A stretch of 64,000 bases of DNA from Bacteroidales bacterium (lineage in GTDB: Bacteria; Bacteroidota; Bacteroidia; Bacteroidales; B18-G4). The notes beneath the pieces are model-generated. The model did not search any database. It was not told where the DNA came from and was given only the letters and a program-made list of their open reading frames with translations. The stretch covers positions 10,444-74,443 of the forward strand of contig JAGYLD010000003.1 in assembly GCA_018401355.1 (NCBI GenBank), given 5' to 3'. Positions 1 through 64,000 of this stretch are shown here, piece after piece. Position 1 is the stretch's first letter, and every line of letters starts with the position of its first letter. The translations under genes and the position numbers were made by a program.

Positions 1-1353
1 AATCACCCTGTAGCCATATTGGTTTGGAGTGTCAACAGGGGAAAGCCCGAAATTAACGGTAGTCATTTCAAGGTCATTGACCGTGATATTATCGATGGTT
101 TTTGATTCATAACCACTGGCTACGGCGGTGGCAGAATAGTTTCCACTTAAAAGGAATTTCTGATAATCGCCTGTTATGGAGTCTGTATAAACAGGGAACA
201 TGTCCTCAATAAATATTACTGCCTGAATGGGATTGCCGGTTTCTTCATCAGTAACTATTCCTGACAGGCCATATCCTGCATACTCGATCAACAAGAGCAT
301 TGAGGGTTCATTGATGTTATAATAGTGCATGATCTGTGATGGGGGTGGTTGTTTGTTGTAAGAAAGTTCTACAACCACACCATAGTTTCCCATAACGCCA
401 TAACTTGTTTCGGCAGTGGTACCATTGGTGGGATAGAGTTGGTATCCGGGGAAGTATTCAAGATCCGCATACCCTGAGTTGGAGGAATAAAGTTGGCCCA
501 GAAATACATTTTCGGCATCTTCAGCACAAGGATTTGACCGGTAGTACCAGGGATACAAATATGCTTCAGTACCACTATGGTATGTTATGTGGATATTAAA
601 GTGGTTTTCAAGCATGAAATCCCTGAGTGCCTTGGATTCGGGTTGAGAATAGGCTCCTGTGCTGTATCCCCAGGCATCCCACATGTAGCCCCAATCGCGA
701 TTAAGGTCAACCCCGTTTGAATTGTATCTGACAATTGCTTCAAAACCATCTGGATTGGCCAGGCAATAAATCCAGATCTCCCTGTTGTCGATGAGATCTG
801 TGATGTAAGGATCATTTCCATATTCCAGGCAAAGCATCCTGGCAAACCTGACCAGGTTTTCAGCACCACCAATCTCATCACCGTGAATACTGCCATCAAA
901 GGCAATCTCTGGTTCAGTCTGGTCATATTGAACACTATCGCTTATTTTCAAAGCAGAAAGTTCCCGGCCTTCAATACTTGTGCCATAGACTTCTTTTTTG
1001 CATATATCAGGGAAGTGTGTTACAAGGCTATCCATCAAGTCGATGATTTCCTGATAAGAATGGTATTCTGTAAGATTCTTTTTCAGAGAAGCGGAATGTT
1101 TGTTAAGGTCTTTAATTGTGATTTTATAATCAAGATTGGTGGATCTTAAAATTTCAAGTTCTTCAGGGACAATGTAAACCAATGCGTGATCCTGGTATAC
1201 ATCCCCATTTAGTTTTAATGAGGACAATGTTGCAACATCGTCCTGGGAATACAACACAATTTTTGCTTCCATCTCACCTTTTCTCCAATGGGTTTGCGAG
1301 AAGGATAAAATAAAAACGAACAGGAAAATAGAAATAAGAAAACTTTGTTTCAT
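1..1353 (-). CDS. Peptidase M14 zinc carboxypeptidase, N-terminal 451 codons (3' end beyond left window edge); paralog of adjacent 1355..4345 gene
   Basis: Absent from the ORF track because no stop lies inside the window. My translation of the minus strand from ATG 1353..1351 stays open to base 1. It reads MKQSFLISIFLFVFILSFSQ (signal peptide), then FDGSIHGDEIGG (HxxE zinc site), NSNGVDLNRDWGYMWD and HITYHSGTE, then a CarboxypepD_reg-like stretch LSGIVTDEETGNPIQAVIF. It is colinear with the neighbouring 996-aa protein. Confidence 0.85.
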   Translation of the reverse strand, partial: MKQSFLISIFLFVFILSFSQTHWRKGEMEAKIVLYSQDDVATLSSLKLNGDVYQDHALVYIVPEELEILRSTNLDYKITIKDLNKHSASLKKNLTEYHSYQEIIDLMDSLVTHFPDICKKEVYGTSIEGRELSALKISDSVQYDQTEPEIAFDGSIHGDEIGGAENLVRFARMLCLEYGNDPYITDLIDNREIWIYCLANPDGFEAIVRYNSNGVDLNRDWGYMWDAWGYSTGAYSQPESKALRDFMLENHFNIHITYHSGTEAYLYPWYYRSNPCAEDAENVFLGQLYSSNSGYADLEYFPGYQLYPTNGTTAETSYGVMGNYGVVVELSYNKQPPPSQIMHYYNINEPSMLLLIEYAGYGLSGIVTDEETGNPIQAVIFIEDMFPVYTDSITGDYQKFLLSGNYSATAVASGYESKTIDNITVNDLEMTTVNFGLSPVDTPNQYGYRVI

Positions 1354-1354
1354 T

Positions 1355-4345
1355 TTAATTTCCATAAACTATTTTTCCGGCTTTCCGGGCTTCCCCGGCC
1401 TGGATATGATAGAGGTATAATCCTCTGCCTGCCAAGCGTGATGGATGCCAATGAATTGTATGTTCGCCGGCTTGATAATGCTTATCAGTAATAACTTCTA
1501 TGAGCTGACCTGTAGAATTGAAAATTTCAATTCGCACATTACCAGACTCTCTGACATAAAAACTGATTTGCATGTTTTCCTTAAAAGGATTTGGGTAAAT
1601 ATGGGAGGAAATTGTATGGTTATCGTAAGAATCTTCTTCAATACCAGTAAGAATACCACCAAAGAACTCCAGGATTTCGATCATGAGTTCTTCCTTTGTC
1701 GATTGTCCATCTGATAGTCCGCCAAATTCAAATGATGATCCAATGGTTTTGTATGTACCGGGGTCATTAGCAATGCTACTACAATAATTAGGGACCTGGT
1801 TTCTGAATAATTCGAATGCATCTTTAGCAGTAGGTGTAATTATCATTCTGTCGATATATGAATTATCTCCTGTGTAATTAAATATCATCCCATTAACAAA
1901 AGAACCATTCTGTCCCAAAAGCAGTGCAAGGTCACTGTAACCATCCATTGTTCCTGTAATGCCAAACATTGGATGCACTGGTGTTTGATCGTCAAAGGCC
2001 CAGGTATCAGCACCTTCCATATATAACCTTCCATTGTTGTTGAGATAATCGGCCAGGGTTTGCCCTTCTGATTCAGTGAGTATATACTTATTGGGATAGG
2101 TTCCCAGGCACACAAAGATGCATTTGTATAGTTCCAGGTCATCAGGAAAATCAACCATCAGGCTAACGGGAAGATCTAATCCCTGTATAATAGAAGCCAT
2201 TGTTGGCCCGGAGTTGTGATTTCCGTCTTTGTCAACAATAAGAACAGGAAGTTGACCGACAGTAAACTCCATGTTGAAAGTATTGCTGTAAATGCCACTA
2301 TTGGCAACCACGTCCATTGTAAAATCAACGATCTCACCAGTAGGTGTTGAAGGATCTGCTGTAACCGTAAATGTTTCTGTGCCATTTTGTCCTTGCTGTA
2401 ATGTTCCGAATAAAGCCGTTCCCTGATCAATGGTGATATAAGATGATGTTGTAGATAGTGTTCCGGACACGTTGTTCGCAGTAACATTTCCAACGTTTGA
2501 GATGGTTACGATCATGTCAACTGTTTCGCCTGCATCTATTCTTCCATTATTGTTACCGGATGAGTCATCGATTTCACAGGAAGACATAAGAATAAATACG
2601 CCCCAGACATGTTCGAGGTCACTAACAGCGTCGAGGTCAAAGCCTGCATCGTTTCCACTGGCAGGGCCGTCGCCATCATCTTCTATTTTAAAGTATCTTG
2701 ATTGTGCTATCCCGTTGTCATAAAAATCAAATTCTGTTGTGCCCTCGCCTGTTCCAAGGAAAGTCCATGGGCCATCGATGGTAGGGCCGGCGTATATATC
2801 AAAACCTTCCTGGGTAAGGTCTCCTTCAAAAACTTTCAGGTCATTTCCAGGTTTATCCAGGATGGGTTTTTGCATATCGATGATTACGAAGCCGCCCCTG
2901 CCAAGGGAATAATTTACATTGTCGGGTTCACCAAGGATGGCGGGTATGTTGCCTTCGTCAGCGTGGTTGTTTCCCGGGATAACGCATGCAGGTACTTTGT
3001 AAACATATTGCCTTGGTGTATCCAGAGGTTCAAGTTGAAAGTCTGTTACGGTAACGTCAAGATCCTGAACAACCACATCAGTTACTTCCTGGCTTTCATA
3101 ACCACTGGCAATAACTTTAATTGTATATGTTCCAGAAATGAGGTATTTATGATAATCACCGGCAGTAGAATCAGTAAAAACGGGATAGCCATCATCAACA
3201 AAAACAGCAGCCTGGATGGGTTTTCCTGTATTGATATCGGTCACTGTTCCTTCGATACCATAACCGGAATATTCGATCATGGCAATCATAGAAGGATAAT
3301 TGTAGTTGTAATAAGTCATGATCTGAGAAGCTGGGGGCTGCTTGCTGTAAGAAATTTCCATAGACCAGCTTATGGATCCCATGGTACCGTAATTGCCGTC
3401 CTTTGTAGCACCATTGATGGGATACATACCGGAACTTCCCTGCCCATATTCCAGGTTGGCATAGCCTGAAACGGAAGAATAAACTCCTGCAAGGTGCAGG
3501 ATATGGTCCATGTCCGGTGGCGCATCGTATCGGTAACTCCAGGGGCATGAGATATATTCTGTACCACTGTGATACGTGGTGTGAACAACAAACTGATTGT
3601 TGTACATACAATCTCTGAGGGCCCTTGTTTCAATTTCAGCAAAAATTCCTGTGCTATTTCCTTCTCCATCCCACATATAACCCCAGTCCCTGTTTAGGTC
3701 AACACCATTACTGTTGTATCGTGACATGTTTACCCTGCCGTCAGGATTTACCATGTAAAAAATCCAAATTTCCCTGTTGTCAATAAGAAAAGTAATATCA
3801 GGGTCCGAGCCGTACTCTAGGCATAATTCCCTTGCAAAACGGATCGCATTTTCCGGGCCACCGATTTCGTCTCCATGAATTCCTGCATCAAAAAATACTT
3901 CTGCTTCTGCTTCATCAACAGTTACATTATCGCTGATCTTCAATGCGCCGAGCTCACGGCCTTCAACACTTGTACCATAAAGTATTTTGCTACATATATC
4001 CGGGAAGTTGTTGGCCAGGCTATCAGCGATATCAACAATTTCCTGATAAGAATGATAAGCATCCCTGTTATTGATCCAAAAGTTCCTATAATAATTATTC
4101 AGGTCTTTTTTTACAATTTTATATTGGATTCCTGAATTTTCCAGCATGGATAGTTCTTCAGGTGTGACATATGCCAATGCATGATCCTGATAATAATCTG
4201 CATTGATCCTTAAATTCTGCAATTCGGTGATGGAGTTATTATTATAATCAATGAACACTTCCATTTCATTAGGTCTCCAGCCATTCTGGGCGATGGTCAG
4301 GGAAGTGAAAAGTAAAAGGATAAGGAAGGCAGCAATCCGCTTCAT
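1355..4345 (-). CDS. Peptidase M14 zinc carboxypeptidase with CarboxypepD_reg-like and extra beta-rich domains and a T9SS type-A C-terminal sorting domain
   Basis: 996-aa ORF. Signal peptide MKRIAAFLILLLFTSLTIAQ. M14 motifs GIHGDEIGG (HxxE), NGVDLNRDWGYMWD and TTYHSGTE. IEGTVTDINTGKPIQ is a regulatory-like domain. The last ~80 aa (YPNPFKENMQISF...GLYLYHIQAG...KIVYGN) fit the Por_Secre_tail pattern. Confidence 0.9.
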   Translation of the reverse strand: MKRIAAFLILLLFTSLTIAQNGWRPNEMEVFIDYNNNSITELQNLRINADYYQDHALAYVTPEELSMLENSGIQYKIVKKDLNNYYRNFWINNRDAYHSYQEIVDIADSLANNFPDICSKILYGTSVEGRELGALKISDNVTVDEAEAEVFFDAGIHGDEIGGPENAIRFARELCLEYGSDPDITFLIDNREIWIFYMVNPDGRVNMSRYNSNGVDLNRDWGYMWDGEGNSTGIFAEIETRALRDCMYNNQFVVHTTYHSGTEYISCPWSYRYDAPPDMDHILHLAGVYSSVSGYANLEYGQGSSGMYPINGATKDGNYGTMGSISWSMEISYSKQPPASQIMTYYNYNYPSMIAMIEYSGYGIEGTVTDINTGKPIQAAVFVDDGYPVFTDSTAGDYHKYLISGTYTIKVIASGYESQEVTDVVVQDLDVTVTDFQLEPLDTPRQYVYKVPACVIPGNNHADEGNIPAILGEPDNVNYSLGRGGFVIIDMQKPILDKPGNDLKVFEGDLTQEGFDIYAGPTIDGPWTFLGTGEGTTEFDFYDNGIAQSRYFKIEDDGDGPASGNDAGFDLDAVSDLEHVWGVFILMSSCEIDDSSGNNNGRIDAGETVDMIVTISNVGNVTANNVSGTLSTTSSYITIDQGTALFGTLQQGQNGTETFTVTADPSTPTGEIVDFTMDVVANSGIYSNTFNMEFTVGQLPVLIVDKDGNHNSGPTMASIIQGLDLPVSLMVDFPDDLELYKCIFVCLGTYPNKYILTESEGQTLADYLNNNGRLYMEGADTWAFDDQTPVHPMFGITGTMDGYSDLALLLGQNGSFVNGMIFNYTGDNSYIDRMIITPTAKDAFELFRNQVPNYCSSIANDPGTYKTIGSSFEFGGLSDGQSTKEELMIEILEFFGGILTGIEEDSYDNHTISSHIYPNPFKENMQISFYVRESGNVRIEIFNSTGQLIEVITDKHYQAGEHTIHWHPSRLAGRGLYLYHIQAGEARKAGKIVYGN

Positions 4346-4550
4346 GATTCTTATATGAGTTTTAATTAAATAGTGGTAAAAAAAGGATTAAATAATCATT
4401 ATATTTTTCATAGCAAAACTATATAAAAAAACATCCTCCTAACTTAGAATTTGTTTAAATAATGAGCACTAATCCAATGGTTTCTTCAATTAGATCAGAC
4501 ATTAAGAAGTCAGGAAAGGTTGGCTGAGCGTGCAGGTTTAAATGTATAGT

Positions 4551-5624
4551 TTAATATTCTTTAACAATATCAGGGTTCAATATTGCTCTGAGACCGTTTG
4601 ATGCAAGTGCCTCCATTTCATTTTCTCCAGGATAAATGGCACATGGTGCAAGTTTATCCACGCGTTCCTTAATTTTTTCAATGAACCAATTATCATAAGC
4701 AATGCCTCCGGTTATAAGGATATTATCTACTTCACCTTTCAGGACAGTAAACATTTCACCGATTATTTTGGCCACCTGGTATGCCATGGCCCCATATATC
4801 AGGATGGCTTTTTCGTCTCCTTGTATTACCCGTTTCTCAACTTCCATGGCGTTATTGGTGTCAAGATAGGCAGCAAGCCCACCTTTACCGATAATCATTT
4901 TGAGAATTTCTTCCTGTGTATATTTTCCACTATAGCAAGCCAGGATAATGTCTTTGATTGGCAAAGTGCCTGCTCTTTCCGGTGAGAAAGGGCCTTCCCC
5001 GCCAATGGCATTGTTAACATCAATAACTCGTCCCTTGCAGTGTGCGCCCACACTAATCCCACCGCCAAGATGAACAACAATCAGGTTGATATCCTCGTAT
5101 TCCTTGCCAATAATTTTGGCATGTTTTCTTGCGGTAGCTTTTTGATTTAATGCATGGAAAATTGATTTTCTTGGAAACAAAGGATGTCCGCTAATCCTGG
5201 CGATTTCTTCCAGTTCATCGACAACCACCGGATTGGCAATATAAGCCCTGGCATTGGGACAATCTTTCAGAAGGTCATTTGCGATAAGCCCGCCCAGGTT
5301 GCTGGCATGTTCCCCACGCGCACTTTCAAGCAGGTCATCGATCATTTTTTTGTTCACCTCATAAACCCCTGATTCAATGGGTCTTACAAGGCCTCCGCGG
5401 CCCACAATGGCAGTAACTTTTTCAAAATCAATTCCCTGGCTGGAAAGTTCTTTTTGAATAATGGATTTCCTGAATTCGAACTGATCGGCGATCTTTTTGA
5501 AGGGTTCTAGCTCGGCAGTGCTGTGTTTAATATTCTTTTCAAAGACGGGTTCTTCATTTTTAAAAACAGCAATCTTGGTAGAAGTTGACCCGGGATTGAT
5601 GGTAATGATCAGATATGAATCCAT
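4551..5624 (-). CDS. buk: Butyrate kinase
   Basis: 357-aa ORF. The N-terminus LIITINPGSTSTKIAVF is the ASKHA phosphate-1 motif typical of butyrate kinases, and length and layout fit Buk. It lies 37 nt downstream of a phosphotransbutyrylase-like gene on the same strand. Confidence 0.88.
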   Translation of the reverse strand: MDSYLIITINPGSTSTKIAVFKNEEPVFEKNIKHSTAELEPFKKIADQFEFRKSIIQKELSSQGIDFEKVTAIVGRGGLVRPIESGVYEVNKKMIDDLLESARGEHASNLGGLIANDLLKDCPNARAYIANPVVVDELEEIARISGHPLFPRKSIFHALNQKATARKHAKIIGKEYEDINLIVVHLGGGISVGAHCKGRVIDVNNAIGGEGPFSPERAGTLPIKDIILACYSGKYTQEEILKMIIGKGGLAAYLDTNNAMEVEKRVIQGDEKAILIYGAMAYQVAKIIGEMFTVLKGEVDNILITGGIAYDNWFIEKIKERVDKLAPCAIYPGENEMEALASNGLRAILNPDIVKEY

Positions 5625-5661
5625 TATTACAAATTAATAGAGTGTTTTACTTAGTTTATTT

Positions 5662-6561
5662 CTAGTGTGTCGCTGCTGCGAGGATAATACTATCAAGTTT
5701 GGACTCTTCAGAATCGGACCTGGATGTTAGTACGATAGGAGCTGAAGCACCTAAGATACAAGCAGAGACTTTAGCATTGGCAAAGAATACAAAAGCTTTG
5801 TAAAGTACATTACCTGCTTCAATATCGGGGAGTAACAATAAGTCGGCATCACCAGCAACATTACTTCTGATTCCTTTATGCTTTGCACTTTCGGCAGAGA
5901 TGGCATTATCGAATGCAAGCGGGCCATCGATAAGGCAATTAGGTATTTGTCCTCTGTCAGCCATTTTAGACAACAAGGCAGCATCCATTGTGGCTGGCAT
6001 CATTTCGTTCACAAGTTCAACGGCACCCAGGACAGCAATTTTGGGTTCTGCAATGCCAAGTTTATTCAGAAATTCAATGGCATTGGTCAGTATATTCACC
6101 TTGGCATTCAGGTCAGGAGCAATGTTCATGGCAACATCAGTCAATGCAATAAGCTTATGGTGATAGGCCGGAACCTCGAAAAGGGCAATATGAGAAAGGA
6201 TGTCACTTTTTCTTAATCCCCATTCTTTGTTTAAAACACCTTTCAGAAGGGTAGCTGTACCAATTTTGCCCTTCATCAGGATATCCGCTTCTCCAAAATG
6301 CACAAGTTTCACTGATTTAGCTACAGCCTGTGTCAAATTGGGTTCATCGATGATTGTGGCCTTGGAAATATTGATTTTTTTCTGCTTGGCGATATTTTCA
6401 ATTCCGATTTTATCTCCAATCAGGATCGGATCTATTACTTTCATTTCTGTTGCAGCCATGACTGCTTCCAAAGAATGCTCATCTTGAGCCGCTGCAACAA
6501 CAAGTTTCTTCTTTGGTGATTTTTTAATGATTTCCCTGAGCTCAGACAATTTTTTTAACAT
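5662..6561 (-). CDS. ptb: Phosphate butyryltransferase (phosphate acetyl/butyryl transferase family)
   Basis: 299-aa ORF of the PTA_PTB family size class. It ends in ...PIVLTSRSDS, a motif typical of this family, and is directly upstream of buk. Confidence 0.8.
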   Translation of the reverse strand: MLKKLSELREIIKKSPKKKLVVAAAQDEHSLEAVMAATEMKVIDPILIGDKIGIENIAKQKKINISKATIIDEPNLTQAVAKSVKLVHFGEADILMKGKIGTATLLKGVLNKEWGLRKSDILSHIALFEVPAYHHKLIALTDVAMNIAPDLNAKVNILTNAIEFLNKLGIAEPKIAVLGAVELVNEMMPATMDAALLSKMADRGQIPNCLIDGPLAFDNAISAESAKHKGIRSNVAGDADLLLLPDIEAGNVLYKAFVFFANAKVSACILGASAPIVLTSRSDSEESKLDSIILAAATH

Positions 6562-6697
6562 GATGCCTCCTATGATATATATTTGATAATCAGTTTTTTA
6601 CTTCTGTTAATTCTTTCACAGTGCAAAAATAGAAAATTATTGGCAACAAAAACAAGTAATGACCTGGTATTTAATGATTAATTAAAGGTGTGGATGA

Positions 6698-7969
6698 TCA
6701 CTTCTTGTAAATGTCTATCATATCCTGGATGGATTTTTGACAAACAGGACAAAAGTTATCGTATTTTACAGATTTCATTGTACAATCGATATAGGGTCGG
6801 TACACACCTTTTTCAACATATCCTCCACCTTCATATACGCCGATAGTTGTTTCATATTCTGGTATAGCTGGGGTTGGCACAGGGGTTTCCGCATCTACCA
6901 TATCCTGCCATTTTTCTTCGAATTTCACAAGTGTAGTGATATTTGGCTCCCAGGGTTCTTTATCAAGGGGATAAAAGTCTTCAACGGCTACTTCGGAGGT
7001 ATAATATTCATCACCAAGGCCGGCAAAGGCATGGCCGAATTCATGTTCAAAAAGAAAGTCCGATTTTTCATTATCGCTTGTGGCAATGCTATAAAAATTA
7101 TAGATCCCTCCACCGCCGTATTTGATGTGGTTGACCAGGATTAGGATCTGGTCATATGGAGCATTGGAAGCAATGTCTTTTACTGTCTTGTAATCTTCAG
7201 TTGTCAGGTAGCGCTCGGAACCAAAAGTGTAAAAGTTTGAATTCAGCACGGTGTTCTTATAGATGTCTTCCCCGGGTATATCTGTTCCAGTTTCTTCAGA
7301 CCAGGAATACACGCCCCAGATGTTAATATGATCTTTATTTAGATTGAAGGGTGATGATTCCAGGAGGTAGTCTTTAAAACGGTTACAATCATCTTTGAAT
7401 TTTCTCCTATCCTTTCGTGTATATCCTTCAGGTATTATGACGATGTCAAGCTTTTCATTTGATTTTCCTGACTTGTGGACTTTAAATTTTCTGTATTTAT
7501 TGTTTTTATGTTTAACTGTCTGGGTTTTATCCGGATTGTAATGTGCGGAAAACTGTTTTATCCAGTCCAGGTTTTTATTTCTACTGTGGAATTCAATTTT
7601 AACTGCATCCCTTGGCATGGGCATGCATACTGCTTCATAAAATGACCTCGATTTTGTTTTGGCTTCATCTGTTGCCTGCCATTCACGAAATAGTGTTGAA
7701 TAACCTCTTGAATAAAGCAATTCACCGGTTGCAAGATTGTGCATTTCAACTTTATAGTTGCCATAATCAAAAGGATCTTTGAGGACAGTTTCCGACCCTC
7801 CCCAATGTGGCTCTTCAACGAATTCAACAAGCTTGTATTCTTCTTCCTCATGATTTCCAGAGTGCAGATAATCAATGCGAAGGGTTGCATCCTTGAAATT
7901 ATAATTGAATGATTGTGTTTTAACAGTGCATGGAATGATCAGTAAAATGATAAAGAAGATATTTTTCAT
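6698..7969 (-). CDS. Peptidase M64 family (IgA-peptidase-like) secreted zinc metalloprotease
   Basis: 423-aa ORF with signal peptide MKNIFFIILLIIPCTVKTQS. HEFGHAFAGLGDEYY is the HExxH...GxxDEY signature I associate with M64. The N-terminal beta-rich domain is as in M64_N. Confidence 0.75.
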   Translation of the reverse strand: MKNIFFIILLIIPCTVKTQSFNYNFKDATLRIDYLHSGNHEEEEYKLVEFVEEPHWGGSETVLKDPFDYGNYKVEMHNLATGELLYSRGYSTLFREWQATDEAKTKSRSFYEAVCMPMPRDAVKIEFHSRNKNLDWIKQFSAHYNPDKTQTVKHKNNKYRKFKVHKSGKSNEKLDIVIIPEGYTRKDRRKFKDDCNRFKDYLLESSPFNLNKDHINIWGVYSWSEETGTDIPGEDIYKNTVLNSNFYTFGSERYLTTEDYKTVKDIASNAPYDQILILVNHIKYGGGGIYNFYSIATSDNEKSDFLFEHEFGHAFAGLGDEYYTSEVAVEDFYPLDKEPWEPNITTLVKFEEKWQDMVDAETPVPTPAIPEYETTIGVYEGGGYVEKGVYRPYIDCTMKSVKYDNFCPVCQKSIQDMIDIYKK

Positions 7970-8218
7970 AGGTTTATAGTTAAACGGTGCTGTAAATTTA
8001 TAAAAAAAGGGGCCATGAAGTCCTGTTCACAATAATCATAAAGAATGCCCCTCAAATTTCGGAATTTTAAGAAAACTTGTCAAAGATGATCCAACTGCCT
8101 TTCATACCGGCCTGCGTGCCGTCTTTGATGTCGAATTGTTTGTATTTCAGGAGCTAAAAATAATTGGTTTATCTGAATAATTGTTGGTAAAAAATTGTGG
8201 CAGATTAAAATGTTTTTT

Positions 8219-8226
8219 TATTTTTG
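8219..8226 (+). promoter_or_regulatory. Candidate Bacteroidota -7 promoter box (TATTTTTG = TAnnTTTG) upstream of tnaA
   Basis: Exact TAnnTTTG match. A partial -33 element (ATTG, 8194..8197) lies 21 nt upstream. It would give a ~160-nt 5' UTR. It conflicts with the uORF hypothesis reported under findings. Confidence 0.25.
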
Positions 8227-8394
8227 GGTCATTGATGTATACGAATGGTATCAGCAAATCCACATATCTTTCCAAGAAAACGGTTATTCATTAACATTAA
8301 GAACCGTGATGAATATTTGTTTGCCTGATAAAATCATACTTTTTTCTTATCAATTCAAGTAATTTTTTATTCAGGACAAAATTATTATCATATC

Positions 8395-9774
8395 ATGGAA
8401 TTACCATTCGCTGAAACATATAAGATCAAGATGGTGGAAACCATCCGCAAAAGTTCTTTAGAAGAAAGAAAAAACTGGATTCAAGAAGCAAGCTACAATT
8501 TATTTAATTTAAAAAGCAACCAGGTATTTATTGATTTACTTACAGATTCTGGTACCGGGGCAATGAGCGACCGTCAATGGTCGGAGATGATGCTGGGAGA
8601 TGAAAGCTATGCCGGGGCTTCTTCATATTACAAAATGAAGGATGCCATTTATGACATCCTGGGGTTTGAATATTTTCTCCCTACTCACCAGGGCCGTGCC
8701 GCTGAGAATGTTTTGTTTTCTGCGATGATCAAAGAAGGCGACCTGGTACCGGGGAATGCACATTTTGATACAACGAAAGGACATATTGAATTCAGAAAGG
8801 CCACTGCCGTTGACTGCACCATAAAGGAAGCATATGACACTTCACTCGACCATCCTTTCAAGGGGAACATTGACCTGGGAAAACTGGAGGATGTGCTAAA
8901 AAGCAATCCTTGTGAGAGGATCCCACTGGTAATAGTCACGGTAACCTGTAACACTGCCGGAGGCCAGCCTGTTTCTATGCAAAACTTGAAAGAGGTATAT
9001 GATCTCGCCCAAAAATATGGAGTCCCGGTATATTTTGATTCTGCGAGGTTTGCTGAAAATGCTTATTTTATAAAAACACGTGAGTCAGCATACAAGGATA
9101 AAACCATTCGTGAGATCGTAAAAGAGATGTATCAATATGCGGATGGTATGACCATGTCCAGTAAGAAAGATGCTATTGTTAACATGGGTGGTTTTATTGC
9201 TTTCAATGACAAGGAATTGTTCAGAAAGGCCTCAACATTTAATATTATGTTTGAAGGGTTTGTTACTTACGGAGGTATGTCTGGAAGAGATATGAATGCC
9301 CTCGCGCAGGGTTTATATGAGGGAACTGAATTCGATTATCTTGATACTCGAATCAAACAGGTTGCTTTTCTCGGACAAAAGCTGACCGACTTTGGGATCC
9401 CAACACAATTCCCTTTTGGCGGTCATGCTGTTTTTGTTGATGCCAAAAAGTTTCTCCCCAATGTTCCTAAGGAAGAATTTGTTGCCCAAACGCTGGCAAT
9501 AGAACTCTATCTGGAAGGCGGTGTCCGTGGAGTTGAGATAGGGGCTTTATTGGCAGACAGGGATCCCGTAACCAGAGAGAACAGGTATCCTGCCCTGGAG
9601 CTTATGAGGTTAACCATACCGAGAAGGGTTTATACAAACAACCATATGGAATATGTTGCTGTTGCACTCAAAAATGTATTTGACCGGAGAGATAAGATAA
9701 ACCATGGATTTAGAATTAAATGGGAAGCTCCGATTATGAGGCATTTTACTGTCGAGCTTGACAGGATCGAATGA
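8395..9774 (+). CDS. tnaA: Tryptophanase (beta-eliminating lyase family; tyrosine phenol-lyase not fully excluded)
   Basis: 459-aa ORF, colinear from memory with E. coli TnaA and with TPL. Shared strings include FIDLLTDSGTGAMS, PTHQGRAAE, SARFAENAYFIK, MSSKKDAIVNMGG (PLP-lysine region), GGHAVFVDA and LTIPRRVYT. The HFDTTKGH segment resembles TnaA (FFDTTQGH) more than TPL (FTTTRYH). Confidence 0.85.
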   Translation: MELPFAETYKIKMVETIRKSSLEERKNWIQEASYNLFNLKSNQVFIDLLTDSGTGAMSDRQWSEMMLGDESYAGASSYYKMKDAIYDILGFEYFLPTHQGRAAENVLFSAMIKEGDLVPGNAHFDTTKGHIEFRKATAVDCTIKEAYDTSLDHPFKGNIDLGKLEDVLKSNPCERIPLVIVTVTCNTAGGQPVSMQNLKEVYDLAQKYGVPVYFDSARFAENAYFIKTRESAYKDKTIREIVKEMYQYADGMTMSSKKDAIVNMGGFIAFNDKELFRKASTFNIMFEGFVTYGGMSGRDMNALAQGLYEGTEFDYLDTRIKQVAFLGQKLTDFGIPTQFPFGGHAVFVDAKKFLPNVPKEEFVAQTLAIELYLEGGVRGVEIGALLADRDPVTRENRYPALELMRLTIPRRVYTNNHMEYVAVALKNVFDRRDKINHGFRIKWEAPIMRHFTVELDRIE

Positions 9775-9790
9775 TCCTTATCTTTGAGCT

Positions 9791-11029
9791 ATGGCGACAG
9801 TCTTCAAAAAGGATACTCAGTATTTTAAGTTTTGCTTTTACGGCTTTTTCAAAAACTTGAGATTTTTTGAAGCATTTCTTGTGTTGTTCTTCCTGGAAAA
9901 TGGGCTTAGCTTTTTTGAGATAGGGATACTATATTCTATTCGAGAGATCATACGTTATATATTCGAAATTCCTACAGGCATCATTGCCGATACAATAGGA
10001 CGCAGGCGATTTATGTTAATAGCGTTTGTATTTTATATTGCTTCCTTCCTGTTTTTTTACTTATCCATGACTTTTGCTGTTTTTGTTGTTGCAATGATTG
10101 CTTTTTCATTGGGAGATGCCTTGCGCAGTGGCAATCATAAAGCAATGATCATAGAATACTTGACAATGAAGGGTTGGCAGAATGACAAAGTACATTATTA
10201 TGGAAATACCAGATCCTGGTCTCAATTTGGCTCAGCTTTGTCTTCCATTGTTGGTGGTTTTATCGTTTTTTTCACAGGAAGTTTCAGGGATATTTTCCTT
10301 TTCTCCGTTATTCCATATGTATTGGATTTTGCCTTGGTTGCTTCATATCCAAGCAGCCTGGACGGAAGCATAAAAGGTTTTGATATCAAAAGGACAGGCA
10401 AAGAGTTTGCCGAGGTTTTCAGGCAATACAGGATGGCACTAAAAAATTTCCATGTCACCAGGGCCATCCTTAACATATCTGTATATAGTGGTTATTACAG
10501 GGCAGTAAAGGATTATCTCCAACCGGTAATTAAGTCTTTCGCACTGACATTGCCTTTTTTGATATCATTCACCGATAAACAACGTTCATCAATTTTGGTT
10601 GGGATCATATTTTTTGTCATTTACCTGTTGAATTCAGTTTCTTCCAGATTGTCAGGACACGTCTCTGATCACTTCAAGAATATCTATAAACCACTTAACA
10701 TTTCTATTTTCATTGGGTTAGCTGCAGGTTTACTGAGTGGAATATTTTATGATATTGGTTTTTATATCCTGGCGGTTGTACTATTTATGCTTATTTATAT
10801 GATCGAGAACCTCAGGAAGCCAATGGGAGTTGCTTATGTAAGCGAAACCATCGATAAAAGGCTACTGGCTTCTGCAATGTCAACCCATAGTCTTTACCAA
10901 TCAATAATTGCTGCTGTCATTGCACCTATAATTGGTATCTTTGCAGACTGGTTGGGATTAGGAAACGGATTGGTTATTGTCTCAGTAATGATTGCACTGG
11001 TGGTTCCCTTTTTCCTGGCCAGAAAATAA
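9791..11029 (+). CDS. MFS-type transporter (substrate unknown)
   Basis: 412-aa ORF with about 12 hydrophobic segments. The loop motif ADTIGRRRF after TM2 is MFS-like (D-x-x-G-R-R). It starts 16 nt after the tnaA stop. Confidence 0.65.
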   Translation: MATVFKKDTQYFKFCFYGFFKNLRFFEAFLVLFFLENGLSFFEIGILYSIREIIRYIFEIPTGIIADTIGRRRFMLIAFVFYIASFLFFYLSMTFAVFVVAMIAFSLGDALRSGNHKAMIIEYLTMKGWQNDKVHYYGNTRSWSQFGSALSSIVGGFIVFFTGSFRDIFLFSVIPYVLDFALVASYPSSLDGSIKGFDIKRTGKEFAEVFRQYRMALKNFHVTRAILNISVYSGYYRAVKDYLQPVIKSFALTLPFLISFTDKQRSSILVGIIFFVIYLLNSVSSRLSGHVSDHFKNIYKPLNISIFIGLAAGLLSGIFYDIGFYILAVVLFMLIYMIENLRKPMGVAYVSETIDKRLLASAMSTHSLYQSIIAAVIAPIIGIFADWLGLGNGLVIVSVMIALVVPFFLARK

Positions 11030-11038
11030 TGACTTCAT

Positions 11039-11509
11039 ATGGATAGCAATAAGAAGGAAAAAAGATATAAGCGCATTTTTGATCAGATCGAAGGTCTGAT
11101 AAAGGATAATTCCTGGATGGAGGCGAGTATGGCAACCATTGCAGCAGTTTTACATCAAAAAATGGATTATTTTTTCTGGACAGGTTTTTACTTGCTCAGG
11201 GATGGTGAACTTATTGTTGGACCTTATCAGGGTCCACTAGCATGTATCAAACTACAGAAGGATACAGGTGTTTGCTGGGCAGGCATCAATCAAAATAGAA
11301 CACTTATTGTGCCGGACGTTCAACAGTTTCCGGGTCATATTGCATGTGATTCAAGGTCACAATCTGAGATGGTTGTACCCCTGAAAAATCTCAACGATGA
11401 AATCATTGGTGTTCTGGATGTCGACAGCAAGGATCTTAATTCCTTTGATGAGGTTGATGCCAGATGGCTTGAAAGAATCCTGTCACTAACCAATAAAGGA
11501 ACCCAATAA
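11039..11509 (+). CDS. msrC: GAF-domain free methionine-(R)-sulfoxide reductase (YebR/MsrC-like)
   Basis: 156-aa ORF. WTGFYLL...LIVGPYQGPLACIKL...GVCW...GHIACDSRSQSEMVVPL...IIGVLDVDS aligns by eye with E. coli YebR (WAGFYLL...LGPFQGKIACVRI...GVCG...GHIACDAASNSEIVLPL...IIGVLDIDS). Confidence 0.75.
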   Translation: MDSNKKEKRYKRIFDQIEGLIKDNSWMEASMATIAAVLHQKMDYFFWTGFYLLRDGELIVGPYQGPLACIKLQKDTGVCWAGINQNRTLIVPDVQQFPGHIACDSRSQSEMVVPLKNLNDEIIGVLDVDSKDLNSFDEVDARWLERILSLTNKGTQ

Positions 11510-11510
11510 T

Positions 11511-12071
11511 ATGCCTGCATATCATCTTCTCCTTGCGATTGCTCTGGCCCTGCCGATTTTCTCGGTTTCTATGAAAAGTGGAGTATTCAGGTGCCAGTCT
11601 TTTATGGAGCTATTAAGAACTGCTCTTTCTATGGCTGTTTTCCTATCATTACTTTTTGTGGCAGGGTGGTTTGTTTCAGGCCTCCTGAGAAATTGGGTTT
11701 CATCAATAGGATGGATCCTCGGAATATCTTTGCTTTTGATCCTTGGCTTAAAGTTGTTGTTTTATACTTTCGACAAAAGGGGAACACCTTCTTTATACAA
11801 TGTTGGAAATATCAGCGTTTTGATTGCATTGTCCATTGCAACCGGTATGAATGGGTTTGTTGCAGGTATGGCATATTGTATGTTGGGGGTTGGGTTGTTC
11901 CCACTAATATATTTTATCGCAGTGCTTGCATTATTATTCTCTATATTCGGCATAGTGTTGGGAAAGATGAAAGGAAATCTCAGGATTACCCGTTTTTTTG
12001 ACCTGGCATCAGGAATATTGATAATTTTGCTGGCAGCTATAGTGCTGTTAAATACCATTTATCTTGTATAA
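11511..12071 (+). CDS. Six-TM membrane protein, MntP/DUF204-like fold but with the acidic signature residues replaced
   Basis: 186-aa ORF. The N-terminus LLAIALALPIFSVSMKSG aligns with E. coli MntP LLAFGMSMDAFAASIGKG. The second half, ATGMNGFVAG, aligns with ATSLDAMAVG. Size and two-fold internal symmetry match. The start is 1 nt after the upstream stop. Confidence 0.45.
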   Translation: MPAYHLLLAIALALPIFSVSMKSGVFRCQSFMELLRTALSMAVFLSLLFVAGWFVSGLLRNWVSSIGWILGISLLLILGLKLLFYTFDKRGTPSLYNVGNISVLIALSIATGMNGFVAGMAYCMLGVGLFPLIYFIAVLALLFSIFGIVLGKMKGNLRITRFFDLASGILIILLAAIVLLNTIYLV

Positions 12072-12074
12072 AAA

Positions 12075-12524
12075 ATGTCAAAAATCAGGATAACCAAACA
12101 GTTTACTTTTGAGATGGCACATGTGCTGAAGGACTATGACGGGCCCTGCAAGAATATACATGGCCATTCCTATGAATTATTCGTTACACTTATCGGAAAG
12201 CCAAGCAATAATAAAAACTCTCCTAAATATGGTATGATCATGGATTTTAAAGATCTCAAGGCATTGGTAAAAAAGAATGTTACAGATTATTATGACCATG
12301 CCTTGCTGATCAGTGACAAGCATGATCCTGCAGTTATAAATTCTTTAAAATCTTCATTTGAAAAGGTAGTTGTCACGCCATTTCAACCAACAAGTGAAAA
12401 CCTCGTCCGGGAAATTGCAAGGACCATCATCTCCTTCCTTCCTGAAGATATTGAACTTCACAACCTCAAACTCAGGGAAACAGCAACAGCTTATGCTGAA
12501 TGGTTTGCAGAAGATAACCAATAA
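12075..12524 (+). CDS. queD: 6-carboxy-5,6,7,8-tetrahydropterin synthase (6-pyruvoyl-tetrahydropterin synthase family)
   Basis: 149-aa ORF. FTFEMAHVL...CKNIHGHSYELFV carries the Cys-x3-His-Gly-His zinc/catalytic signature of the QueD/PTPS family. Confidence 0.85.
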   Translation: MSKIRITKQFTFEMAHVLKDYDGPCKNIHGHSYELFVTLIGKPSNNKNSPKYGMIMDFKDLKALVKKNVTDYYDHALLISDKHDPAVINSLKSSFEKVVVTPFQPTSENLVREIARTIISFLPEDIELHNLKLRETATAYAEWFAEDNQ

Positions 12525-12530
12525 TAAAAA

Positions 12531-12552
12531 GGGACCGGATATGACCGGTCCC
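12531..12552. terminator. GC-rich hairpin between convergent queD and PKD/T9SS genes
   Basis: GGGACCGG-atatga-CCGGTCCC is a perfect 8-bp stem with a 6-nt loop, 6 nt after the queD stop. There is no clean U-tract (ttcccctt follows). Confidence 0.5.
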
Positions 12553-12650
12553 TTCCCCTTAACAGATTACCATGGGCATATGATATTTACTAGTTGATAA
12601 GGAGTTTTCTGCTATTTTTTTTCTCTGGTGAAATTGCCTGAAAATGCAAA

Positions 12651-13970
12651 TTATTTCACAAATTTTCTCGTTATTAACAAATTGCCATCCGGGTTGGTAA
12701 TGTTAAGTAAATAAACTCCCTGATTGAGATGCCCAACTTCCAGTTTTACAGGGTCATTTAGGTGAACCTGATTTATGATCTTTTCCAGGCATCTTCTACC
12801 TGTGATATCATAAACTGAAGCTTTCAGTTTTTCAGTATTGCTATATTTTATTGAAATGTTAATTTGATCTTTGGCGGGATTAGGATAAACATTCCCAGCC
12901 AAGATATTTTTTGAAGTTTCATCAATTCCATGGATATTACTCTCAAAAACTTCAACCATAACGGAGGTAATTGAGGGTTGGTTGTTTGAAAGTGTTATTT
13001 CAATTACTTCACTGTATTTGCCGGGGATTTCTGCCAGCAACCGATAGCTTCCCAGTGGAATCTGATTAAGGGTAAAGTACCCTGACAGATCAGCAAAGGA
13101 AAAATCAATGGCCTGGCCAGATTGATCTTGGAGTATCACACAGGCACCTTTTATATTAAAGTATTTGTCATATAAAGAGGGTTCAGAGTAAACTATTTGA
13201 CCACTAATGGAACCCGGGCCTGTAAGATTAGCATTGATTGGGATCATGTAAGTATCCAGGCTATAAGCATGAGTATCCAGCATGGTGATCAGATCAGCAT
13301 TTTGCCAGGTATAACTGTTATTAAAGTAAGTAGGAAGATAATTTTCTGAGTGTGTGGATTGATCGGATAATTTTATCCTGATGATATAATTACCCCCCAG
13401 AATTCCTGAAAACCAGAAATAACCGAGGTTCATGAAGATATTGGAGTCAACTACCTGAACTGTGTTGTTGCTTTTACGTCTGTAAAGGGTTGCAATTCCT
13501 GTGTCGCCTTCATGCACAGGGTTGTTGATGGGGCTTGATCCGGTGTATGCAAATCCTCCCATGAGGAAGTATTCAGGCATTGTTACAGGATAACAAATAC
13601 TGTCAAAACATCCTGTTGAATCGTTGGAGATAAGGAGGCAAACATTAAAGGTCCCTTCTTTATCAAACACATGTATTGGGTTTCGAACATTGCTTGTGTT
13701 TCCGTCATCAAATTCCCAATGCCATGAAGTAATGTTTCCTGAGGATTTATCTTTAAAAAAGAACCGGTAGGGTTGTGTTGAATTTGAATCTACCTGAAAA
13801 GAAAAGTCTGCTTCACAGGTTGGCAGTTCTGTTATGGTTATTTCTGCACTATCATCGTTGTAACCATTGTTGAGTGAATTGTAGCTCTGGGCAGTAACAT
13901 AAATCACATAATTTTTTTTAGAGAGAATAAAGGATGCAATAATTATTATAAGAAAATATATTTTCTTCAT
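12651..13970 (-). CDS. Secreted PKD-domain protein with CarboxypepD_reg/Cna-B-like domains and T9SS C-terminal sorting domain (cassette B cargo)
   Basis: 439-aa ORF with signal peptide MKKIYFLIIIIASFILS. The PKD-type segment is WHWEFDDGNTSNVRNPIHVFDKEGTFNVCLLISN. The C-terminus VYPNPAKDQINISI...GVYLLNITNPDG...RKFVK is a T9SS CTD pattern. Paralog of 15942..17591. Confidence 0.8.
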   Translation of the reverse strand: MKKIYFLIIIIASFILSKKNYVIYVTAQSYNSLNNGYNDDSAEITITELPTCEADFSFQVDSNSTQPYRFFFKDKSSGNITSWHWEFDDGNTSNVRNPIHVFDKEGTFNVCLLISNDSTGCFDSICYPVTMPEYFLMGGFAYTGSSPINNPVHEGDTGIATLYRRKSNNTVQVVDSNIFMNLGYFWFSGILGGNYIIRIKLSDQSTHSENYLPTYFNNSYTWQNADLITMLDTHAYSLDTYMIPINANLTGPGSISGQIVYSEPSLYDKYFNIKGACVILQDQSGQAIDFSFADLSGYFTLNQIPLGSYRLLAEIPGKYSEVIEITLSNNQPSITSVMVEVFESNIHGIDETSKNILAGNVYPNPAKDQINISIKYSNTEKLKASVYDITGRRCLEKIINQVHLNDPVKLEVGHLNQGVYLLNITNPDGNLLITRKFVK

Positions 13971-13982
13971 TTTTTTAATAAT

Positions 13983-15263
13983 TTAAGTAAAACCCGTCCT
14001 CAACCCAATACTATAGGGCATCCCGGAATTATAACCACCACCATTTTTATATACTGGATGGAAATATTGGGTAAAGACAGGTTCGAGTGAAAATTTAAGC
14101 TTTTTTGATAAAGTGTAATTCAATCCAAGTCCAAACATCCATCGGATGTTGGTTTTTAATCTTCCGGGATACAGTTTTTCAGTTGCTGTGATGGTGATAT
14201 CATTCGCTTTTATATCTGGATTTGGTTCGTCTTTATAAAGCATTAATGAAAAGATGACTCCGGTTCGCATTGAGAGTGAAAACCGGTTCTTTTCCCACAG
14301 GACAAACCCAAGGTTTAATGGGACCTGAAGGTAGAGATATTTGTTGGTCACCTGTTTTATGTCAATATGATCAATTGAATCATAAATTCCGGCTATTTTG
14401 AGATTAAATATGATTGAATCAGGATATTCAGGATGCATGCTGAATGATTGGACGTCGTAATAAAATCCAACGCTGTCGTAGCTTCTGTAAGAAACACTGG
14501 TATTTCCATGTTCTGTGAAATAACCAATTCCTATACCTGACTGGATAAAAAACCTGGATGGTTTATAATCGAAGGTAAATTCGAAAGCATAGTTATTTCT
14601 GTTGTCGCTTTTATCATAGTATGTTATTCCGGGGGTAAAGTGAGCTCCAAGAATAAATTCATTTTGCTTATAATATTGTTGTTTTTTCTGAGGGAGCAAG
14701 GGAGTGAGGTTTTCCTTATGGTTCGCAGAAATGTCAAACCCGGAAGAAATTAAATATTCAGGAATCAGGCCAGGTCCAATGCCGCTCAGGTAGAAAGGGG
14801 TAACCTTTTGGGCTAATTGATTACTTTGAATAATGGTATTTTCAGGACGATCAATTGCTGTGTTCTTATCGGGTTCTTTTTCTGTAATAAATATTTCTTT
14901 TGGAGTATTTACAACTGAATGTTTTTGTTTTGATTCTTCATTGTTGGTGATTGTTTCTGAAACTGTAGAATGATCAATATTGCCTGGGTTGCTCATACCT
15001 GCAGAAGAATGAGAATAAATTAGTGATTGAGGGTCAACAGGATGCTCAGTTGGATTTGAGAATATCAAAACGGTTGATATAGCTATGATGGCTGATCCCA
15101 GGATTAAAAACAATGGCCAGGTTCTTTTTAAGAAAATATTATTGAAACCGCCTTCACTTAAGCTCGTTTCAATGGCTGACCATGCGTTATCTGATGGTTC
15201 AATGGTGTTTCCATTGAGCGTATTCAGAATTATCTTGTCGACATTTTTTAATTCGTTACCCAT
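13983..15263 (-). CDS. Putative anti-sigma factor fused to a C-terminal outer-membrane beta-barrel-like domain (cassette B)
   Basis: 426-aa ORF overlapping the upstream ECF sigma gene by 8 nt. It has a ~48-aa N-terminal segment, then one TM helix WPLFLILGSAIIAISTVLIF (aa 49-68). An N/S/T/Q/P-rich linker follows. The last ~220 aa are alternating beta-strand-like sequence ending YSIGLRTGFT. Paralog of 17602..18858. Confidence 0.55.
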   Translation of the reverse strand: MGNELKNVDKIILNTLNGNTIEPSDNAWSAIETSLSEGGFNNIFLKRTWPLFLILGSAIIAISTVLIFSNPTEHPVDPQSLIYSHSSAGMSNPGNIDHSTVSETITNNEESKQKHSVVNTPKEIFITEKEPDKNTAIDRPENTIIQSNQLAQKVTPFYLSGIGPGLIPEYLISSGFDISANHKENLTPLLPQKKQQYYKQNEFILGAHFTPGITYYDKSDNRNNYAFEFTFDYKPSRFFIQSGIGIGYFTEHGNTSVSYRSYDSVGFYYDVQSFSMHPEYPDSIIFNLKIAGIYDSIDHIDIKQVTNKYLYLQVPLNLGFVLWEKNRFSLSMRTGVIFSLMLYKDEPNPDIKANDITITATEKLYPGRLKTNIRWMFGLGLNYTLSKKLKFSLEPVFTQYFHPVYKNGGGYNSGMPYSIGLRTGFT

Positions 15264-15828
15264 TTATATTATTTTGGACACTTTCTTTGATATAAGGTTG
15301 TATTTTTTTTCGTAAGTACTGCCTGGCCTTAAAAAGTTGTGTTTTGGATGTATTTACTGATACACCTAATTTATCAGCAATCTCTGCATGTGAATACCCT
15401 TCAAAAACAAACATGTTAAACACAAATCTGTAGCCTTCCGGCATATTTTGTACAATGGCTAATATTATCTCCTTATTAACCGGCAACTCCGGGTCAATCT
15501 CACGATCTTTCTCATTTGATAGTTGTTCATGGATTTCACTGATCTCCACATATCGCTGATGTTTTAAGTTTTTATGATAATGATTGATGGCGGTGTTGAT
15601 CATGATTCTTTTCATCCATCCCTCGAAAGAGCCTTCACTCCGGAAGCTTCCTATTTTATTATAGATCTTTATAAACCCTTCCTGGAGAATGTCTTCTGCT
15701 TCATTGATGTCGTTAGAGTACCGGGTACAAATCCCAAGCAAAACCGGGGCATATTTCCGGTACAGTTCCCGAAATGCCTTTCTGCTCCCCTTTCCGCACG
15801 CTTCAATTATTTTTTGATCTGACACCAT
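15256..15828 (-). CDS. ECF-type RNA polymerase sigma-70 family factor (cassette B)
   Basis: Region 2 reads EAEDILQEGFIKIY...GWMKRIMINTAINHY. Region 4 reads MPEGYRFVFNMFVFEGYSHAEIADKLGVSVNTSKTQLFKARQYL. I prefer the ATG at 15828 (MVSDQKIIEACG...), which aligns with the paralog's start, over the ORF-track start at 15885. Confidence 0.85.
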   Translation of the reverse strand: MVSDQKIIEACGKGSRKAFRELYRKYAPVLLGICTRYSNDINEAEDILQEGFIKIYNKIGSFRSEGSFEGWMKRIMINTAINHYHKNLKHQRYVEISEIHEQLSNEKDREIDPELPVNKEIILAIVQNMPEGYRFVFNMFVFEGYSHAEIADKLGVSVNTSKTQLFKARQYLRKKIQPYIKESVQNNING

Positions 15829-15890
15829 CAGCCAAGTACTAATGAATAGACAATTTGATTTAATGGAGGTTGTCTGAAAAACCATAAAAG

Positions 15891-15924
15891 AAAAAGCATC
15901 CTGTGTTTTTTCAAGATGCTTTTT
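15891..15924 (-). terminator. Hairpin separating the two sigma cassettes
   Basis: AAAAAGCATC-(14 nt)-GATGCTTTTT is a 10-bp inverted repeat flanked by A/T runs. It begins 17 nt downstream (minus strand) of the 15942 stop of the cassette A cargo gene. Confidence 0.5.
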
Positions 15925-15941
15925 CCGGTATTATTGGATTT

Positions 15942-17591
15942 TTAGTTATTGGTTATTATCAATTTTCTGGAGATTATAAAATTGTCCTCTGTTAAGAAAA
16001 GGACCTTATATATCCCTTCAGATAAACTGCCGGTACTAAGGTCAAGCCGGTTCATTCCTGGGAAGACCTGGTAAAGGTTTGATTTTACAAATTGGCCGGC
16101 AGTATTAATAATCTTTACATCAAGATGTGAATTTTTTAAAACCTCAATGTTAAGATAAGCCTTATCTTTACAAGGATTGGGATATATATCATATATTTTA
16201 TTGACAAAGGCAGATCCTGGTTCTACAATATCAAAAGTGATTTGGTCAGATAAAATTATAAGGATCAGGTCGTTGAAATTTGTATTGTTCGCATCCAATG
16301 TTACAATTGCAGGGATGGTATGTTTTCCCGGGATTTCCGCGTGAACTTTATAAGTTCCCAGTGGTAGTTGGTTAAATATAAAAGTTCCATCTGTTTCTGA
16401 TTCGAAATAATGGGCGCAGGTTCCTGAGTTTTCCATCAGCATTATTGATATGCCTTTTGCCGGTGAATTTCCAGGGTTTTCGCCACCACTGCCATAGGTT
16501 ATATTTCCCTGTATCAGCCCATTACCTGATTCACCATCTGTTTTCTTGATAAAGTTGATATCACATTCAAAATTGTTGTTTCTCAGGTTAACGATTTCGG
16601 CAACTTCCCAACTCAGGTGGTCGCCATGATAAGTGGGCAGGTATTGTCCGTAGTGTATCGAAGTGTTTTGCAATTGAACCCTACTCACATATTCACCTTC
16701 AAGGAGGTGATAGAAGTAGTAATATCCAAGGGTATCTATCCTGGCAGTATCGATGGGGGTCAGCTCATCTTTGTCATTGAACTTATAGAGGTAGGCGTAA
16801 CCAAAATCTATAGGGAAGCCACCGATCTTGGCATGTCCTCCAAGGTGAAAATACGCCTTGTCAATAACGTGAATAGCCTTGGTGATGGTACTTACGTCAA
16901 AGTAGTCATCATGGGTGATTTTATTTGAGATGGTGAGTGTTACATTATATACTCCGGGTTCATCATAAACATGTTGGGGGTTTTGTATGGCAGCAATATT
17001 TGTATTATCACCAAAATCCCATTCCCATGTTCTGATATTTTCTCCAATGGAGTTGTCATAAAAATTGTATAAAAGTTCTCCAACAACGACAGTATCCTTC
17101 AATGCGTAAAAACTTGCCTGAAAATCATTATTGGTTGCGGGGTCGAAAATTTCGATATCATCAACAACGATGTGAGCTTCATAGTCCCAATAGAATCTGA
17201 AATATTTTTGTTCTTTGTATTGCAGGTTATTTTCGTCGTATGTATATATTACAAGTGATCCCTGGTCGCAAGTTGTTTGAATTGTATCGAAGTAAAAACC
17301 GGATTCGTTAGTAATAACAGAGTCTGAATAAACAAATGAAGGATTGTAGGATATGTCTGATTGAATATAAACAGTTTGGTTGGGAACTGGCGCTCCGCTG
17401 GTTTCATTGGTTATCTGGCCGGAGATATATACATAGCCATATTCTGAACCATTGATCTGAGAGATGGCAAATTGAGGGAGGAGAAGCAAGAGGAAAAGCC
17501 AAATTCCTCCTGCGAAGAACACTTGCCTCAGTTCGCCGTAGCTCCTATGGCGATGTTCTGCAAGCCTAATTTTTCTGTTATACATCTTCAT
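15942..17591 (-). CDS. Secreted PKD-domain protein with CarboxypepD_reg/Cna-B-like domains and T9SS C-terminal sorting domain (cassette A cargo)
   Basis: 549-aa ORF. The PKD-type segment is WEWDFGDNTNIAAIQNPQHVYDEPGVYNVTLTISN. LPLGTYKVHAEIPGKH is paralogous to LGSYRLLAEIPGKY in 12651..13970. The C-terminus IYPNPCKDKAYLNIEV...GIYKVLFLTEDN...KLIITNN is a T9SS CTD pattern. Confidence 0.8.
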   Translation of the reverse strand: MKMYNRKIRLAEHRHRSYGELRQVFFAGGIWLFLLLLLPQFAISQINGSEYGYVYISGQITNETSGAPVPNQTVYIQSDISYNPSFVYSDSVITNESGFYFDTIQTTCDQGSLVIYTYDENNLQYKEQKYFRFYWDYEAHIVVDDIEIFDPATNNDFQASFYALKDTVVVGELLYNFYDNSIGENIRTWEWDFGDNTNIAAIQNPQHVYDEPGVYNVTLTISNKITHDDYFDVSTITKAIHVIDKAYFHLGGHAKIGGFPIDFGYAYLYKFNDKDELTPIDTARIDTLGYYYFYHLLEGEYVSRVQLQNTSIHYGQYLPTYHGDHLSWEVAEIVNLRNNNFECDINFIKKTDGESGNGLIQGNITYGSGGENPGNSPAKGISIMLMENSGTCAHYFESETDGTFIFNQLPLGTYKVHAEIPGKHTIPAIVTLDANNTNFNDLILIILSDQITFDIVEPGSAFVNKIYDIYPNPCKDKAYLNIEVLKNSHLDVKIINTAGQFVKSNLYQVFPGMNRLDLSTGSLSEGIYKVLFLTEDNFIISRKLIITNN

Positions 17592-17601
17592 AATCCTTCA
17601 T

Positions 17602-18858
17602 TTAAAAGTTGAATAACAGGCCAGCCCTGACGCCTGCGGAATAAGTATGCTTTGAACGAATGTAAGATCGTTCATAAGCTGATGTCAGATAGTATCTGAA
17701 CACAGGTTCGAAGGAAAGGCTGACCCTTTTATGAATCCGGTAATTGATCCCGGCTCCCAAAACAAATTGCACATTAGAGCTTACCCTTTGTGGTTGTTTG
17801 TTTTCATTGAGCGCAAGAAGAATATCCTGATCTGTTATGTTTACTTCGGGAATATTTTTATGTACCAGGAATGCAAAGGAAGGTCCACCCTTTACAAACC
17901 ATGAAATACGCTTATAGTCTTTCTTAAATCCGATCAGCAATGGAATTTCCAGATATGTATATTTATTCTTTGTTGGATGATATGATTCTGACACTGAATC
18001 GTAAACATCTTCAGGGCTGGTATGATAGGTTGGGATAACCCCGTTTTCGGTTGAATCGAAGGTAACTTCATAGACATCGTCATAAGTTCCAAGATATTTC
18101 TGGTAATCATATGAATATCCTCCCTGGTCTTTGGAGAAGTTAAGTCCCAATCCTGTTTCAACAAAGAAATCTGAAAAATGTAATGCTGCACTTAAATCGA
18201 ACCTGTAAGAATTTTGGTTGTTGATGTTATCCTCGGGATAGAACATAACCTCAGGGCTGAAATGCACACCCATGACTAATTCTGGTCTGGCCCTGTAGTT
18301 TTGGATGTTACCACTCAGACTATTATAGGTTGGTTTTAAGTTTTGATTATCAGCATGTATGTTCGGCTTATCATTTTCAGCAAGAATTTTGCGTGAGCTC
18401 AAATTACCCATGGTAAAGACCCTGATGTTTTCCCTTGCACTGGGTTTTTCTTCACTTACCAGCGATGGGAATGATTTTCCAAATCCCGTTTGAGGTCCTG
18501 CAGGATTTTCATTTTGGAGGCTAATATCGGTTGTATTTATGCTTTGAGCTGGTATGGTTACAGGATTTGTGTTTTGATATGCTGTATTATCTTGTGATGT
18601 AGCGATATTTTGATTTTTTTGAATAGAATTTGCAGGTTGGATATTTTCCTGTTTGATGGTATTTATTCCCAGCATCAATGCTATCAGGATAATGGCTGCA
18701 ATGGAGGCCAGTGAAACGGGATTGCTAAAGAGCGTTCCGGAATTATTACCCGGGATATTCGCTTTTATCCTATCCCATATGTATTCGGGCGGTTGGGCTT
18801 CGAACGATTGAAATCTGTTACGAAAGACTTCATCCATATGTTTGGAATCTCTGTTCAC
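17602..18858 (-). CDS. Putative anti-sigma factor fused to a C-terminal outer-membrane beta-barrel-like domain (cassette A)
   Basis: 418-aa ORF overlapping the upstream sigma gene by 4 nt. The N-terminus is ...FEAQPPEYIWDRIKANIP, followed by a TM helix VSLASIAAIILIALMLGI. An N/Q/S/T/P-rich linker follows. The C-terminal beta-strand region ends AGVRAGLLFNF, an OMP-type terminal aromatic signature. Confidence 0.6.
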   Translation of the reverse strand: MNRDSKHMDEVFRNRFQSFEAQPPEYIWDRIKANIPGNNSGTLFSNPVSLASIAAIILIALMLGINTIKQENIQPANSIQKNQNIATSQDNTAYQNTNPVTIPAQSINTTDISLQNENPAGPQTGFGKSFPSLVSEEKPSARENIRVFTMGNLSSRKILAENDKPNIHADNQNLKPTYNSLSGNIQNYRARPELVMGVHFSPEVMFYPEDNINNQNSYRFDLSAALHFSDFFVETGLGLNFSKDQGGYSYDYQKYLGTYDDVYEVTFDSTENGVIPTYHTSPEDVYDSVSESYHPTKNKYTYLEIPLLIGFKKDYKRISWFVKGGPSFAFLVHKNIPEVNITDQDILLALNENKQPQRVSSNVQFVLGAGINYRIHKRVSLSFEPVFRYYLTSAYERSYIRSKHTYSAGVRAGLLFNF

Positions 18859-19391
18859 GGGTTTTTGGTTTTGTTGATCTTCATCTGTAAAACATTTCGG
18901 GCTCTTGAGAGCTGTGACTTGGAGGTGTTTTCTGAAATATCAAGGTAATCTGCAATTTCCTTGTGTGTATAACCTTCGATCACGGATAAGTTGAAAACCA
19001 TTCTGTATCCATCAGGCAGAGCTTGTACCAGTTTAAGTAACTCATCATTCGACATCCGGTCAATGGCGGTTTCCTCATCTGCATTGGGAATGTCGGTATG
19101 ATCGATGTCCATCTCATTCATTTTCTTAAGGTTTTTCTTATAGAAATTGATGGCGGTATTGATCATTGTTCTCCTTATCCAACCTTCTAAAGAACCTTCA
19201 TTTTTAAAATCCTTCAGGTAAGTAAATATTTTAATAAAGCCATCCTGAAGAACATCCTCTGCTTCCATTTTATTTCTGGTAAAACGCAAGCAAATCCCAA
19301 ACATCTTTGGTGCAAAAAACCTGTAAAGCTCCGCTTGGGCGTTGGAGTCATTTTCCAGGCAACGTTTTATGAGTTTCTCTTCGTTTAGCAT
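18855..19391 (-). CDS. ECF-type RNA polymerase sigma-70 family factor (cassette A)
   Basis: 178-aa ORF. Region 2 reads EAEDVLQDGFIKIF...GWIRRTMINTAINFY. Region 4 reads LPDGYRMVFNLSVIEGYTHKEIADYLDISENTSKSQLSRARNVL. Confidence 0.88.
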   Translation of the reverse strand: MLNEEKLIKRCLENDSNAQAELYRFFAPKMFGICLRFTRNKMEAEDVLQDGFIKIFTYLKDFKNEGSLEGWIRRTMINTAINFYKKNLKKMNEMDIDHTDIPNADEETAIDRMSNDELLKLVQALPDGYRMVFNLSVIEGYTHKEIADYLDISENTSKSQLSRARNVLQMKINKTKNP

Positions 19392-19693
19392 TAAGTTATG
19401 GCTTCCAAGTTTTTGGCAAACAATAATTCCCGGGGAATTTGCTTTTTGCCTCCCTTTACCTACTGAAAAACTTAATTAGTAAAGGTACAAAAAAAACCAT
19501 AACTACGTCAACACAGGATACATTTAACCCTCAAAAGAGAGGATGTATTCCCTAACGTTTTGTGCATCAAAAAACTAAGACATGCACCTTTTGAACACAC
19601 AATTAAGACAACGGATTCATTGAAATGGTTGCACTTCAATCACGGGATAAGAAAATTAAATCATTCCTCACAGGAAATAATGATGAAAGATTC

Positions 19694-22600
19694 TCAATAT
19701 TTGTTTTTGCCAGCCAGTTTATTAATCTTCAATTTACCAATGTAAAGGATGTGGTACATTGAAGGCACGATGATCAGTGTCAGAAATGTTGCGAATGAAA
19801 GTCCAAAGATAATGGTCCAGGAAATAGGACCCCAATATGCAACATTATCACCACCAAAATAGATGTTGGGGTTAAAGTCTTTTAGCAGTCCGATGATGTC
19901 GATATTGAGTCCTATGGCTAAAGGCAACAATCCAAGAATGGTTGTGATGGCAGTGAGCAATACGGGCCTCAACCTGGTTGTTCCTCCTTCCAAAATGCAA
20001 TCTGTTGAATCTGTAATTGATAGCAATGAGTCTGATTTCATACCCAGTTGCTTTCTTTTTCTCTTTTTCAGGAGGTCAATGAAATCAATCAGCACAATAG
20101 CATTATTAACGACCACTCCGGCAAGGGAAACAATTCCTATTCCTGTCATGATCACAATAAAATCCATTCGGAACGTACTCAATCCACCGAATACACCTAT
20201 AGTACTGAACAATACACTAACAAGTATGATTAATGGTTTTACAACGGAATTGAATTGTGTAACCAGGATAATCAGGATCAGGGATAATGCAATGAGCAGG
20301 GCTCTTTCCAGGAATGCCATAGATTCGGCCATTTCTTCCTGTTCCCCGGTAAACTTGTAAAGATATCCGGCAGGCATTTCAAAATCTGTCAGGATGGCTT
20401 TTATCTGATTATTTATTTCGGTGGCGTTATAACCTTCAATTACATTTGAATAAATGGTGATGACCCTTTCCCGGTCTTTTCGTTTAACTTCACCATAGGT
20501 TGTACTGTAAGTAATATCGGCCACGGCAGAAATTGGTACCTGGACGATTTTACCATTCGACTGATTTCTGAAGGTTACCCTTTGATTAAGCAGGGCTGAA
20601 ATATCGTGGCGGAAATTTTCACCAAGCCTTAGTTGAATTGGGTATTCATCCTCACCTACTTTATAATCAGATATTTCCTGTCCAAACAACGCTGTTCTTA
20701 TGGTAGAGGCTATTTGTCCTGTAGACAGGCCAAAACGCCTTGCTTTGTCCCTGTTTATACTGAGTATGATTTCAGGTTTTCCAATATCAAGATCAATTTT
20801 TAAACCCTCAATTCCTTCAATTTTTGCTGATTCAATAAGGTTTTGAATAGTATCAGTAAGGTAAAGTAGTTTATCAAAGTCTCTTCCACTTACTTCAAGG
20901 TTGATTGGTTTTCCTGCAGGTGGTCCTTCAGAGGGCTTTGCAACTGATATTTGAATACCGGGATAATTTCCTAACAAAGCTTCTGAAAGATCAACCAATG
21001 CGTCTTCTGAATCCAGGTCTCCTCGTTTTTCAAAGTCGACAAAGTTAATGGTGATAAGTCCTCTGTTCAACTGCTCAGATAAGTCAAAATACTCATCTTC
21101 AGCCCTTGCTCCACTGCCCACTGTAACCAAAACATCCTTTACTATTGGCTTATAAGGTTTCAGGATATCAAAGACTTTATTTTCTATTTCCAGCATGAAT
21201 TCGTTGGATGCGTCGATATCCGTACCAATAGGTCCTTCGGCAAGAATATTAATATAGTTTGGAGGACTTTCCGGGAAAAAGAGCATTTTGGGATTTGTCC
21301 CGAAATAGAATACCACAGTTATTAATAGAAGCAGAAATGTTCCACCTACAAAATAAAACGGATTGTATTTTCTGAGAACAAATTGCAGAATACGAATGTA
21401 AAACCTTTCCAGCCATATAAGGAATTTATTCCTAAACCACTTTGATGCCGGGTAAAACAGGAAAATATTGAAGATTCCAATTATTCCAAAAATTAGCAAC
21501 AGGGATCCAGGGACATTGGCCTTTAAAACAATGAATAATACGGCTACAACTATCATGATTCCGGCAATAACCAGAGATCTTCTTTTGTTCAGTGGTTTTT
21601 CAAGTTCACTTCTCTTAATAAACGAGGAGGAAACCACAGGAATGATGATCAGGGCAACAAACAGTGAGGATGTCAGCACAATGATCAGCGTCATCGGCAG
21701 GTATTTCATAAATTCTCCGACCATGGAGTCCCAGAAGAGCAATGGGAAGAAGGCAGCCAGGGTAGTGGCTGTTGATGTTATGATTGGTAAAGCAATTTCA
21801 CCGACAGCATATTTGGCTGCATCATGTTTGGAGTATCCTTTGTCGATGAAACGGTAAATGTTTTCAACTACAACGATGGCGTTATCAACGAGCATACCAA
21901 GGGCCAGGATCAATGAAAAAAGAACGATCATATTGATCCTTGTGTCCATGAGGCCAAGCACCATAAAAGAAAGAAACATAGATGTTGGAATGGCAAAGCC
22001 GACGAACAATGCATTTCTTGTTCCCAGGAAGAAATATAGCACCAGGATGACAAAGATCACCCCCATGATCATGCTGTTTTCAAGGTTGGAGAGTTGTTTT
22101 CTTACGATATCAGATTGATCCTGAGTGATAGAAATGTTCAGGTTCTCGGGTATGGCATTTACTCTTTTTGCTGTTTCAATTACTTCAAAGACCTGATCGG
22201 TTGCAGCGAGAAGGTTCTCTCCTCCCTTTTTGATCACCTGCAAGGTGACAACGGGATGCCGGTCTAGTCTGGTGTAACTTTTGGGCTCTTCAAAACCATA
22301 TATAACCTCGGCAACATCCTTTAAATAAACGATCTTATTATCTTCGCTTTTAATGATGATGTTTTCTATTTCCCGTGGATTGGTAAACTCACCCATGATC
22401 CTTATGGACCTCCTGTTATCTCCAAGTTTAATTTCCCCACCAGACATAGATACATTTTCGCTGGCAACGGCATTTTCTATATCACCAAAACCAAGTTCAA
22501 CAGCTGTAAGCTTATACGGATCAACATTGATCTGCATTTCCCTTTCATTGATCCCAATAATTTCAACTTTACTTATTTCAAATATCCTTTCAATCTCATC

Positions 22601-23119
22601 TTCAAGATATTCGGCATATCTTTTCAGCTCATTCAAGCTGAAATCACCAGACAGGTTTACATTGATGATGGGAAATTCTGAAAAGTCAATGTCTGTAACA
22701 ATGGGGTCATCCAACAGGTTATCCGGCAACTCACTTTTTGCCTTGTCGACAGCATCTTTTACATCCTGCAGGGCTTTATTGAGGTCAACATCGGTATTGA
22801 ATTCAACGAAAATGGCACTTATATCCTGAGAGGATGTAGATTGGATCTCATTGATTCCTTTAATGGATTCTATTTCCTTTTCCAGTGGCCGGGTGATCAG
22901 GTTCTCTATGTCAACAGGCGGGTTGCCCGGATATATCGTTTGAACCATCACCGTGGGCATGACAATATCAGGAAAAAGTTCTTTTGGCAATGAACGGTAA
23001 GAATACATCCCAAAAATCAATAATACCAGTACAAGAAGATAGACCGTATTTTTATTTTTCAGAGCAAGACTGGTAGGCTTGAATTCTCTGATTACTTTTT
23101 TGGTTTCGCTTTTTTCCAT
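19694..23119 (-). CDS. RND efflux transporter permease subunit (AcrB/CzcA superfamily)
   Basis: 1141-aa ORF with the 12-TM, two-large-loop architecture. Typical strings include NAIVVVENIYRF and GVVVNNAIVLIDFI. Its start overlaps the upstream adaptor stop by 1 nt (TAATG). Confidence 0.9.
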   Translation of the reverse strand: MEKSETKKVIREFKPTSLALKNKNTVYLLVLVLLIFGMYSYRSLPKELFPDIVMPTVMVQTIYPGNPPVDIENLITRPLEKEIESIKGINEIQSTSSQDISAIFVEFNTDVDLNKALQDVKDAVDKAKSELPDNLLDDPIVTDIDFSEFPIINVNLSGDFSLNELKRYAEYLEDEIERIFEISKVEIIGINEREMQINVDPYKLTAVELGFGDIENAVASENVSMSGGEIKLGDNRRSIRIMGEFTNPREIENIIIKSEDNKIVYLKDVAEVIYGFEEPKSYTRLDRHPVVTLQVIKKGGENLLAATDQVFEVIETAKRVNAIPENLNISITQDQSDIVRKQLSNLENSMIMGVIFVILVLYFFLGTRNALFVGFAIPTSMFLSFMVLGLMDTRINMIVLFSLILALGMLVDNAIVVVENIYRFIDKGYSKHDAAKYAVGEIALPIITSTATTLAAFFPLLFWDSMVGEFMKYLPMTLIIVLTSSLFVALIIIPVVSSSFIKRSELEKPLNKRRSLVIAGIMIVVAVLFIVLKANVPGSLLLIFGIIGIFNIFLFYPASKWFRNKFLIWLERFYIRILQFVLRKYNPFYFVGGTFLLLLITVVFYFGTNPKMLFFPESPPNYINILAEGPIGTDIDASNEFMLEIENKVFDILKPYKPIVKDVLVTVGSGARAEDEYFDLSEQLNRGLITINFVDFEKRGDLDSEDALVDLSEALLGNYPGIQISVAKPSEGPPAGKPINLEVSGRDFDKLLYLTDTIQNLIESAKIEGIEGLKIDLDIGKPEIILSINRDKARRFGLSTGQIASTIRTALFGQEISDYKVGEDEYPIQLRLGENFRHDISALLNQRVTFRNQSNGKIVQVPISAVADITYSTTYGEVKRKDRERVITIYSNVIEGYNATEINNQIKAILTDFEMPAGYLYKFTGEQEEMAESMAFLERALLIALSLILIILVTQFNSVVKPLIILVSVLFSTIGVFGGLSTFRMDFIVIMTGIGIVSLAGVVVNNAIVLIDFIDLLKKRKRKQLGMKSDSLLSITDSTDCILEGGTTRLRPVLLTAITTILGLLPLAIGLNIDIIGLLKDFNPNIYFGGDNVAYWGPISWTIIFGLSFATFLTLIIVPSMYHILYIGKLKINKLAGKNKY

Positions 23120-24243
23120 TATTTAACCTTTATTTCAGATCCGTCAGAAATAAGATTATACCCTTCCGTTATCACCATATCTCCGGAACTTAGCCCTTCC
23201 TTTACTTCCGTAAGGTCTTTATATGAGATTCCGGTTTCTATGTAAACTTTCTTTGCAACATAGCTGTTAGGGGAATCAGCCACCTTATATATATACTTTC
23301 CCTTCATGTCTTCTTTGACAATTATGGAAGGAATTACCAAAGCGTTATCTGTTGAGTAATCATTGATGGTGATGATGGACAAAATATTTGGTTTAAGTTT
23401 TTCTTCCTGGTTTTTAATTTTTAACTGCATGTTGAAAGTGCGGTTCATTGGGTTGATAACATTTCCAACACGATGAACTTTTTCCTGGAGGGTGATATTT
23501 GGATAAGAGGGGAAAGTAACAAAAACTTCTTCGCCTTCCTTAACATCTGAAAGGTATCTCTCTGCAATATCTGCATTGATATACAATTCATCAAGGTTTA
23601 CGACCTGCATGATTTGAACTCCCGGAACAGCCAGTTCACCCTCTTTCAAAAAAATCTCATCAACTATCCCAACTATTGGTGAGGTTATGTAAGCCATCTC
23701 CAACTGTGCTTCGAGTGTTTTGAGTCTTGTTTCAAGGGATTCTTTCCTGTTTTTGGCTTCCAGGAATTGCACTTCAGAACCAATATTTTTATCCCAGAGT
23801 TGTTTTTGTTTCTCATACAATGTTTTTGCAAGTTCCAAAGAGGTCTTGACTTCCTCTATGTTGTTTTCTGTGACACTTGTACTCAATTTTACAAGTTTTT
23901 GACCTTTTGATACCCTTTGACCTTCAGTCACGTATAATAGCTTTATTTGTCCACTGATTTCAGGACTAATAAAGGCTTCATTAATGGATTCAACTGTTCC
24001 TGAAGCTTCAAAGAAATGCCGGAATGGTTGAGGTTTCACCGTATCAACCCTTACCAGGATGCTATTGTCTTTTTGTTCTCCTGATAATTCAATAAACTGC
24101 TTTTCAAGTATTACATTTTCATGGTTAAGTTCGGCGATTTTATCCTTATTGCTTTTGATCTTCTCTTTGATCTTGTCAGCTTCATTTCCTGATTGACAAG
24201 AGGCCAGAAAGGCAATGACAATTAAAAAGATTAATTTTTTCAT
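23119..24243 (-). CDS. RND efflux periplasmic adaptor (membrane fusion protein, HlyD family)
   Basis: 374-aa ORF with a lipoprotein-type signal (LASCQ). It has a coiled-coil hairpin region (LELAKTLYEKQKQLWDK...LEAQLEMAY) plus beta-barrel segments. It sits between TolC-like and RND genes. Confidence 0.85.
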   Translation of the reverse strand: MKKLIFLIVIAFLASCQSGNEADKIKEKIKSNKDKIAELNHENVILEKQFIELSGEQKDNSILVRVDTVKPQPFRHFFEASGTVESINEAFISPEISGQIKLLYVTEGQRVSKGQKLVKLSTSVTENNIEEVKTSLELAKTLYEKQKQLWDKNIGSEVQFLEAKNRKESLETRLKTLEAQLEMAYITSPIVGIVDEIFLKEGELAVPGVQIMQVVNLDELYINADIAERYLSDVKEGEEVFVTFPSYPNITLQEKVHRVGNVINPMNRTFNMQLKIKNQEEKLKPNILSIITINDYSTDNALVIPSIIVKEDMKGKYIYKVADSPNSYVAKKVYIETGISYKDLTEVKEGLSSGDMVITEGYNLISDGSEIKVK

Positions 24244-24246
24244 CGA

Positions 24247-25593
24247 TTAATTCCTATTTAATAGTTTTTCAAGTTCCAGTTTTCTTTCCAGCAGATCCAG
24301 GATGGAAATCATCAGGTCTGATTCAGATACAAGGAATTGATTATGAGCCTGTAAAAGATCAAGGCTTGATGCAAGGCCTTCTTTAAATTTTATGGTTGTT
24401 TTCCTGAATATTTTTTCTGCCGTTTCAAGGCTGCCGGCTTTGTTCTGAAATACAAGGTAAGCGTTAGTAAAATCTGTTTTGGCCTGGTTTGCCTGAATGG
24501 TCAATCCTGTTTTTAATTGATCATCAAGTGTTTGGACCTTCTCCAGATTAAGTTTTTCCTGCTGTACTCTGGAAGATCTGTAACCTGAACTCCAGATGGG
24601 AATATTCATTTCAATACCCAGGATACTGGTTGGGAACCATACGCCCTGGCTGTCGAAAAAGTCCCATTTGTTTCTCTGAGCCTGTGACTGATAGGTCATA
24701 AAAGCATTCAGTGTTGGATAATATTCAGATTTAGCGGCTTTTAGTTTCATTAACGCAAGTTCTTCCTGAGTTTTAAGAATTTTATAGTTAATGTTATTGT
24801 TGTAGTCAAATTTCTCATTGACGAGGGCAGTATGATTTACATTCTTTAGAATTTCATCAATGCTGTTGGTTAATACAATGGAATCATTGAGTTTGAGTCC
24901 AAGGATAAACTTCAGGTAGCTGTATGCAAGCTCAGTTTGGTTTTCCGATGTGATCACGGAGGCTTCGAGGTCTGCCACAATGAGCTCAAGTTGATCGACA
25001 TCAGTATCTTCAAGAAATCCTGCTTTATGAGTTTCCCTGGTTTCATAAAGCATATGTTTCATTTTCTTCAGGGTTGTATCCAATATTTTATTGTTTTCCT
25101 CTGAAACCAGCACCGTTGTGTAAGCAAGGCTGACTTCTTTTTCGATGTCCAGCTCTTTACTCCGGTATTCTTTTTGTGATTTGTCAACCAGCTTTTTTGA
25201 AGCCTGAACTCCCAGGATATATCTTCCATCAAAAAGCAGCTGGTTCAGTATGATCTCTCCATAACCGGTATATTTAGTTCCAAACTGGACCTTCTGTTCA
25301 GGAGATCCTGGTCCGAATGATCCTTCAGGGATAATAAATGTTGGTCTTGCCAGATAATCGTTATAGGCAATATTGGCATTAAGCTGTGGAAACCCAGCTG
25401 ATAAATATTCTTTTACAGTTTTTCTTGCAATCTCAATGTCTTTTATGGAGTTGATAAGGTCATAATTATGTTCGAAAGCAAATTGCCTGGCTTCTTTTTC
25501 ACTTAACCGGTATATTTCCTGGGAAAACAAGCATGGTTTGCTAAAAAATGACAGGAGTACAGTTAAAGCAATAAGGAAATAGCTTTTCTTCAT
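24247..25593 (-). CDS. TolC-family outer membrane efflux protein
   Basis: 448-aa ORF with a signal peptide and two internally repeated helical/beta halves typical of the OEP family. It is first of the three efflux structural genes. Confidence 0.8.
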   Translation of the reverse strand: MKKSYFLIALTVLLSFFSKPCLFSQEIYRLSEKEARQFAFEHNYDLINSIKDIEIARKTVKEYLSAGFPQLNANIAYNDYLARPTFIIPEGSFGPGSPEQKVQFGTKYTGYGEIILNQLLFDGRYILGVQASKKLVDKSQKEYRSKELDIEKEVSLAYTTVLVSEENNKILDTTLKKMKHMLYETRETHKAGFLEDTDVDQLELIVADLEASVITSENQTELAYSYLKFILGLKLNDSIVLTNSIDEILKNVNHTALVNEKFDYNNNINYKILKTQEELALMKLKAAKSEYYPTLNAFMTYQSQAQRNKWDFFDSQGVWFPTSILGIEMNIPIWSSGYRSSRVQQEKLNLEKVQTLDDQLKTGLTIQANQAKTDFTNAYLVFQNKAGSLETAEKIFRKTTIKFKEGLASSLDLLQAHNQFLVSESDLMISILDLLERKLELEKLLNRN

Positions 25594-25629
25594 GATGGGA
25601 GGAATGGTTTTGAGATTGATATTTGGTGT

Positions 25630-26244
25630 TTATAACTCAAGTTCTTTGCGCTTTTTCTCAAAATATTTAAGGCCTTCAGGCTTTGCAATACTTCGAACAA
25701 AAGATTCAAACATAACATTAAAGAGCATTTTAAAAGAAAATTGTTCCGGAGGGAAAAAATTTGGATCATGCAGGTCAAGAAGTCTTGCGATATATAATCT
25801 TGAAATCAGTTCTATGCTGAGGTCATCCCTGTACATTCCCTGACTTATACCTTTTTGCAGATTAATTTTTATTTTTTCAAAAATAAAATTTTGTCGTTTT
25901 GTCAAATGATCCTGGTACAATTCTGGATAGAATTTTTTAAGGTCAAAAGTCAATGCGGGGCTGATATTGCTGAACTTAACGGCCATTTCTTTACTTACCG
26001 TCAGCAGGATATCAATGGCATTAACACCCTCAAAATTATGAACATCAAAGATTACTTTGAATGAATGTCTTTCAAATTCCAGGACTTTTTCCACGAGGTC
26101 AGCTTCATTTTTGATATGTTTTGTAATATCATCAACCGGAACATTGATTGATTCGGAAAGTTCCTTAATAGTTAAACCTCCAATACCTTCTATAAAAGGA
26201 TAAGCCCTGATTTTTTCTAGAATTCGGAGAAATTCAGCATCCAT
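25630..26244 (-). CDS. TetR/AcrR-family transcriptional regulator
   Basis: 204-aa ORF. The N-terminal helix-turn-helix-like segment is GGLTIKELSESINVPVDDITKHIKNEADLVEKVLE, the TetR_N pattern. It lies 36 nt upstream of the efflux genes on the same strand. Confidence 0.6.
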   Translation of the reverse strand: MDAEFLRILEKIRAYPFIEGIGGLTIKELSESINVPVDDITKHIKNEADLVEKVLEFERHSFKVIFDVHNFEGVNAIDILLTVSKEMAVKFSNISPALTFDLKKFYPELYQDHLTKRQNFIFEKIKINLQKGISQGMYRDDLSIELISRLYIARLLDLHDPNFFPPEQFSFKMLFNVMFESFVRSIAKPEGLKYFEKKRKELEL

Positions 26245-26348
26245 TTGGTTATGGGAAAAATATTGGCAACAAAAGTAGGAAAAAAACCTTTGTTACAAAA
26301 ATTATTTATTATCGGACGAACCATAGATAAATGCTTTATGGTCAATGC

Positions 26349-27914
26349 TTATTCAACCAAGATCATTTTTCTTTGCAGCCGGGTTGTTAAAGATGATAAT
26401 TCAAAATAATATATTCCTGGTGAAAGATCATACTGATCAGGTTTAAAAGACTCGACATATTTTCCGGAATGATGGAATTTGCGGTTGAATATATTTGCCA
26501 TCAATTGTCCGTATATATTATAAACATTCAGTGATATTTCTGATGGTTCAATAACTTTAAAAGAAATATAGGTGCTTTCGCGGAATGGATTCGGGTAATT
26601 TTGCTCCAGGTTAAAAACATCCTGAACATATTCCTCCTCAGCGCCAACAAAAGGATCGACAATGGCTGTCCAGATGCTTAGTTCCCCTTCCTGCAGTCTT
26701 GCCCATATCGGCCTGACCACATTATCATACGCTGAAATGTTTGTGTAATCACCAAAAAAGATACTTGCATAAGGCAGGAAAGGAGATTCGCTGACCCTGA
26801 AGTTATCAAATGTTTCGCCCCCATTGGTGGAAAGGGCCATATAGACATCGGTATTTTCATCATTATAATTTCTCCGGTCGTAAAATACGAACCAGAGGTA
26901 ACCTGTAACCTGGTCCACATCCATCCAGGTGAAAAACTGGTGTTTTCCTGGTGGGTCATCATTGACACGAATGGGTTCAGTCCAGGTATCTCCTCCATCT
27001 ATTGATTTGGCAAGCCAGACATCCGTATCATCAGGTCCGTTGCGCTGATCAGACCAATTGATGTAAATTGTTCCGTGATGTTCTCCTCCGCTGAGATCAC
27101 ATTTGGTGACAGGAAATCCATTGCACCGGGAAATCCCTGGAACATCCAGGTCCCAACCACCAGGGAAGTTGTCAACAAAAATATCTTCATCCAGCCAGGT
27201 TTCACCCTGATCCAGGGAGCGGTCAAAAACCAGGCCGGCTGGACCTGCCCACGAGACATATATTTCGCCATTGGGTCCGACGGCAGGTACTGCACCCTCA
27301 ACCGTGTTGTCACTGTCAATGCAGTCACCGGAAATTTCATTGATCCTTTTTGCATCAGACCATGTTTGTGCACCATCCAGAGATTTGGAGAAATGAATAT
27401 TACTTTTATCATTGGGATCTGTGCTGGCATAATCATCAAATTGGGTCCAGGTGACATAAATATTATTATTGGTTCTGTCAACGATGGCCCATTCCTTATC
27501 CTGTGCCTTGGTGCCATTCAGGCCCATATACGTTCCATTGTTCCAGGTTCCGCTGATGGATTCTATTTTCTGGCAAACGATCCTGTCTATCCAACTGCCA
27601 TTGGTGGGATTGGATAAGTGAAAGAAATAGTAGCTTCCGGCTGTATCAACGATCAGGCATGGATCACCCCAAACTCCATAAGTAGAGGTAAGGACTTCTT
27701 TGGACCAGGTATAGCCGCCGTCGGTGGACCGGTATCCATAGTAGATATTTGCACCGGCAAGCATATGGTCGGTGTTATCAGGATTTATTATTATGGAAGG
27801 TTCTTCAGGAGCATAGCCTGAGGATCCCTCAACATCGATCATGATATTGGTATGTTGCGCAAAAACCAGAAGGGAGGCAGCGACAAAAAAGGCAAGAATA
27901 AAAAAACGTTTCAT
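26349..27914 (-). CDS. BNR/Asp-box repeat (sialidase-fold beta-propeller) protein with T9SS C-terminal sorting domain
   Basis: 521-aa ORF with signal peptide MKRFFILAFFVAASLLVFAQ. Five Asp-box motifs are present: STDGGYTWS, SLDGAQTWS, SLDQGETW, SIDGGDTWT and STNGGETF. The C-terminus NYPNPFRESTYISF...GIYYFELSS...KMILVE is a T9SS CTD pattern. Confidence 0.8.
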   Translation of the reverse strand: MKRFFILAFFVAASLLVFAQHTNIMIDVEGSSGYAPEEPSIIINPDNTDHMLAGANIYYGYRSTDGGYTWSKEVLTSTYGVWGDPCLIVDTAGSYYFFHLSNPTNGSWIDRIVCQKIESISGTWNNGTYMGLNGTKAQDKEWAIVDRTNNNIYVTWTQFDDYASTDPNDKSNIHFSKSLDGAQTWSDAKRINEISGDCIDSDNTVEGAVPAVGPNGEIYVSWAGPAGLVFDRSLDQGETWLDEDIFVDNFPGGWDLDVPGISRCNGFPVTKCDLSGGEHHGTIYINWSDQRNGPDDTDVWLAKSIDGGDTWTEPIRVNDDPPGKHQFFTWMDVDQVTGYLWFVFYDRRNYNDENTDVYMALSTNGGETFDNFRVSESPFLPYASIFFGDYTNISAYDNVVRPIWARLQEGELSIWTAIVDPFVGAEEEYVQDVFNLEQNYPNPFRESTYISFKVIEPSEISLNVYNIYGQLMANIFNRKFHHSGKYVESFKPDQYDLSPGIYYFELSSLTTRLQRKMILVE

Positions 27915-28036
27915 AATAATGAATTTAACTATTTGTAGAGAGATGTTTACAAAATTAATAAAATCTGAATCCTACATCAATGATTCCTTCCCGGGGAATT
28001 TCTCATTTTTTATTACTTTTAGCCAAAAACAGGATC

Positions 28037-29248
28037 ATGCGAAAAATTCCTTTACACTGGCAAATCATCATTGCACTCATAATAGGGATTATGTTTGGGC
28101 TATTTTTCCCGGGAGAGGTTATTTATATCGAATGGATGGGTGATGTTTTCCTGCGTGCCCTGAAAATGATCATTATCCCTCTGATCCTGAGTTCAATTAT
28201 TTCAGGGGTTACAAATATTGGGAGTGCTGAAAACCTTGGCCGTTTGGGCTTAAAAACAATCTTATATTATGTGCTGACCAGTACTATTGCCATTGTAACA
28301 GGACTTGTTTTTGTAAACCTGATTAAACCCGGAATAGGTGCTGACCTTGGTTTCAGTAAAGAAGTAGAGGGTTTGGATGTGATCCAGGAATCATTTGGCC
28401 AGGTTTTGATAAACATCATTCCTTCCAATATTTTTCAGGCATTTGCCGAAAACAGGATGCTCTCTGTTATCTTCTTTGCCATTTTCTTTGGTTTTTTTAT
28501 CACCAGGTCAGGGGAGAAAGCCAGGACATTCCTGACAGACCTTTTTAATAGTTTGTTTGAGGTCATGATGAAGATCACGATGTTCATCATAAAACTTGCT
28601 CCTTTTGGTGTATTTGGCATCGTTGCCAAGCAGATTGCAGAATCAGACGATATTGTTTCCCTGGCGCAAACCATGGGGATTTATATGTTAACAGTTTTGT
28701 TGAGTTTGTTCTTTCATTCCTTGATAACCCTGCCCATTTTAACCAGAGTGATAGGAAAAGTTAGTCCGCTCAAGCATTTCAGAGCAGTTACAACACCATT
28801 GCTCACTGCCTTTTCCACTTCTTCATCCAGTGCGACCTTACCATTGACCATGCAGGCAGTTGAAGATAATGATGGTGTTTCAAACAAGATATCCTCTTTT
28901 ACGCTCCCATTGGGTGCCACCATTAACATGGATGGTACTGCCCTTTATGAATGTGTTGCAGCCATGTTTATAGCACAGGCCTATGGTGTTGATCTTTCTT
29001 TTGCAGAGCAGATGATCGTTGTTTTTACAGCATTGCTGGCTTCTATCGGTGCTGCAGGGATACCGATGGCCGGGCTGGTGATGATCACTGTTGTGCTTAC
29101 GGCAGTTGGATTGCCCCTGGAGGGTGTCGGGTTGATACTTTCTGTTGACCGCATCCTCGACATGTTCAGAACGGCAACCAATGTATGGAGCGATAGTTGT
29201 GGTGCTGTGATCATTGCTAAATCAGAAGGCGAACCACTGAAAGTGTGA
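28037..29248 (+). CDS. Dicarboxylate/amino acid:cation symporter (DAACS family)
   Basis: I prefer the start MRKIPLHWQIIIALIIGIMFG (ATG 28037). Family strings include FLRALKMIIIPLILSSII, SSSATLPLTM, TINMDGTALYE and AAGIPMAGLV. Confidence 0.85.
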   Translation: MRKIPLHWQIIIALIIGIMFGLFFPGEVIYIEWMGDVFLRALKMIIIPLILSSIISGVTNIGSAENLGRLGLKTILYYVLTSTIAIVTGLVFVNLIKPGIGADLGFSKEVEGLDVIQESFGQVLINIIPSNIFQAFAENRMLSVIFFAIFFGFFITRSGEKARTFLTDLFNSLFEVMMKITMFIIKLAPFGVFGIVAKQIAESDDIVSLAQTMGIYMLTVLLSLFFHSLITLPILTRVIGKVSPLKHFRAVTTPLLTAFSTSSSSATLPLTMQAVEDNDGVSNKISSFTLPLGATINMDGTALYECVAAMFIAQAYGVDLSFAEQMIVVFTALLASIGAAGIPMAGLVMITVVLTAVGLPLEGVGLILSVDRILDMFRTATNVWSDSCGAVIIAKSEGEPLKV

Positions 29249-29331
29249 CTTTTTGTTGAAAAAAGATAAATAATTAATTGTCACTTCTTTGTGATTTGTC
29301 TTATTTTGCAATACAATTCAATTTCTATCCA

Positions 29332-30381
29332 ATGGCAAAAAAAACAAAAGGTATGCGGATAGGCATACTTACTGCCGGGGGTGATTGCCCGGGAATTAAC
29401 GCAGCCATAAGGGGTGTCGGTAAAACGGCCATCCTGGAATATGGTATGGAAGTATATGGAATTTCCTCTGGTTTTTTAGGTTTGATAAACCAGGAATACC
29501 AGGAGCTTGAAGAATCGCAATTATCCGGGATACTTACTTTGGGGGGTACCATTCTGGGAACATCCAGGGAAAAACCTTTTAAAGACAATGGCAAAAACCA
29601 GTTAAAGATTGATAAACCAAAACTGATCAAAAAGCATTACAATGAACTTGGATTAGAGGCACTTGTTGTCATAGGAGGAAATGGTACCATGCGCACAGCT
29701 TCTATGCTTGCTGAAGAAGGGCTGAACATTGTCGGGATACCTAAGACCATTGACAATGATGTATGGGGAACCGATATTACATTTGGGTTTGACAGTGCAC
29801 TTCTGATTGCAACAGATGCTATAGACCGTCTGCATTCAACAGCCAATTCACACAAAAGAACCATGGTTATTGAAGTTATGGGCCATCACGCAGGATGGCT
29901 TGCACTTTATTCCGGTGTTGCCGGAGGTGGTGATGTTATTCTTATCCCGGAGATAGAATATGATGAGGAAATTATAGCATCATACCTGATGAAAAGAACC
30001 CAAAACAAAAAACCATATTCCATAGTTGTTGTTGCCGAGGGTATAAAAAAGAAAAAAGGTGAATCTGCTGCCTCATATATTTCAAAGATCATTAAAGATA
30101 AAGCCGGATTAGAAACACGTCAGACCATTTTAGGGTATATTCAACGTGGGGGCAGTCCATCACCAATGGACAGGGTGCTGGCAACAAGATACGGAGCTAA
30201 AGCTGTGGAGTTGATTGCCAATGAAGACTTTGGGAAAATGGTATCGAAATATTGTGAAAGCATTGAACCTGTTAGTTTGTCTGAAGTAAGAAATCGTCTG
30301 AGGACGGTGCCGGAAGACCATCCACTGATCAAAAAGGCAAGATATATGGATGTGTGTTTTGGTGATCGTGCAGTCAAATGA
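29332..30381 (+). CDS. pfkA: 6-phosphofructokinase (PFK-A family; phosphoryl donor not certain)
   Basis: I prefer the start MAKKTKGMRIGILTAGGDCPGINAAIRGV (ATG 29332). Family strings include VVIGGNGT, GIPKTIDNDV, MGHHAGWLAL and GYIQRGGSPS. It aligns without gaps to E. coli PfkA across the active site. Confidence 0.88.
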   Translation: MAKKTKGMRIGILTAGGDCPGINAAIRGVGKTAILEYGMEVYGISSGFLGLINQEYQELEESQLSGILTLGGTILGTSREKPFKDNGKNQLKIDKPKLIKKHYNELGLEALVVIGGNGTMRTASMLAEEGLNIVGIPKTIDNDVWGTDITFGFDSALLIATDAIDRLHSTANSHKRTMVIEVMGHHAGWLALYSGVAGGGDVILIPEIEYDEEIIASYLMKRTQNKKPYSIVVVAEGIKKKKGESAASYISKIIKDKAGLETRQTILGYIQRGGSPSPMDRVLATRYGAKAVELIANEDFGKMVSKYCESIEPVSLSEVRNRLRTVPEDHPLIKKARYMDVCFGDRAVK

Positions 30382-30400
30382 ACATCCATTTATATTGAGA

Positions 30401-31432
30401 ATGAAAAAAGCTTTTATAATACTGGCCAGGGTCCTTTTAGGCATTATTGCTATTTTGGTTTTGGTATTTGCAATTTTTTTCCTGTCCACCATGGGAGGAA
30501 GCCATCGTGTTCCTCTTACTGCTGAGGTCAATGCTGATATTCCACAGGTTAGTGTTAATGATGTTGTTTTTCATCTTGAAGCATATGGTAATCCCGAAAA
30601 TCCTGCAATAATTGTATTGCATGGAGGGCCTGGTAATGACTTTGCCTATCTGTTGCCTCTTGCCGGATTATCCGACCAATATTATATTGTATTCTATGAT
30701 CAACGTGGCAGCGGTTTATCACAGCGTGTTGAAAAGGAGCAAATAAGCCTGGAAGCATTTTATTCAGACCTGGATGAGATCGTTGATCTTGTTTCCGGTG
30801 GAAGAAAGGTTCATTTAATAGGACATTCCTGGGGAGGCATGCTGGCATCAGGATACCTTGGAAAGCATCCTGAAAAAATTGATAAAATAGTACTTGCTGA
30901 ACCAGGATTCCTGACCCCTGAGTTTGGAAAAGAATTATTTGAAAAAGCAAATGGATTTGAAGCTCCTGCAAGCCTGAATGCACTGTATTATTTAATAAAT
31001 TCCTGGTTCCATTCGCTACATGTTCACGGACCTGATGAACAGGCACGACAAGATTATTTCATGATGAAACTTGTGAGATCACCCATTAAAGGACATCCGA
31101 TGGCGAGGTACTTTTGCAATCAGGATATTTCTACTTGTTATATGCCGATGGTTCGATTCGGATCGTTGGTTTCGAGTATATTGCTTTCATCTCAGATGGA
31201 TGCAAATGGGTACCCTGCAGTTAATTTTGTCGAAGGTGTCGAAAACTATCCGGATACTGTATTGTTTCTTTCCGGGGAATGTAACACACTTATAGGTCCT
31301 GATTATCAGGAAAAGCAAATGCAATTATTTTCCAGGGTCAGGCACGTCATCATCAATGATGCAGGGCATACCATGATAGGAGAAAAACCTGAAGAATCGA
31401 TTGCTGCTATCAGAAATTACTTTGCCCGTTAA
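30401..31432 (+). CDS. Alpha/beta hydrolase, S33 proline-iminopeptidase-like, N-terminally membrane anchored
   Basis: I prefer the start MKKAFIILARVLLGIIAILVLVF (ATG 30401). It has the HGGPG oxyanion motif (VLHGGPGNDF), the nucleophile elbow GHSWGG, and a C-terminal DAGH catalytic His context. Confidence 0.7.
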   Translation: MKKAFIILARVLLGIIAILVLVFAIFFLSTMGGSHRVPLTAEVNADIPQVSVNDVVFHLEAYGNPENPAIIVLHGGPGNDFAYLLPLAGLSDQYYIVFYDQRGSGLSQRVEKEQISLEAFYSDLDEIVDLVSGGRKVHLIGHSWGGMLASGYLGKHPEKIDKIVLAEPGFLTPEFGKELFEKANGFEAPASLNALYYLINSWFHSLHVHGPDEQARQDYFMMKLVRSPIKGHPMARYFCNQDISTCYMPMVRFGSLVSSILLSSQMDANGYPAVNFVEGVENYPDTVLFLSGECNTLIGPDYQEKQMQLFSRVRHVIINDAGHTMIGEKPEESIAAIRNYFAR

Positions 31433-31435
31433 CAA

Positions 31436-33020
31436 TCAGAATCCATTCAGTTCCATCGTAACCGTTGGTATCAACAACAGAAATCCAAGGATCATGAGGA
31501 TGATCATCAAGGGTGTGATCCATTTGACCCATTTTTCATAGGGTATCTTGGCCACTCCCAAAACACCCATCAGCACTCCGGAGGTAGGTGTGATCATATT
31601 TGTAAAGCCATCCCCGAACTGAAATGCCATGACGGTAGCCTGTCTTGATATGTTGATCAGGTCGGAAAACGGTGCCATAATGGGCATGGTTAAGGCGGCT
31701 TTCGCAGATCCTGAAGGTATGATAATGTTTATGATGGTTTGTATAATGTACATAATACCAATAGAGGCAACCTGTCCCAGATCATTCATCGACTTAGAGA
31801 GCCCATAGAGGATGGTATCAATAACTTTCCCATCTTCCAGTATCACAATAATACCACCAGCTAATCCAACGATGATGGCTGCCGAGAGGATATCTTTAAC
31901 ACCTTCCATAAAAAGTTTGGTGATCTTGTCAGGATTATAATTCATGGCAATACCGGACAGAATGCCCATAGCAAAAAATAGTGTGGCAATTTCCATGATG
32001 TACCAGCCAGGCCCATAACACCAACGATCAGGAAGTAGATAGCAATAATGACAGTACAAAAAAGTGAACTGATTTTCTTAAAGAAAAGATGCCGGTAACT
32101 GCAAAAAGAAAGGCTGATACAGGTACCATGGGCAGGCTTGAAGATGCATTACCAACTTTCATTTCCGTCATTGGATAAATGAAAGAAAATATGATCAGGG
32201 CTGCTTCTATTAAGCCAAAGGCGATCCAACCTGAAATAGGTGTGTGGTAGACAATATTGTTTACATCTCCGCCATCGCGCTGTCTCCAGTATTCATCTTC
32301 CTTATAAACAGGTGATTTTTCAGGATGTTTTTTAACTTTTCCGGCATAGCGAAGAATAAAAAACATACCAACAAAATTGATGATCAACCAACAGATAAAC
32401 CTGTATTCAATTCCGGAGAAGAGCGGTATTTCTGCTATTCCCTGTGCGATACCGATGGTAAATGGGTTCAGGATTGCACCGGCAAATCCCAGGCCAGCGG
32501 CAACAAAAACCAGGGACACGCCTGTTATGGAATCATAGCCCATGGAGATGGCAAGTGGCACCAGTATTATGATAAATGCTATTGTTTCTTCACTCATTCC
32601 GAAAATAGCTCCAAAAGCGCTAAACATAAGCATTATGAGTATCATCACGATGTTATCAACTCCTACCTTTCTCAGGAAGCGGTTTTTTTCCAGTTTTCTG
32701 GTAAATCCAAGGAAAGAAAAGATCCCGACATCAATGGCTTTGCTGGCGTTCAGGATCCAGAAGGCTCCGCCAATCATAAGTATGAAAATGATGATCCCGG
32801 ATTGCCGGACAAATCCTTTGAAAAGTGCAGCGAATACTTCCCACGTTTGTGCCTGGCTTTCAACATAGTGAAAAACCATTTCTTTATGTTCCTGTCCATC
32901 TTTGACTATTGTTTTTTCCTCATATTCTCCTCCTGGAATAATCCATGTCAGGACAGCAGCCATTACAATAATATAGAAAACGATTACATAAGTATGGGGT
33001 ATCTTATTGATCTTTAGCAT
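31436..33020 (-). pseudogene. YfcC-family (DcuC/AbgT-like) transporter interrupted by closely spaced frameshifts
   Basis: ORFs 32028..33020 (330 aa) and 31436..32059 (207 aa) are the N- and C-terminal parts of one YfcC-like protein: IPHTYVIVFYIIVMAAVLTW, MIGGAFWIL, GMSEETIAFIIILVPL, then SGSAKAALTMPIMAP and FQFGDGFTNMITPTSG. The third frame between them reads TVIIAIYFLIVGVMGLAG. That matches the expected TM helix before GWYIMEIATLFF. Confidence 0.7.
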
Positions 33021-33048
33021 TTTTTAAACAGTAGTTGATTTGAAATAT

Positions 33049-34629
33049 CTAAAACAATTCATCGTATTTGGTCCATAGTAAATCTCCCAGTTCCCACGCC
33101 TTGTTAACAACCTTATTTCCCCATTTCCCGGTATATCCTGTAAGTTTTGCCCGGCCTTTTACGGGATCCTTTTTATAAATTTCTACAACTTCTGCTTCAA
33201 AAGCATTTTGATTTTCAAATAGTTTGTTTTGGTAGGTATTCCATACTGTATCGATATCATGGCGCATATCACCCCATCTTTGGGCCGCAAGGGTTCCCAA
33301 TCTGTTAAATGCCCACCAGGCAGATTCTTGTGTATAACCATTTGTTCTTCCTGGTGTTTTGTATGGTTTTGGCAGGTCAGTGACTCCTGCATACACGGGA
33401 ATATAGATCGAGGAAGCCACATTGTCCATGGCAAGCCATACAACGCCTCCTACAGGATCAGGGAGCCAGTTACGGCATTGAATAATGGTGGCATACATGG
33501 TGTACCATCTAGCAATTGTTCTCTCACCTCTCCAGCCCCATCCACCGTTGATCCTGAAAACTTTGTTCATATCATAAGGCATGAAAGGGTTAGCCAGGGG
33601 AGAAATTACTGTTTTCCCGTCTTTGTCAGTAACCGTAATATCTTTCACGAAATTAAAAGGTGTTCCCTCATAATAATCTTTAAATATCATTACAAGTTCT
33701 GGAAGGGTAACGGGCTTATCAGGCTTTATGCTGAAGGGATAATTTTCAGCGTTTGGGTCAAGTTTCATTGATGGCGCAAGTAAGTCGAAGACACGCCATT
33801 CTCTGCGTCTTGCAGCAAGTGAAGTACGGCTTTTTGGGGCATATGCATAACAAAACTTGAAATCTTCTTTTGAATCACACCAGCCGGAATCAATGGCCAT
33901 GGAATATATGTTGTCTGAAGCCATAAAATTGTCTTCATCTTTAAGATCTATCTGCATGATTCTGCTGGCATTGGCGTTGACAGAAATATGATCATCGGGT
34001 ACCCGCTGGGCTACCCAGATGGCTCCGATTTTTCCTTTACCCGGACCAACTATTTCCAGGTGCCAGACTTCTTCTTTATCTGCGATGGTAAGGCATTCCC
34101 CGGCGTCATTCCAACCATATTTTTCTGTCAGATCACGGGTTAATTCCAGGGCTTCCCTTGCTGTTTTGCACCTTTCAAGCATTAATTGACAAAGTCTCTG
34201 GCAATCAATAAGACCGGCATCGGATTGCAGAAGGGAACGCCCTCCAAATGTAGATTCACCAATAGCCAGTTGGAATTCATTCATACAGGGGTAGGCTGTG
34301 TTTATATATCCATAAGTATGCTTTACCTGTGGGATCTCTCCAATTTTTGTATGTGAATATGAAGGCATGGCTGTTGTGTCACAGTTGGTTCTTTTATACA
34401 TGGATTGCATTTCTCCTTTTTGGTGATGTGCAGGTGCTTTAATATCAATCCATGATCTTGTTCTGTGACTGTCATCTGTGTGGGATGTGATCACAGAACC
34501 ATCAATGGTGGCTTCTTTACCAGCTGTTACGGTCGTACATTCGTCAATCCATTCATCCTGGGAGAATGATGACATGTTGAATAGTAAAATGCATGAAATT
34601 AATAGAAATGCAAAATTTAAGTTTTTCAT
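33049..34629 (-). CDS. Peptidase C69 family dipeptidase (secreted)
   Basis: I prefer the start MKNLNFAFLLISCILLFNMSSFSQ (ATG 34629). DECTTVTAGKEATIDGSVITSHTDDS matches the N-terminal Cys-nucleophile motif of C69/Ntn dipeptidases (CTT..vGK.as.DGS......D). Confidence 0.75.
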   Translation of the reverse strand: MKNLNFAFLLISCILLFNMSSFSQDEWIDECTTVTAGKEATIDGSVITSHTDDSHRTRSWIDIKAPAHHQKGEMQSMYKRTNCDTTAMPSYSHTKIGEIPQVKHTYGYINTAYPCMNEFQLAIGESTFGGRSLLQSDAGLIDCQRLCQLMLERCKTAREALELTRDLTEKYGWNDAGECLTIADKEEVWHLEIVGPGKGKIGAIWVAQRVPDDHISVNANASRIMQIDLKDEDNFMASDNIYSMAIDSGWCDSKEDFKFCYAYAPKSRTSLAARRREWRVFDLLAPSMKLDPNAENYPFSIKPDKPVTLPELVMIFKDYYEGTPFNFVKDITVTDKDGKTVISPLANPFMPYDMNKVFRINGGWGWRGERTIARWYTMYATIIQCRNWLPDPVGGVVWLAMDNVASSIYIPVYAGVTDLPKPYKTPGRTNGYTQESAWWAFNRLGTLAAQRWGDMRHDIDTVWNTYQNKLFENQNAFEAEVVEIYKKDPVKGRAKLTGYTGKWGNKVVNKAWELGDLLWTKYDELF

Positions 34630-34721
34630 AGTATGGCCATTTTTTAAAAAGTATCTAAAATAGTAATTTTTACCAAACCCAATCATTTATAACATAAAAA
34701 TCTATGTTCTTATATAATTGC

Positions 34722-34729
34722 TATTTTTG
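34722..34729 (+). promoter_or_regulatory. Candidate -7 promoter box (TATTTTTG) upstream of purF
   Basis: Exact TAnnTTTG match 25 nt upstream of ATG 34754. No good TTTG -33 element was seen. Confidence 0.25.
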
Positions 34730-34753
34730 CAATCTAATACTTCTATTCTTTAA

Positions 34754-36655
34754 ATGAGTGAGCCAATAAAGCATGAATGTGGGATCGCCCTGATTCGACT
34801 CCTCAAACCCCTGGAGTTTTATCTTGCCAAGTATGGTACAGCATTTTACGGGTTGAATAAATTGCACCTTATGATGCAAAAACAGCATAACCGGGGCCAG
34901 GATGGTGCAGGCATTGCATGTATCAAATTAGGATTGGAGCCAGGACATAAATATATTAACAGGGAACGGTCAAACAATCCTTCTCCGATAAGAGACATCT
35001 TCAATACAGTTTACGAACAGATAAATATTGTTGGTGAAAGAAATCCAAGTTTATTAAAAGATATAAGTTGGCTAAAATACAATGCAGACTTTACCGGAGA
35101 ATTGTTTCTGGGACACCTCCGGTATGGCACCTTCGGGAAAAATAATCCGGAGAGCCTTCATCCCTTTATTCGCTACAATAACTGGATGACAAAAAGCCTG
35201 GTACTTGCAGGTAATTTTAACCTGACCAACGTTGATGAATTGTTTGAAAAGTTAATTGATCTTGGTCAATACCCGGTAGATACCTCAGATACCATAACCA
35301 TGCTTGAGAAGATTGGCCATTTTCTTGACGAAGAAAATGAAATCCTATACAGGAGTTATAAGGATCAGGGGATGGAAAAAAGATCAATAACAAAGCATAT
35401 TGCTGCAAACCTTGATGTCAGGAAAATAATTTCCAGATCAGCCAAAAGCTGGGACGGTGGTTATGTGGTTGGTGGCATGATCGGGCACGGTGATGCTTTT
35501 GTACTTAGAGATCCGAATGGTATTCGTCCTGCGTATTATTATCATGACGATGAAATTGCTGTAGTTGCTTCTGAAAGGCCTGTGATCCAGACAACTTTCA
35601 ATATTGAGATTAATAAAATCCATGAAATAAAGCCTGGCCATGCCTTTATCGTTAAAAATGATGGTGGAGTTTCTGAAGAGAAATACATAGATCCTGGCGA
35701 AAGGAGGGCCTGTTCTTTTGAGAGAATATATTTTTCAAGAGGTACGGATGTAGACATTTATAATGAAAGAAAAAAGCTGGGAAAATCTTTGGCTCCGGCT
35801 GTGCTTAAAGCCGTTGATTATGATCTGAACAATACAGTCTTTTCCTATATTCCCAATACTGCTGCAGTTGCCTTCAGAGGATTAATTGAAGCTGTAGAGG
35901 ATTTTTGCATAAAAGTTAAGCGGGATAAATTACAACAGTTGGGTCCGGATTTTTCCTCCAGGGACCTTGAAGACATTTTATCATTGCGGCCCAGAATTGA
36001 GTTGGTGGCTGTAAAAGATGTAAAACTCAGAACATTCATTACCCAGGACAGTCAGAGGGATGATCTTGTGGGCCATGTCTATGATATTACTTATGGTTCC
36101 ATACGGCCTGGTATAGATAATCTTGTCGTTATCGATGATTCAATTGTCAGGGGTACAACACTAAAAAAGAGTATTATTAGAATTTTGGACAGGCTCGGGC
36201 CCAAAAAGATTGTAATTGCTTCTTCAGCCCCACAGATAAGATATCCTGATTGCTATGGAATTGATATGGCCAAGATAAATGATCTTATTGCATTCAGGGC
36301 TGCCGTGGAGTTGTTAAGGGATTCCCGTCAACAGCATATCGTTAACGAGGTTTATAAAAAATCAAAGGAACAGGAATTCCTTCCCAGGGAGGAAGTGGTC
36401 AATTATGTGAAAGAAATTTTTAAGCCTTTTTCTCCGGAACAGATATCAGACAAGATAGCTTCCATGCTCACCACAAAAGGCATCAATGCTGGTATTAAGA
36501 TCATATACCAGAGGATAGAAGACCTTCACAATGCATGTCCGGAGAATCTGGGTGATTGGTATTTTACAGGAAACTATCCCACTGCAGGAGGGAATAAAGT
36601 AGTGAATAAAGCCTTTATAAATTATGTTGAGGGCCGTGATATCAGGGCGTATTAG
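34754..36655 (+). CDS. purF: Amidophosphoribosyltransferase (long Bacteroidota-type, class II glutamine amidotransferase)
   Basis: 633-aa ORF. The N-terminus HECGIALIR carries the Ntn Cys nucleophile. NRGQDGAGI fits the amidotransferase domain. The PRPP-binding loop is VVIDDSIVRGTT. Confidence 0.85.
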   Translation: MSEPIKHECGIALIRLLKPLEFYLAKYGTAFYGLNKLHLMMQKQHNRGQDGAGIACIKLGLEPGHKYINRERSNNPSPIRDIFNTVYEQINIVGERNPSLLKDISWLKYNADFTGELFLGHLRYGTFGKNNPESLHPFIRYNNWMTKSLVLAGNFNLTNVDELFEKLIDLGQYPVDTSDTITMLEKIGHFLDEENEILYRSYKDQGMEKRSITKHIAANLDVRKIISRSAKSWDGGYVVGGMIGHGDAFVLRDPNGIRPAYYYHDDEIAVVASERPVIQTTFNIEINKIHEIKPGHAFIVKNDGGVSEEKYIDPGERRACSFERIYFSRGTDVDIYNERKKLGKSLAPAVLKAVDYDLNNTVFSYIPNTAAVAFRGLIEAVEDFCIKVKRDKLQQLGPDFSSRDLEDILSLRPRIELVAVKDVKLRTFITQDSQRDDLVGHVYDITYGSIRPGIDNLVVIDDSIVRGTTLKKSIIRILDRLGPKKIVIASSAPQIRYPDCYGIDMAKINDLIAFRAAVELLRDSRQQHIVNEVYKKSKEQEFLPREEVVNYVKEIFKPFSPEQISDKIASMLTTKGINAGIKIIYQRIEDLHNACPENLGDWYFTGNYPTAGGNKVVNKAFINYVEGRDIRAY

Positions 36656-36659
36656 TCTT

Positions 36660-37055
36660 TTATTTGAAATATGATCTTATCATGGAGGCAAGGTTCTTGA
36701 ATTCGTCTTCTGACATTTTCAGTTTAGGTTTTCTAAAGTCAATGTCATAAACTGTGTTAATTGGGACCACATGAACATGAGCATGGGGTACTTCAAGGCC
36801 CAGGACTGTGATTCCAATTCGTTTGCATTCCACTACTTTTTCAACAGCTTTGGCCACTCTTTTTGAAAACAGGAACAATCCCTGGTAAAGCTTGTCATCA
36901 ATATCGAATATGTAATCGATCTCTTTTTTAGGTATTACAAGGGTATGTCCTTTGGCGATAGGATATATATCCAGGAAGGCGAAGTAATTTGCATCTTCGG
37001 CAATTTTATAGGAAGGTATTTCACCCTGAATTATTTTTGAAAAAATGCTTGCCAT
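36660..37055 (-). CDS. HIT (histidine triad) family nucleotide hydrolase/transferase
   Basis: 131-aa ORF. It begins IFSKIIQGEIPSYKI and carries the histidine triad HAHVHVVP. Confidence 0.85.
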   Translation of the reverse strand: MASIFSKIIQGEIPSYKIAEDANYFAFLDIYPIAKGHTLVIPKKEIDYIFDIDDKLYQGLFLFSKRVAKAVEKVVECKRIGITVLGLEVPHAHVHVVPINTVYDIDFRKPKLKMSEDEFKNLASMIRSYFK

Positions 37056-37066
37056 GATATTTCAAT

Positions 37067-37540
37067 TTATCTTGATACTTCAATTATTTCGAAAGTGATC
37101 TTACCGGCAGGAACTTCGATTTCCACTTTGTTACCAACCTTTTTACCAAGCAATCCTTTTGCAATAGGTGAAGATACGGAAAGCTTACCATTTTTTAAAT
37201 CAGCTTCTTTTTCGGGGGTAATGGTGTATGACATTACTGCTCCATTTTTCAGGTTTTTGATTTTGACCTGTGAAAGGAGCAGGACTTTGGTTGTATCCAT
37301 TTTTGATTCATCCAGGATACGTGCTACGCTAATTTCTTCCTGGAGCTTGGCAATTTTTGCTTCCAGCAGTCCCTGCGCTTCTTTTGCAGCGTCATATTCA
37401 GCATTTTCAGACAAATCGCCTTTGTCTCTTGCTTCAGCAATTTGTTGAGATATGGCCGGACGTTCAACACTGATCATTTTCTCCAGTTCATATTTTAGTT
37501 TCTGAAGACCTTCCTTTGTATAATACTTGGTTTTTGCCAT
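37067..37540 (-). CDS. greA: Transcription elongation factor GreA
   Basis: 157-aa ORF. The N-terminal coiled-coil carries DLSENAEYDAAKE (the conserved acidic tip). The C-terminal globular domain carries SPIAKGLLGKKVGN. Confidence 0.9.
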   Translation of the reverse strand: MAKTKYYTKEGLQKLKYELEKMISVERPAISQQIAEARDKGDLSENAEYDAAKEAQGLLEAKIAKLQEEISVARILDESKMDTTKVLLLSQVKIKNLKNGAVMSYTITPEKEADLKNGKLSVSSPIAKGLLGKKVGNKVEIEVPAGKITFEIIEVSR

Positions 37541-37575
37541 TTTTCATACGATTGTTAACTGATATTATAATAAAT

Positions 37576-37601
37576 GAAGACCCTCCTCTCAAAGGGCCTT
37601 C
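37576..37601 (-). terminator. Hairpin downstream of the PorV-family gene
   Basis: GAAGACCC-(10 nt)-GGGCCTTC pairs 7 of 8 positions. A second short hairpin, TTAAGC-gaacg-GCTTAA (37631..37647), directly abuts the stop codon. Both lie between the 37648 stop and the greA start. Confidence 0.35.
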
Positions 37602-37647
37602 AGAAAATATGCAATAATTTTATTATCTGTTTAAGCGAACGGCTTAA

Positions 37648-38706
37648 TTAGAGGTTAAACCGTATGCCAATAGAGTGTGTTCCATCAAACGGATCAGTTG
37701 CTCTGTATGAGTAATCGACAGAGAATGTTGTTCCGCTCTCTTTGCTCAGTGGCACCTGGACTGTTGCACCGAAGCTGGGTCCGGTATGGACATTTGTTCT
37801 GTCTGCCTTATCGGTTATGCCATCTTCATATGCATATCCACCTCTGAGCATAAGATAATCTTTTAAGCTATATTCCAAACCTCCAATAAATTGGTCTTTT
37901 CCAAAGGAGTTTGACCTGAAAGTACCTGCCAGGGTAATTCTGTGGATCTCTGCAAAATTAAAATCATAGGAAGCTCCTACATCAAGGGCAGCAGGCAACT
38001 CAAATTGTGATGAAGGCATATACATTGAGGTAGAGAATTCATCGTTTGGCAGGAATGTTTTCTCCAGGAGTCCGTCTCCAGAAAATTTCATTCTTGGGCC
38101 GATGTTTTTCAAGGCGATACCAAACTTGATCTGTTCCATTGCGCCTGTTACATATTGAATACCAGCATCTATAGCAATTCCTTGAGCATTGGCATCAGAA
38201 ATTGATTCTGAAATGATTTTAATATTAATACCGGCATAAATACTGTTTGAAAACGCTTTGGCATAAGTAATACCAACATTGAGAAGGCTGGGTTTAAAAG
38301 TACCTATGCCTCCATCCGGGTTATCGGGTGTTGTTACTTCAATCTCACCGAAGCTCATTGATACGACATTCAAACCAAGTACACCGGATTCTCCGACCCG
38401 TTGGGAGAACCCAAAGGCAAACATATTTATATCTGATCCTTTCAGGTAAGTGGTATGAGAAAATATGAATTCTGTTTTTGGTGTAAATGCTACACCTGCA
38501 GGATTCACGAACATACCTTCCAGACCACGCACACCAGCAGTATTCACACTTCCCCATCCAGAGCTTCGTGCCCAGGGGTTGATCAGGAGCTCAGATGCTC
38601 CGGCTTGTCCTGACCTGTCTTTATTTCCTGCATAGCTTTCAAGCACGGCAATCGAGAGAAAACCTATAATAACTAGTGGAATCAGGTATTTATAAAAATT
38701 CTTCAT
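37648..38706 (-). CDS. PorV/PorQ-family outer membrane beta-barrel protein (T9SS shuttle-protein paralog)
   Basis: 352-aa ORF with a signal peptide. SGQAGASELLINPWARSSGWGSVNTAGVRGLEGMFVNPAGVAF fits the N-terminal PorV-family pattern (G.aGa.fL.i.p.AR..gmG.......d....f.NPA). It ends IGIRFNL. It is shorter than the ~390-400 aa I remember for canonical PorV. Confidence 0.65.
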   Translation of the reverse strand: MKNFYKYLIPLVIIGFLSIAVLESYAGNKDRSGQAGASELLINPWARSSGWGSVNTAGVRGLEGMFVNPAGVAFTPKTEFIFSHTTYLKGSDINMFAFGFSQRVGESGVLGLNVVSMSFGEIEVTTPDNPDGGIGTFKPSLLNVGITYAKAFSNSIYAGINIKIISESISDANAQGIAIDAGIQYVTGAMEQIKFGIALKNIGPRMKFSGDGLLEKTFLPNDEFSTSMYMPSSQFELPAALDVGASYDFNFAEIHRITLAGTFRSNSFGKDQFIGGLEYSLKDYLMLRGGYAYEDGITDKADRTNVHTGPSFGATVQVPLSKESGTTFSVDYSYRATDPFDGTHSIGIRFNL

Positions 38707-38753
38707 GCTTGTATTTTTTATGTTATTAAACTTTTATCATTTATGGTTTCACA

Positions 38754-41700
38754 TTAGAATACATTCAAATCTGGAGGTCTAACGACGCCGAACCATTTAA
38801 GCACCCTTTCTCCCTCATTGGACTTTACATGTATAATATAAATTCCACTTGAAATAGGAATGCCTGCGAAGTTCTTTAAATCCCAATCCAGATAAGTAGA
38901 TGATTCATCCTTGGTATATTGCCTTACAAGTGTACCTCTTACGTTGTAAATGGTAATGGTACATTTCTGAGGCAGGTTTGTAATCTTAACCCTGTTGTCA
39001 AGTGCATTATTCTCATATGAAGCGTATGCATAATATGGATTTGGAACAACATTGATAAGATCAAGGTCAGTTTCGGCCTTGGAAGCACTGTATTCTATGG
39101 TTGAAATGTTTTCTGTGCTAAAAGTGTATACTGGATAATTATCATTCAGGGTGTCTCCATTATCAGAAATGAATGGAGTGGAATAATACCGTTTGTATGG
39201 TTTGATCACTCTGATTTTAAGTTTAGCTTCATTAGAAAGCCATTCTTCATCATTGCTCATTGGCATCCCTATATATGATGTACTTGAATAAATTGCAGTC
39301 AATGTTACGAAAGATGGGAGTGGGATGGGTGCATACTCATTTTTGTAAACCCATTTAATATATTGGCAGCCATCATATGCAGGATAATCAAAAACAAAAT
39401 TTTCATCAATAGATTTACCTTCCATTACAACAGTTCTGTGATCCATTACATAAACATAATGTTTACCTCCAAACAATGGTTTGGAGAGATCAAATTCTCC
39501 ACCTATTTCTTCATAAAGGTTTGATGTAGGATTAAAGAGCATATCCCTTCCATTTTCTCCAACCAGGTATGAATCTTCACCAAAAATGATGTTTAGACGT
39601 TCGCCAGTTTCAAGATTAATTGCATACCCAGGGAACCAACCCATTCCCATAACACTGAGATAATGAGGATCATTGGGGTCATTGCTGGGTATGGTATCTG
39701 TTGGGTCCGCAGGATTCCCATCTTTATCAACAGATGGTGCATGCCGAATCTGGAATTTTTCAACGTTCCCCTGTGAAAGAGTTTTCTCAGGGCACATTTC
39801 AATAACAAGGCTCCTGGTCCATTTGGTCTTATCAGGTGTGAGTACAATATCTACGCTGTGGATATTGTGCAGAGTGTTCTTATTTTTTGAAGCTTTGGTG
39901 GGTGCCGGACCAACACCACTATTTTGTTCATTTGTCATACACAATGCGTATGGCGACCATGTCCCATTTGCTATCTTTTCATAGTCTTCATTTGGGTCCC
40001 ATGCACGACCAGGCATATTCCAGTCGTTGTAATTCAGGTTTTCCTGGTCCTGATAAGAACCAGAGCGGATCCAGTTTTGATTGCTTGAGGGAACATTATT
40101 GTCTTCAACTCCGGAAAGCCATTGTTGGGTGCTATCTTCATATTCTAAAGTAGAATATAATAATCCATTATTAGCTGCAAGGCTGTCTCCGGGTGATAAG
40201 CTTTGTTTAATATTAACAGAAATTCCGAGATCAATAAACAATTGTTCATAGCGTATGTCAATTCGTTTCTCTGATGGATATTCATTATCTGTTTCCAGAT
40301 CAGTAAGAATCCACCTTCCAGTATTAATATCAATGCTATCATTAGGCGGATTTATAATGCTATCGGCGATGAAACGAATTTCATAATTGGCTGCTATAAC
40401 ATTCAATGGATCAATGACTTTTACATCAAGCGGTCCATGACCCTTTTTATAAACTGCATTGTAGGCGATTGGATAATCAGGACTTCCCATTTGATTGATG
40501 GAATCAGCCAAATCTTTTTTCAGGATTTCCTCAACAGTTTTTTCAGTCAATTCCAATGCGTTGCCTCCGTTACCCTGTCCTTGGATTCTGGTAATATTTG
40601 GCCCATCACCATAACCAGATCTGAGTACCTGTCCATTTAGTGTTGGATGAGGAATTGCAGAGTAAGTTTTAATATTACGACGTCCGGCCAGATATGGTTT
40701 TTTCTGTCCATATAAACCATTGAATACACCTGGTTCCTGGCTATAGGGCATATATTCGTTATATGCATAAGCAACTGCAGCGTAATAGTACTGTTTATGG
40801 TTTACGAGTTCACGGCTGGTAGTTGCAAATGCGTCAGTAGTGAGGATAAAGCTATGGCTGATACCATTATCACCACCTTGAACTTCTACCACCGGAACGT
40901 TTCCTCCAATAGATTTATCAGCATAATAATTAACCAGTGTTGTAACACCGTTTTTCTTGTCAAACTGCGCCACCAACCTAACTAAATCAGGATCATCCTT
41001 GCTTTCGAGAGTAACTGTTGCATCTCTTAACTGATAGATCTGGTAACCTTCAAATACATATGTGGAGTCATTTCTCTGGGTTGGATCATTATCATTGGGT
41101 TGTCTGATGGTATTATCATATTCGTTGTATTTTTCGAGATAGTTGTTGGAAGTTTTGGAGTTTGAGATGTAAAATATCAAAGACTGGTTTAACTCAACTA
41201 TTTCAAGATCCGGAGCATCAGGGCCATCAAGCACCTTGAAGCAGTTATCGAAAAGTTTCTGACATTTATCATCCACTACTCTAAGGAGTTCCACAGAAGC
41301 CCATGGTCCTCCGGAAGTGGCACGAGCCCATGGTATACCAACAGTAATATAGTTTACAGCCCCTGGCAAAAGTGTAAATGGTCCTGCCGACTGCATGAAC
41401 CGACGGTCACCGGGGGGGTTATCTGCTTCTTCCTCGGTCCAGTACTTGCCATTTTGGTTATAGCCACCGTTTGGTGGATTGCCTTGTGTACCCCAGTTAC
41501 ATGGATCTGAATCTCCCGGGAACATAAAGTCACAATCAGGACCAACTGCTCCAGATTGCTCGTGCGCATTACCACCATAGCGCATTTTAGTGTTGTCTTT
41601 CCAGATACCGCGGAGGAAATTGTAATATTCAGGTGCTACTTGCGGGTCAGTGCTATAACCAGGACCTGTATTGTTGTGATATACGAAACGTCGCATACCG

Positions 41701-43016
41701 AACCTTTCATCGTCAATAATTCCGTTACCAAAGTTAACGCCATTAATGGCCATTGGATCCCATTCAAAAGGTGAATTGATTATTGAACAATCACCGGTAA
41801 AAGCAGGATTGTCTCTTCCATCAGGGTCAATATATGGTCCCTGAAAGAAGTCAACGCCAATAGCCGGGGGTTGGTCGCCATAAGCTTCTGGTTCACCGGA
41901 ACCGTCAACGGCATTACCATTGTAGCAATAACCCAGCCCCCTGTTAACATCACAACCAATATAGTCGTCCCAGGCATAACCCAGGTCAGTATCTACCCAA
42001 GGTGAAAAGTAGGTTTTTGTTAATGTAAAAGTGGATCTGTTGATGATCTCATAGGAATAGAAAGTCATGTTGTTGATTTCATCATTGGTAGCGAAAGCAA
42101 ATGCCTGCGCCCTGATTTCCATTCCAATGGGTGCTCCTTGGGTTTCTGTATGAGCGTTTCCTTTATCATTGAATATCCACCATAATGTTTGGTCTCCTTT
42201 CAAAACCTGGTCAACAAGCAAGCCTCCTTTAACGATACCCAATGAATCTTCAAATGTTGGTCTGGGTTTGTAATTTGGGTCTCCGGCATAATTTAAGGGA
42301 CAAAGTTCATTAGTAATATCATAATATGGATAATCTCCCTGATTTGGATCATAATCTCCATTTCCGTCTACATCCCTGAATGGAGCAAGGTAATAACTTT
42401 GATCTTTAGCTAAATCACCATGAGCAGGATAATCCAGAATTGATTCAGGGATCTGGTAATTTGGAAATTCTTCAGCCCTGTTATCAGAATTCCACCATGA
42501 AAGGAATTGATCGATCTCGGCCCTGGTGATCAGGAAGTGCTTGTCATAACGTGCACATGTTGCCTCATCAACGGAAGCAGTCCCATCAATGGTCAAAGGT
42601 CCTGGCCAGTAGTCAATTCCTACCTGACGGTATCTTTGGGCTGCAAGTTTAAGCTGGTTATTGATATCAAGCCCACCGATCCATAGTGATCCGGAAAAGA
42701 GAGAAGTAGCAGTTCCTTCTTTAGGAATAAAATATTGGGCACCTATCCCATTGGGGAGATCCCACCACATATCCCCTCCTGTATTAATTCGTGCCCTGAC
42801 GTTGTTTATATCAAGGAACCTAAAGCCTGCTCCTGCTGCACAACCGGCTGCATTTGCTTTAATATTTTGTGTGTTTTTCTGCCCCTTGTCACCTACGAAT
42901 TCTTCTGAATATGAAGTTGACTGAAACAGGAAAAAACAGATGAGTGTGGCAAAAACTAAACGGAATATATTTTTCATAGTCATCATTTTTTGTTTCCAAA
43001 TTTTGCGATTAAACAT
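38754..43016 (-). CDS. Very large (about 1420 aa) secreted protein of unknown function with an atypical T9SS-like C-terminal domain
   Basis: The signal peptide is (M)KNIFRLVFATLICFFLFQSTSYS; alternative ATGs exist down to 42977. No catalytic motif was recognised. There are Asp/Gly/Asn/Pro-rich calcium-site-like stretches (DVDGNGDYDPNQGDYPYYD, WVDTDLGYAWDDYIGCD). The C-terminus reads VVPNPYYAYASYE...CTITIYNVRGTLV...WDLKNFAGIPISSGIYIIHV...KWFGVVRPPDLNVF. Confidence 0.7.
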   Translation of the reverse strand: MFNRKIWKQKMMTMKNIFRLVFATLICFFLFQSTSYSEEFVGDKGQKNTQNIKANAAGCAAGAGFRFLDINNVRARINTGGDMWWDLPNGIGAQYFIPKEGTATSLFSGSLWIGGLDINNQLKLAAQRYRQVGIDYWPGPLTIDGTASVDEATCARYDKHFLITRAEIDQFLSWWNSDNRAEEFPNYQIPESILDYPAHGDLAKDQSYYLAPFRDVDGNGDYDPNQGDYPYYDITNELCPLNYAGDPNYKPRPTFEDSLGIVKGGLLVDQVLKGDQTLWWIFNDKGNAHTETQGAPIGMEIRAQAFAFATNDEINNMTFYSYEIINRSTFTLTKTYFSPWVDTDLGYAWDDYIGCDVNRGLGYCYNGNAVDGSGEPEAYGDQPPAIGVDFFQGPYIDPDGRDNPAFTGDCSIINSPFEWDPMAINGVNFGNGIIDDERFGMRRFVYHNNTGPGYSTDPQVAPEYYNFLRGIWKDNTKMRYGGNAHEQSGAVGPDCDFMFPGDSDPCNWGTQGNPPNGGYNQNGKYWTEEEADNPPGDRRFMQSAGPFTLLPGAVNYITVGIPWARATSGGPWASVELLRVVDDKCQKLFDNCFKVLDGPDAPDLEIVELNQSLIFYISNSKTSNNYLEKYNEYDNTIRQPNDNDPTQRNDSTYVFEGYQIYQLRDATVTLESKDDPDLVRLVAQFDKKNGVTTLVNYYADKSIGGNVPVVEVQGGDNGISHSFILTTDAFATTSRELVNHKQYYYAAVAYAYNEYMPYSQEPGVFNGLYGQKKPYLAGRRNIKTYSAIPHPTLNGQVLRSGYGDGPNITRIQGQGNGGNALELTEKTVEEILKKDLADSINQMGSPDYPIAYNAVYKKGHGPLDVKVIDPLNVIAANYEIRFIADSIINPPNDSIDINTGRWILTDLETDNEYPSEKRIDIRYEQLFIDLGISVNIKQSLSPGDSLAANNGLLYSTLEYEDSTQQWLSGVEDNNVPSSNQNWIRSGSYQDQENLNYNDWNMPGRAWDPNEDYEKIANGTWSPYALCMTNEQNSGVGPAPTKASKNKNTLHNIHSVDIVLTPDKTKWTRSLVIEMCPEKTLSQGNVEKFQIRHAPSVDKDGNPADPTDTIPSNDPNDPHYLSVMGMGWFPGYAINLETGERLNIIFGEDSYLVGENGRDMLFNPTSNLYEEIGGEFDLSKPLFGGKHYVYVMDHRTVVMEGKSIDENFVFDYPAYDGCQYIKWVYKNEYAPIPLPSFVTLTAIYSSTSYIGMPMSNDEEWLSNEAKLKIRVIKPYKRYYSTPFISDNGDTLNDNYPVYTFSTENISTIEYSASKAETDLDLINVVPNPYYAYASYENNALDNRVKITNLPQKCTITIYNVRGTLVRQYTKDESSTYLDWDLKNFAGIPISSGIYIIHVKSNEGERVLKWFGVVRPPDLNVF

Positions 43017-43030
43017 CGGTTGTCGATAGG

Positions 43031-46000
43031 TTAAAAGTTGAAAAGTAATCCAAAACGAATAGTTCTTGGGCTGCTATAATTATAAGGGCTGTTAATAAAG
43101 ATTGAATAAAGATCCCTGAATGATTGTGGATCCAATTGGTTATTTATATCCCTTTGCCATTCTGCAGCAGCAAGATATCCGTCGTCATCCGGGTTTCCGG
43201 TAGCCGGATAAACGTTTAGGACATTTTGTGTATTCAGGACATTATTAATCTGAAAATATACATTAAGGTTTGAAGTTCTTTTATTTTCGCCTTTACCGAG
43301 GGTAATAAAGAAATCTCTGTCTAACCTAAGGTCAACCCTGAACTGCCAGGGCAACCTTGAACCATAATAAGTACCTTTAAGAAGTCTGCTGGCTCCGGAA
43401 AGCTGAGAATAAATATTTCTTGAACGGGTATATGGTGTTCCCGAACCACCGGTAAGTGTAACACTTAGCCCTGTATTTTTCAAAACCTGAACAGGCGGTT
43501 TACCTTCCTTTTTTCTTTTGATTACCGGACCATCATATTCTTTTCCTTCAGTATACCTGTAGTCAATTAAAACGTTGAATTGGTGGCGGCGGTCCCATGC
43601 CAATGGGTTGGTTGTTCTCAGGTTAGGCAGACCGGATGCAACCAAGGCACTTGCTGTTGTAGTGCTTGAACCAGTACCGTCTGCAAATTGAAGTGTATAG
43701 TATGCGTTGACACGGGCATTTTTTGTGCGTCTCAGGTCGTAGTTAATGGTAAGACCCTTGACGGTTCCAAAGTCAATATTGTTATATGAAGTATAATCCT
43801 TTGGATAGGCCCCATTAAAACGATAGATCTGAATATCATCCCTCATTTCTCTATAAAAGACAGAAAATTTCAATGATGATGAATTGTTCAGCTTTTGCTG
43901 AAATCCCAGTTCATAGTCTATTGTTTTCGAGGGTTTAAGGTTGGGATTATTTATTACTCCCTGGATATTATTGAAGAAATAGTAGGTCGAAGGATTTGAT
44001 ATTACATTGGAAGTAGGCCTTTGAGTAAGCACATCATAATGTGCAAAGAAGAGCGCCTCATCCGAGATCGGGAAGGAGAATGAGATACGTGGCATCACAT
44101 TAACCTGCGGCTCGTAATCCTCAAACGCCTCAATTTCAGGTCTTTCGGAATTGGGGTTAATGATATATGGTGAAATACCAGATCCAGCATCCAATGAATT
44201 TGGGTCGAGGATTTCAGTACCCTGAGCGTTATACCAGGTATCTTCATCCCTGAAACCGATAATGGATGTTGGATTAGAAACATTATCAACATAAACCACA
44301 TAGTCGTTCCCAATATTGGATGGGATTTCATAACCTCCCATTTTGTCTGCCAATTCCATACTTGCTGGATCTCCTTTAGTATATGCTCTGTATAAAAGGT
44401 AAGGATCTTTTAGTACTTCCTGGTTTGCATCGAAACGGTCTACACGCACGCCAACATTAAAAATAAGGTCCTTAAAAGCAAATTTATCCTGGATATAACC
44501 AGCCATATATATTGGCTCAAACGCTCCGATAGGCCGGTCATAAACGTCCTTGTCATTCTGACTGGTGGTTTGGTTCCAGAAGTCTGCAAATGTTGATTTA
44601 TCTTTGTTCCTATCCCCGGTGTGGTCATAACCACGATAAAAGACATAAGAGAATCCATCATTCAACAATTCATCGGCACTGAACATGTCAATATCGAATA
44701 AATTTCCGTTGGCATACGCTGTTTTTTTGTTGTTGTTTTCATCGAAATAAGTGATGGAGTTGGAATTAAAGTCGTAAGAGTTTATTACGATAAAATCAGT
44801 TCCGTTAACAGGTAATCCCAACTTTTTTCTCAGGTTAATATCAAAAGTCCTTTGCGAAGATTCATCATATTTCCTGTGGTAACGAACGGTATCCATAAAC
44901 TGACCGTCTCTGTATACCAAAATGGGGTCGTCCACATCAAGCTGTGCTATATGGAAGTTGGCCAGGTTGTACATGTGTGTCCAAAGTCCGACAGGTGCAT
45001 AACCATATCCTCTGTCGAAACGTTGTTCATACTGCAACCCAAATTTTATTTCATGGTTTCCAATGTCCATTGCACCGGATGCATTGATTCCCAGCTGTTC
45101 ATTGTCAGAAACATTGTAACCACTAATGATGGTTCCGGGTGCGTTAAACATACCATAAAAGCTGTTTTGCTGTTGTCCGTTAATTTGACCACCATTCAAC
45201 TGGATATCAGATATATTTCTGTGGAATTGATTTTCCGGGTAGAGTTCATAATAGTTTTGAGTAACATTGGAAGTAATGGGATTGAAATCGGCAGGATCAT
45301 ATGTAACCAGTGTATCAAAAATATTATCCATTATGTAAATATTTTCGTAATACTGGCCCCCGATGGAATCTTCACCTAAGCTATAATTGTATGCAAGGTG
45401 TGAATCAAATTTTCCGAGGTAACCATATTTAAACAGATCATCTTTATGATCACCATCCATTGATTCTCCATAAACTTTTGAGTAGTCTGCCTGAATGGAA
45501 TAATAAACGTTTTTCACAAGTGATTTACTGTCTCTATCCGTTGGGAATCTTTGTGTGAAACGACCGAATACCCTCCATGTATAATTGAAGTACAACTGGT
45601 TTTTGTCGTAGTTAAACATTGAACTTCTGAAGTTAAAATTACGTCCTCTGTTATAGTTAAAAGAACCTCCAAGTGTAAGGTTGATGGTTTCAGTGGTTTT
45701 AATATCAAATTTTGCTGAGAGATTGAAGTTATAGTTGGAGGTATTCCGTGTGGTCTTGATAGTTTCAAGATCGCTCAGTCTGGTGAACTCACCACGTTGG
45801 AATGTGCCAAAGCCTTCACCAGCAGGAATGAGCGGATCATTTTCAAGAAGATTGATATAGCTGTCTTTTCCTTTATAAATGTCTATTGAGAAAGGCCGGC
45901 CATCTTCACGGTATACGAAGTCACCAGCGATAAAATAGCCAAACAAAGAACTAATTATCCGGCCATCTTCATCCTTTTTGGAAAATATGGGTCCGTTGAG

Positions 46001-46762
46001 GTTTATTCCGGCTCTGTTGTAACCATAAGCATCCAGGAATTTTGAAGTTTCCAATTCAACGCCGGCGCCAAATTTTCTGGAAGGACCTTTCGTTGTAACG
46101 TCGATAATACCGCCGGTAGCATCTCCGTACTGTGCAGGTGTACCTCCAAGAATCACAGACACCTGCTCAATGGCTGCCTGTGGAAGGTTTGATGATCCTC
46201 TTACACGGATACCGTCAATGTACATAACGGTAGCATCTGAACGGGCACCACGAACGTTACCACGTTCCCCGTCACGTGAAAATACACCACCCACTGTTGT
46301 TGCAACGGCATTGGCCGAGCGGTTAGGCATTTTTGCAATTTCTTCAGAGGTAACAGTACCTCCTGATGTTGTCTGGTCTTTGTCGATAAGAGGTACCTTA
46401 TAATCAACTACCTCAAAAGTTTCCAGGGCAACGGCTGAAGACTCCAAACCAACATCCTGAAAAGCTATTGAATTGGCTTTAATAACAATACCCTTGATCA
46501 TAAGAGGTTTGTAACCAACAAAAGTAGCTTTTAAATCGTATTTACCTGGTGGGATAGGTTTGATGACATAATTGCCGTCAAAATCTGAGGAGGCTCCACC
46601 TACCTGTGTTCCTCCTAGTTCAAGAATAATATTTACAAATGGTAGCGGTTCATTTGTCTGCTTATCAAATACCTTTCCTTTGAGTGAACCAGAAACTTGC
46701 GAGAATACCAACAAACTTGATGTCAGTATGATTCCAAGAGTTAACAGTAAATTTCTTAACAT
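43031..46762 (-). CDS. TonB-dependent receptor-like outer membrane protein (CarboxypepD_reg + plug + oversized barrel), no SusD-like partner
   Basis: 1243-aa ORF. The signal peptide is followed by GSLKGKVFDKQTNEPLPFVNI...GNYVIKPIPPGKYDLKATFVGY (CarboxypepD_reg). The plug reads AVATTVGGV...RGARSDATVMYIDGIRV...IEQVSVILGGTPAQYGDATGGIIDVTTK. The terminal strand is RTIRFGLLFNF. Confidence 0.8.
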   Translation of the reverse strand: MLRNLLLTLGIILTSSLLVFSQVSGSLKGKVFDKQTNEPLPFVNIILELGGTQVGGASSDFDGNYVIKPIPPGKYDLKATFVGYKPLMIKGIVIKANSIAFQDVGLESSAVALETFEVVDYKVPLIDKDQTTSGGTVTSEEIAKMPNRSANAVATTVGGVFSRDGERGNVRGARSDATVMYIDGIRVRGSSNLPQAAIEQVSVILGGTPAQYGDATGGIIDVTTKGPSRKFGAGVELETSKFLDAYGYNRAGINLNGPIFSKKDEDGRIISSLFGYFIAGDFVYREDGRPFSIDIYKGKDSYINLLENDPLIPAGEGFGTFQRGEFTRLSDLETIKTTRNTSNYNFNLSAKFDIKTTETINLTLGGSFNYNRGRNFNFRSSMFNYDKNQLYFNYTWRVFGRFTQRFPTDRDSKSLVKNVYYSIQADYSKVYGESMDGDHKDDLFKYGYLGKFDSHLAYNYSLGEDSIGGQYYENIYIMDNIFDTLVTYDPADFNPITSNVTQNYYELYPENQFHRNISDIQLNGGQINGQQQNSFYGMFNAPGTIISGYNVSDNEQLGINASGAMDIGNHEIKFGLQYEQRFDRGYGYAPVGLWTHMYNLANFHIAQLDVDDPILVYRDGQFMDTVRYHRKYDESSQRTFDINLRKKLGLPVNGTDFIVINSYDFNSNSITYFDENNNKKTAYANGNLFDIDMFSADELLNDGFSYVFYRGYDHTGDRNKDKSTFADFWNQTTSQNDKDVYDRPIGAFEPIYMAGYIQDKFAFKDLIFNVGVRVDRFDANQEVLKDPYLLYRAYTKGDPASMELADKMGGYEIPSNIGNDYVVYVDNVSNPTSIIGFRDEDTWYNAQGTEILDPNSLDAGSGISPYIINPNSERPEIEAFEDYEPQVNVMPRISFSFPISDEALFFAHYDVLTQRPTSNVISNPSTYYFFNNIQGVINNPNLKPSKTIDYELGFQQKLNNSSSLKFSVFYREMRDDIQIYRFNGAYPKDYTSYNNIDFGTVKGLTINYDLRRTKNARVNAYYTLQFADGTGSSTTTASALVASGLPNLRTTNPLAWDRRHQFNVLIDYRYTEGKEYDGPVIKRKKEGKPPVQVLKNTGLSVTLTGGSGTPYTRSRNIYSQLSGASRLLKGTYYGSRLPWQFRVDLRLDRDFFITLGKGENKRTSNLNVYFQINNVLNTQNVLNVYPATGNPDDDGYLAAAEWQRDINNQLDPQSFRDLYSIFINSPYNYSSPRTIRFGLLFNF

Positions 46763-46891
46763 ACCATATAATTTTATGTTAGATTATGACATTGTGCATT
46801 AAAAGTCGGTAAAGTTACTAACAAAAAAATGAAAATACCAAACAATATTAACGGTAGATTTAAAAAAAATTAACGTTATCTTAACACATGC

Positions 46892-47368
46892 TTATATGTA
46901 AGGTGTGTCCATAATCGCTTGATAGATCAAAGCCTTCCTAAGGTCAAAGTTGTTATTTCCCTTTTTGCTCTTACCATTAAAAGAACGAATTTTGTTTATT
47001 TTAGAGACTATTTCTTGCTTCTCAATAATATTCTGTTTCAGTATGGAAGTTTCCTTGATTGGATTTACTGCTTTGGTATGATAATTTTTGCCTGTTTTTT
47101 CTACGGAATCAATTCCTAAATCCTTGTACTGGTCTTCAAAATTCTTTTTAAAAGTTTTGGATCTTGGAGCAGGTTCAATGACTTCAATTTTTTTTGGTTC
47201 TTCCTCCATATTCCCAAAAATGTCTTCCAGGATACTTTTGCTACTATCTTCTTCTTGTTCCTGTTGTTGTTCAGCTTTGAGCTGTTTTTCTTTCCGCTTT
47301 TTATTTTGGGAATAAAAGGTGAAAACCAGCCACAACAAACCTAGTAAAATATAAATGAGGTCTTCCAT
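46892..47368 (-). CDS. Hypothetical single-pass membrane protein with highly charged Lys/Glu/Gln-rich tail
   Basis: 158-aa ORF. The N-terminal TM is LIYILLGLLWLVFTFY, followed by KKRKEKQLKAEQQQEQEED... No recognisable domain. Confidence 0.4.
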   Translation of the reverse strand: MEDLIYILLGLLWLVFTFYSQNKKRKEKQLKAEQQQEQEEDSSKSILEDIFGNMEEEPKKIEVIEPAPRSKTFKKNFEDQYKDLGIDSVEKTGKNYHTKAVNPIKETSILKQNIIEKQEIVSKINKIRSFNGKSKKGNNNFDLRKALIYQAIMDTPYI

Positions 47369-47518
47369 AGTTTTGTCAAAATAGACTTTTCAAAAGTAAA
47401 AATATTAAATAATCTTGAAAATAAAAGAAAAAATAAGTTTTCGGTTGATCAAAATCAGTTTACGGTTTATTTATTCTTTCAAATATATAGTGTCAATAAT
47501 GCCTGTAAAACAGTTTGT

Positions 47519-48271
47519 TCATGTGATATTGGCAATAATTTCCAGGATTTTCTCTCTTTTTCTTCGTGATACCGGAACCCTGCTTCCATCTTCTATCATA
47601 ATATATCCACCATCTTCTCTGTTAAAACTTTTAATATACCTGATGTTAACCAAATGAGATTTATGAGGCCTGATAAAATTGTGTTCACTGAGCAACTCCT
47701 CATTTTCCTTAAGGGTTTTTGAAACCAGGATCTTTTTGCCATCATTCAGAAAAAACAAAGTATAATAGTTGTCGGATTCACACCGGACTATTTTATTGAT
47801 CTCAATGATATGGATCTTATCGGAAGTGGAAAGAACGATTTTTTGAGATTCTGCGTCAGTGGTTCTGATGTTATCAAGCAATACCCTGATGTTTTTATTT
47901 ATTTGATTGCCCGATTTTTTCAATTCAACTTTTTTCACGGCGTTGGAAAGCTCTTCGGGATCAATAGGCTTTAATAGATAATCTAAAGCACTGTATTTGA
48001 TGGCCTTTATGGCATAATGATCAAAAGCTGTTGTAAAAATGATCTCAAAATTGATTTTTTCAATGTGTTCAAGAAGCCGAAACCCACTGCCATCAGGCAT
48101 CTGAATATCCAGGAAAATGACATCAGGCTTATTATTTCGAATGGCTTCCAGCCCCGTGTTGAATCCGTCTGCTTCTGCAATGACCTCCACATTTTTACAG
48201 AAACGGGCAAGCAAACCGTTCAGCGTTTCCCTGGATTTTTTCTCATCCTCAATAATTATCGCCTTAATCAT
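47519..48271 (-). CDS. LytTR-family two-component response regulator
   Basis: I prefer the start MIKAIIIEDEKKSRETL (ATG 48271). The REC domain carries the phospho-acceptor context DVIFLDIQMPDGSG. The C-terminal LytTR DNA-binding domain reads IVRCESDNYYTLFFL...FIRPHKSHLVNIRYI. Confidence 0.88.
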   Translation of the reverse strand: MIKAIIIEDEKKSRETLNGLLARFCKNVEVIAEADGFNTGLEAIRNNKPDVIFLDIQMPDGSGFRLLEHIEKINFEIIFTTAFDHYAIKAIKYSALDYLLKPIDPEELSNAVKKVELKKSGNQINKNIRVLLDNIRTTDAESQKIVLSTSDKIHIIEINKIVRCESDNYYTLFFLNDGKKILVSKTLKENEELLSEHNFIRPHKSHLVNIRYIKSFNREDGGYIMIEDGSRVPVSRRKREKILEIIANIT

Positions 48272-48352
48272 TGTTTTCTGATTTGAAATCAAATTTCTGA
48301 AAAAAATCAATTGATATGACAGAGCATTTAGCGGCTGATGAATAAATGCTCA

Positions 48353-51300
48353 TTAGATATCTTCATATATCAGTCTTATTTCCACCCTTGTACCTGTGCC
48401 TTTTCCAAACTCGTTAATAAGATCAACAACTTTAATAGAATATTTATCTTTATGCTGTTTATTCAATAGTTCAAGTCTTTCGCGGGTAATCATCATTCCC
48501 CTGGATTTCCTTTTAATACCAGATATTTCTCTTATCTTCTGAGCTTCTTCACGGCCGATACCATTATCTTCAATGATGCAGTATATGGTATCTTTTTCAA
48601 GTGTCATGTCGATTTTCAACATGCCTTTATGCGGACTGTGAATTAATCCATGCAGAATTGCATTTTCAACATATGGTTGCAGTATCATGGGAGGGATGGC
48701 CATGAATTCCTCATCTATTCTTGGGTCAATATTGATAAAGTATTCAAACTTATCATCAAAACGAAGTCGTTCAATGTCCATAAAGTAAGTAAGGGCTTTG
48801 ACTTCGTCTTTTACCGGAATGATTGATTCTCTGGAGTTTGACAAAATAAGGCGCATTAGCTGGGAGAATTTTGAAAGGTAATGAATGGCCTTATCGGTAT
48901 CATTTGCAATGACAAAACTTTGTATTGCATTGAGGGAGTTAAAAATAAAATGTGGATTCATTTGCAGGCGGAGGGCTCTTTGTTCGATGTCAAAGAGTTG
49001 CTTTTCAATCTCCAGTACCCGCTTTTCAACCTTATGTTTTTTTCTGATAACTTTTATTCTCCTATAGACCAGCGACCACACGACGATGATGACAAACAGC
49101 GTGAAAATAATCCTGAATGACCAAGTGGACCACCATGGTGGAGGTATGATAATGGTAAATTTAATTCCTTCTTCATTCCATACCCCGTCATTATTTGATG
49201 CTTTAACATGAAACTCATAAATGCCTGGTGACACATTTGCATATTCTGCAATTCTTCTGTCTGCATTCCTGAATATCCATTTCTTGTCATAGTTTTTTAG
49301 CATGAATTCATATTTGTTTTTTGAAGGGTTGGAATAATCCAATGCAGAAAACTCAAATGAAAAGAAATTATCCCTGTGATCCAGAGTAATGGTGTCGTTA
49401 TTAGCAATATTTACAGGCTGTACCTCATTGAATTTTTTGAAGCTGGTGATTACCACTTCAGGTGGTTCGTCATTGTATCCGATTTCTTCAGGATAAAATG
49501 AGTTTAAACCATTCATTCCGCCAAAAAACATTTCCCCATCCTGGGCTTTATGGTAGGCTGGTGAATTAAATTCGTTGCTTTGCAGACCGTCTTTTACATC
49601 GTAGTTGATGAATACAGTATCTTCTACAATGAATTTTGAAAGCCCCCAGTTGGTGCTGATCCACAGGTTCCCGCTGTCATCCTCCAAAGTGCAATAAACA
49701 ACATTGTTTGGAAGGCCGTTAATTTCAGTAAATGCTTTGAAGTGTTCTTTTCCGGGATCATACAAATTAAGTCCCCCCCCCATGGTTCCTATCCAATATG
49801 ACCCTTTTTTATCCTGGTATACTGAAAAGATCTTATCAGAGCTGATGCTGGAGGGATCATCGGGGTCATACCTGAACCTTTTAAAGCTGCTGTCGCTTTG
49901 ATTAAATAAGTTTAGGCCGTTGGTAGTACTGATCCACATATTGCCATGTCGGTCTTCATATAGTTGCCAAATCCTGTTGTTGCTCAGGCTTGTGGTGTCT
50001 TTAGGATCATTCTGAAAATTGTAAAAATTGCCGTTATCCGGATTAAATATGCTTAAACCATTGTTGGTGCCTATCCAAAGGTTATGATCATTTGATTCTG
50101 CAATGTACAGCACTCCATCACTGATAAGTGAATTCGTATTTTCAGGATCTTTTACAAAATGTCTGAATCTACCTGTTTGCTTGTCATAGCTGAATACCCC
50201 ATGATTTTCAGTGCCAATCCAGAATATTTCTTTATGATCCTGTTTAATGATCCTGATTTTTTCATTGGCAAGGTCATGTATTCCATCGAAATTATGATGC
50301 AGAAGCCGGTAATGTCCAGTTTCCCTGTCAAGGATATTCAATCCCCTGGCTGTAGCTATCCATATCAATCCTTCAGGATCTTTCCAGATTGAGTAAACAA
50401 TGTTGTTGGAGAGGGTTTGTGGCTCATCAGAAGATCTTGCATACAAGGTAAATTTGCTGGAATTCCTGTCGTATTTATTTACACCTTTAAACGTTCCAAT
50501 CCAAAGATTTCCTGAGCTGTCTTCATAAAAAGAATATATATCATCATTGCTAAGACTGGTGATTTTATTGGTATGGCCATATTCTGTGAATGTTTCCTTT
50601 TCAGGATGGTATTGATTGACTTTGTCTTTAGTGCCAATCCAGAATACTCCAAAGCTATCCTGAAAAAGGCAGGTAACATGGTTATTACTTAAAGAGCCTG
50701 GATCCAGGTATTCATGGAAATAACTTTTTATTTTTTCTGTTTCAGGATTCATCCTGTTCAGTCCATTCCTTGTGGCTATCCATATGTATCCATCACTGGT
50801 TTGATAAACATCATTGATGTTATTATCGGAAATGGTATTTTCTGATGCATTGCTGAAGTATGGTATAAAGGTTTTTGAACCTACCTGATAACAAAAAAGC
50901 CCATGATTGGTAGCAATCCACATGTTGCCTGTCTGGTCCTGTATGATCTTGTTGATCCAATTGCTACGGATACTATCTGCTTTTTCGGAATAAAAATAAT
51001 AATGTGTAAACGACTTGCTGGCTTTATCATACTTATTGAGCCCTTTTGATGTGCAAAACCAGAAATATCCATCTTTATCCCTATAGATTTGATTGATGAA
51101 GTTATTGCTCAGGCTGTTTTTATCCTCAGGATTATTTTTCATAATGGAGATTTTGCCAGAATGCAAATCCAGGATGTTAACTCCATTTTCAGTTCCAATC
51201 CAGATATTGTTTTCGTTATCTTCTATCAGGCTTCTTACAGTGGTGTTGGATAAACCGTTTTGTTTATTGTAAATTTTGAAATCATAGCCGTCATATCTGT

Positions 51301-51541
51301 TCAGACCATCCCAGGTTCCGAACCACATATAACCCTGGTGATCCTGGATTATCGAAAAGACCAGGTTTTGAGAAAGACCTTTTTCATAAATGATATTTTC
51401 TGTGGAGATCCTGTCAAATTTTATGGTGGAAGGTTTTTGGGCGGTTACCTTGAATGTGCAGAGCGCAATAGGCACAAGGAAACCCCACATAAAAGATTTT
51501 CCTGAAAGTGGTATAAAAGAATTCATTTTTCGGATTTCCAT
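48353..51541 (-). CDS. Sensor histidine kinase: periplasmic double beta-propeller (Reg_prop repeats) + Y_Y_Y domain, TM, LytS/YehU-type kinase core
   Basis: 1062-aa ORF. It has more than 12 repeats of the WIGT..GLN.(F/Y) type and Y_Y_Y-like YEFMLKNYDKKW...PGIYEFHVKASN. The TM is FRIIFTLFVIIVVWSLVY. The His_kinase motif is LRLQMNPHFIFNSLNAIQSF, and the ATPase core is IEDNGIGR...GMMITRERLELL. Its ATG overlaps the upstream stop by 1 nt. Confidence 0.88.
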   Translation of the reverse strand: MEIRKMNSFIPLSGKSFMWGFLVPIALCTFKVTAQKPSTIKFDRISTENIIYEKGLSQNLVFSIIQDHQGYMWFGTWDGLNRYDGYDFKIYNKQNGLSNTTVRSLIEDNENNIWIGTENGVNILDLHSGKISIMKNNPEDKNSLSNNFINQIYRDKDGYFWFCTSKGLNKYDKASKSFTHYYFYSEKADSIRSNWINKIIQDQTGNMWIATNHGLFCYQVGSKTFIPYFSNASENTISDNNINDVYQTSDGYIWIATRNGLNRMNPETEKIKSYFHEYLDPGSLSNNHVTCLFQDSFGVFWIGTKDKVNQYHPEKETFTEYGHTNKITSLSNDDIYSFYEDSSGNLWIGTFKGVNKYDRNSSKFTLYARSSDEPQTLSNNIVYSIWKDPEGLIWIATARGLNILDRETGHYRLLHHNFDGIHDLANEKIRIIKQDHKEIFWIGTENHGVFSYDKQTGRFRHFVKDPENTNSLISDGVLYIAESNDHNLWIGTNNGLSIFNPDNGNFYNFQNDPKDTTSLSNNRIWQLYEDRHGNMWISTTNGLNLFNQSDSSFKRFRYDPDDPSSISSDKIFSVYQDKKGSYWIGTMGGGLNLYDPGKEHFKAFTEINGLPNNVVYCTLEDDSGNLWISTNWGLSKFIVEDTVFINYDVKDGLQSNEFNSPAYHKAQDGEMFFGGMNGLNSFYPEEIGYNDEPPEVVITSFKKFNEVQPVNIANNDTITLDHRDNFFSFEFSALDYSNPSKNKYEFMLKNYDKKWIFRNADRRIAEYANVSPGIYEFHVKASNNDGVWNEEGIKFTIIIPPPWWSTWSFRIIFTLFVIIVVWSLVYRRIKVIRKKHKVEKRVLEIEKQLFDIEQRALRLQMNPHFIFNSLNAIQSFVIANDTDKAIHYLSKFSQLMRLILSNSRESIIPVKDEVKALTYFMDIERLRFDDKFEYFINIDPRIDEEFMAIPPMILQPYVENAILHGLIHSPHKGMLKIDMTLEKDTIYCIIEDNGIGREEAQKIREISGIKRKSRGMMITRERLELLNKQHKDKYSIKVVDLINEFGKGTGTRVEIRLIYEDI

Positions 51542-51855
51542 TAGTTGTCTATTCCGGATTTGTTACATTTTTTAAAGCGTCTGAGGAATCCTTTTTTTCG
51601 AACTGTATTATTTCTTTTGCTCATTTTTTTTGTGTTCTTCATCATTTCCTGTGTGTCTTCAGCTTGCATTTCCCAATGTTTATTTTGTTGCTCTTTATAA
51701 TCTTTCCTCGCCTGTTTTTCCATTACCCTGCGTTGTTTTCTCATATACCTTTCTTCACTGGATTTGAAAAATAATCCACAACCACTTTGCAACAGGAGGA
51801 GCAAACTAAGTATAAGAATGTTTTTTTTTGGTCTAAAGTTGAGGTGTCTGGCCAT
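51541..51855 (-). CDS. Small Lys/Arg-rich putative lipoprotein, translationally coupled to the sensor kinase
   Basis: 104-aa ORF with a lipobox-like LLLQSGCG, followed by a strongly basic, helical-looking sequence (KQRRVMEKQARKDYKEQQNKHW...). The stop/start overlap with the kinase gene is TAATG. Confidence 0.45.
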   Translation of the reverse strand: MARHLNFRPKKNILILSLLLLLQSGCGLFFKSSEERYMRKQRRVMEKQARKDYKEQQNKHWEMQAEDTQEMMKNTKKMSKRNNTVRKKGFLRRFKKCNKSGIDN

Positions 51856-51935
51856 TAAATGGTTTTTATAAAGTATTCAAATGTAAAGAATTAAATAATA
51901 TTTATAATTTGTTGATGAAAAACTTTTCACTTTGA

Positions 51936-52400
51936 ATGAGCAAAACATACACCAAGCTGCTAACAGGTTTTATTGTGACATTGTTAATTTCAATTGTTGC
52001 ATTTCAATTATCCTGTAAAAAAGAAGACAACAATAATGAGGTAGATGTTGGCTATGTTAACATAACAATTGATCCGAATTCGACGCAGTATCTGGAAATA
52101 AATACTGTTGGTGGATGGTTGTACCTTACGGCAAATCCTCCCAGCAGAGGCATTATTGTTTACAGGCTATCCCAGGATCAGTTCATGGCATATGAAAGGA
52201 CACCTCCGTCCAGTCCCAATGAATGTTGTAAAGAAAATGGTTTATGTACCAGACTGATCGTTGACAATCCCTTTGTCGTTGACACCTGTCTTTCATATGA
52301 CTACCTGATCCTGGATGGTTCGCCACAGGCCCCGGCAACCAAAATGCTTGTAACATACAGAACTTTCTATGATGGTTCAACCCTTAGAATAACGAATTAA
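51936..52400 (+). CDS. Small lipoprotein with a degenerate Rieske-like fold signature
   Basis: 154-aa ORF with lipobox FQLSCKK. GGWLYLT...GIIVYRL...FMAYERTPPSS...VVDTCLSYDYLILDGSPQAPATKMLVTY parallels the Rieske layout (..C-x-H....C-x-x-H..f...G....GPA...L..Y), but the His ligands are absent. Confidence 0.4.
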   Translation: MSKTYTKLLTGFIVTLLISIVAFQLSCKKEDNNNEVDVGYVNITIDPNSTQYLEINTVGGWLYLTANPPSRGIIVYRLSQDQFMAYERTPPSSPNECCKENGLCTRLIVDNPFVVDTCLSYDYLILDGSPQAPATKMLVTYRTFYDGSTLRITN

Positions 52401-52505
52401 TTTTTTTAAGGGTTCCGCCCAGGTTTCAATAATTTTATAAGTTAGACTTTAGGCTCCGATGTGGCTCGAAAAGCCAAATGTGAAGTACGGGAAGTACATA
52501 CCATT

Positions 52506-53930
52506 TTAGTACCTGTAATGTTCCGGCTTATATGGCCCATCGATATTTACGCCCAGGTATTTTGCCTGTTCCTGCGACATTTTTGTCAGTTTTACTCCAA
52601 TATGCGGGAGATGTAACCTGGCAACTTCTTCATCAAGCTGCTTGGGCAAACGATAAACATCTATCTCATATTTGTTGTTCCAGAGATCCATTTGGGCAAG
52701 TACCTGGTTTGAGAAAGAGTTACTCATCACGAACGAAGGATGCCCGGTGGCACAGCCCAGATTTACGAGTCGTCCTTCTGCAAGCATATAGATGGAATTT
52801 CCTTTTTCGAAAGTATACTTGTCAACCTGAGGTTTGATGTTTTGTTTGATTACGCCCGGCCATTCGTCAAGAATATCGACCTGGATTTCATTGTCGAAGT
52901 GTCCTATATTACATACGATTGCCTCATCTTTCATTTGGGACATATGATCGGCGGTAATGACATCTTTGTTACCGGTGGCAGTAACAAAAATATTACCTTC
53001 ATCAAGGGCATCTTCTATAGTTTTTACCTCAAAGCCTTCCATGGCCGCTTGCAAAGCACAGATAGGATCAATTTCGGTAATGATTACCCTTGCTCCGAAA
53101 CCCCGCATGGATTGAGCACATCCTTTACCAACATCTCCGTAACCACAAACAACAACAACCTTTCCGGCGATCATTACATCTGTAGCTCTTTTTATGCCAT
53201 CTGCCAGTGATTCACGACAGCCATAGAGGTTGTCAAACTTTGATTTAGTAACAGAATCATTAACATTGATTGCGGGTGTTAGCAACGTGCCGGCTTCTTT
53301 TCTTTGATATAAACGATGAACGCCTGTTGTGGTTTCTTCAGATACTCCTTGCCATTCTTCTGCGGTTCTGTGCCAGCGTGTCGGGTCTTCGTTGAAAATC
53401 TTTTTCAATTGTTCCAGGATCACACCTTCTTCTCTGCTTGAAGGTTTTTTCTTTAATAATTCCGGATTGTTTTCTGCTTCAAATCCCATGTGTATCATCA
53501 AAGTGGCATCACCCCCGTCATCAACAACAAGGTGTGGGCCTTTACCTTCCGGAAAAGCAAGTGCACTTTGAGTACACCACCAGTATTCCTCCAGGGTTTC
53601 TCCTTTCCATGCGAAAATTGGGACTTTGGAATCCCTGACGACAGCAGCCGCAGCATGGTCCTGAGTGGAAAAAATGTTGCAACTTGCCCATCTGACATCG
53701 GCACCAAGTTCTAAAAGGGTTTCTATTAATACGGCTGTCTGAACGGTCATATGAAGAGATCCGGTAATCCTGGCACCCTTGAGCGGTTTATCTTTAGAAT
53801 GTTTTTTTCTCAGAGACATTAAACCCGGCATTTCTTTTTCAGCTATTTCAATTTCTTTCCTGCCCCAATCAGCCAGATTGATATCCTTAATTTTAAAATC
53901 AATTTTTTTATCAGCAATGATGTTTTCCAT
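52506..53930 (-). CDS. ahcY: Adenosylhomocysteinase
   Basis: I prefer the start [38 protein letters not shown] (ATG 53930). Family strings include [24 protein letters not shown], the NAD site [12 protein letters not shown] and IGHFDNEI. It ends KPEHYRY. Confidence 0.92.
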
Positions 53931-54033
53931 TTTTCTTGTATTTAAGGCCTGCAAAAGTAATCATTCGTGTAAATATGACAAAGCATGTCCAGGATTATTT
54001 AATGTATCTTTGATACTTCAAACTGGTAGATAC

Positions 54034-54690
54034 ATGCCACTTTTAAATAAAGAACACCATAGCAAGGGATTTGTTGTAGGGTTCTGGAAGATAGATGAAA
54101 ATCTTCAGGCACTTGAAGAAATGATGGATTTCAATGATTATGACAGAAGATACTACAAAAGGTTTCTTGTCGATAAGCGTCGAAAGCATTGGTTGGCCTC
54201 CAGATTACTTTTAAAGGATCTTGCCGGGGGCAAATTTTCTCCTGTCTTGTACAACCAAGATGGCAAACCATATTTCTCCTCAGGTGAAGGATATTTTTCA
54301 TTATCGCATGCCGGGAACATGGCGGCTGCTATTTTCAGTGATATGGTGCCTGTTGGCATCGATATTGAAAGGATTACACCTAAATTGATGAAGGTGAAAG
54401 ATAGATTTTTAAGTAATGATGAACTTGATATTCGACTTGAAGGTGATTACCTGGATTACCTTTGTTTGGGTTGGTGTGGAAAGGAGGCTTTGTATAAAAT
54501 TCATGGGGAAAGAAAACTTGATTTTCGTGAACATATGATGCTTAAGTTTCCAAAGATCAGTGGGTCAGGACAATTTTATGGTGCCATACGATCTGAAAAG
54601 CAGGAACTTAGTTTTGAGTTGCAGTACACAAGAATAAATGATTACATGGCGGTTTTTGTTGCAGGAAAAGGTATTCAGGGAGCTGTTTGA
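54034..54690 (+). CDS. 4'-phosphopantetheinyl transferase (Sfp-type superfamily)
   Basis: I prefer the start MPLLNKEHH (ATG 54034); the track ORF start at 53779 runs antisense into ahcY. Motifs are SLSHAGNMAAA, VGIDIERI and WCGKEALYK. Confidence 0.75.
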   Translation: MPLLNKEHHSKGFVVGFWKIDENLQALEEMMDFNDYDRRYYKRFLVDKRRKHWLASRLLLKDLAGGKFSPVLYNQDGKPYFSSGEGYFSLSHAGNMAAAIFSDMVPVGIDIERITPKLMKVKDRFLSNDELDIRLEGDYLDYLCLGWCGKEALYKIHGERKLDFREHMMLKFPKISGSGQFYGAIRSEKQELSFELQYTRINDYMAVFVAGKGIQGAV

Positions 54691-54756
54691 TATAATCATT
54701 GTTTTGATCAGTATGCTACAAAGTTTCATTTATCTTTCATTAAATTTGCATTATTG

Positions 54757-54788
54757 TTTGTGTAAATGATAATTTTCTTTTAGGTTTG
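54757..54788 (+). promoter_or_regulatory. Candidate Bacteroidota sigma-A-type promoter (TTTG -33 / TAGGTTTG -7) for the GGGPS-family operon
   Basis: TTTG (54757..54760), a 20-nt spacer, then TAGGTTTG (54781..54788, an exact TAnnTTTG match), 25 nt upstream of ATG 54813. Confidence 0.4.
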
Positions 54789-54812
54789 TACAGGAACTAA
54801 TGGGTTCTGGGG

Positions 54813-55544
54813 ATGAATATATATAAAAAGCTCAAAGAAGGAGCTCCAAAGAAAAAATTTGCGGTACTAATTGATCCTGACAAGTATTCAGGACAAGAGG
54901 TAGTTGAAATTGCCCGTGCTTCGGAAAAAAATCACGTAGATTTTCTTTTTGTCGGGGGCAGTCTGTTGATGCGTGACCACCTTGAACGAACCATTTTAAA
55001 AATTAAAGAATATTGTAGTTTGCCGGTGATTATTTTTCCGGGAAGCAATATGCAGGTGAACAGGCATGCAGATGCCATTTTGCTTCTTTCCCTGATATCC
55101 GGCCGCAACCCCGAATTATTGATTGGTCAGCATGTTGTTGCTGCACCTTATATTAAAGAGTCTGGTCTGGAAGTGATCCCGACGGGTTACATACTTGTTG
55201 ACAGTGGCGCTCAAACAACCGCATCTTATATTAGCAATACATGGCCGGTACCATACCATAAAAAGGATATTGCTATGTGTACCGCCATGGCTGGAGAAAT
55301 GCTGGGCTTGCGTATGATATATCTTGATGGTGGCAGTGGTGCCCAAAAATTTGTTTCCCCGGAAATGGTTAAAGGGGTTAAACAAAGCATTGACATTCCA
55401 CTTGTTGTTGGGGGTGGGATCAGGAATGCAACTGCTGCAAAGCAGATTTGCGAGGCTGGTGCCGACCTTGTTGTTGTTGGAAATGCCATTGAAGAGAATC
55501 TTGATCAACTTGCCCGTATTTCTGAAGCCATACATAATCTTTAA
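54813..55544 (+). CDS. Geranylgeranylglyceryl/heptaprenylglyceryl phosphate synthase family protein (GGGPS/PcrB, TIM barrel)
   Basis: 243-aa ORF aligning by eye with B. subtilis PcrB and archaeal GGGPS. Matches are LIDPDK (KLDPNK), FVGGS (IGGS), IYLDGGSG (YLEYSG), VVGGGIRN (YGGGIKD) and LVVVGNAIEE (IVVGNAVYE). Confidence 0.85.
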   Translation: MNIYKKLKEGAPKKKFAVLIDPDKYSGQEVVEIARASEKNHVDFLFVGGSLLMRDHLERTILKIKEYCSLPVIIFPGSNMQVNRHADAILLLSLISGRNPELLIGQHVVAAPYIKESGLEVIPTGYILVDSGAQTTASYISNTWPVPYHKKDIAMCTAMAGEMLGLRMIYLDGGSGAQKFVSPEMVKGVKQSIDIPLVVGGGIRNATAAKQICEAGADLVVVGNAIEENLDQLARISEAIHNL

Positions 55545-55556
55545 AATTGTTTTTCC

Positions 55557-56156
55557 ATGAAAAGATCAATAATTGGTGTGATCCTGATGGTCTTCATTTG
55601 GGACTGTCTTTTCGCACAACCTATTGGGACAATAAACCCATCAATGACTGAGAAACCCTGGCTGGATAAAGAAACAAGAATCATAAATGACCATGCTATA
55701 ACCATGATCTTTGGGGAAAGGCCTACAAATTACAGACACATGAATCTTGGTCCGATAACAGCTATTTCATACCAATCTCCAGGTCAAATTGCTGATTCTA
55801 TTAAAAATGTGGCTGGTAAAGAAAACTGGAGCGATAAGGATCTTCAGGAAAAACTGGATTATTATACCAGCGATGCACCTGGCGGTATCGTCAATGTATT
55901 CATTTCCCGAGGGGATGAAGATCGTGCCAACTTCAGATGGTTCTTTTTGATAATCAGGAATAAAGTGGATAAGAAAATGACGGAAATATATCTGGATTAT
56001 CAAGCCCCGCAATTGCCGGAAGGTAATGGTTGGTGGAACTATACTTCAGTGTTAATTGATAAACCCGTAGAAATGCCGTTTTATGTCTATTTGAATGATA
56101 AACAAAGCAATCATTTGTCTGATTTTAAATTTGAAATACAACCTGTTAACAAATAA
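55557..56156 (+). CDS. Hypothetical secreted protein
   Basis: 199-aa ORF with signal peptide MKRSIIGVILMVFIWDCLFAQ. No motif recognised. There are 12-nt and 11-nt gaps to the flanking genes on the same strand. Confidence 0.5.
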   Translation: MKRSIIGVILMVFIWDCLFAQPIGTINPSMTEKPWLDKETRIINDHAITMIFGERPTNYRHMNLGPITAISYQSPGQIADSIKNVAGKENWSDKDLQEKLDYYTSDAPGGIVNVFISRGDEDRANFRWFFLIIRNKVDKKMTEIYLDYQAPQLPEGNGWWNYTSVLIDKPVEMPFYVYLNDKQSNHLSDFKFEIQPVNK

Positions 56157-56167
56157 ATCATACCATC

Positions 56168-58321
56168 ATGAACAAAGTCAATTGCCAGTTAACCCGGATC
56201 CTGATAATAATTTCCATTATCCTGAGTAGTTCATTTTTGTTGGCCCAGGATCAAGTGTTTAATATTCAGGATGTTTCTTTGTACAACAGAACCTTATATC
56301 CCAAATCAATATCCAATCTGCAATGGATGGGTAACAGCGATTATTTCTCCTTTGTCGACAACAACAAGCTTATTATGGCCAAAGCAGGTTCTGTTAAGCA
56401 TGACACGGTACTTTCAATAGATGATCTTAATTGTGCATTGAACAAGATTGAAGAAGATTCATTGAAAAGGTTTCCCGGATTTACGCCACTGGGAGATAAT
56501 ATTATAATGTTTAGTCATAACAAACGTCTTTTCATATATGACATAGAGCTTGAACAACTAAGGGAAATGAACAACTATCAGGAAAGCGCTCAAAATATTG
56601 AAATTGAAGAAAATTCATTTGCCGTTGCATATACCATCGACAATAACCTTTATGTTGCCGTGGAAGGGAAGCAAATCCAGGTTACCCGGGAGGAAGACAA
56701 AAATATTGTATGTGGACAAACGGTTCACAGAAATGAATTTGGCATCAGTGGTGGTATCTTCTGGTCTCCCAAAGGCAACTATCTTGCTTTTTACAGGAAG
56801 GATGAAAGTAAAGTAAAAGAATATCCCGTTGTGGATATTACCAAAAGGATGGCTGAAACAGACCCGGTTAAATATCCAATGGCTGGAATGGACAGCGAAG
56901 AAGTGACCCTTGGTGTCTATGATATTGCAACGGGGAAGACGGTGTTCATGAAAACCGGAAAACCAGCCGATCAATATCTTACTTGTATTACATGGGGGCC
57001 TTCTGAGAAATACATTTATATTGCAGTATTAAACAGGGATCAGGATCATGTAAAACTTAATCAGTACGATATCAGGACAGGTGATCTTGTAAAAACCCTC
57101 TTCGAGGAGCGGAGTGAAAAATATGTAGAACCGGAAAACCAACTGTACTTTCTGCACAAAACACCTGATCTTTTCATCTGGCAATCGGAACGAGACGGGT
57201 TTAACCACTTATACCTCTATGATACAGACGGAAACATGATAAAGCAGTTGACCACTGGCGCCTGGGTTGTTAAAGAATTAATCGGAACGGACCCCAGGGA
57301 TGCCCGTGTGTTTTTTACGGGAACTCTGGAAAGTCCCTTAAATTCAGATGTCTATGTTATGGATATGCGGAATGGAAAGACAGATAAGCTTTCAGAACGA
57401 AATGGATCACATTATGTAAAACTGAATAAAGACGGTAAATACCTCATTGACATTTTTAGTGACACGGCTGTAGCCCGCAGGTATGATGTAATTACCCATA
57501 AAGGCAAAAAATTGCAAACTTTGCTCATTGATGAAAATCCCCTGAAAGATTATGCTTTGGGCGAAATGAGCATCTTTACCTTAGAATCGGATAATGGTGA
57601 CGAGCTTTATTGTCGCATGATAAAACCCGTTGATTTTGATCCCACTAAGAAATATCCTGCCATTGTTTATGTTTATGGTGGTCCGCATGCCCAGCTTGTA
57701 ACAAATTCCTGGCTTGGGGGTGCCGGACTGTTCCTTAATTATTTGGCCCAGCAGGGTTATGTTGTATTTACTTTAGATAACCATGGTTCGGCCAATAGGG
57801 GACTGGAATTCGAACAGGCCGTTTTCAGAAACCTTGGCACACTTGAAATAGCTGACCAAATGAAAGGTGTAGAATATCTTCGCAGCCAATCTTTCGTAGA
57901 TCCTGAGAGAATAGGGGTGGATGGATGGAGTTATGGCGGTTTCATGACCATATCGTTAATGCTGAAACAGCCTGAGGATTTTAAAGTGGGTGTGGCAGGC
58001 GGACCGGTTACAGATTGGAAGTATTATGAAGTGATGTATGGAGAACGATATATGGATACCCCTGAGCAAAATCCTGATGGTTATAAGGAATCAAGTTTGC
58101 TTAATCATGCGGAAAAGTTACAAGGTGACCTGCTCATCATCCACGGTACCTCTGATCCGGTTGTGGTTTGGCAACATAGCCTGGAACTAATTCGAAAATT
58201 TATTAAGAAAGGTATTCAGGTTGATTATTTTGTATATCCGGGCCATGGGCATGGTGTAGGAGGCAAGGACAGATTACATTTAAACCAAAAGATCTTCAAA
58301 TATTTCCAGGATCATTTGTAG
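56168..58321 (+). CDS. Dipeptidyl-peptidase IV (peptidase S9B)
   Basis: 717-aa ORF with a signal peptide and an N-terminal DPPIV beta-propeller region. The catalytic domain carries the nucleophile GVDGWSYGGFM, IHGTSDPVV (Asp) and PGHGHG (His). Confidence 0.88.
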   Translation: MNKVNCQLTRILIIISIILSSSFLLAQDQVFNIQDVSLYNRTLYPKSISNLQWMGNSDYFSFVDNNKLIMAKAGSVKHDTVLSIDDLNCALNKIEEDSLKRFPGFTPLGDNIIMFSHNKRLFIYDIELEQLREMNNYQESAQNIEIEENSFAVAYTIDNNLYVAVEGKQIQVTREEDKNIVCGQTVHRNEFGISGGIFWSPKGNYLAFYRKDESKVKEYPVVDITKRMAETDPVKYPMAGMDSEEVTLGVYDIATGKTVFMKTGKPADQYLTCITWGPSEKYIYIAVLNRDQDHVKLNQYDIRTGDLVKTLFEERSEKYVEPENQLYFLHKTPDLFIWQSERDGFNHLYLYDTDGNMIKQLTTGAWVVKELIGTDPRDARVFFTGTLESPLNSDVYVMDMRNGKTDKLSERNGSHYVKLNKDGKYLIDIFSDTAVARRYDVITHKGKKLQTLLIDENPLKDYALGEMSIFTLESDNGDELYCRMIKPVDFDPTKKYPAIVYVYGGPHAQLVTNSWLGGAGLFLNYLAQQGYVVFTLDNHGSANRGLEFEQAVFRNLGTLEIADQMKGVEYLRSQSFVDPERIGVDGWSYGGFMTISLMLKQPEDFKVGVAGGPVTDWKYYEVMYGERYMDTPEQNPDGYKESSLLNHAEKLQGDLLIIHGTSDPVVVWQHSLELIRKFIKKGIQVDYFVYPGHGHGVGGKDRLHLNQKIFKYFQDHL

Positions 58322-58462
58322 CATATTGACAGAAGGAAGGCCTTGTTTTAATTGGTTCTAAATTACCGCAAGATTGGAATTCAACCAGCCAATCTCTTGG
58401 GATGGGATGGCTTTTTTATAACTTTACAGCCTTTTTTGGTGGGGGTTGGTAAAGTATTCATC

Positions 58463-59350
58463 ATGAAAGTCATATTCAACAGGAAATTCATCAACCATAA
58501 TGTTGCTTCGAAATATGAAGGAGATTACCGAATAAAAGACTTCATTGACAAGTATGATGAGGCAGACATTGATGGTGAGCAATATCTTTCCCTGGTACAC
58601 TCAGAGTCTTACATCAATTATATCAGAAACGCTTGCCAGAAAAGGGAAAAACTCGCTGAGATCCAGTTAAGTCCGGAAACTTATGAAGCAGCAAAAGCCG
58701 CAGTTGGATTATCTGTTCTTGCTGCTGTTGATGGTGATTTTGCTGTTGTAAGGCCACCTGGCCACCATGCCGGGAGGGAGAAGACATCTGGTTTTTGTTT
58801 GTTTAATAATATGGCTATTGCAACCCAGTATCTTGTGAATAAAGGGAAGAAGGTTTTGTTAATCGATATTGACGGACATCATGGTGATGGCACTCAGTCC
58901 ATTTTTTACAATACTGACATGGTCTTATTTGCTTCCATACATCAGATGCATTGTTTTCCTTTTACCGGTATGCCCACTGAAGTTGGTGTTGGCAAAGGCC
59001 TTGGATACACCATTAACATTCCAATAACGGCTGGTAGTACAGATAAGGATTTTCTGAGGATGCTGGATGCATTGATAAAAAAAGCGGTGGATTTCAGGCC
59101 TGATGCAGTAGGTGTATCTGCTGGTTTTGATGGGTACATCAAGGATAAGCTCCTGGAGCTTGAATATACCCAGGATGCATATTATGAATGTGGATACCGC
59201 CTTAGAAGGTCTTTTCGCAATATTTTTGCTGTACTTGAGGGTGGATATCACGACGATGTTTTGCAATGCGTAGAAAAGTTTGTTGATGGCGTTAACAAAG
59301 GAGAGCCATCCAAAAAGGTGTTCTGGAATCCCGACATGTCTATTGGATAA
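58463..59350 (+). CDS. Histone deacetylase-family (class I/II arginase-deacetylase fold) amidohydrolase
   Basis: I prefer the start MKVIFNRKF (ATG 58463). Motifs are VVRPPGHHA, the zinc/charge-relay region IDIDGHHGDGTQ, SAGFDG and LEGGY. Confidence 0.8.
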   Translation: MKVIFNRKFINHNVASKYEGDYRIKDFIDKYDEADIDGEQYLSLVHSESYINYIRNACQKREKLAEIQLSPETYEAAKAAVGLSVLAAVDGDFAVVRPPGHHAGREKTSGFCLFNNMAIATQYLVNKGKKVLLIDIDGHHGDGTQSIFYNTDMVLFASIHQMHCFPFTGMPTEVGVGKGLGYTINIPITAGSTDKDFLRMLDALIKKAVDFRPDAVGVSAGFDGYIKDKLLELEYTQDAYYECGYRLRRSFRNIFAVLEGGYHDDVLQCVEKFVDGVNKGEPSKKVFWNPDMSIG

Positions 59351-59395
59351 TTCTGGTTCCTTCCTGGAGTAAAGTTGGGATTCATTGATTATTAG

Positions 59396-59403
59396 TATAT
59401 TTG
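59396..59403 (+). promoter_or_regulatory. Candidate -7 promoter box (TATATTTG) upstream of the acyl-CoA ligase gene
   Basis: Exact TAnnTTTG match 22 nt upstream of ATG 59426. A partial -33 (GTTG, 59374..59377) lies 18 nt upstream. Confidence 0.3.
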
Positions 59404-59425
59404 AGTTGATCAAAACCATACCGGT

Positions 59426-61207
59426 ATGAACATAACAAGGCTGTTCGACATACTCGAACTCTACAGATATACATATCCTGATAAGGAAGATGCCTTTGTC
59501 AGAAACCAGGAAGGTCGTTGGATTAAATACTCTTCAAAGGATTACATAGAATATTCAGAAAAAGTGAGTCTGGGGTTATTGGATATGGGTTTTAAAAAGG
59601 GGGATAAGATTGCTACCATCTCTCCAAACCGCCCGGAATGGAATTTTATGGATATGGGAATGGCCCAGATCGGGGTCATTCATGTGCCAATTTATCCGAC
59701 ATTGAGTGTGAGTGACCAGGAATTCATTCTAAAGCACTCTGAAGCCAAGATGCTTATAGTTGCGGATAATATTTTACTTCAACGTATCAAACCGTTGCTC
59801 GCAAAAATTGATAATCTCCAATATCTTTTTACTTTCAATGAAATAGATGAGGAAATGAACTGGCAGGGTATCCTGGAACAAGGAAATGAGAGCAAAGAAA
59901 AATATTCCGGGAAGCTCGAGGAATGCAAAAAGTCGATAGAGGAAAATGATCTGCTTAGCATTATCTATACCTCGGGTACCACGGGGAATCCCAAAGGTGT
60001 CATGCTTTCACATAAAAACATTCTGAGCAATGCCAAAACCACAGCAGGCATGTTGCCACTGGACAGTTCCCACAGGGCATTGAGCTTCCTTCCCCTCTGC
60101 CATGTTTATGAACGAATGATGAATTATAACTACCAACTTAATGGACTGAGTTTGTATTATGTGGAAAACCTGGGGAAGATAGGTGATTTTATTAAAGAAA
60201 TTAATCCCCATGCATTCAATACCGTACCCCGGCTCATTGAAAAAGTATATGACAGCATTGTAGCTAAAGGAAAAGATCTTTCAGGGATAAAAAAATCTTT
60301 GTTCTTCTGGGCCCTAAGAATTGCGCATCGTTTTGAAATTAACAGCAGCAGAGGATTGCTTTATGAAATGCAACGAAAAATTGCAGATAAGCTTATATTT
60401 TCAAAGTGGCGTGAAGGCCTTGGTGGCAATATAAAACTTATGGTTTCAGGTGGTTCGGCTTTGCAGGAAAGGTTGTTAAAAGTATTTTGGGCTGCAGGAA
60501 TTCCGGTTTATGAGGGGTATGGTCTCACCGAAAGTTCTCCTGTGATAGCTGTGAATGATCCTGTCAATGTTAAGAGGGTAAAATTTGGAACTGTTGGTCC
60601 AATTCTGAATGGCGTTGAATCGAAAATAGCAGAAGACGGCGAGATTCTTTGTAAAGGTCCGAATGTTATGTTGGGATATTTCAAAGATCCTGAACAAACG
60701 AAGGAAGTGATTGACGATGAAGGATGGCTCCATACAGGGGACATCGGAGTGATGGTAGATAACATGTTCCTAAAGATCACCGACAGGAAAAAGGAGATGT
60801 TTAAGACCTCTTCGGGCCGTTATATTGCACCGCAAATGATCGAAAATATCCTGAAGGAATCATTCTTAATTGAGCAGGCCATGGTAGTAGGAGAGAATGA
60901 AAAGTTTGCCAGTGCCCTGATCAGCCCCAACTTTAATTACTTACATTTCTATGCCAGCAAACATAAAATTCATTATCGTGACAATGAAGAGCTGGTCCGC
61001 ATTCCGGAAGTCAATAAAAGAATGCAGGAAGAAGTAAATCTGACTAACAAAAGACTGGGGCAAACAGAGCAGATCAAAAGGTTCAGGATGGTTTGTGATG
61101 AATGGAGCCCACAAAGCGGAGAACTTTCTCCCACATTAAAACTTAAACGAAAAGTGATTTATGAGAAGTACTATGACATTCTGAGGGAGATATACAAACA
61201 TGATTAA
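59426..61207 (+). CDS. Long-chain-fatty-acid--CoA ligase (AMP-forming, ANL superfamily)
   Basis: 593-aa ORF with the AMP-binding signature IYTSGTTGNPKGVMLSH, plus YGLTESSP, GWLHTGDIG and the C-terminal LSPTLKLKRK. Confidence 0.85.
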   Translation: MNITRLFDILELYRYTYPDKEDAFVRNQEGRWIKYSSKDYIEYSEKVSLGLLDMGFKKGDKIATISPNRPEWNFMDMGMAQIGVIHVPIYPTLSVSDQEFILKHSEAKMLIVADNILLQRIKPLLAKIDNLQYLFTFNEIDEEMNWQGILEQGNESKEKYSGKLEECKKSIEENDLLSIIYTSGTTGNPKGVMLSHKNILSNAKTTAGMLPLDSSHRALSFLPLCHVYERMMNYNYQLNGLSLYYVENLGKIGDFIKEINPHAFNTVPRLIEKVYDSIVAKGKDLSGIKKSLFFWALRIAHRFEINSSRGLLYEMQRKIADKLIFSKWREGLGGNIKLMVSGGSALQERLLKVFWAAGIPVYEGYGLTESSPVIAVNDPVNVKRVKFGTVGPILNGVESKIAEDGEILCKGPNVMLGYFKDPEQTKEVIDDEGWLHTGDIGVMVDNMFLKITDRKKEMFKTSSGRYIAPQMIENILKESFLIEQAMVVGENEKFASALISPNFNYLHFYASKHKIHYRDNEELVRIPEVNKRMQEEVNLTNKRLGQTEQIKRFRMVCDEWSPQSGELSPTLKLKRKVIYEKYYDILREIYKHD

Positions 61208-61223
61208 TAAGCAGGTTGCTTAT
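61207..61223. terminator. Weak AT-rich hairpin between convergent genes
   Basis: ATAAGCA-ggt-TGCTTAT is a 7-bp stem with a 3-nt loop that overlaps the last base of the acyl-CoA ligase stop codon. Only 2 GC pairs. Confidence 0.25.
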
Positions 61224-61233
61224 CATACACGTT

Positions 61234-61842
61234 TTAAAGTAATTCATTGAAACATTTCAGCGTTTCCATAAAGTCAACACTGTTGTTTTTGGAAAAGTCT
61301 TCCTGAACATAGCCATCGGTTGTATAAACCCGCATCGTTTCTATTTCTTTCTTCAACATTTTCTGAAGTTCTTTTTTCTTGCCCCATCTGCTTCCAAAAT
61401 AGACAGCACCTTTATTATCACAGTTATACTTGTGATCATTTTGCAGGATTAATTTCGACCCGTCGCGGAACAGAATGCTGATTTCAGAGCCAGGTTCCAT
61501 GCAAAGGCTTGCTCCATATGCATTGAAAAGCAGCGAAAACTGCCCGTCTTTGAAGAATCCTGAAAATATCAATCCTGTGTTTCCTCCATCCTTCGAAACA
61601 ATGATTTCCCTAATGGTTGATGTAGAGGATTCCCCGGTCATTTTATCGGCGTCGGTAACAATATAAGTAGCACAATCCCCGGGAATTCCTTTATCTTCAT
61701 TTTTATCATCATTGTCATCATATTCCCAGGTGCCATTTTCATAAAGTATCACTTTTTCACCATCATCCGTAGTTGCATACTTTTGAGCTGTAAGACTAAG
61801 TGAAAATAAAACTGCCAAAAAGCAAAAAAAGATTGTTTTCAT
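61234..61842 (-). CDS. Hypothetical secreted protein
   Basis: 202-aa ORF with signal peptide MKTIFFCFLAVLFSLSLTAQ and an acidic DDNDDKNEDK stretch. No motif recognised. Confidence 0.5.
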   Translation of the reverse strand: MKTIFFCFLAVLFSLSLTAQKYATTDDGEKVILYENGTWEYDDNDDKNEDKGIPGDCATYIVTDADKMTGESSTSTIREIIVSKDGGNTGLIFSGFFKDGQFSLLFNAYGASLCMEPGSEISILFRDGSKLILQNDHKYNCDNKGAVYFGSRWGKKKELQKMLKKEIETMRVYTTDGYVQEDFSKNNSVDFMETLKCFNELL

Positions 61843-61909
61843 AGGGTTTTAAAATTTCAATTAATATCATTTTATCTTCGAGGAGGAATCCGGTTTATGG
61901 TAATGGGCA

Positions 61910-64000
61910 TCAAATCAATCTGTTGATTACGATAAACAAATCTCCCTTATTGATTGGTTTTGGAAGATAGGCATCACAACCGGCATTGTAACATTGATCA
62001 ATTTCTTCGGCATTTGCATAAGCAGTTTGAGCGATAACGGAAATATCCCTTCCTGATGTTTTTATCTTCCTGATGATTTCCAGTCCTGAAAAATCCGGCA
62101 GCTTAATGTCTATCAGTGCAAGATCAATATTCTTATTTTCTGCCAGGATCTGAAGTCCCTCAGATCCGTTTTTAGCAATTAAGAGAGATTTTGCTTTATC
62201 TTTCAAAACCTCCTTGAAAAATAGCCTGTTTATTTCATTGTCTTCAACAAGCAAAACAGTTTTGCCATTGAGCTTGTTACCATATTTTTCAATAAATTCG
62301 GGAATATCCTGGTCGTGCTCCGCAAGAATCATGGGAAAGGTAACATATACAATGGTACCTTCACCGGGATTGGAATTCAGTTTGATGGTTCCATCCAGCA
62401 GGTCAACAAGCCCTTTGCAAATAGACAAGCCCAGGCCTGTCCCACCGGGATTTTTGGCAGATATGCCCTCTGCCTGTCTGAACCGCTGAAAAATATACTT
62501 TTGAGTATCGCCGGGAATACCTATTCCTGTATCCTTTACAAAGAAAACAACATTTTTGTCAACATTTTTCTTCCTGGACTTTTCAAACCGGTAACCAAAT
62601 TCAACCTTTCCGTTAAAGGTAAATTTAAAGGCATTGTTCAGCAGGTTCATCAGGATTTGTTTTATCCTGTTTTTATCTGTAATAATAAATGTTTCTTCAA
62701 AATCTGTTGGTATATCCAGTGAAAAGGCTACATGTTCCTTTTTAAGTCTTTTTCTTTCAATTTTTGTTTTTTCTGAAATTTCATCAACGATGGTTCCGAG
62801 GTTAACAGATGATTTATTGAGCTTTATCTGCTTCGAATCGATTTTGGAAATGTCCAGGATATCATTGATGATGGTTAATAATTGTTCTGCACTGGAATTT
62901 ATTATTCCCTTATATTTTTCTTTGTTTTCTGTGCTTATTCCTTGCTGCGATAACAATTCAGTGAATCCCAGGATTCCGTTTAAAGGAGTTCTGATCTCAT
63001 GGCTCATGTTGGCCAGGAAAGAGGATTTCAAGCGGTCTGATTCTTCTGCTTTTTGCTTTGCTATGCGCAATTCCTTTTCGATTGTTTTCTGGGCTGTAAT
63101 ATCTGTAAGCAGCCCCTCCAATGCACCGGTCCCGTTCTCAAACTCTTCAACAAGCCGGCCTTGTTCCCATATCCAAGTTTCGCCCCCATCTTTACCAACG
63201 ATTCTGTAAGTAATTTGAAATGGTTTGTTTTTATGTATTGCATCCTGAATTTTATCCCATACTTTTTTTCTGTCATCCGGATGGATCAGGTCGTTATAAG
63301 ATAAAAATTTATTGTTTATCAGTTCCTGTGGACTATATCCTGAAAGCTTCTTAATCCCATGGCTCATATAAAGCACGGTATAATTCCTGTCATTGAGGCA
63401 CCTGTAGGCAGCACCAGGAAGGTTATCGATGAGTGTACTCATCTTTCTTTCACTTTCTTTAAGACTTGCAGCATAAAGCTTATAATCTTTCAGCTGATTG
63501 ATCCATTGATCTATTTCTTTTTGAGTGGCGTCTTCTTTCAAAAGGTCATTAGCGCCAATATAGTAAAAGTTTCTGAACATCTCATTGTCTATTATCAGGA
63601 TGGGATGTGTTTTGATGACCTGTAACAGAATACCCGGATCAGTTAGTTTTTTGTCATACTGGCACAAAAGGATGCATTTTTTTTTATTCAGGAAGGAGTT
63701 TATTTCGGCGATACCTTCGATCATTTTTTTTCCCCGGGCAGGTTCATTAAAGAAATAAGTTGATTCGACGGCAATTCTTAATCCCCTGAAACCAAGATCC
63801 ATTGTTTTTTTGTATTCTTTATCGAACAGATCACGGAATACATTGCTAATACATACGTTGGATTCATCCTGCAGCGAAAAAAGCAATTTATCTTCCTTGA
63901 TTAATGAATTTACCTCTATCCCCTTTTTTTCCAGGAATTGGGAAATTTTGCTTTTGTTGGAAGCGGTAGTGACATATAGAAGCCTTTCTTTGTTTTTGAG
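61910..64000 (-). CDS. Hybrid sensor histidine kinase/response regulator: MEDS-like sensory domain, PAS, HisKA, HATPase_c, REC (5' end beyond right window edge)
   Basis: The reading frame stays open upstream of the track's TTG start (63886) to base 64000: LKNKERLLYVTTASNKSKISQFLEKKGIEV... The MEDS-like end is LLCQYDKKLTDPGILLQVIKTHPILIIDNEMFRNFYY. PAS reads LIHPDDRKKVW...ITYRIVGKDGGETWIWEQG. The H-box is FLANMSHEIRTPLNGI. G-boxes are VKDTGIGIP and GGTGLGLSI. REC reads DLALIDIKLPDFSG. Confidence 0.85.
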   Translation of the reverse strand, partial: LKNKERLLYVTTASNKSKISQFLEKKGIEVNSLIKEDKLLFSLQDESNVCISNVFRDLFDKEYKKTMDLGFRGLRIAVESTYFFNEPARGKKMIEGIAEINSFLNKKKCILLCQYDKKLTDPGILLQVIKTHPILIIDNEMFRNFYYIGANDLLKEDATQKEIDQWINQLKDYKLYAASLKESERKMSTLIDNLPGAAYRCLNDRNYTVLYMSHGIKKLSGYSPQELINNKFLSYNDLIHPDDRKKVWDKIQDAIHKNKPFQITYRIVGKDGGETWIWEQGRLVEEFENGTGALEGLLTDITAQKTIEKELRIAKQKAEESDRLKSSFLANMSHEIRTPLNGILGFTELLSQQGISTENKEKYKGIINSSAEQLLTIINDILDISKIDSKQIKLNKSSVNLGTIVDEISEKTKIERKRLKKEHVAFSLDIPTDFEETFIITDKNRIKQILMNLLNNAFKFTFNGKVEFGYRFEKSRKKNVDKNVVFFVKDTGIGIPGDTQKYIFQRFRQAEGISAKNPGGTGLGLSICKGLVDLLDGTIKLNSNPGEGTIVYVTFPMILAEHDQDIPEFIEKYGNKLNGKTVLLVEDNEINRLFFKEVLKDKAKSLLIAKNGSEGLQILAENKNIDLALIDIKLPDFSGLEIIRKIKTSGRDISVIAQTAYANAEEIDQCYNAGCDAYLPKPINKGDLFIVINRLI

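Follow-up and report, generated by a model that had tools for sequence, protein, structure and literature searches.

What is encoded by a gene that occupies the anti-sigma position behind an ECF sigma factor gene, if its product looks like an inner-membrane-anchored protein that also inserts in the outer membrane? The question is raised by two paralogs, here called Dma-like A and Dma-like B, in the window, the 64,000-nucleotide stretch of Bacteroidales DNA that was analysed. An earlier note, made from the letters alone, had suggested that each could be a one-polypeptide sensor that spans the envelope, and had offered as an alternative an ordinary outer-membrane barrel with an atypical export signal. 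Both open reading frames lie where that note placed them and contain every string it quoted, and the two proteins align with each other end to end (24% identity, E 1e-32 in BLASTP). Both genes are real and conserved. Their products share the layout that had been described, namely an N-terminal segment (about 45 aa), a single helix of transmembrane length, a disordered polar linker (about 125-130 aa) and a predicted C-terminal barrel (Table 1).

Table 1. Features of modules A and B, given as positions in the window.
Feature	Position	Strand	Description	Basis
Candidate ECF-type promoter, module A	19606..19631	-	gtGCAACC-N16-TGTCTta	Motif match
Long 5' leader, module A	19392..19605	-		Similar promoter-to-ATG distance across most loci (about 200-255 nt)
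ECF sigma factor A	18855..19391	-	178 aa	Sigma70_r2 E 7e-13, Sigma70_r4_2 E 6e-17 (Pfam)
Dma-like A	17602..18858	-	418 aa, GTG start	
Dma-like A, residues 1-46	18721..18858	-	Conserved N-terminal module, predicted cytoplasmic sigma-binding segment	Motif, AF2, hhalign
Dma-like A, residues 47-66	18661..18720	-	Single inner-membrane helix (predicted)	KD19, AF2
Dma-like A, residues 67-190	18289..18660	-	Disordered tether (predicted periplasm-crossing)	AF2, composition
Dma-like A, residues 191-418 and stop	17602..18288	-	Predicted 8-stranded outer-membrane beta-barrel (OMP_b-brl_2 type)	AF2, Foldseek
Dma-like A, residues 246-300	17959..18123	-	Long beta-hairpin between strands 3 and 4, predicted extracellular loop L2	DSSP, conservation
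T9SS-secreted surface protein A (predicted)	15942..17591	-	549 aa: signal peptide, PKD, CarboxypepD_reg, Por_Secre_tail CTD	Pfam/NCBIfam
Intrinsic-terminator-like hairpin, end of module A	15889..15926	-	15-bp stem, then T tract	
Candidate ECF-type promoter, module B	15848..15872	-	agACAACC-N15-TGTCTat	Motif match
ECF sigma factor B	15256..15828	-	Probable 190-aa form from Met20	Sigma70_r2 and r4_2 (Pfam)
Dma-like B	13983..15263	-	426 aa; module 1-44, TM helix 45-67, disordered linker 68-200, barrel 201-426	
T9SS-secreted surface protein B (predicted)	12651..13970	-	439 aa: PKD, CarboxypepD_reg, Por_Secre_tail	Pfam/NCBIfam
Intrinsic-terminator-like hairpin, end of module B	12526..12557	-	13-bp stem, 7 GC pairs, then T tract	

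The translational coupling to an ECF sigma gene that had been proposed is seen in both modules: the GTG of Dma-like A overlaps the TGA of the sigma A gene by 4 nt (GTGA), and the ATG of Dma-like B overlaps the end of the sigma B gene by 8 nt (ATGGGTAA). The NCBI-derived copy of Dma-like A (P0001) begins at Met8 rather than at the GTG; we favour the GTG because residues 1-8 are conserved across homologs. Sigma A scores 98.9 bits against the NCBIfam sigma70-ECF model, for which the cut-off is 42.9, and its nearest solved structures are the ECF sigma factors SigH, SigE and SigW. The longest open reading frame for sigma B is 209 aa (15256..15885). We prefer the 190-aa form, since the longer frame would run across both terminator and promoter, and since the alignment of sigma B with sigma A and homologs starts at MVSDQK. 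With the NCBIfam models specific to Bacteroidetes, TIGR02985 and NF058625, both sigma factors score below the cut-offs, sigma B reaching 113.7 bits against the 126.4 cut-off of TIGR02985 (Bacteroidetes ECF subfamily).

Proteins of this layout have been described. The known set comprises Dma1/Das1 (BT_4721/BT_4720) and Dma2/Das2 (BT_1558/BT_1559) of B. thetaiotaomicron and Reo/EcfO of B. fragilis and Phocaeicola vulgatus; Reo is said to extend through all five compartments (PMC13114119). The N-terminal 40 aa of Dma1 pull down the sigma factor Das1; full-length Dma1 in membranes keeps both its N-terminal (FLAG) and its C-terminal tags, only the C-terminal barrel is found in OMVs, and the protein carries the same OMP_b-brl_2 annotation (PMC10927553; Pardue et al., PNAS 2024). 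The four-part build recurs in Dma2 (PMC13088901). Compared by described architecture, A and B resemble Dma1 (WP_008766767.1), Dma2 (WP_008762208.1) and Reo in having about 40 aa ahead of a single TM helix, then a long disordered tether and finally an 8-stranded OMP_b-brl_2 barrel, in being encoded directly downstream of an ECF sigma gene within a three-gene operon, and in being restricted to Bacteroidota with more than one paralogous system per genome. The third gene differs: it encodes a T9SS PKD/CarboxypepD_reg protein here, but a NigD lipoprotein in the Dma1 operon and BT_1557 in the Dma2 operon. The A and B modules are also adjacent in tandem, unlike the Dma/Reo systems.

On this analogy and on the structural models described below, we consider it quite probable that A and B are single-chain anti-sigma factors of the Dma/Reo type, in which sigma would be held in the cytoplasm, a tether would cross the periplasm and a barrel would sit in the outer membrane. 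The N-terminal module, the helix of 20-23 residues, the linker of at least 110 aa and the barrel model support such an envelope-spanning polypeptide over a barrel with an odd signal. Contrary to what the earlier note had implied, the topology is not new: the first prediction of the single-chain architecture dates from 2022 (PMC9308784), and in 2024 it was established for Dma1 (PMC10927553). We file A and B as uncharacterised members of the Dma/Reo kind from an uncultured Bacteroidales lineage, with a design already published for Bacteroides in 2022-2024. Because the host is an uncultured environmental Bacteroidales, a role in OMVs or with a gut toxin should not be assumed.

If the single chain matters, its parts should stay together in relatives of A and B. 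A word-indexed search returned 92 homologs, and an exhaustive HMM search returned 637 cluster representatives at E<=1e-30, the best 150 of which aligned end to end. The full four-part layout (N-terminal motif, TM helix at residue 34-61, linker of 110-267 aa, barrel) was present in 216 of 236 homologs, the other 20 being mostly fragments. When the word-indexed protein collection was searched with a profile (8000 candidates scored), no match lay beyond the close family, and there were no sigma-fused, Dma3-like forms among the longer homologs. In a genome scan, the hairpin motif [DH]VYx[VI]TFD[ST]T was specific enough to fetch 56 related loci, which represent the close subfamily only and include no B. 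thetaiotaomicron locus. All 56 come from MAGs: 53 are assigned to Bacteroidales, Bacteroidota or Bacteroidetes, two to Chlorobiota and one to Desulfocapsa, and the last may be a binning error. A family in Chitinophagales has the same four-part protein after an ECF sigma; its gene overlaps the sigma stop codon too, and its N-terminal module and barrel are homologous to those of the A/B family. Taken with this family, the 56 loci bear out a restriction to Bacteroidota. The family is abundant in uncultured environmental Bacteroidales, and a homologous family in Chitinophagales has the same layout; public records list the proteins simply under 'outer membrane beta-barrel protein' or under 'porin family protein'.

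This distribution bears on the possibility that A and B are two-function pro-proteins, whose tether would be cut constitutively after export to leave an anti-sigma stub and an independent barrel, with no signal passing along the chain; in one variant, the barrel might be a partner or anchor of the co-encoded T9SS surface protein. We judge this very improbable. It would fit the growth-phase-dependent C-terminal fragments of Dma1, of about 20 kDa and 17 kDa (PMC10927553), and a surface role is hinted at by the invariant T9SS cargo together with a weak likeness of the barrel to PorG (E 7e-4) and PorT (E 0.02), far below cut-offs. However, full-length Dma1 dominates in exponential phase (PMC10927553), and the two parts are fused in 216 of 216 full-length homologs as well as in the distant Chitinophagales order. 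Because the fusion is kept throughout, physical linkage appears to matter.

For the single-chain anti-sigma reading to hold, the N-terminal segment should be more than part of an export signal. The family alignment defines a motif in it, D-x2-F-R-x-K/R-F-x2-F-E-x2-P-P-x2-V/I-W-x2-I, in which W28 is invariant and D9, F16, P23 and P24 are each conserved in at least 90%. AF2 predicts two short helices (8-16 and 25-34 in A, 6-18 and 25-37 in B), and the module is homologous to the N-termini of the Chitinophagales family (hhalign probability 95%, E 2.7e-8; reversed control 1.8%). With an invariant residue, two predicted helices and homology across orders, this segment is, as had been argued from its length and polarity, not a signal-peptide n-region. 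A zinc anti-sigma signature of the ZAS type (HxxxCxxC / zf-HC2) is absent, there being no Cys in residues 1-46 of A or B and no zf-HC2 match in Pfam, and a PDB sequence search with residues 1-70 (N-terminus and TM helix) gave nothing meaningful. Class II anti-sigma domains of the CnrY type are short segments of about two helices with no zinc site, as in the CnrY/CnrH structure. The predicted helices of A resemble this arrangement, and a segment this short is proposed to be enough for binding sigma; no sequence similarity was detected, and the likeness is a lead only. By analogy with the pulldowns of Das1 by Dma1(1-40), we infer that residues 1-46 would bind the cognate sigma (PMC10927553).

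The single hydrophobic helix that had been placed after this segment is the sole peak of transmembrane length in each paralog: the Kyte-Doolittle 19-residue mean reaches 2.49 in A (residues 47-65) and 2.51 in B (residues 51-69), and with no other window above 1.0 a second hydrophobic segment is absent from both. The hydrophobic segment is preceded by 46-50 polar residues and is 20-23 residues long, with AF2 helices at 47-66 (A) and 45-67 (B). Across homologs, the 15-aa flanks carry on average 2.04 K+R before the helix versus 1.27 after it; the positive-inside bias holds in 127 homologs and is reversed in 46, and the charge bias is weak in protein A. Behind the helix, both models show about 120 residues (69-186 in B) with pLDDT <50 and without secondary structure. 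The linker ends near residue 190-200 and is 43-47% N/Q/S/T/P (47% in A), so that its description as a low-complexity N/Q/S/T/P-rich stretch stands, whereas the length of 130-150 aa does not hold for A, which has about 125 aa. In A it is the least conserved region (majority fraction 0.22). Among the 216 full-length homologs, linkers range from 110 to 267 aa, with a median of 149, and contain no Cys. This lower bound of 110 residues suggests that the width of the periplasm constrains the tether physically.

Signal peptides have a short n-region and an h-region of about 7-15 residues, and the mature barrel follows soon after the cleavage site. These properties weigh on the alternative that the earlier note had offered, an ordinary outer-membrane barrel with an atypical export signal. 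In the fuller form considered here, the helix would be a cleaved Sec signal, the N-region and linker would be dispensable and the sigma neighbour would reflect co-regulation only. Both A and B have a bona fide small-OMP fold in Foldseek, the public records name only a barrel or porin family protein, and barrel-only C-terminal fragments of Dma1 occur (PMC10927553), all of which such a protein would explain. Nevertheless, we find it very unlikely: the stretch of 46-50 aa that precedes the helix shows conservation, predicted helices and homology across orders; the hydrophobic stretch is 20-23 residues rather than 7-15; the barrel begins at least 110 aa further on, behind a linker kept in 216 of 216 full-length homologs; the overlap with the sigma stop codon recurs in both paralogs and in the distant Chitinophagales family; and full-length Dma1 keeps its N-terminal FLAG tag (PMC10927553).

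The remaining part of the single-chain reading is the barrel itself. Strict dyad alternation runs through the eight segments formed by the last ~225 aa: Kyte-Doolittle averages are +1.2 to +2.6 on one face versus -0.5 to -2.1 on the other. In the AF2 models this region closes into a small barrel, with pLDDT mostly >90 in A and >90 over residues 202-425 in B. Foldseek matched A to NspA, OmpA, Ail, OmpX, OmpW and PagL (E 1e-6 to 1e-4, target TM-score up to 0.71) and B to OmpA, OmpW, NspA, Ail and PagL. The predicted periplasmic turns are short (SD, KR and IHKR in A) and the outer loops are long. The proteins end in ...GLLFNF (A) and ...LRTGFT (B); 132 of the 216 homologs have a terminal F, and 162 have an aromatic within the last three residues. 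The proposal of a beta-rich final ~220 aa with an OMP-type C-terminus is thus borne out by eight amphipathic strands and by the terminal F of these homologs, and a closed barrel is what structure prediction returned, with matches to solved 8-stranded OMPs. PF13568 (OMP_b-brl_2) is precomputed on most homologs, and Pfam and NCBIfam searches of A and B themselves gave sub-threshold matches only (PF13505, E 0.029). The NCBIfam scores for PorG (19 bits, E 7e-4), PorT (E 0.02) and PagL lie far below cut-offs, and identity with PorG or PorT was rejected. Small OMPs (the OmpA N-domain, OmpX, NspA, Ail, OmpW and PagL; a clan that includes PF13505 and PF13568) share the fold, the amphipathic strands, the short periplasmic turns, the long outer loops and the C-terminal aromatic with the A/B barrel, but they have a cleaved signal peptide and are without the cytoplasmic segment, inner-membrane anchor and 110-270 aa tether of the A/B family.

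Most ECF anti-sigma factors have a single-membrane layout. A conventional anti-sigma factor of that layout, confined to the inner membrane and with its C-terminal beta domain serving as a soluble or peripheral periplasmic sensor, would avoid the hand-over of an anchored protein to BAM, which is a puzzle even for Dma1 (PMC10927553), but is highly improbable here given the strongly hydrophobic face of all eight strands, fold matches to integral outer-membrane barrels only, the C-terminal aromatics and terminal F of most homologs, and the recovery of the Dma1 barrel from OMVs (PMC10927553).

Within the barrel, the long hairpin between strands 3 and 4 stands out. DSSP assigns its strands to residues 231-270 and 273-315 on the AF2 model of A, and the same hairpin occupies residues 238-325 of B. 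It is the most conserved element of the family, with a majority fraction of 0.68 versus 0.38-0.65 for the membrane strands; this long, near-invariant hairpin is absent from the Chitinophagales relatives inspected. In 8-stranded OMPs, the termini are periplasmic and the periplasmic turns are short, and it is by this rule that we place the hairpin outside the cell. As the most conserved element, and one predicted to be surface-exposed, it is a candidate sensing site.

Under the single-chain anti-sigma reading, the system would work as follows. The anti-sigma factor would be synthesised as one chain, whose conserved two-helix N-terminus (about 40 aa) would keep sigma at the inner membrane, on its cytoplasmic face. 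A single helix would serve as the anchor there with the N-terminus inside, the disordered tether of at least 110 residues would span the periplasm, and the C-terminal 8-stranded barrel would lie in the outer membrane and display the long conserved hairpin at the cell surface. The barrel or hairpin could then sense when the outer membrane or surface is disturbed, and this would lead to proteolysis of the tether and anchor, by which sigma would be freed. The freed sigma would transcribe its own operon from the CAACC-N15/16-TGTCT promoter, and this induction would raise sigma, anti-sigma and surface protein together. Sigma binding, residence in two membranes, proteolytic release and the type of signal are what we infer from the Dma1/Reo experiments and general ECF biology. 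The scheme resembles FecA/FecR/FecI in that information from the outer membrane or surface would control an ECF sigma held at the inner membrane, with regulated proteolysis expected for its release. That system consists of two proteins, a 22-strand TonB-dependent transducer and FecR, whereas A and B would each combine these roles in a single chain whose barrel has 8 strands. TonB energy coupling is not implied for A and B, and no match to FecR, Plug, TonB_dep_Rec or STN was found in the six module proteins with Pfam and NCBIfam.

What, then, might the barrel sense? Surface protein A starts 10 nt past the stop of Dma-like A, and surface protein B starts 12 nt past that of Dma-like B. A surface-protein homolog lies directly downstream of the Dma-like gene in all 56 related loci, and an ECF sigma adjoins the Dma-like gene in 53 of the 53 loci that reach upstream, the other three of the 56 ending there. 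At least 39 of the 56 loci carry a second module in tandem behind the first. The invariant T9SS cargo suggests outputs and signals unlike those of the OMV/NigD circuit of B. thetaiotaomicron. A more specific idea, which we hold to be doubtful, is that the near-invariant hairpin contacts the co-encoded T9SS surface protein, so that the chain would report the state of that protein, or the integrity of the T9SS or surface layer, to sigma, with the tandem modules insulated from each other. If so, the chain would read the presence, loss or ligand state of the surface protein, and each tandem channel would have its own promoter variant.

Candidate promoters of this kind recur across the family. Of the 89 sigma genes in the related loci, 75 have the motif CAACC-N14-17-GTCT no more than 300 nt upstream, and 75 of its 82 plus-strand matches in 597 kb are upstream of a sigma gene. 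In most loci the A-type copy stands 198-256 nt ahead of the ATG; in a divergent subgroup (L050-L054) the distance is 52-57 nt. For the B-type promoter, (A/G)GGCAACC-N15-(A/T)GTCT in most loci, 27 of 32 B-type sigma genes have a copy 43-48 nt upstream. A scan for generic sigma-70 promoters performed at chance level (26 found versus 25 expected), and its matches were set aside. That each paralog has its own candidate ECF-type promoter (CAACC-N15/16-TGTCT) points to possible autoregulation, and the conservation of this promoter would make regulon prediction possible in genomes without genetics. In module A, no Rfam family matches the leader, and the locus gave a chance-level snoRNA match only; positions 19392..19600 of the leader fold with z = -3.0 versus shuffles. 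An equivalent of the module A terminator occurs at the same position in related loci, for example L031 and L033-L035.

The minus strand of the window carries two tandem three-gene modules, A and B, each composed of an ECF sigma gene, a gene for a Dma-like protein and a third gene encoding a T9SS-secreted surface protein, its cargo (see table). The two Dma-like proteins share 24% identity over their full length (E 1e-32). The coupling to sigma genes described in the earlier note is present in both modules: the TGA of sigma A shares GTGA with the GTG start of Dma-like A, and the 3' end of sigma B overlaps the ATG of Dma-like B by 8 nt. The third gene starts 10 nt (A) or 12 nt (B) after the stop of the Dma-like gene. 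Because each third gene is followed by a terminator-like hairpin, the modules look like two separate operons. The public copy of Dma-like A (P0001, 411 aa) begins at Met8, i.e. at 18837 rather than 18858 (-); we favor the GTG at 18858, since residues 1-8 are conserved in homologs and the GTGA overlaps the sigma stop. The longest ORF of sigma B (209 aa, start 15885; 15829..15885 in question) would cross the terminator hairpin and the candidate module B promoter, and because homology begins only at Met20 (MVSDQK...), a start at 15828 appears more likely.

Features of the two modules, with positions in the window
Feature	Position	Strand	Basis
Candidate ECF promoter CAACC-N15/16-TGTCT, module A	19606..19631	-	motif upstream of sigma A
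ECF sigma gene, module A	18855..19391	-	ORF list
Dma-like A, 418 aa	17602..18858	-	ORF list
Third gene of module A, 549-aa protein	15942..17591	-	ORF list
Terminator-like hairpin after third gene, module A	15926..15889	-	hairpin search
Candidate ECF promoter CAACC-N15/16-TGTCT, module B	15848..15872	-	motif upstream of sigma B
ECF sigma gene, module B	15256..15885, start probably 15828	-	ORF list, homology
Dma-like B, 426-aa paralog	13983..15263	-	ORF list
Third gene of module B, 439-aa protein	12651..13970	-	ORF list
Terminator-like hairpin after third gene, module B	12557..12526	-	hairpin search

An anti-sigma factor of P. vulgatus was predicted to cross the periplasm and end in an outer-membrane barrel (Evans et al. 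2022; PMC9308784). Pardue et al. defined Dma proteins by four parts: a sigma-binding segment at the N-terminus, a single transmembrane helix, a tether that is long and disordered, and a C-terminal OMP_b-brl_2 barrel of 8 strands. The proteins are encoded beside ECF21 sigma genes and occur in Bacteroidota only (PMC10927553); the four-part definition is restated in a later paper (PMC13088901). In the Dma1/Das1 system of B. thetaiotaomicron, Das1 was pulled down by Dma1(1-40), full-length Dma1 with both N-terminal and C-terminal tags was present in membranes, only the barrel reached OMVs, and Dma1 homologs were found in 27 of the 29 Bacteroidota examined (PMC10927553). Reo, the counterpart in B. 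fragilis and P. vulgatus, is said to span all five compartments (PMC13114119). Every architectural feature of the Dma class that we checked was found in the window proteins, which we liken to Dma1 and Reo by their published descriptions. The idea in the earlier note that one chain spans the envelope follows the Dma model nearly word for word, including its contrast with FecA/FecR, but the topology itself was already known and is not new with this window. What the window adds are further members, as yet uncharacterised, from a lineage of environmental Bacteroidales, and subfamily-specific traits, namely a T9SS cargo partner, a conserved hairpin, and tandem modules with distinct promoter variants.

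The sequence strings quoted in that note are all present in the ORFs, and the parts it described were recovered in both paralogs. Each protein has 46-50 polar residues preceding one hydrophobic stretch of transmembrane length (residues 47-65 in A, 51-69 in B; mean KD19 ~2.5), and a hydropathy search for a second such segment in A and B gave no other window above 1.0. In an alignment of 54 family members (alignment A1), the N-terminal 36 residues are conserved as a module in which W28 never varies and D9, F16, P23 and P24 reach 90% or more; the helix keeps its position but not its sequence, the linker cannot be aligned, and the barrel is well conserved. An AlphaFold2 model of Dma-like A built from this alignment has helices at 8-16, 25-34 and 47-66 and no structure from 67 to ~190 (pLDDT <50); the model of Dma-like B has the same layout. 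The linkers of A and B, low in complexity as proposed, are 43-47% N/Q/S/T/P. Among 216 four-part homologs, the helix begins at residue 34-61, the linker spans 110-267 aa (median 149) with abundant S, N, E, T, K and P but zero Cys, and K+R are commoner before the helix than after it (2.04 vs 1.27; 127 proteins vs 46). It is very improbable that the helix is an atypical signal peptide that is cleaved: the 46-aa N-terminal module is conserved and structured, unlike a signal-peptide n-region, the helix is 20-23 residues long, the tether is obligatory, and tagged Dma1 was found at full length (PMC10927553).

Residues 193-417 of Dma-like A are modelled as a beta domain (pLDDT mostly >90), in agreement with the proposed outer-membrane-type barrel. 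Foldseek searches of the PDB with both models returned the 8-stranded outer-membrane proteins NspA, OmpA (transmembrane domain), Ail, OmpX, OmpW and PagL (E 1e-6 to 1e-4; TM-score on target up to 0.71). Each of the eight membrane strands has a hydrophobic and a polar face, the turns predicted to lie in the periplasm have 2-4 residues (SD, KR, IHKR), and the outer loops are long. The C-terminal residue is F in A, F is penultimate in B, and 132 of the 216 homologs end in F. A beta domain that stays in the periplasm without inserting is hardly credible given the amphipathic strands and the fold matches, all of which are OMPs. Strands 3 and 4 are joined by a long beta-hairpin (residues ~246-300 of A; 17959..18123, -) with the motif LGTY[ED]DVYxVTFDSTENG[VI]IPTYHT..V.VYD. 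No other part of the protein is as well conserved (majority fraction 0.68 for the hairpin), the membrane strands and the candidate sigma-binding module included, and by the usual OMP topology rule the predicted hairpin should face the cell exterior.

We consider the Dma model the best-supported mechanism for the window proteins, and probably the correct one. By analogy, the N-terminal module would keep the sigma factor at the inner membrane; the barrel, here probably via the conserved hairpin, would sense an event at the outer membrane or the cell surface; proteolytic cleavage of tether and anchor would release the sigma factor; and the released sigma factor would transcribe the operon that encodes it, T9SS surface protein included. 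A chain constitutively cut into two proteins that act independently is hard to reconcile with the universal retention of the fusion, and we give this reading very little credence. We think it unlikely that the chain monitors the co-encoded T9SS surface protein, or the surface layer, through contact of the hairpin with this protein.

Searching with one sequence gave 92 relatives; almost all of them are full length, most have a precomputed PF13568 OMP_b-brl_2 match, and 'outer membrane beta-barrel protein' and 'hypothetical' are their only public names. An HMM run exhaustively against 1.84 billion cluster representatives matched 21,973 of them at E<=1e-3, of which 6,379 reached E<=1e-10 and 637 reached E<=1e-30, with end-to-end alignment in every one of the best 150. 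The four-part architecture was complete in 216 of 236 retrieved proteins, the remainder being mostly fragments. The hairpin motif [DH]VYx[VI]TFD[ST]T by itself brought back 56 genomic loci, every one from a metagenome-assembled genome (MAG). Their labels are Bacteroidales, Bacteroidota or Bacteroidetes in 53 cases, Chlorobiota in two (L013, L037) and Desulfocapsa in one (L008); the modules of these three are typical of the Bacteroidales set, and wrong binning or labelling, rather than a spread beyond Bacteroidota, may explain them. The order sigma, Dma-like, PKD/CarboxypepD_reg/T9SS-CTD protein is found in 56/56 loci, three of which are truncated ahead of the Dma-like gene so that the adjacent sigma gene is seen in all of the other 53, and a second module comes next in at least 39 of the loci, as in the window. 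Conservation of the six-gene tandem (sigma A, Dma A, cargo A, sigma B, Dma B, cargo B) in many MAGs (e.g. L001 5441..12970) indicates that the module duplication is old. In several of the loci, the cargo B gene is split or longer than that of the window.

A distant Chitinophagales family (P0098) has the same four-part chain. Profile-profile comparison relates it to the window family both in the barrel (probability 97.8%, E 8e-13) and in the N-terminal module (95.2%, E 2.7e-8; reversed control 1.8%), which indicates that the fusion is old and widespread in Bacteroidota. The gene of family member P0275, on a 1.98-Mb contig, shares 14 nt with the end of an ECF sigma gene, and the genes downstream are unrelated. 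In a Chitinophagales locus (L057 2957..6827), a SusC/SusD pair lies upstream of the sigma/Dma-like pair, which is followed by genes for a 410-aa protein with a faint LVIVD match and a 191-aa protein without a match in a Pfam search. The third gene of such operons therefore varies by lineage: NigD in the Dma1 operon, BT_1557 in the Dma2 operon, T9SS cargo in the window, and an LVIVD-like protein here. The hairpin is absent from the Chitinophagales relatives inspected; judged from these sequences, hairpin and T9SS partner are marks of one subfamily.

In the related loci, 75 of 89 sigma genes have CAACC-N14-17-GTCT in the 300 nt that precede them, and the sigma-gene strand has only 82 occurrences in 597 kb. 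This pattern is as expected for positively autoregulated ECF sigma factors. The motif flanks differ by paralog in most loci. Most loci have 198-256 nt between the A-type candidate promoter, TGCAACC(A/T)TTT...TTGTCT, and the ATG, and a divergent subgroup (L050-L054) has 52-57 nt; the B-type, (A/G)GGCAACC...(A/T)GTCT, lies 43-48 nt upstream. These differences suggest that the modules are two insulated circuits. The module A leader (19392..19605, -) places the candidate promoter ~215 nt before the sigma A start, a distance similar to the ~200-255 nt of most related loci. Its fold is more stable than those of shuffled sequences (z = -3.0), and one segment of it (ttttttttgtacctttac) looks like a housekeeping promoter of Bacteroidetes; an Rfam search of the leader gave no match.

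A third CAACC-N16-TGTCT copy (4497..4522, -) lies ~150 nt upstream of ORF 1355..4345 (-), which encodes a 996-aa T9SS-secreted M14 zinc carboxypeptidase (Peptidase_M14, CarboxypepD_reg, Por_Secre_tail). This gene could be a regulon member, which is only a lead given a chance expectation of ~1.6 motif matches per window. A fourth copy (24045..24070, +), antisense within an RND membrane-fusion gene, is probably a chance match. Upstream of module A, a complete RND efflux operon (19694..25593, -), with genes for an outer-membrane factor, a membrane-fusion protein and an AcrB-type pump, stops 62 nt short of the promoter motif.

Follow-up and report, generated by a model that had tools for sequence, protein, structure and literature searches.

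A conserved gene cluster of Bacteroidia encoding a TonB-dependent transporter, a giant protein with a T9SS C-terminal domain and a PorV/PorQ-family barrel

The minus strand of the DNA stretch analysed here (the window; 64,000 nucleotides from a Bacteroidales bacterium) carries three consecutive ORFs, which encode a TonB-dependent transporter (TBDT), a giant secreted protein and a barrel of the PorV/PorQ family. The cluster is ancient and uncharacterised. At least three orders of Bacteroidia have retained it intact, and a search of the literature gave no published description of the TBDT-giant-barrel triad. Directly observed are the order of the genes and how deeply it is conserved, the families to which the proteins belong, the fold of the TBDT and the special features of the C-terminal domain (CTD) of the giant. 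It is tentatively proposed, with slightly less than an even chance of being right, that the three proteins form a vertically inherited outer-membrane module in which a giant delivered by the T9SS is tethered by the barrel and forms a complex with the TBDT, serving substrate capture or processing. The features of the region are as follows.

36660-37055, minus strand: HIT-family gene (NCBIfam and Pfam)
37067-37540, minus strand: greA (NCBIfam and Pfam)
37575-37602, minus strand: terminator-like hairpin, a 12-bp stem followed by TTTATTAT (from a consensus scan, a pattern match only)
37648-38706, minus strand: PorV/PorQ-family barrel gene, 352 aa
38754-43016, minus strand: giant gene, 1420 aa as ORF
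38757-39053, minus strand: apparently specialised CTD, giant residues 1322-1420, type-A-like T9SS CTD
43031-46762, minus strand: TBDT gene, 1243 aa
46385-46426, minus strand: TonB-box-like strand, TBDT residues 113-126 at the start of the plug, L-E-T-F-E-V-V-D-Y-K-V-P-L-I
46892-47368, minus strand: small membrane-protein gene, 158 aa, upstream of the TBDT gene
47519-48310, minus strand: LytTR response regulator (Pfam)
48353-51541, minus strand: Reg_prop/Y_Y_Y/LytS-type histidine kinase (Pfam)

The genes for the TBDT and the giant are separated by 14 nt (43017-43030), and those for the giant and the barrel by 47 nt (38707-38753). A preliminary description of this DNA had given the same coordinates, sizes, gaps and domains, and the ORFs and the profile matches agree with it on all of these points. 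The orthologues of the giant begin at the residue corresponding to Met14 (MKNIF...), and the protein is therefore probably 1407 aa long; its true start would then be at 42977, leaving a gap of 53 nt after the TBDT gene. The terminator-like hairpin lies between the barrel gene and greA and is seen only after the third gene, where it likely marks the end of the transcription unit.

Of 81 related loci (50-78% identity), 79 have the order TBDT, giant, barrel, which also recurs in seven of the ten distant contexts that were sampled (Flavobacteriales, Luteibaculum oceani, Chitinophagaceae and others). The triad is thus present in Bacteroidales, Flavobacteriales and Chitinophagales, and one of the carriers, L. 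oceani of the Flavobacteriales, is a cultured organism. Retention of the order in nearly all related loci, and in distant orders as well, goes far beyond what chance would produce. The preliminary description had named synteny in other genomes as a check on its proposal, and this check came out strongly positive. Downstream of the barrel gene, greA is found in 75 and the HIT gene in 73 of the 81 loci, and the linkage to both also holds in Flavobacteriales and Chitinophagales. These two genes are regarded as conserved neighbours and are not claimed to be functional parts of the cluster.

The three triad proteins have nearly equal mean p-distances (0.414, 0.414, and 0.409). The distances of the TBDT and of the giant passenger are correlated with r=0.94, or 0.89 once the signal of GreA and HIT has been removed. 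For the CTD the correlation is 0.785 with the barrel (partial 0.65) and 0.71 with its own passenger (partial 0.51); such mirror-tree values are inflated by shared ancestry and protein length, and the CTD-barrel excess is small. The divergence of the CTD thus seems to follow that of the barrel slightly better than that of the passenger it is attached to.

Upstream of the TBDT gene lies a gene for a protein of 158 aa, which was overlooked in the preliminary description. An N-terminal transmembrane helix leads into a K/R-rich stretch of this protein; the middle part is acidic and variable, and the C-terminus bears the conserved motif (F/I)DLRKA(V/I)IYxxILERPY. The protein matches nothing in Pfam or NCBIfam. 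A phmmer search of the related loci found 56 homologues directly upstream of the TBDT gene, and an HMM built from the homologues matches 62 ORFs; an HMM search of the Flavobacteriales and Chitinophagales loci did not detect the gene. The transcription unit probably starts with this gene. The response regulator and histidine kinase genes (47519-51541) are found directly upstream in 35 of the 81 loci and are absent from a related locus (L001) where the remaining neighbourhood is conserved. It is possible that this two-component pair regulates the cluster.

Behind its signal peptide, the TBDT has an N-terminal extension of the CarboxypepD_reg type and a plug; the barrel that follows is oversized, its extracellular insertions are conserved, and the chain ends in RFGLLFNF. 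The Pfam matches are all above the cut-offs, with 54 bits for CarbopepD_reg_2 (PF13715), 47.3 for PF13620, 36.5 for the plug (cut-off 23.9) and 34.5 for the barrel (cut-off 27). The AF2 model has a pLDDT of 71.9 and a pTM of 0.70. When the model was compared to known structures using Foldseek, FptA was the best match (E 5e-20), followed by FpvA, Cir, PqqU, FhuA, BtuB, and XusA, with target-normalised TM-scores of up to 0.60. There are no SusC structures among the top 50 matches, and the SusC/RagA family, whose signature is TIGR04056, is not among the NCBIfam matches of the TBDT at E<=0.01. Judged by the model, the protein resembles the classical transporters of small ligands and not SusC. Profile searches of the window region and the related loci listed found no SusD-like gene nearby, as had already been noted in the preliminary description. 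With neither a SusC signature nor a SusD present, a SusC-type PUL was rejected.

Residues 113-126 of the TBDT are a putative TonB box, to go by their resemblance to boxes of the DTLVVTA type. Among 63 orthologues L113, E117, V/I118, Y121, V123, P124, L125, and I126 are conserved or invariant, and the consensus of the segment is L-E-x-V-E-V-I-D-Y-K-V-P-L-I. The conservation is even along the entire chain, without any hypervariable loops. This absence of hypervariability in the extracellular regions is what one would predict for regions that lie beneath a conserved partner.

In the giant, a Sec signal peptide precedes a beta-rich passenger of several domains, and the chain closes with a variant T9SS CTD. 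By inspection, the signal peptide reads MKNIFRLVFATLICFFLFQSTSYS/EE after Met14, and this start is conserved in the orthologues; the cleavage site lacks a lipobox. Homologues that span the full length show identities of 59-88%, and the family comprises 7,298 clusters at 50% identity (E<=1e-3) and is present in at least 583 species genomes. It is among the larger unannotated families encountered in this analysis, with no annotation apart from the secretion tail. In the 20 members examined no Pfam domain was found outside the CTD, a profile search found no relative among the PDB sequences, and there is no match to peptidase C25 or to a propeller. The preliminary description had seen no recognisable catalytic motif in this protein, and the profile searches, which match at the C-terminus only, are in accordance with this.

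For residues 38-1237 the AF2 model reaches a pLDDT of 84.8; it displays almost no helices. In a Foldseek search against the PDB the best matches were chains of glycosidases and phosphorylases, with TM-scores of 0.16-0.21, an E-value of 8e-4 and an rmsd of 8-14 Å, and no convincing structural analogue was found there. Our guess is that these matches reflect a common super-sandwich domain. The matches are weak, and a glycosidase was not accepted as an interpretation because the model is nearly free of helices. Against the viral models of BFVD only generic FN3-like matches were obtained. Invariant polar clusters are found in the C-terminal domain of the passenger (E1147, S1149, D1158, H1186, and D1215), where S1149, D1158, H1186, and D1215 may constitute a candidate Ser/His/Asp site.

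That the giant carries a T9SS-like CTD had been suggested from the sequence, and the domain indeed scores above the NCBIfam cut-off for the type-A model TIGR04183 (29.2 bits, cut-off 23). It falls just under the cut-off of Pfam PF18962 (24.3 bits, cut-off 27), a model that is detectable in 16 of 20 members of the family at E<0.05. Its highest score, 35.9 bits, is obtained with the CTD part of the PorZ model NF052228. In this domain the PNP motif is followed by an insertion, and there is a conserved tail, KWFGxxRPxDLxx[F/Y], which extends nine conserved residues past the usual end of a CTD and is maintained across orders. Four other proteins encoded in the window pass PF18962 (38.8, 50.4, 36.9, and 27.9 bits), and the CTDs of these four are ordinary ones that have neither the insertion nor the invariant tail. 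Their presence is an indirect sign of a T9SS in this genome. The conservation of the giant CTD is 0.746, versus 0.653 for its own passenger. Going by these sequence features, it is a variant type-A domain that appears to be unusually conserved and structurally specialised.

The barrel has a signal peptide, and its N-terminus, AGNKDRSGQAGASELLINPWARSSGWG, is highly conserved. Residues 36-352 match the PorV/PorQ family model NF033709 with 163.9 bits (cut-off 90), and the profile also matches PorV of Flavobacterium johnsoniae (6h3i_F, E 2e-16) and, weakly, TodX/TbuX. The protein scores below the equivalog models of PorV (NF033710; 78.9 versus 250) and PorQ (NF033711; 82.7 versus 220), and also below PorV2 (NF052325; 49.9 versus 325) and PorP/SprF (TIGR03519; 19.5 versus 90.55). 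By these curated cut-offs the earlier assignment as a PorV paralogue holds, in that the protein belongs to the PorV/PorQ family and is not PorV itself; it classifies as a distinct paralogue that is not an equivalog of PorV, PorQ, or PorV2. A jackhmmer search for a second PorV-family gene over 1.66 Mb (the window and the loci) gave only orthologues of this barrel.

In Porphyromonas gingivalis the CTDs of PorU and PorZ are retained on PorV and PorQ, respectively, so that a barrel of the 14-strand type of this family serves as the surface hold of a large CTD protein (PMC10202324). The cluster is similar in that its barrel belongs to the same family and the CTD of the giant matches that of PorZ best. 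It differs in that the barrel fails the equivalog cut-offs, the giant has neither the C25 domain nor the PorZ propeller, and a TBDT is co-encoded. While retention of the CTD is established for PorU and PorZ, for the giant it would follow by analogy. It is plausible that the barrel is a dedicated anchor of the giant, a reading that fits both the conserved, specialised CTD and the precedent of the PorQ-PorZ and PorV-PorU pairs.

A dedicated PorV-like barrel gene paired with the gene of a giant cargo is also found in F. johnsoniae, as SprF/PorP and SprB (PMC10202324). The preliminary description had drawn its analogy to this type-B system. The analogy fails because the CTD of the giant is of type A (TIGR04183) and the barrel does not reach the PorP/SprF cut-off; the barrel gene of the cluster is, in addition, located downstream of the cargo gene.

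Transporters that are co-encoded with an extracellular partner are known from SusC/SusD, BtuB/BtuG, and XusA/XusB, and BtuBG and XusAB form stable complexes of a TBDT and its surface partner (PMC10404256, PMC13142918). The cluster shares the co-encoded pair with these systems, and XusA is one of the fold matches of its TBDT. However, the partners in the three systems are lipoproteins, while the giant lacks a lipobox and carries a Sec signal peptide together with a T9SS CTD. The cluster further differs in that its TBDT is outside the SusC/RagA family and in that a PorV-like barrel is part of the unit.

In the mechanism that we tentatively prefer, the giant would be exported by the Sec system and then by the T9SS by means of its CTD. 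The CTD would stay uncleaved and be held by the adjacent PorV/PorQ-family barrel, with PorZ on PorQ and PorU on PorV as the analogous cases. Held in this way, the giant would be permanently tethered at the cell surface, where it would form a stable complex with the co-encoded TBDT, the physical contact between the two being presumed. The TBDT would be energised through its TonB box. Most likely the giant would capture or process a substrate that the TBDT then imports, both the direction and the nature of the process being assumed here. The preliminary description had likewise pictured a capture-and-import machine; the analysis gave no support for this role, and the model of the giant gave no lead as to binding or catalysis. 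The tandem giants of some lineages, which have no TBDT or barrel nearby, also speak against the preferred mechanism.

The conservation at a housekeeping rate and the linkage to greA fit a core role in the envelope as well as they fit nutrient uptake. It is conceivable, although unlikely, that the triad is a core module of the envelope or of a surface structure and not an importer. The giant would then be a coat, an S-layer-like array or an adhesin held by the barrel, while the TBDT-like protein would be a second anchor or a TonB-powered remodelling element. A conservation that is evenly spread and includes the extracellular parts would suit such a structure, as would a single, vertically inherited locus tied to greA/HIT across three orders, and a beta-rich passenger with FN3-like modules and no enzyme signature. 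In Tannerella the T9SS-secreted S-layer proteins are encoded by the tandem genes TfsA/TfsB. The giants recall these genes, as they have recurrently been duplicated in tandem, and in some lineages tandem pairs are found with no TBDT or barrel nearby. On the other hand, the conserved plug and the TonB-box-like strand favour real TonB-coupled transport, surface arrays usually evolve fast whereas the giant does not, and the PDB profile search found no homology to known S-layer proteins.

Rather improbable is the possibility that the triad is an accessory module for T9SS sorting or attachment. The giant and the barrel would then be a third pair of the PorU-PorV/PorZ-PorQ kind, acting on a subset of the cargo or on a surface glycolipid, and the TBDT would supply or remove a component. 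In porU-porV the gene of a large CTD protein precedes that of a PorV-family barrel, and the order of giant and barrel mirrors this arrangement. The PorZ-like score of the CTD points in the same direction, as does a barrel that resembles PorQ and PorV to an equal degree. Since NCBIfam also holds a model for the barrel of a putative second sorting system, PorV2, paralogous systems of this type are conceivable, and E1147, S1149, D1158, H1186, and D1215 could form an active site. However, the giant matches neither peptidase C25 nor a propeller, the barrel does not reach the PorV2 cut-off, and the window and the related loci (roughly 90, about 1.7 Mb) yielded no T9SS core gene. Nor do we know of any role for a TBDT in the T9SS.

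The giant might also be an ordinary T9SS cargo that is released, with the barrel as a paralogous shuttle or a FadL-like channel and the three genes co-regulated without any complex being formed, but we find this improbable to a somewhat greater degree. It would be in keeping with a CTD that is type A by TIGR04183 and detectable, if below the cut-off, by PF18962, and with the two-component system that is located upstream in 35 of 81 loci. Barrels of the FadL family also carry hydrophobic substrates, and the weak TodX/TbuX matches of the barrel are consistent with such a function. In a signal domain that is to be cleaved off, however, one would expect neither a conservation above that of the passenger nor an invariant extra tail, and the near-perfect co-inheritance and equal rates across orders exceed the usual effect of co-regulation alone.

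TBDTs of the Oar subclass carry a CarboxypepD_reg extension at the N-terminus, and their plug, which has a TonB box, is followed by a large barrel (PMC6434023); the TBDT of the cluster has this architecture of extension, plug and barrel. Like Oar of Myxococcus xanthus, which acts in protein export, it lacks a SusD partner. An outward-working TBDT, which would export the giant or some other substrate through the outer membrane or help in assembling it, would agree with this N-terminal architecture but is very improbable, as the giant already carries a T9SS signal, the comparison with Oar covers the shared domains, and TBDT-mediated export is, to our knowledge, known from a single case. Oar is about 1061 aa long, and the barrel of the cluster TBDT is approximately 180 residues longer.

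The preferred reading, that of a giant tethered by the barrel and complexed with the TBDT, follows known principles in a new form. Because a cultured carrier exists (Luteibaculum oceani), experiments on the cluster are feasible. The cluster would also offer a concrete case for studying how some CTDs escape cleavage. If the pairing is true, the role of the PorV-family barrels would widen from secretion shuttles and scaffolds of attachment complexes to permanent anchors of transporter partners, and the T9SS would be used to build machines for nutrient uptake or for the envelope, in addition to delivering enzymes and adhesins. It is a doubtful but real possibility that the triad represents a third way of equipping a TBDT, beside surface lipoproteins and soluble scavengers, and that this three-protein machine is ancestral to much of Bacteroidia.

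A TonB-dependent transporter (TBDT), a T9SS-type cargo with a specialised C-terminal domain (CTD) and a distinct PorV/PorQ-family barrel form a co-inherited unit. In the window the three genes and a small upstream gene lie as follows:

46892-47368, minus strand, small conserved gene (158 aa), 129 nt upstream of the TBDT gene
43031-46762, minus strand, TBDT ORF (1243 aa), CarboxypepD_reg, Plug and TonB-barrel above the Pfam cut-offs
38754-43016, minus strand, ORF of the giant secreted protein (1420 aa), with signal peptide and C-terminal CTD match
37648-38706, minus strand, ORF of the PorV-like barrel (352 aa), matching the PorV/PorQ family model

The gaps are 14 nt between TBDT and giant and 47 nt between giant and barrel, the TBDT ends in RFGLLFNF, and no SusD-like gene is found near the cluster. 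ORF coordinates and Pfam and NCBIfam matches agree with the preliminary description on the three minus-strand ORFs, their sizes, gaps and domains and the missing SusD. The true start of the giant is probably 42977 (Met14), since its orthologues begin there. A terminator-like hairpin is located at 37602-37575, between the barrel gene and greA, and the three genes are probably co-transcribed.

The preliminary description suggested that the barrel may be a dedicated shuttle or anchor of the giant. The order of the three genes is widely kept. A scan using one genome per species found giant relatives in at least 583 genomes. In the close set, made up of the best 80 loci and one locus from a complete genome (50-78% identity), 79 of 81 loci keep TBDT, giant and barrel in this order; greA comes next in 75 loci, and a HIT-family gene follows in 73. 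Contig ends cut the loci L022 and L066, with no TBDT match, and L049 and L081, with no barrel match; in L008 and L013 the recruiting match is a second giant copy, and the triad lies upstream of that copy. Seven of ten sampled distant contexts (37-50% identity) contain the triad, namely a Flavobacteriales contig with PBP2/RodA adjoining, a Logan contig, the cultured Luteibaculum oceani, a Chitinophagaceae MAG and three more contigs; greA is kept in five of these and HIT in four. Orthology of barrel and TBDT was here confirmed by phmmer for L084 and L086-L088, and assigned by size, position and Pfam matches for L089-L091. Two other distant contexts have tandem giant pairs with neither TBDT nor barrel nearby, and one lies at a contig edge. 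Since the order is kept in close and distant loci, the triad is ancient, with vertical inheritance in at least three Bacteroidia orders, mostly as a single locus. The housekeeping-like conservation and the linkage to greA would also suit a structural or core-envelope module, a role that we consider rather unlikely.

Duplication of the giant gene has occurred several times, each time independently (L006, L007, L008, L013, L014, L077 and L089; L082 and L083). In several genomes the additional copy lies after greA or after the barrel gene and is 62-76% identical to the first, and the tandem giants of the two distant lineages, with TBDT and barrel not nearby, are 55-70% identical to each other. 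The neighbourhood of the cluster (36660-53954 compared with L001 and L090) is syntenic over large distances, flanked upstream by an S-adenosylhomocysteine hydrolase gene and downstream by greA, HIT, a 633-aa protein and a C69 peptidase. The two-component pair at 47519-51541 seems to have been either inserted into this block or lost from it.

The barrel passes the PorV/PorQ family model (163.9 bits against 90), as the preliminary assignment had it, and its profile matches F. johnsoniae PorV (6h3i_F) with E 2e-16. It falls far below the equivalog cut-offs for PorQ (82.7/220), PorV (78.9/250) and PorV2 (49.9/325), and below that of the PorP/SprF subfamily (19.5/90.55). Judged by the 6h3i_F match and the failed equivalog cut-offs, respectively, it is classed as a true PorV-family protein of a separate subfamily. 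Its N-terminus, AGNKDRSGQAGASELLINPWARSSGWG, is nearly invariant. These curated thresholds reject a PorU/V or PorZ/Q pair, as well as a SprB/SprF pair, for which the CTD is also of the wrong type (type A). The cluster could further be an accessory T9SS sorting module; this is quite unlikely.

The giant has an N-terminal signal peptide, and its database matches are confined to the C-terminus. The proposed T9SS-like domain is recovered by the type-A sorting domain model TIGR04183 (29.2 bits, cut-off 23); Pfam PF18962 stays below its cut-off (24.3 against 27), and the best match is the CTD part of the PorZ model (35.9 bits). Four ordinary type-A CTDs above the Pfam cut-off are found in the window, in an M14 peptidase, two PKD proteins and a BNR protein, two of them being:

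1355-4345, minus strand, M14 carboxypeptidase, ordinary T9SS type-A cargo
26349-27914, minus strand, BNR-repeat protein, ordinary T9SS type-A cargo

Judging by these two cargo proteins, the organism appears to have an active T9SS. Ordinary cargo also occurs in other triad carriers (L087, with a SprB/Por_Secre_tail protein, and L088, with a Por_Secre_tail protein). Together with the four ordinary cargo proteins of the window and the barrel's low score on the PorV equivalog model, this is indirect evidence that a separate canonical porU-porV pair may be present in the genome. Aligned with the four ordinary CTDs, that of the giant shows extra sequence inserted behind the PNP motif and runs on past the usual end in a 9-residue tail, RPPDLNVF. 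The tail, KWFGxxRPxDLxx[F/Y], is retained in Flavobacteriales, Chitinophagales and the tandem-pair lineages. Conservation across 91 orthologues is higher in the CTD (residues 1322-1420) than in the passenger (0.746 vs 0.653). Compared with the giant's own passenger and the four ordinary CTDs of the window, this conservation and the retained tail are no more than suggestive of a CTD that is not simply cleaved off, since neither would be expected of a plain cleaved signal. That the giant is ordinary released cargo, merely co-regulated with its neighbours, is distinctly unlikely.

Full-length homologues of the giant are 59-88% identical among the best 120, and an exhaustive search gives 7,298 clusters (50% identity) at E<=1e-3, or 2,202 at E<=1e-30. 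In 20 orthologues searched, the CTD is the only region with a Pfam match, and a profile search against PDB sequences gave no match. For residues 38-1237, AF2 yields a confident model (pLDDT 84.8, pTM 0.68) that is nearly all beta, with several sandwich-like modules. Its best Foldseek matches in the PDB (E 8e-4, TM 0.16-0.21) are GH15-like, GH116 and GH94 chains, which we would guess reflects super-sandwich domains; a search against viral models gave only FN3-like matches. Invariant polar residues cluster in the sequence of the last passenger domain (WFPGYA.N.ETGERLN..FGEDS, NGRDM, FGGKHY, PAYD) and may form a site.

Against solved TBDTs, the TBDT profile matches only the plug and N-terminal extension. 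The AF2 model (pLDDT 71.9, pTM 0.70) resembles classical TBDTs, FptA first (E 5e-20), then FpvA, Cir, PqqU, FhuA, BtuB and XusA. With no SusC-like chain among the top 50 fold matches and no SusD nearby, a SusC/D PUL was rejected. Residues 113-126 make up a conserved TonB-box-like strand, L-E-x-V-E-V-I-D-Y-K-V-P-L-I, and the approximately 450 extra residues are not hypervariable, conservation being even along the chain. The TBDT shares its architecture, a CarboxypepD_reg extension without SusD, with the Oar subclass (PMC6434023); Oar-like outward transport is highly improbable.

In a p-distance/mirror comparison across 63 genomes, mean distances are 0.414 for both TBDT and giant passenger, 0.409 for the barrel, 0.387 for HIT, 0.343 for the giant CTD and 0.294 for GreA. 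TBDT and passenger correlate with r 0.94 (partial r 0.89 with GreA and HIT removed), CTD and barrel with r 0.785 (0.65), and CTD and its own passenger with r 0.71 (0.51), values that shared ancestry inflates and that vary with protein length. A three-way complex and a CTD-barrel contact would both agree with these figures, which prove neither.

In about 60 related genomes, a conserved counterpart of the 158-aa ORF, noise-like at first look, immediately precedes the TBDT gene. An HMM built from 56 homologues at the same position matches 62 ORFs, and detected none in the non-Bacteroidales loci examined. The protein has no Pfam or NCBIfam match. It begins with an N-terminal TM helix and K/R residues, and an acidic, variable or disordered middle leads to a motif conserved at the C-terminus, (F/I)DLRKA(V/I)IYxxILERPY; to judge from the positive charges behind the helix, most of the protein would face the cytoplasm. 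A TAnnTTTG-like motif, TACTTTTG, at 47391-47398, 23 nt ahead of the gene start, may be a promoter, AT-rich DNA easily giving such matches by chance. The Reg_prop/Y_Y_Y/LytS-type kinase and LytTR regulator are found upstream in 35 of 81 loci and are absent from otherwise syntenic genomes. The kinase (48353-51541, minus strand) scores 150 bits in six stretches with the PorZ model NF052228, below cut-off; a T9SS role was set aside, the score being attributed to shared beta-propeller repeats.

Elsewhere, the window contains two tandem copies of a three-gene module (12651-19391, minus strand), a split DcuC-type C4-dicarboxylate carrier and an efflux operon:

18855-19391 and 15256-15885, minus strand, ECF-type sigma factors of the module
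17602-18858 and 13983-15263, minus strand, unannotated proteins of about 420 aa, which could be anti-sigma factors
15942-17591 and 12651-13970, minus strand, PKD + CarboxypepD_reg + T9SS-CTD proteins
31436-33020, minus strand, DcuC-type carrier in two overlapping ORFs (32028-33020, profile positions 2-246; 31436-32059, positions 275-458), likely a frameshift, either pseudogene or sequencing error
19694-25593, RND efflux operon

Two principles are already known, a PorV-family barrel dedicated to a single CTD protein and a TBDT with a surface partner. In the literature searched we found no description of their combination, of a TBDT partner delivered by T9SS and not as a lipoprotein, or of the giant family and barrel subfamily. 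PorU and PorZ retain their CTDs, with PorV and PorQ holding the two proteins, and CTD cleavage may be prevented by cognate PorV-like barrels (PMC10202324). TBDTs, for their part, can associate stably with partners at the surface (PMC10404256, PMC13142918). We tentatively propose, as a reading somewhat short of an even chance, that the giant would be exported by T9SS, that its CTD would remain bound to the cluster barrel, and that the tethered protein would act with the TBDT at the cell surface, its role most likely being substrate capture for TonB-powered import.
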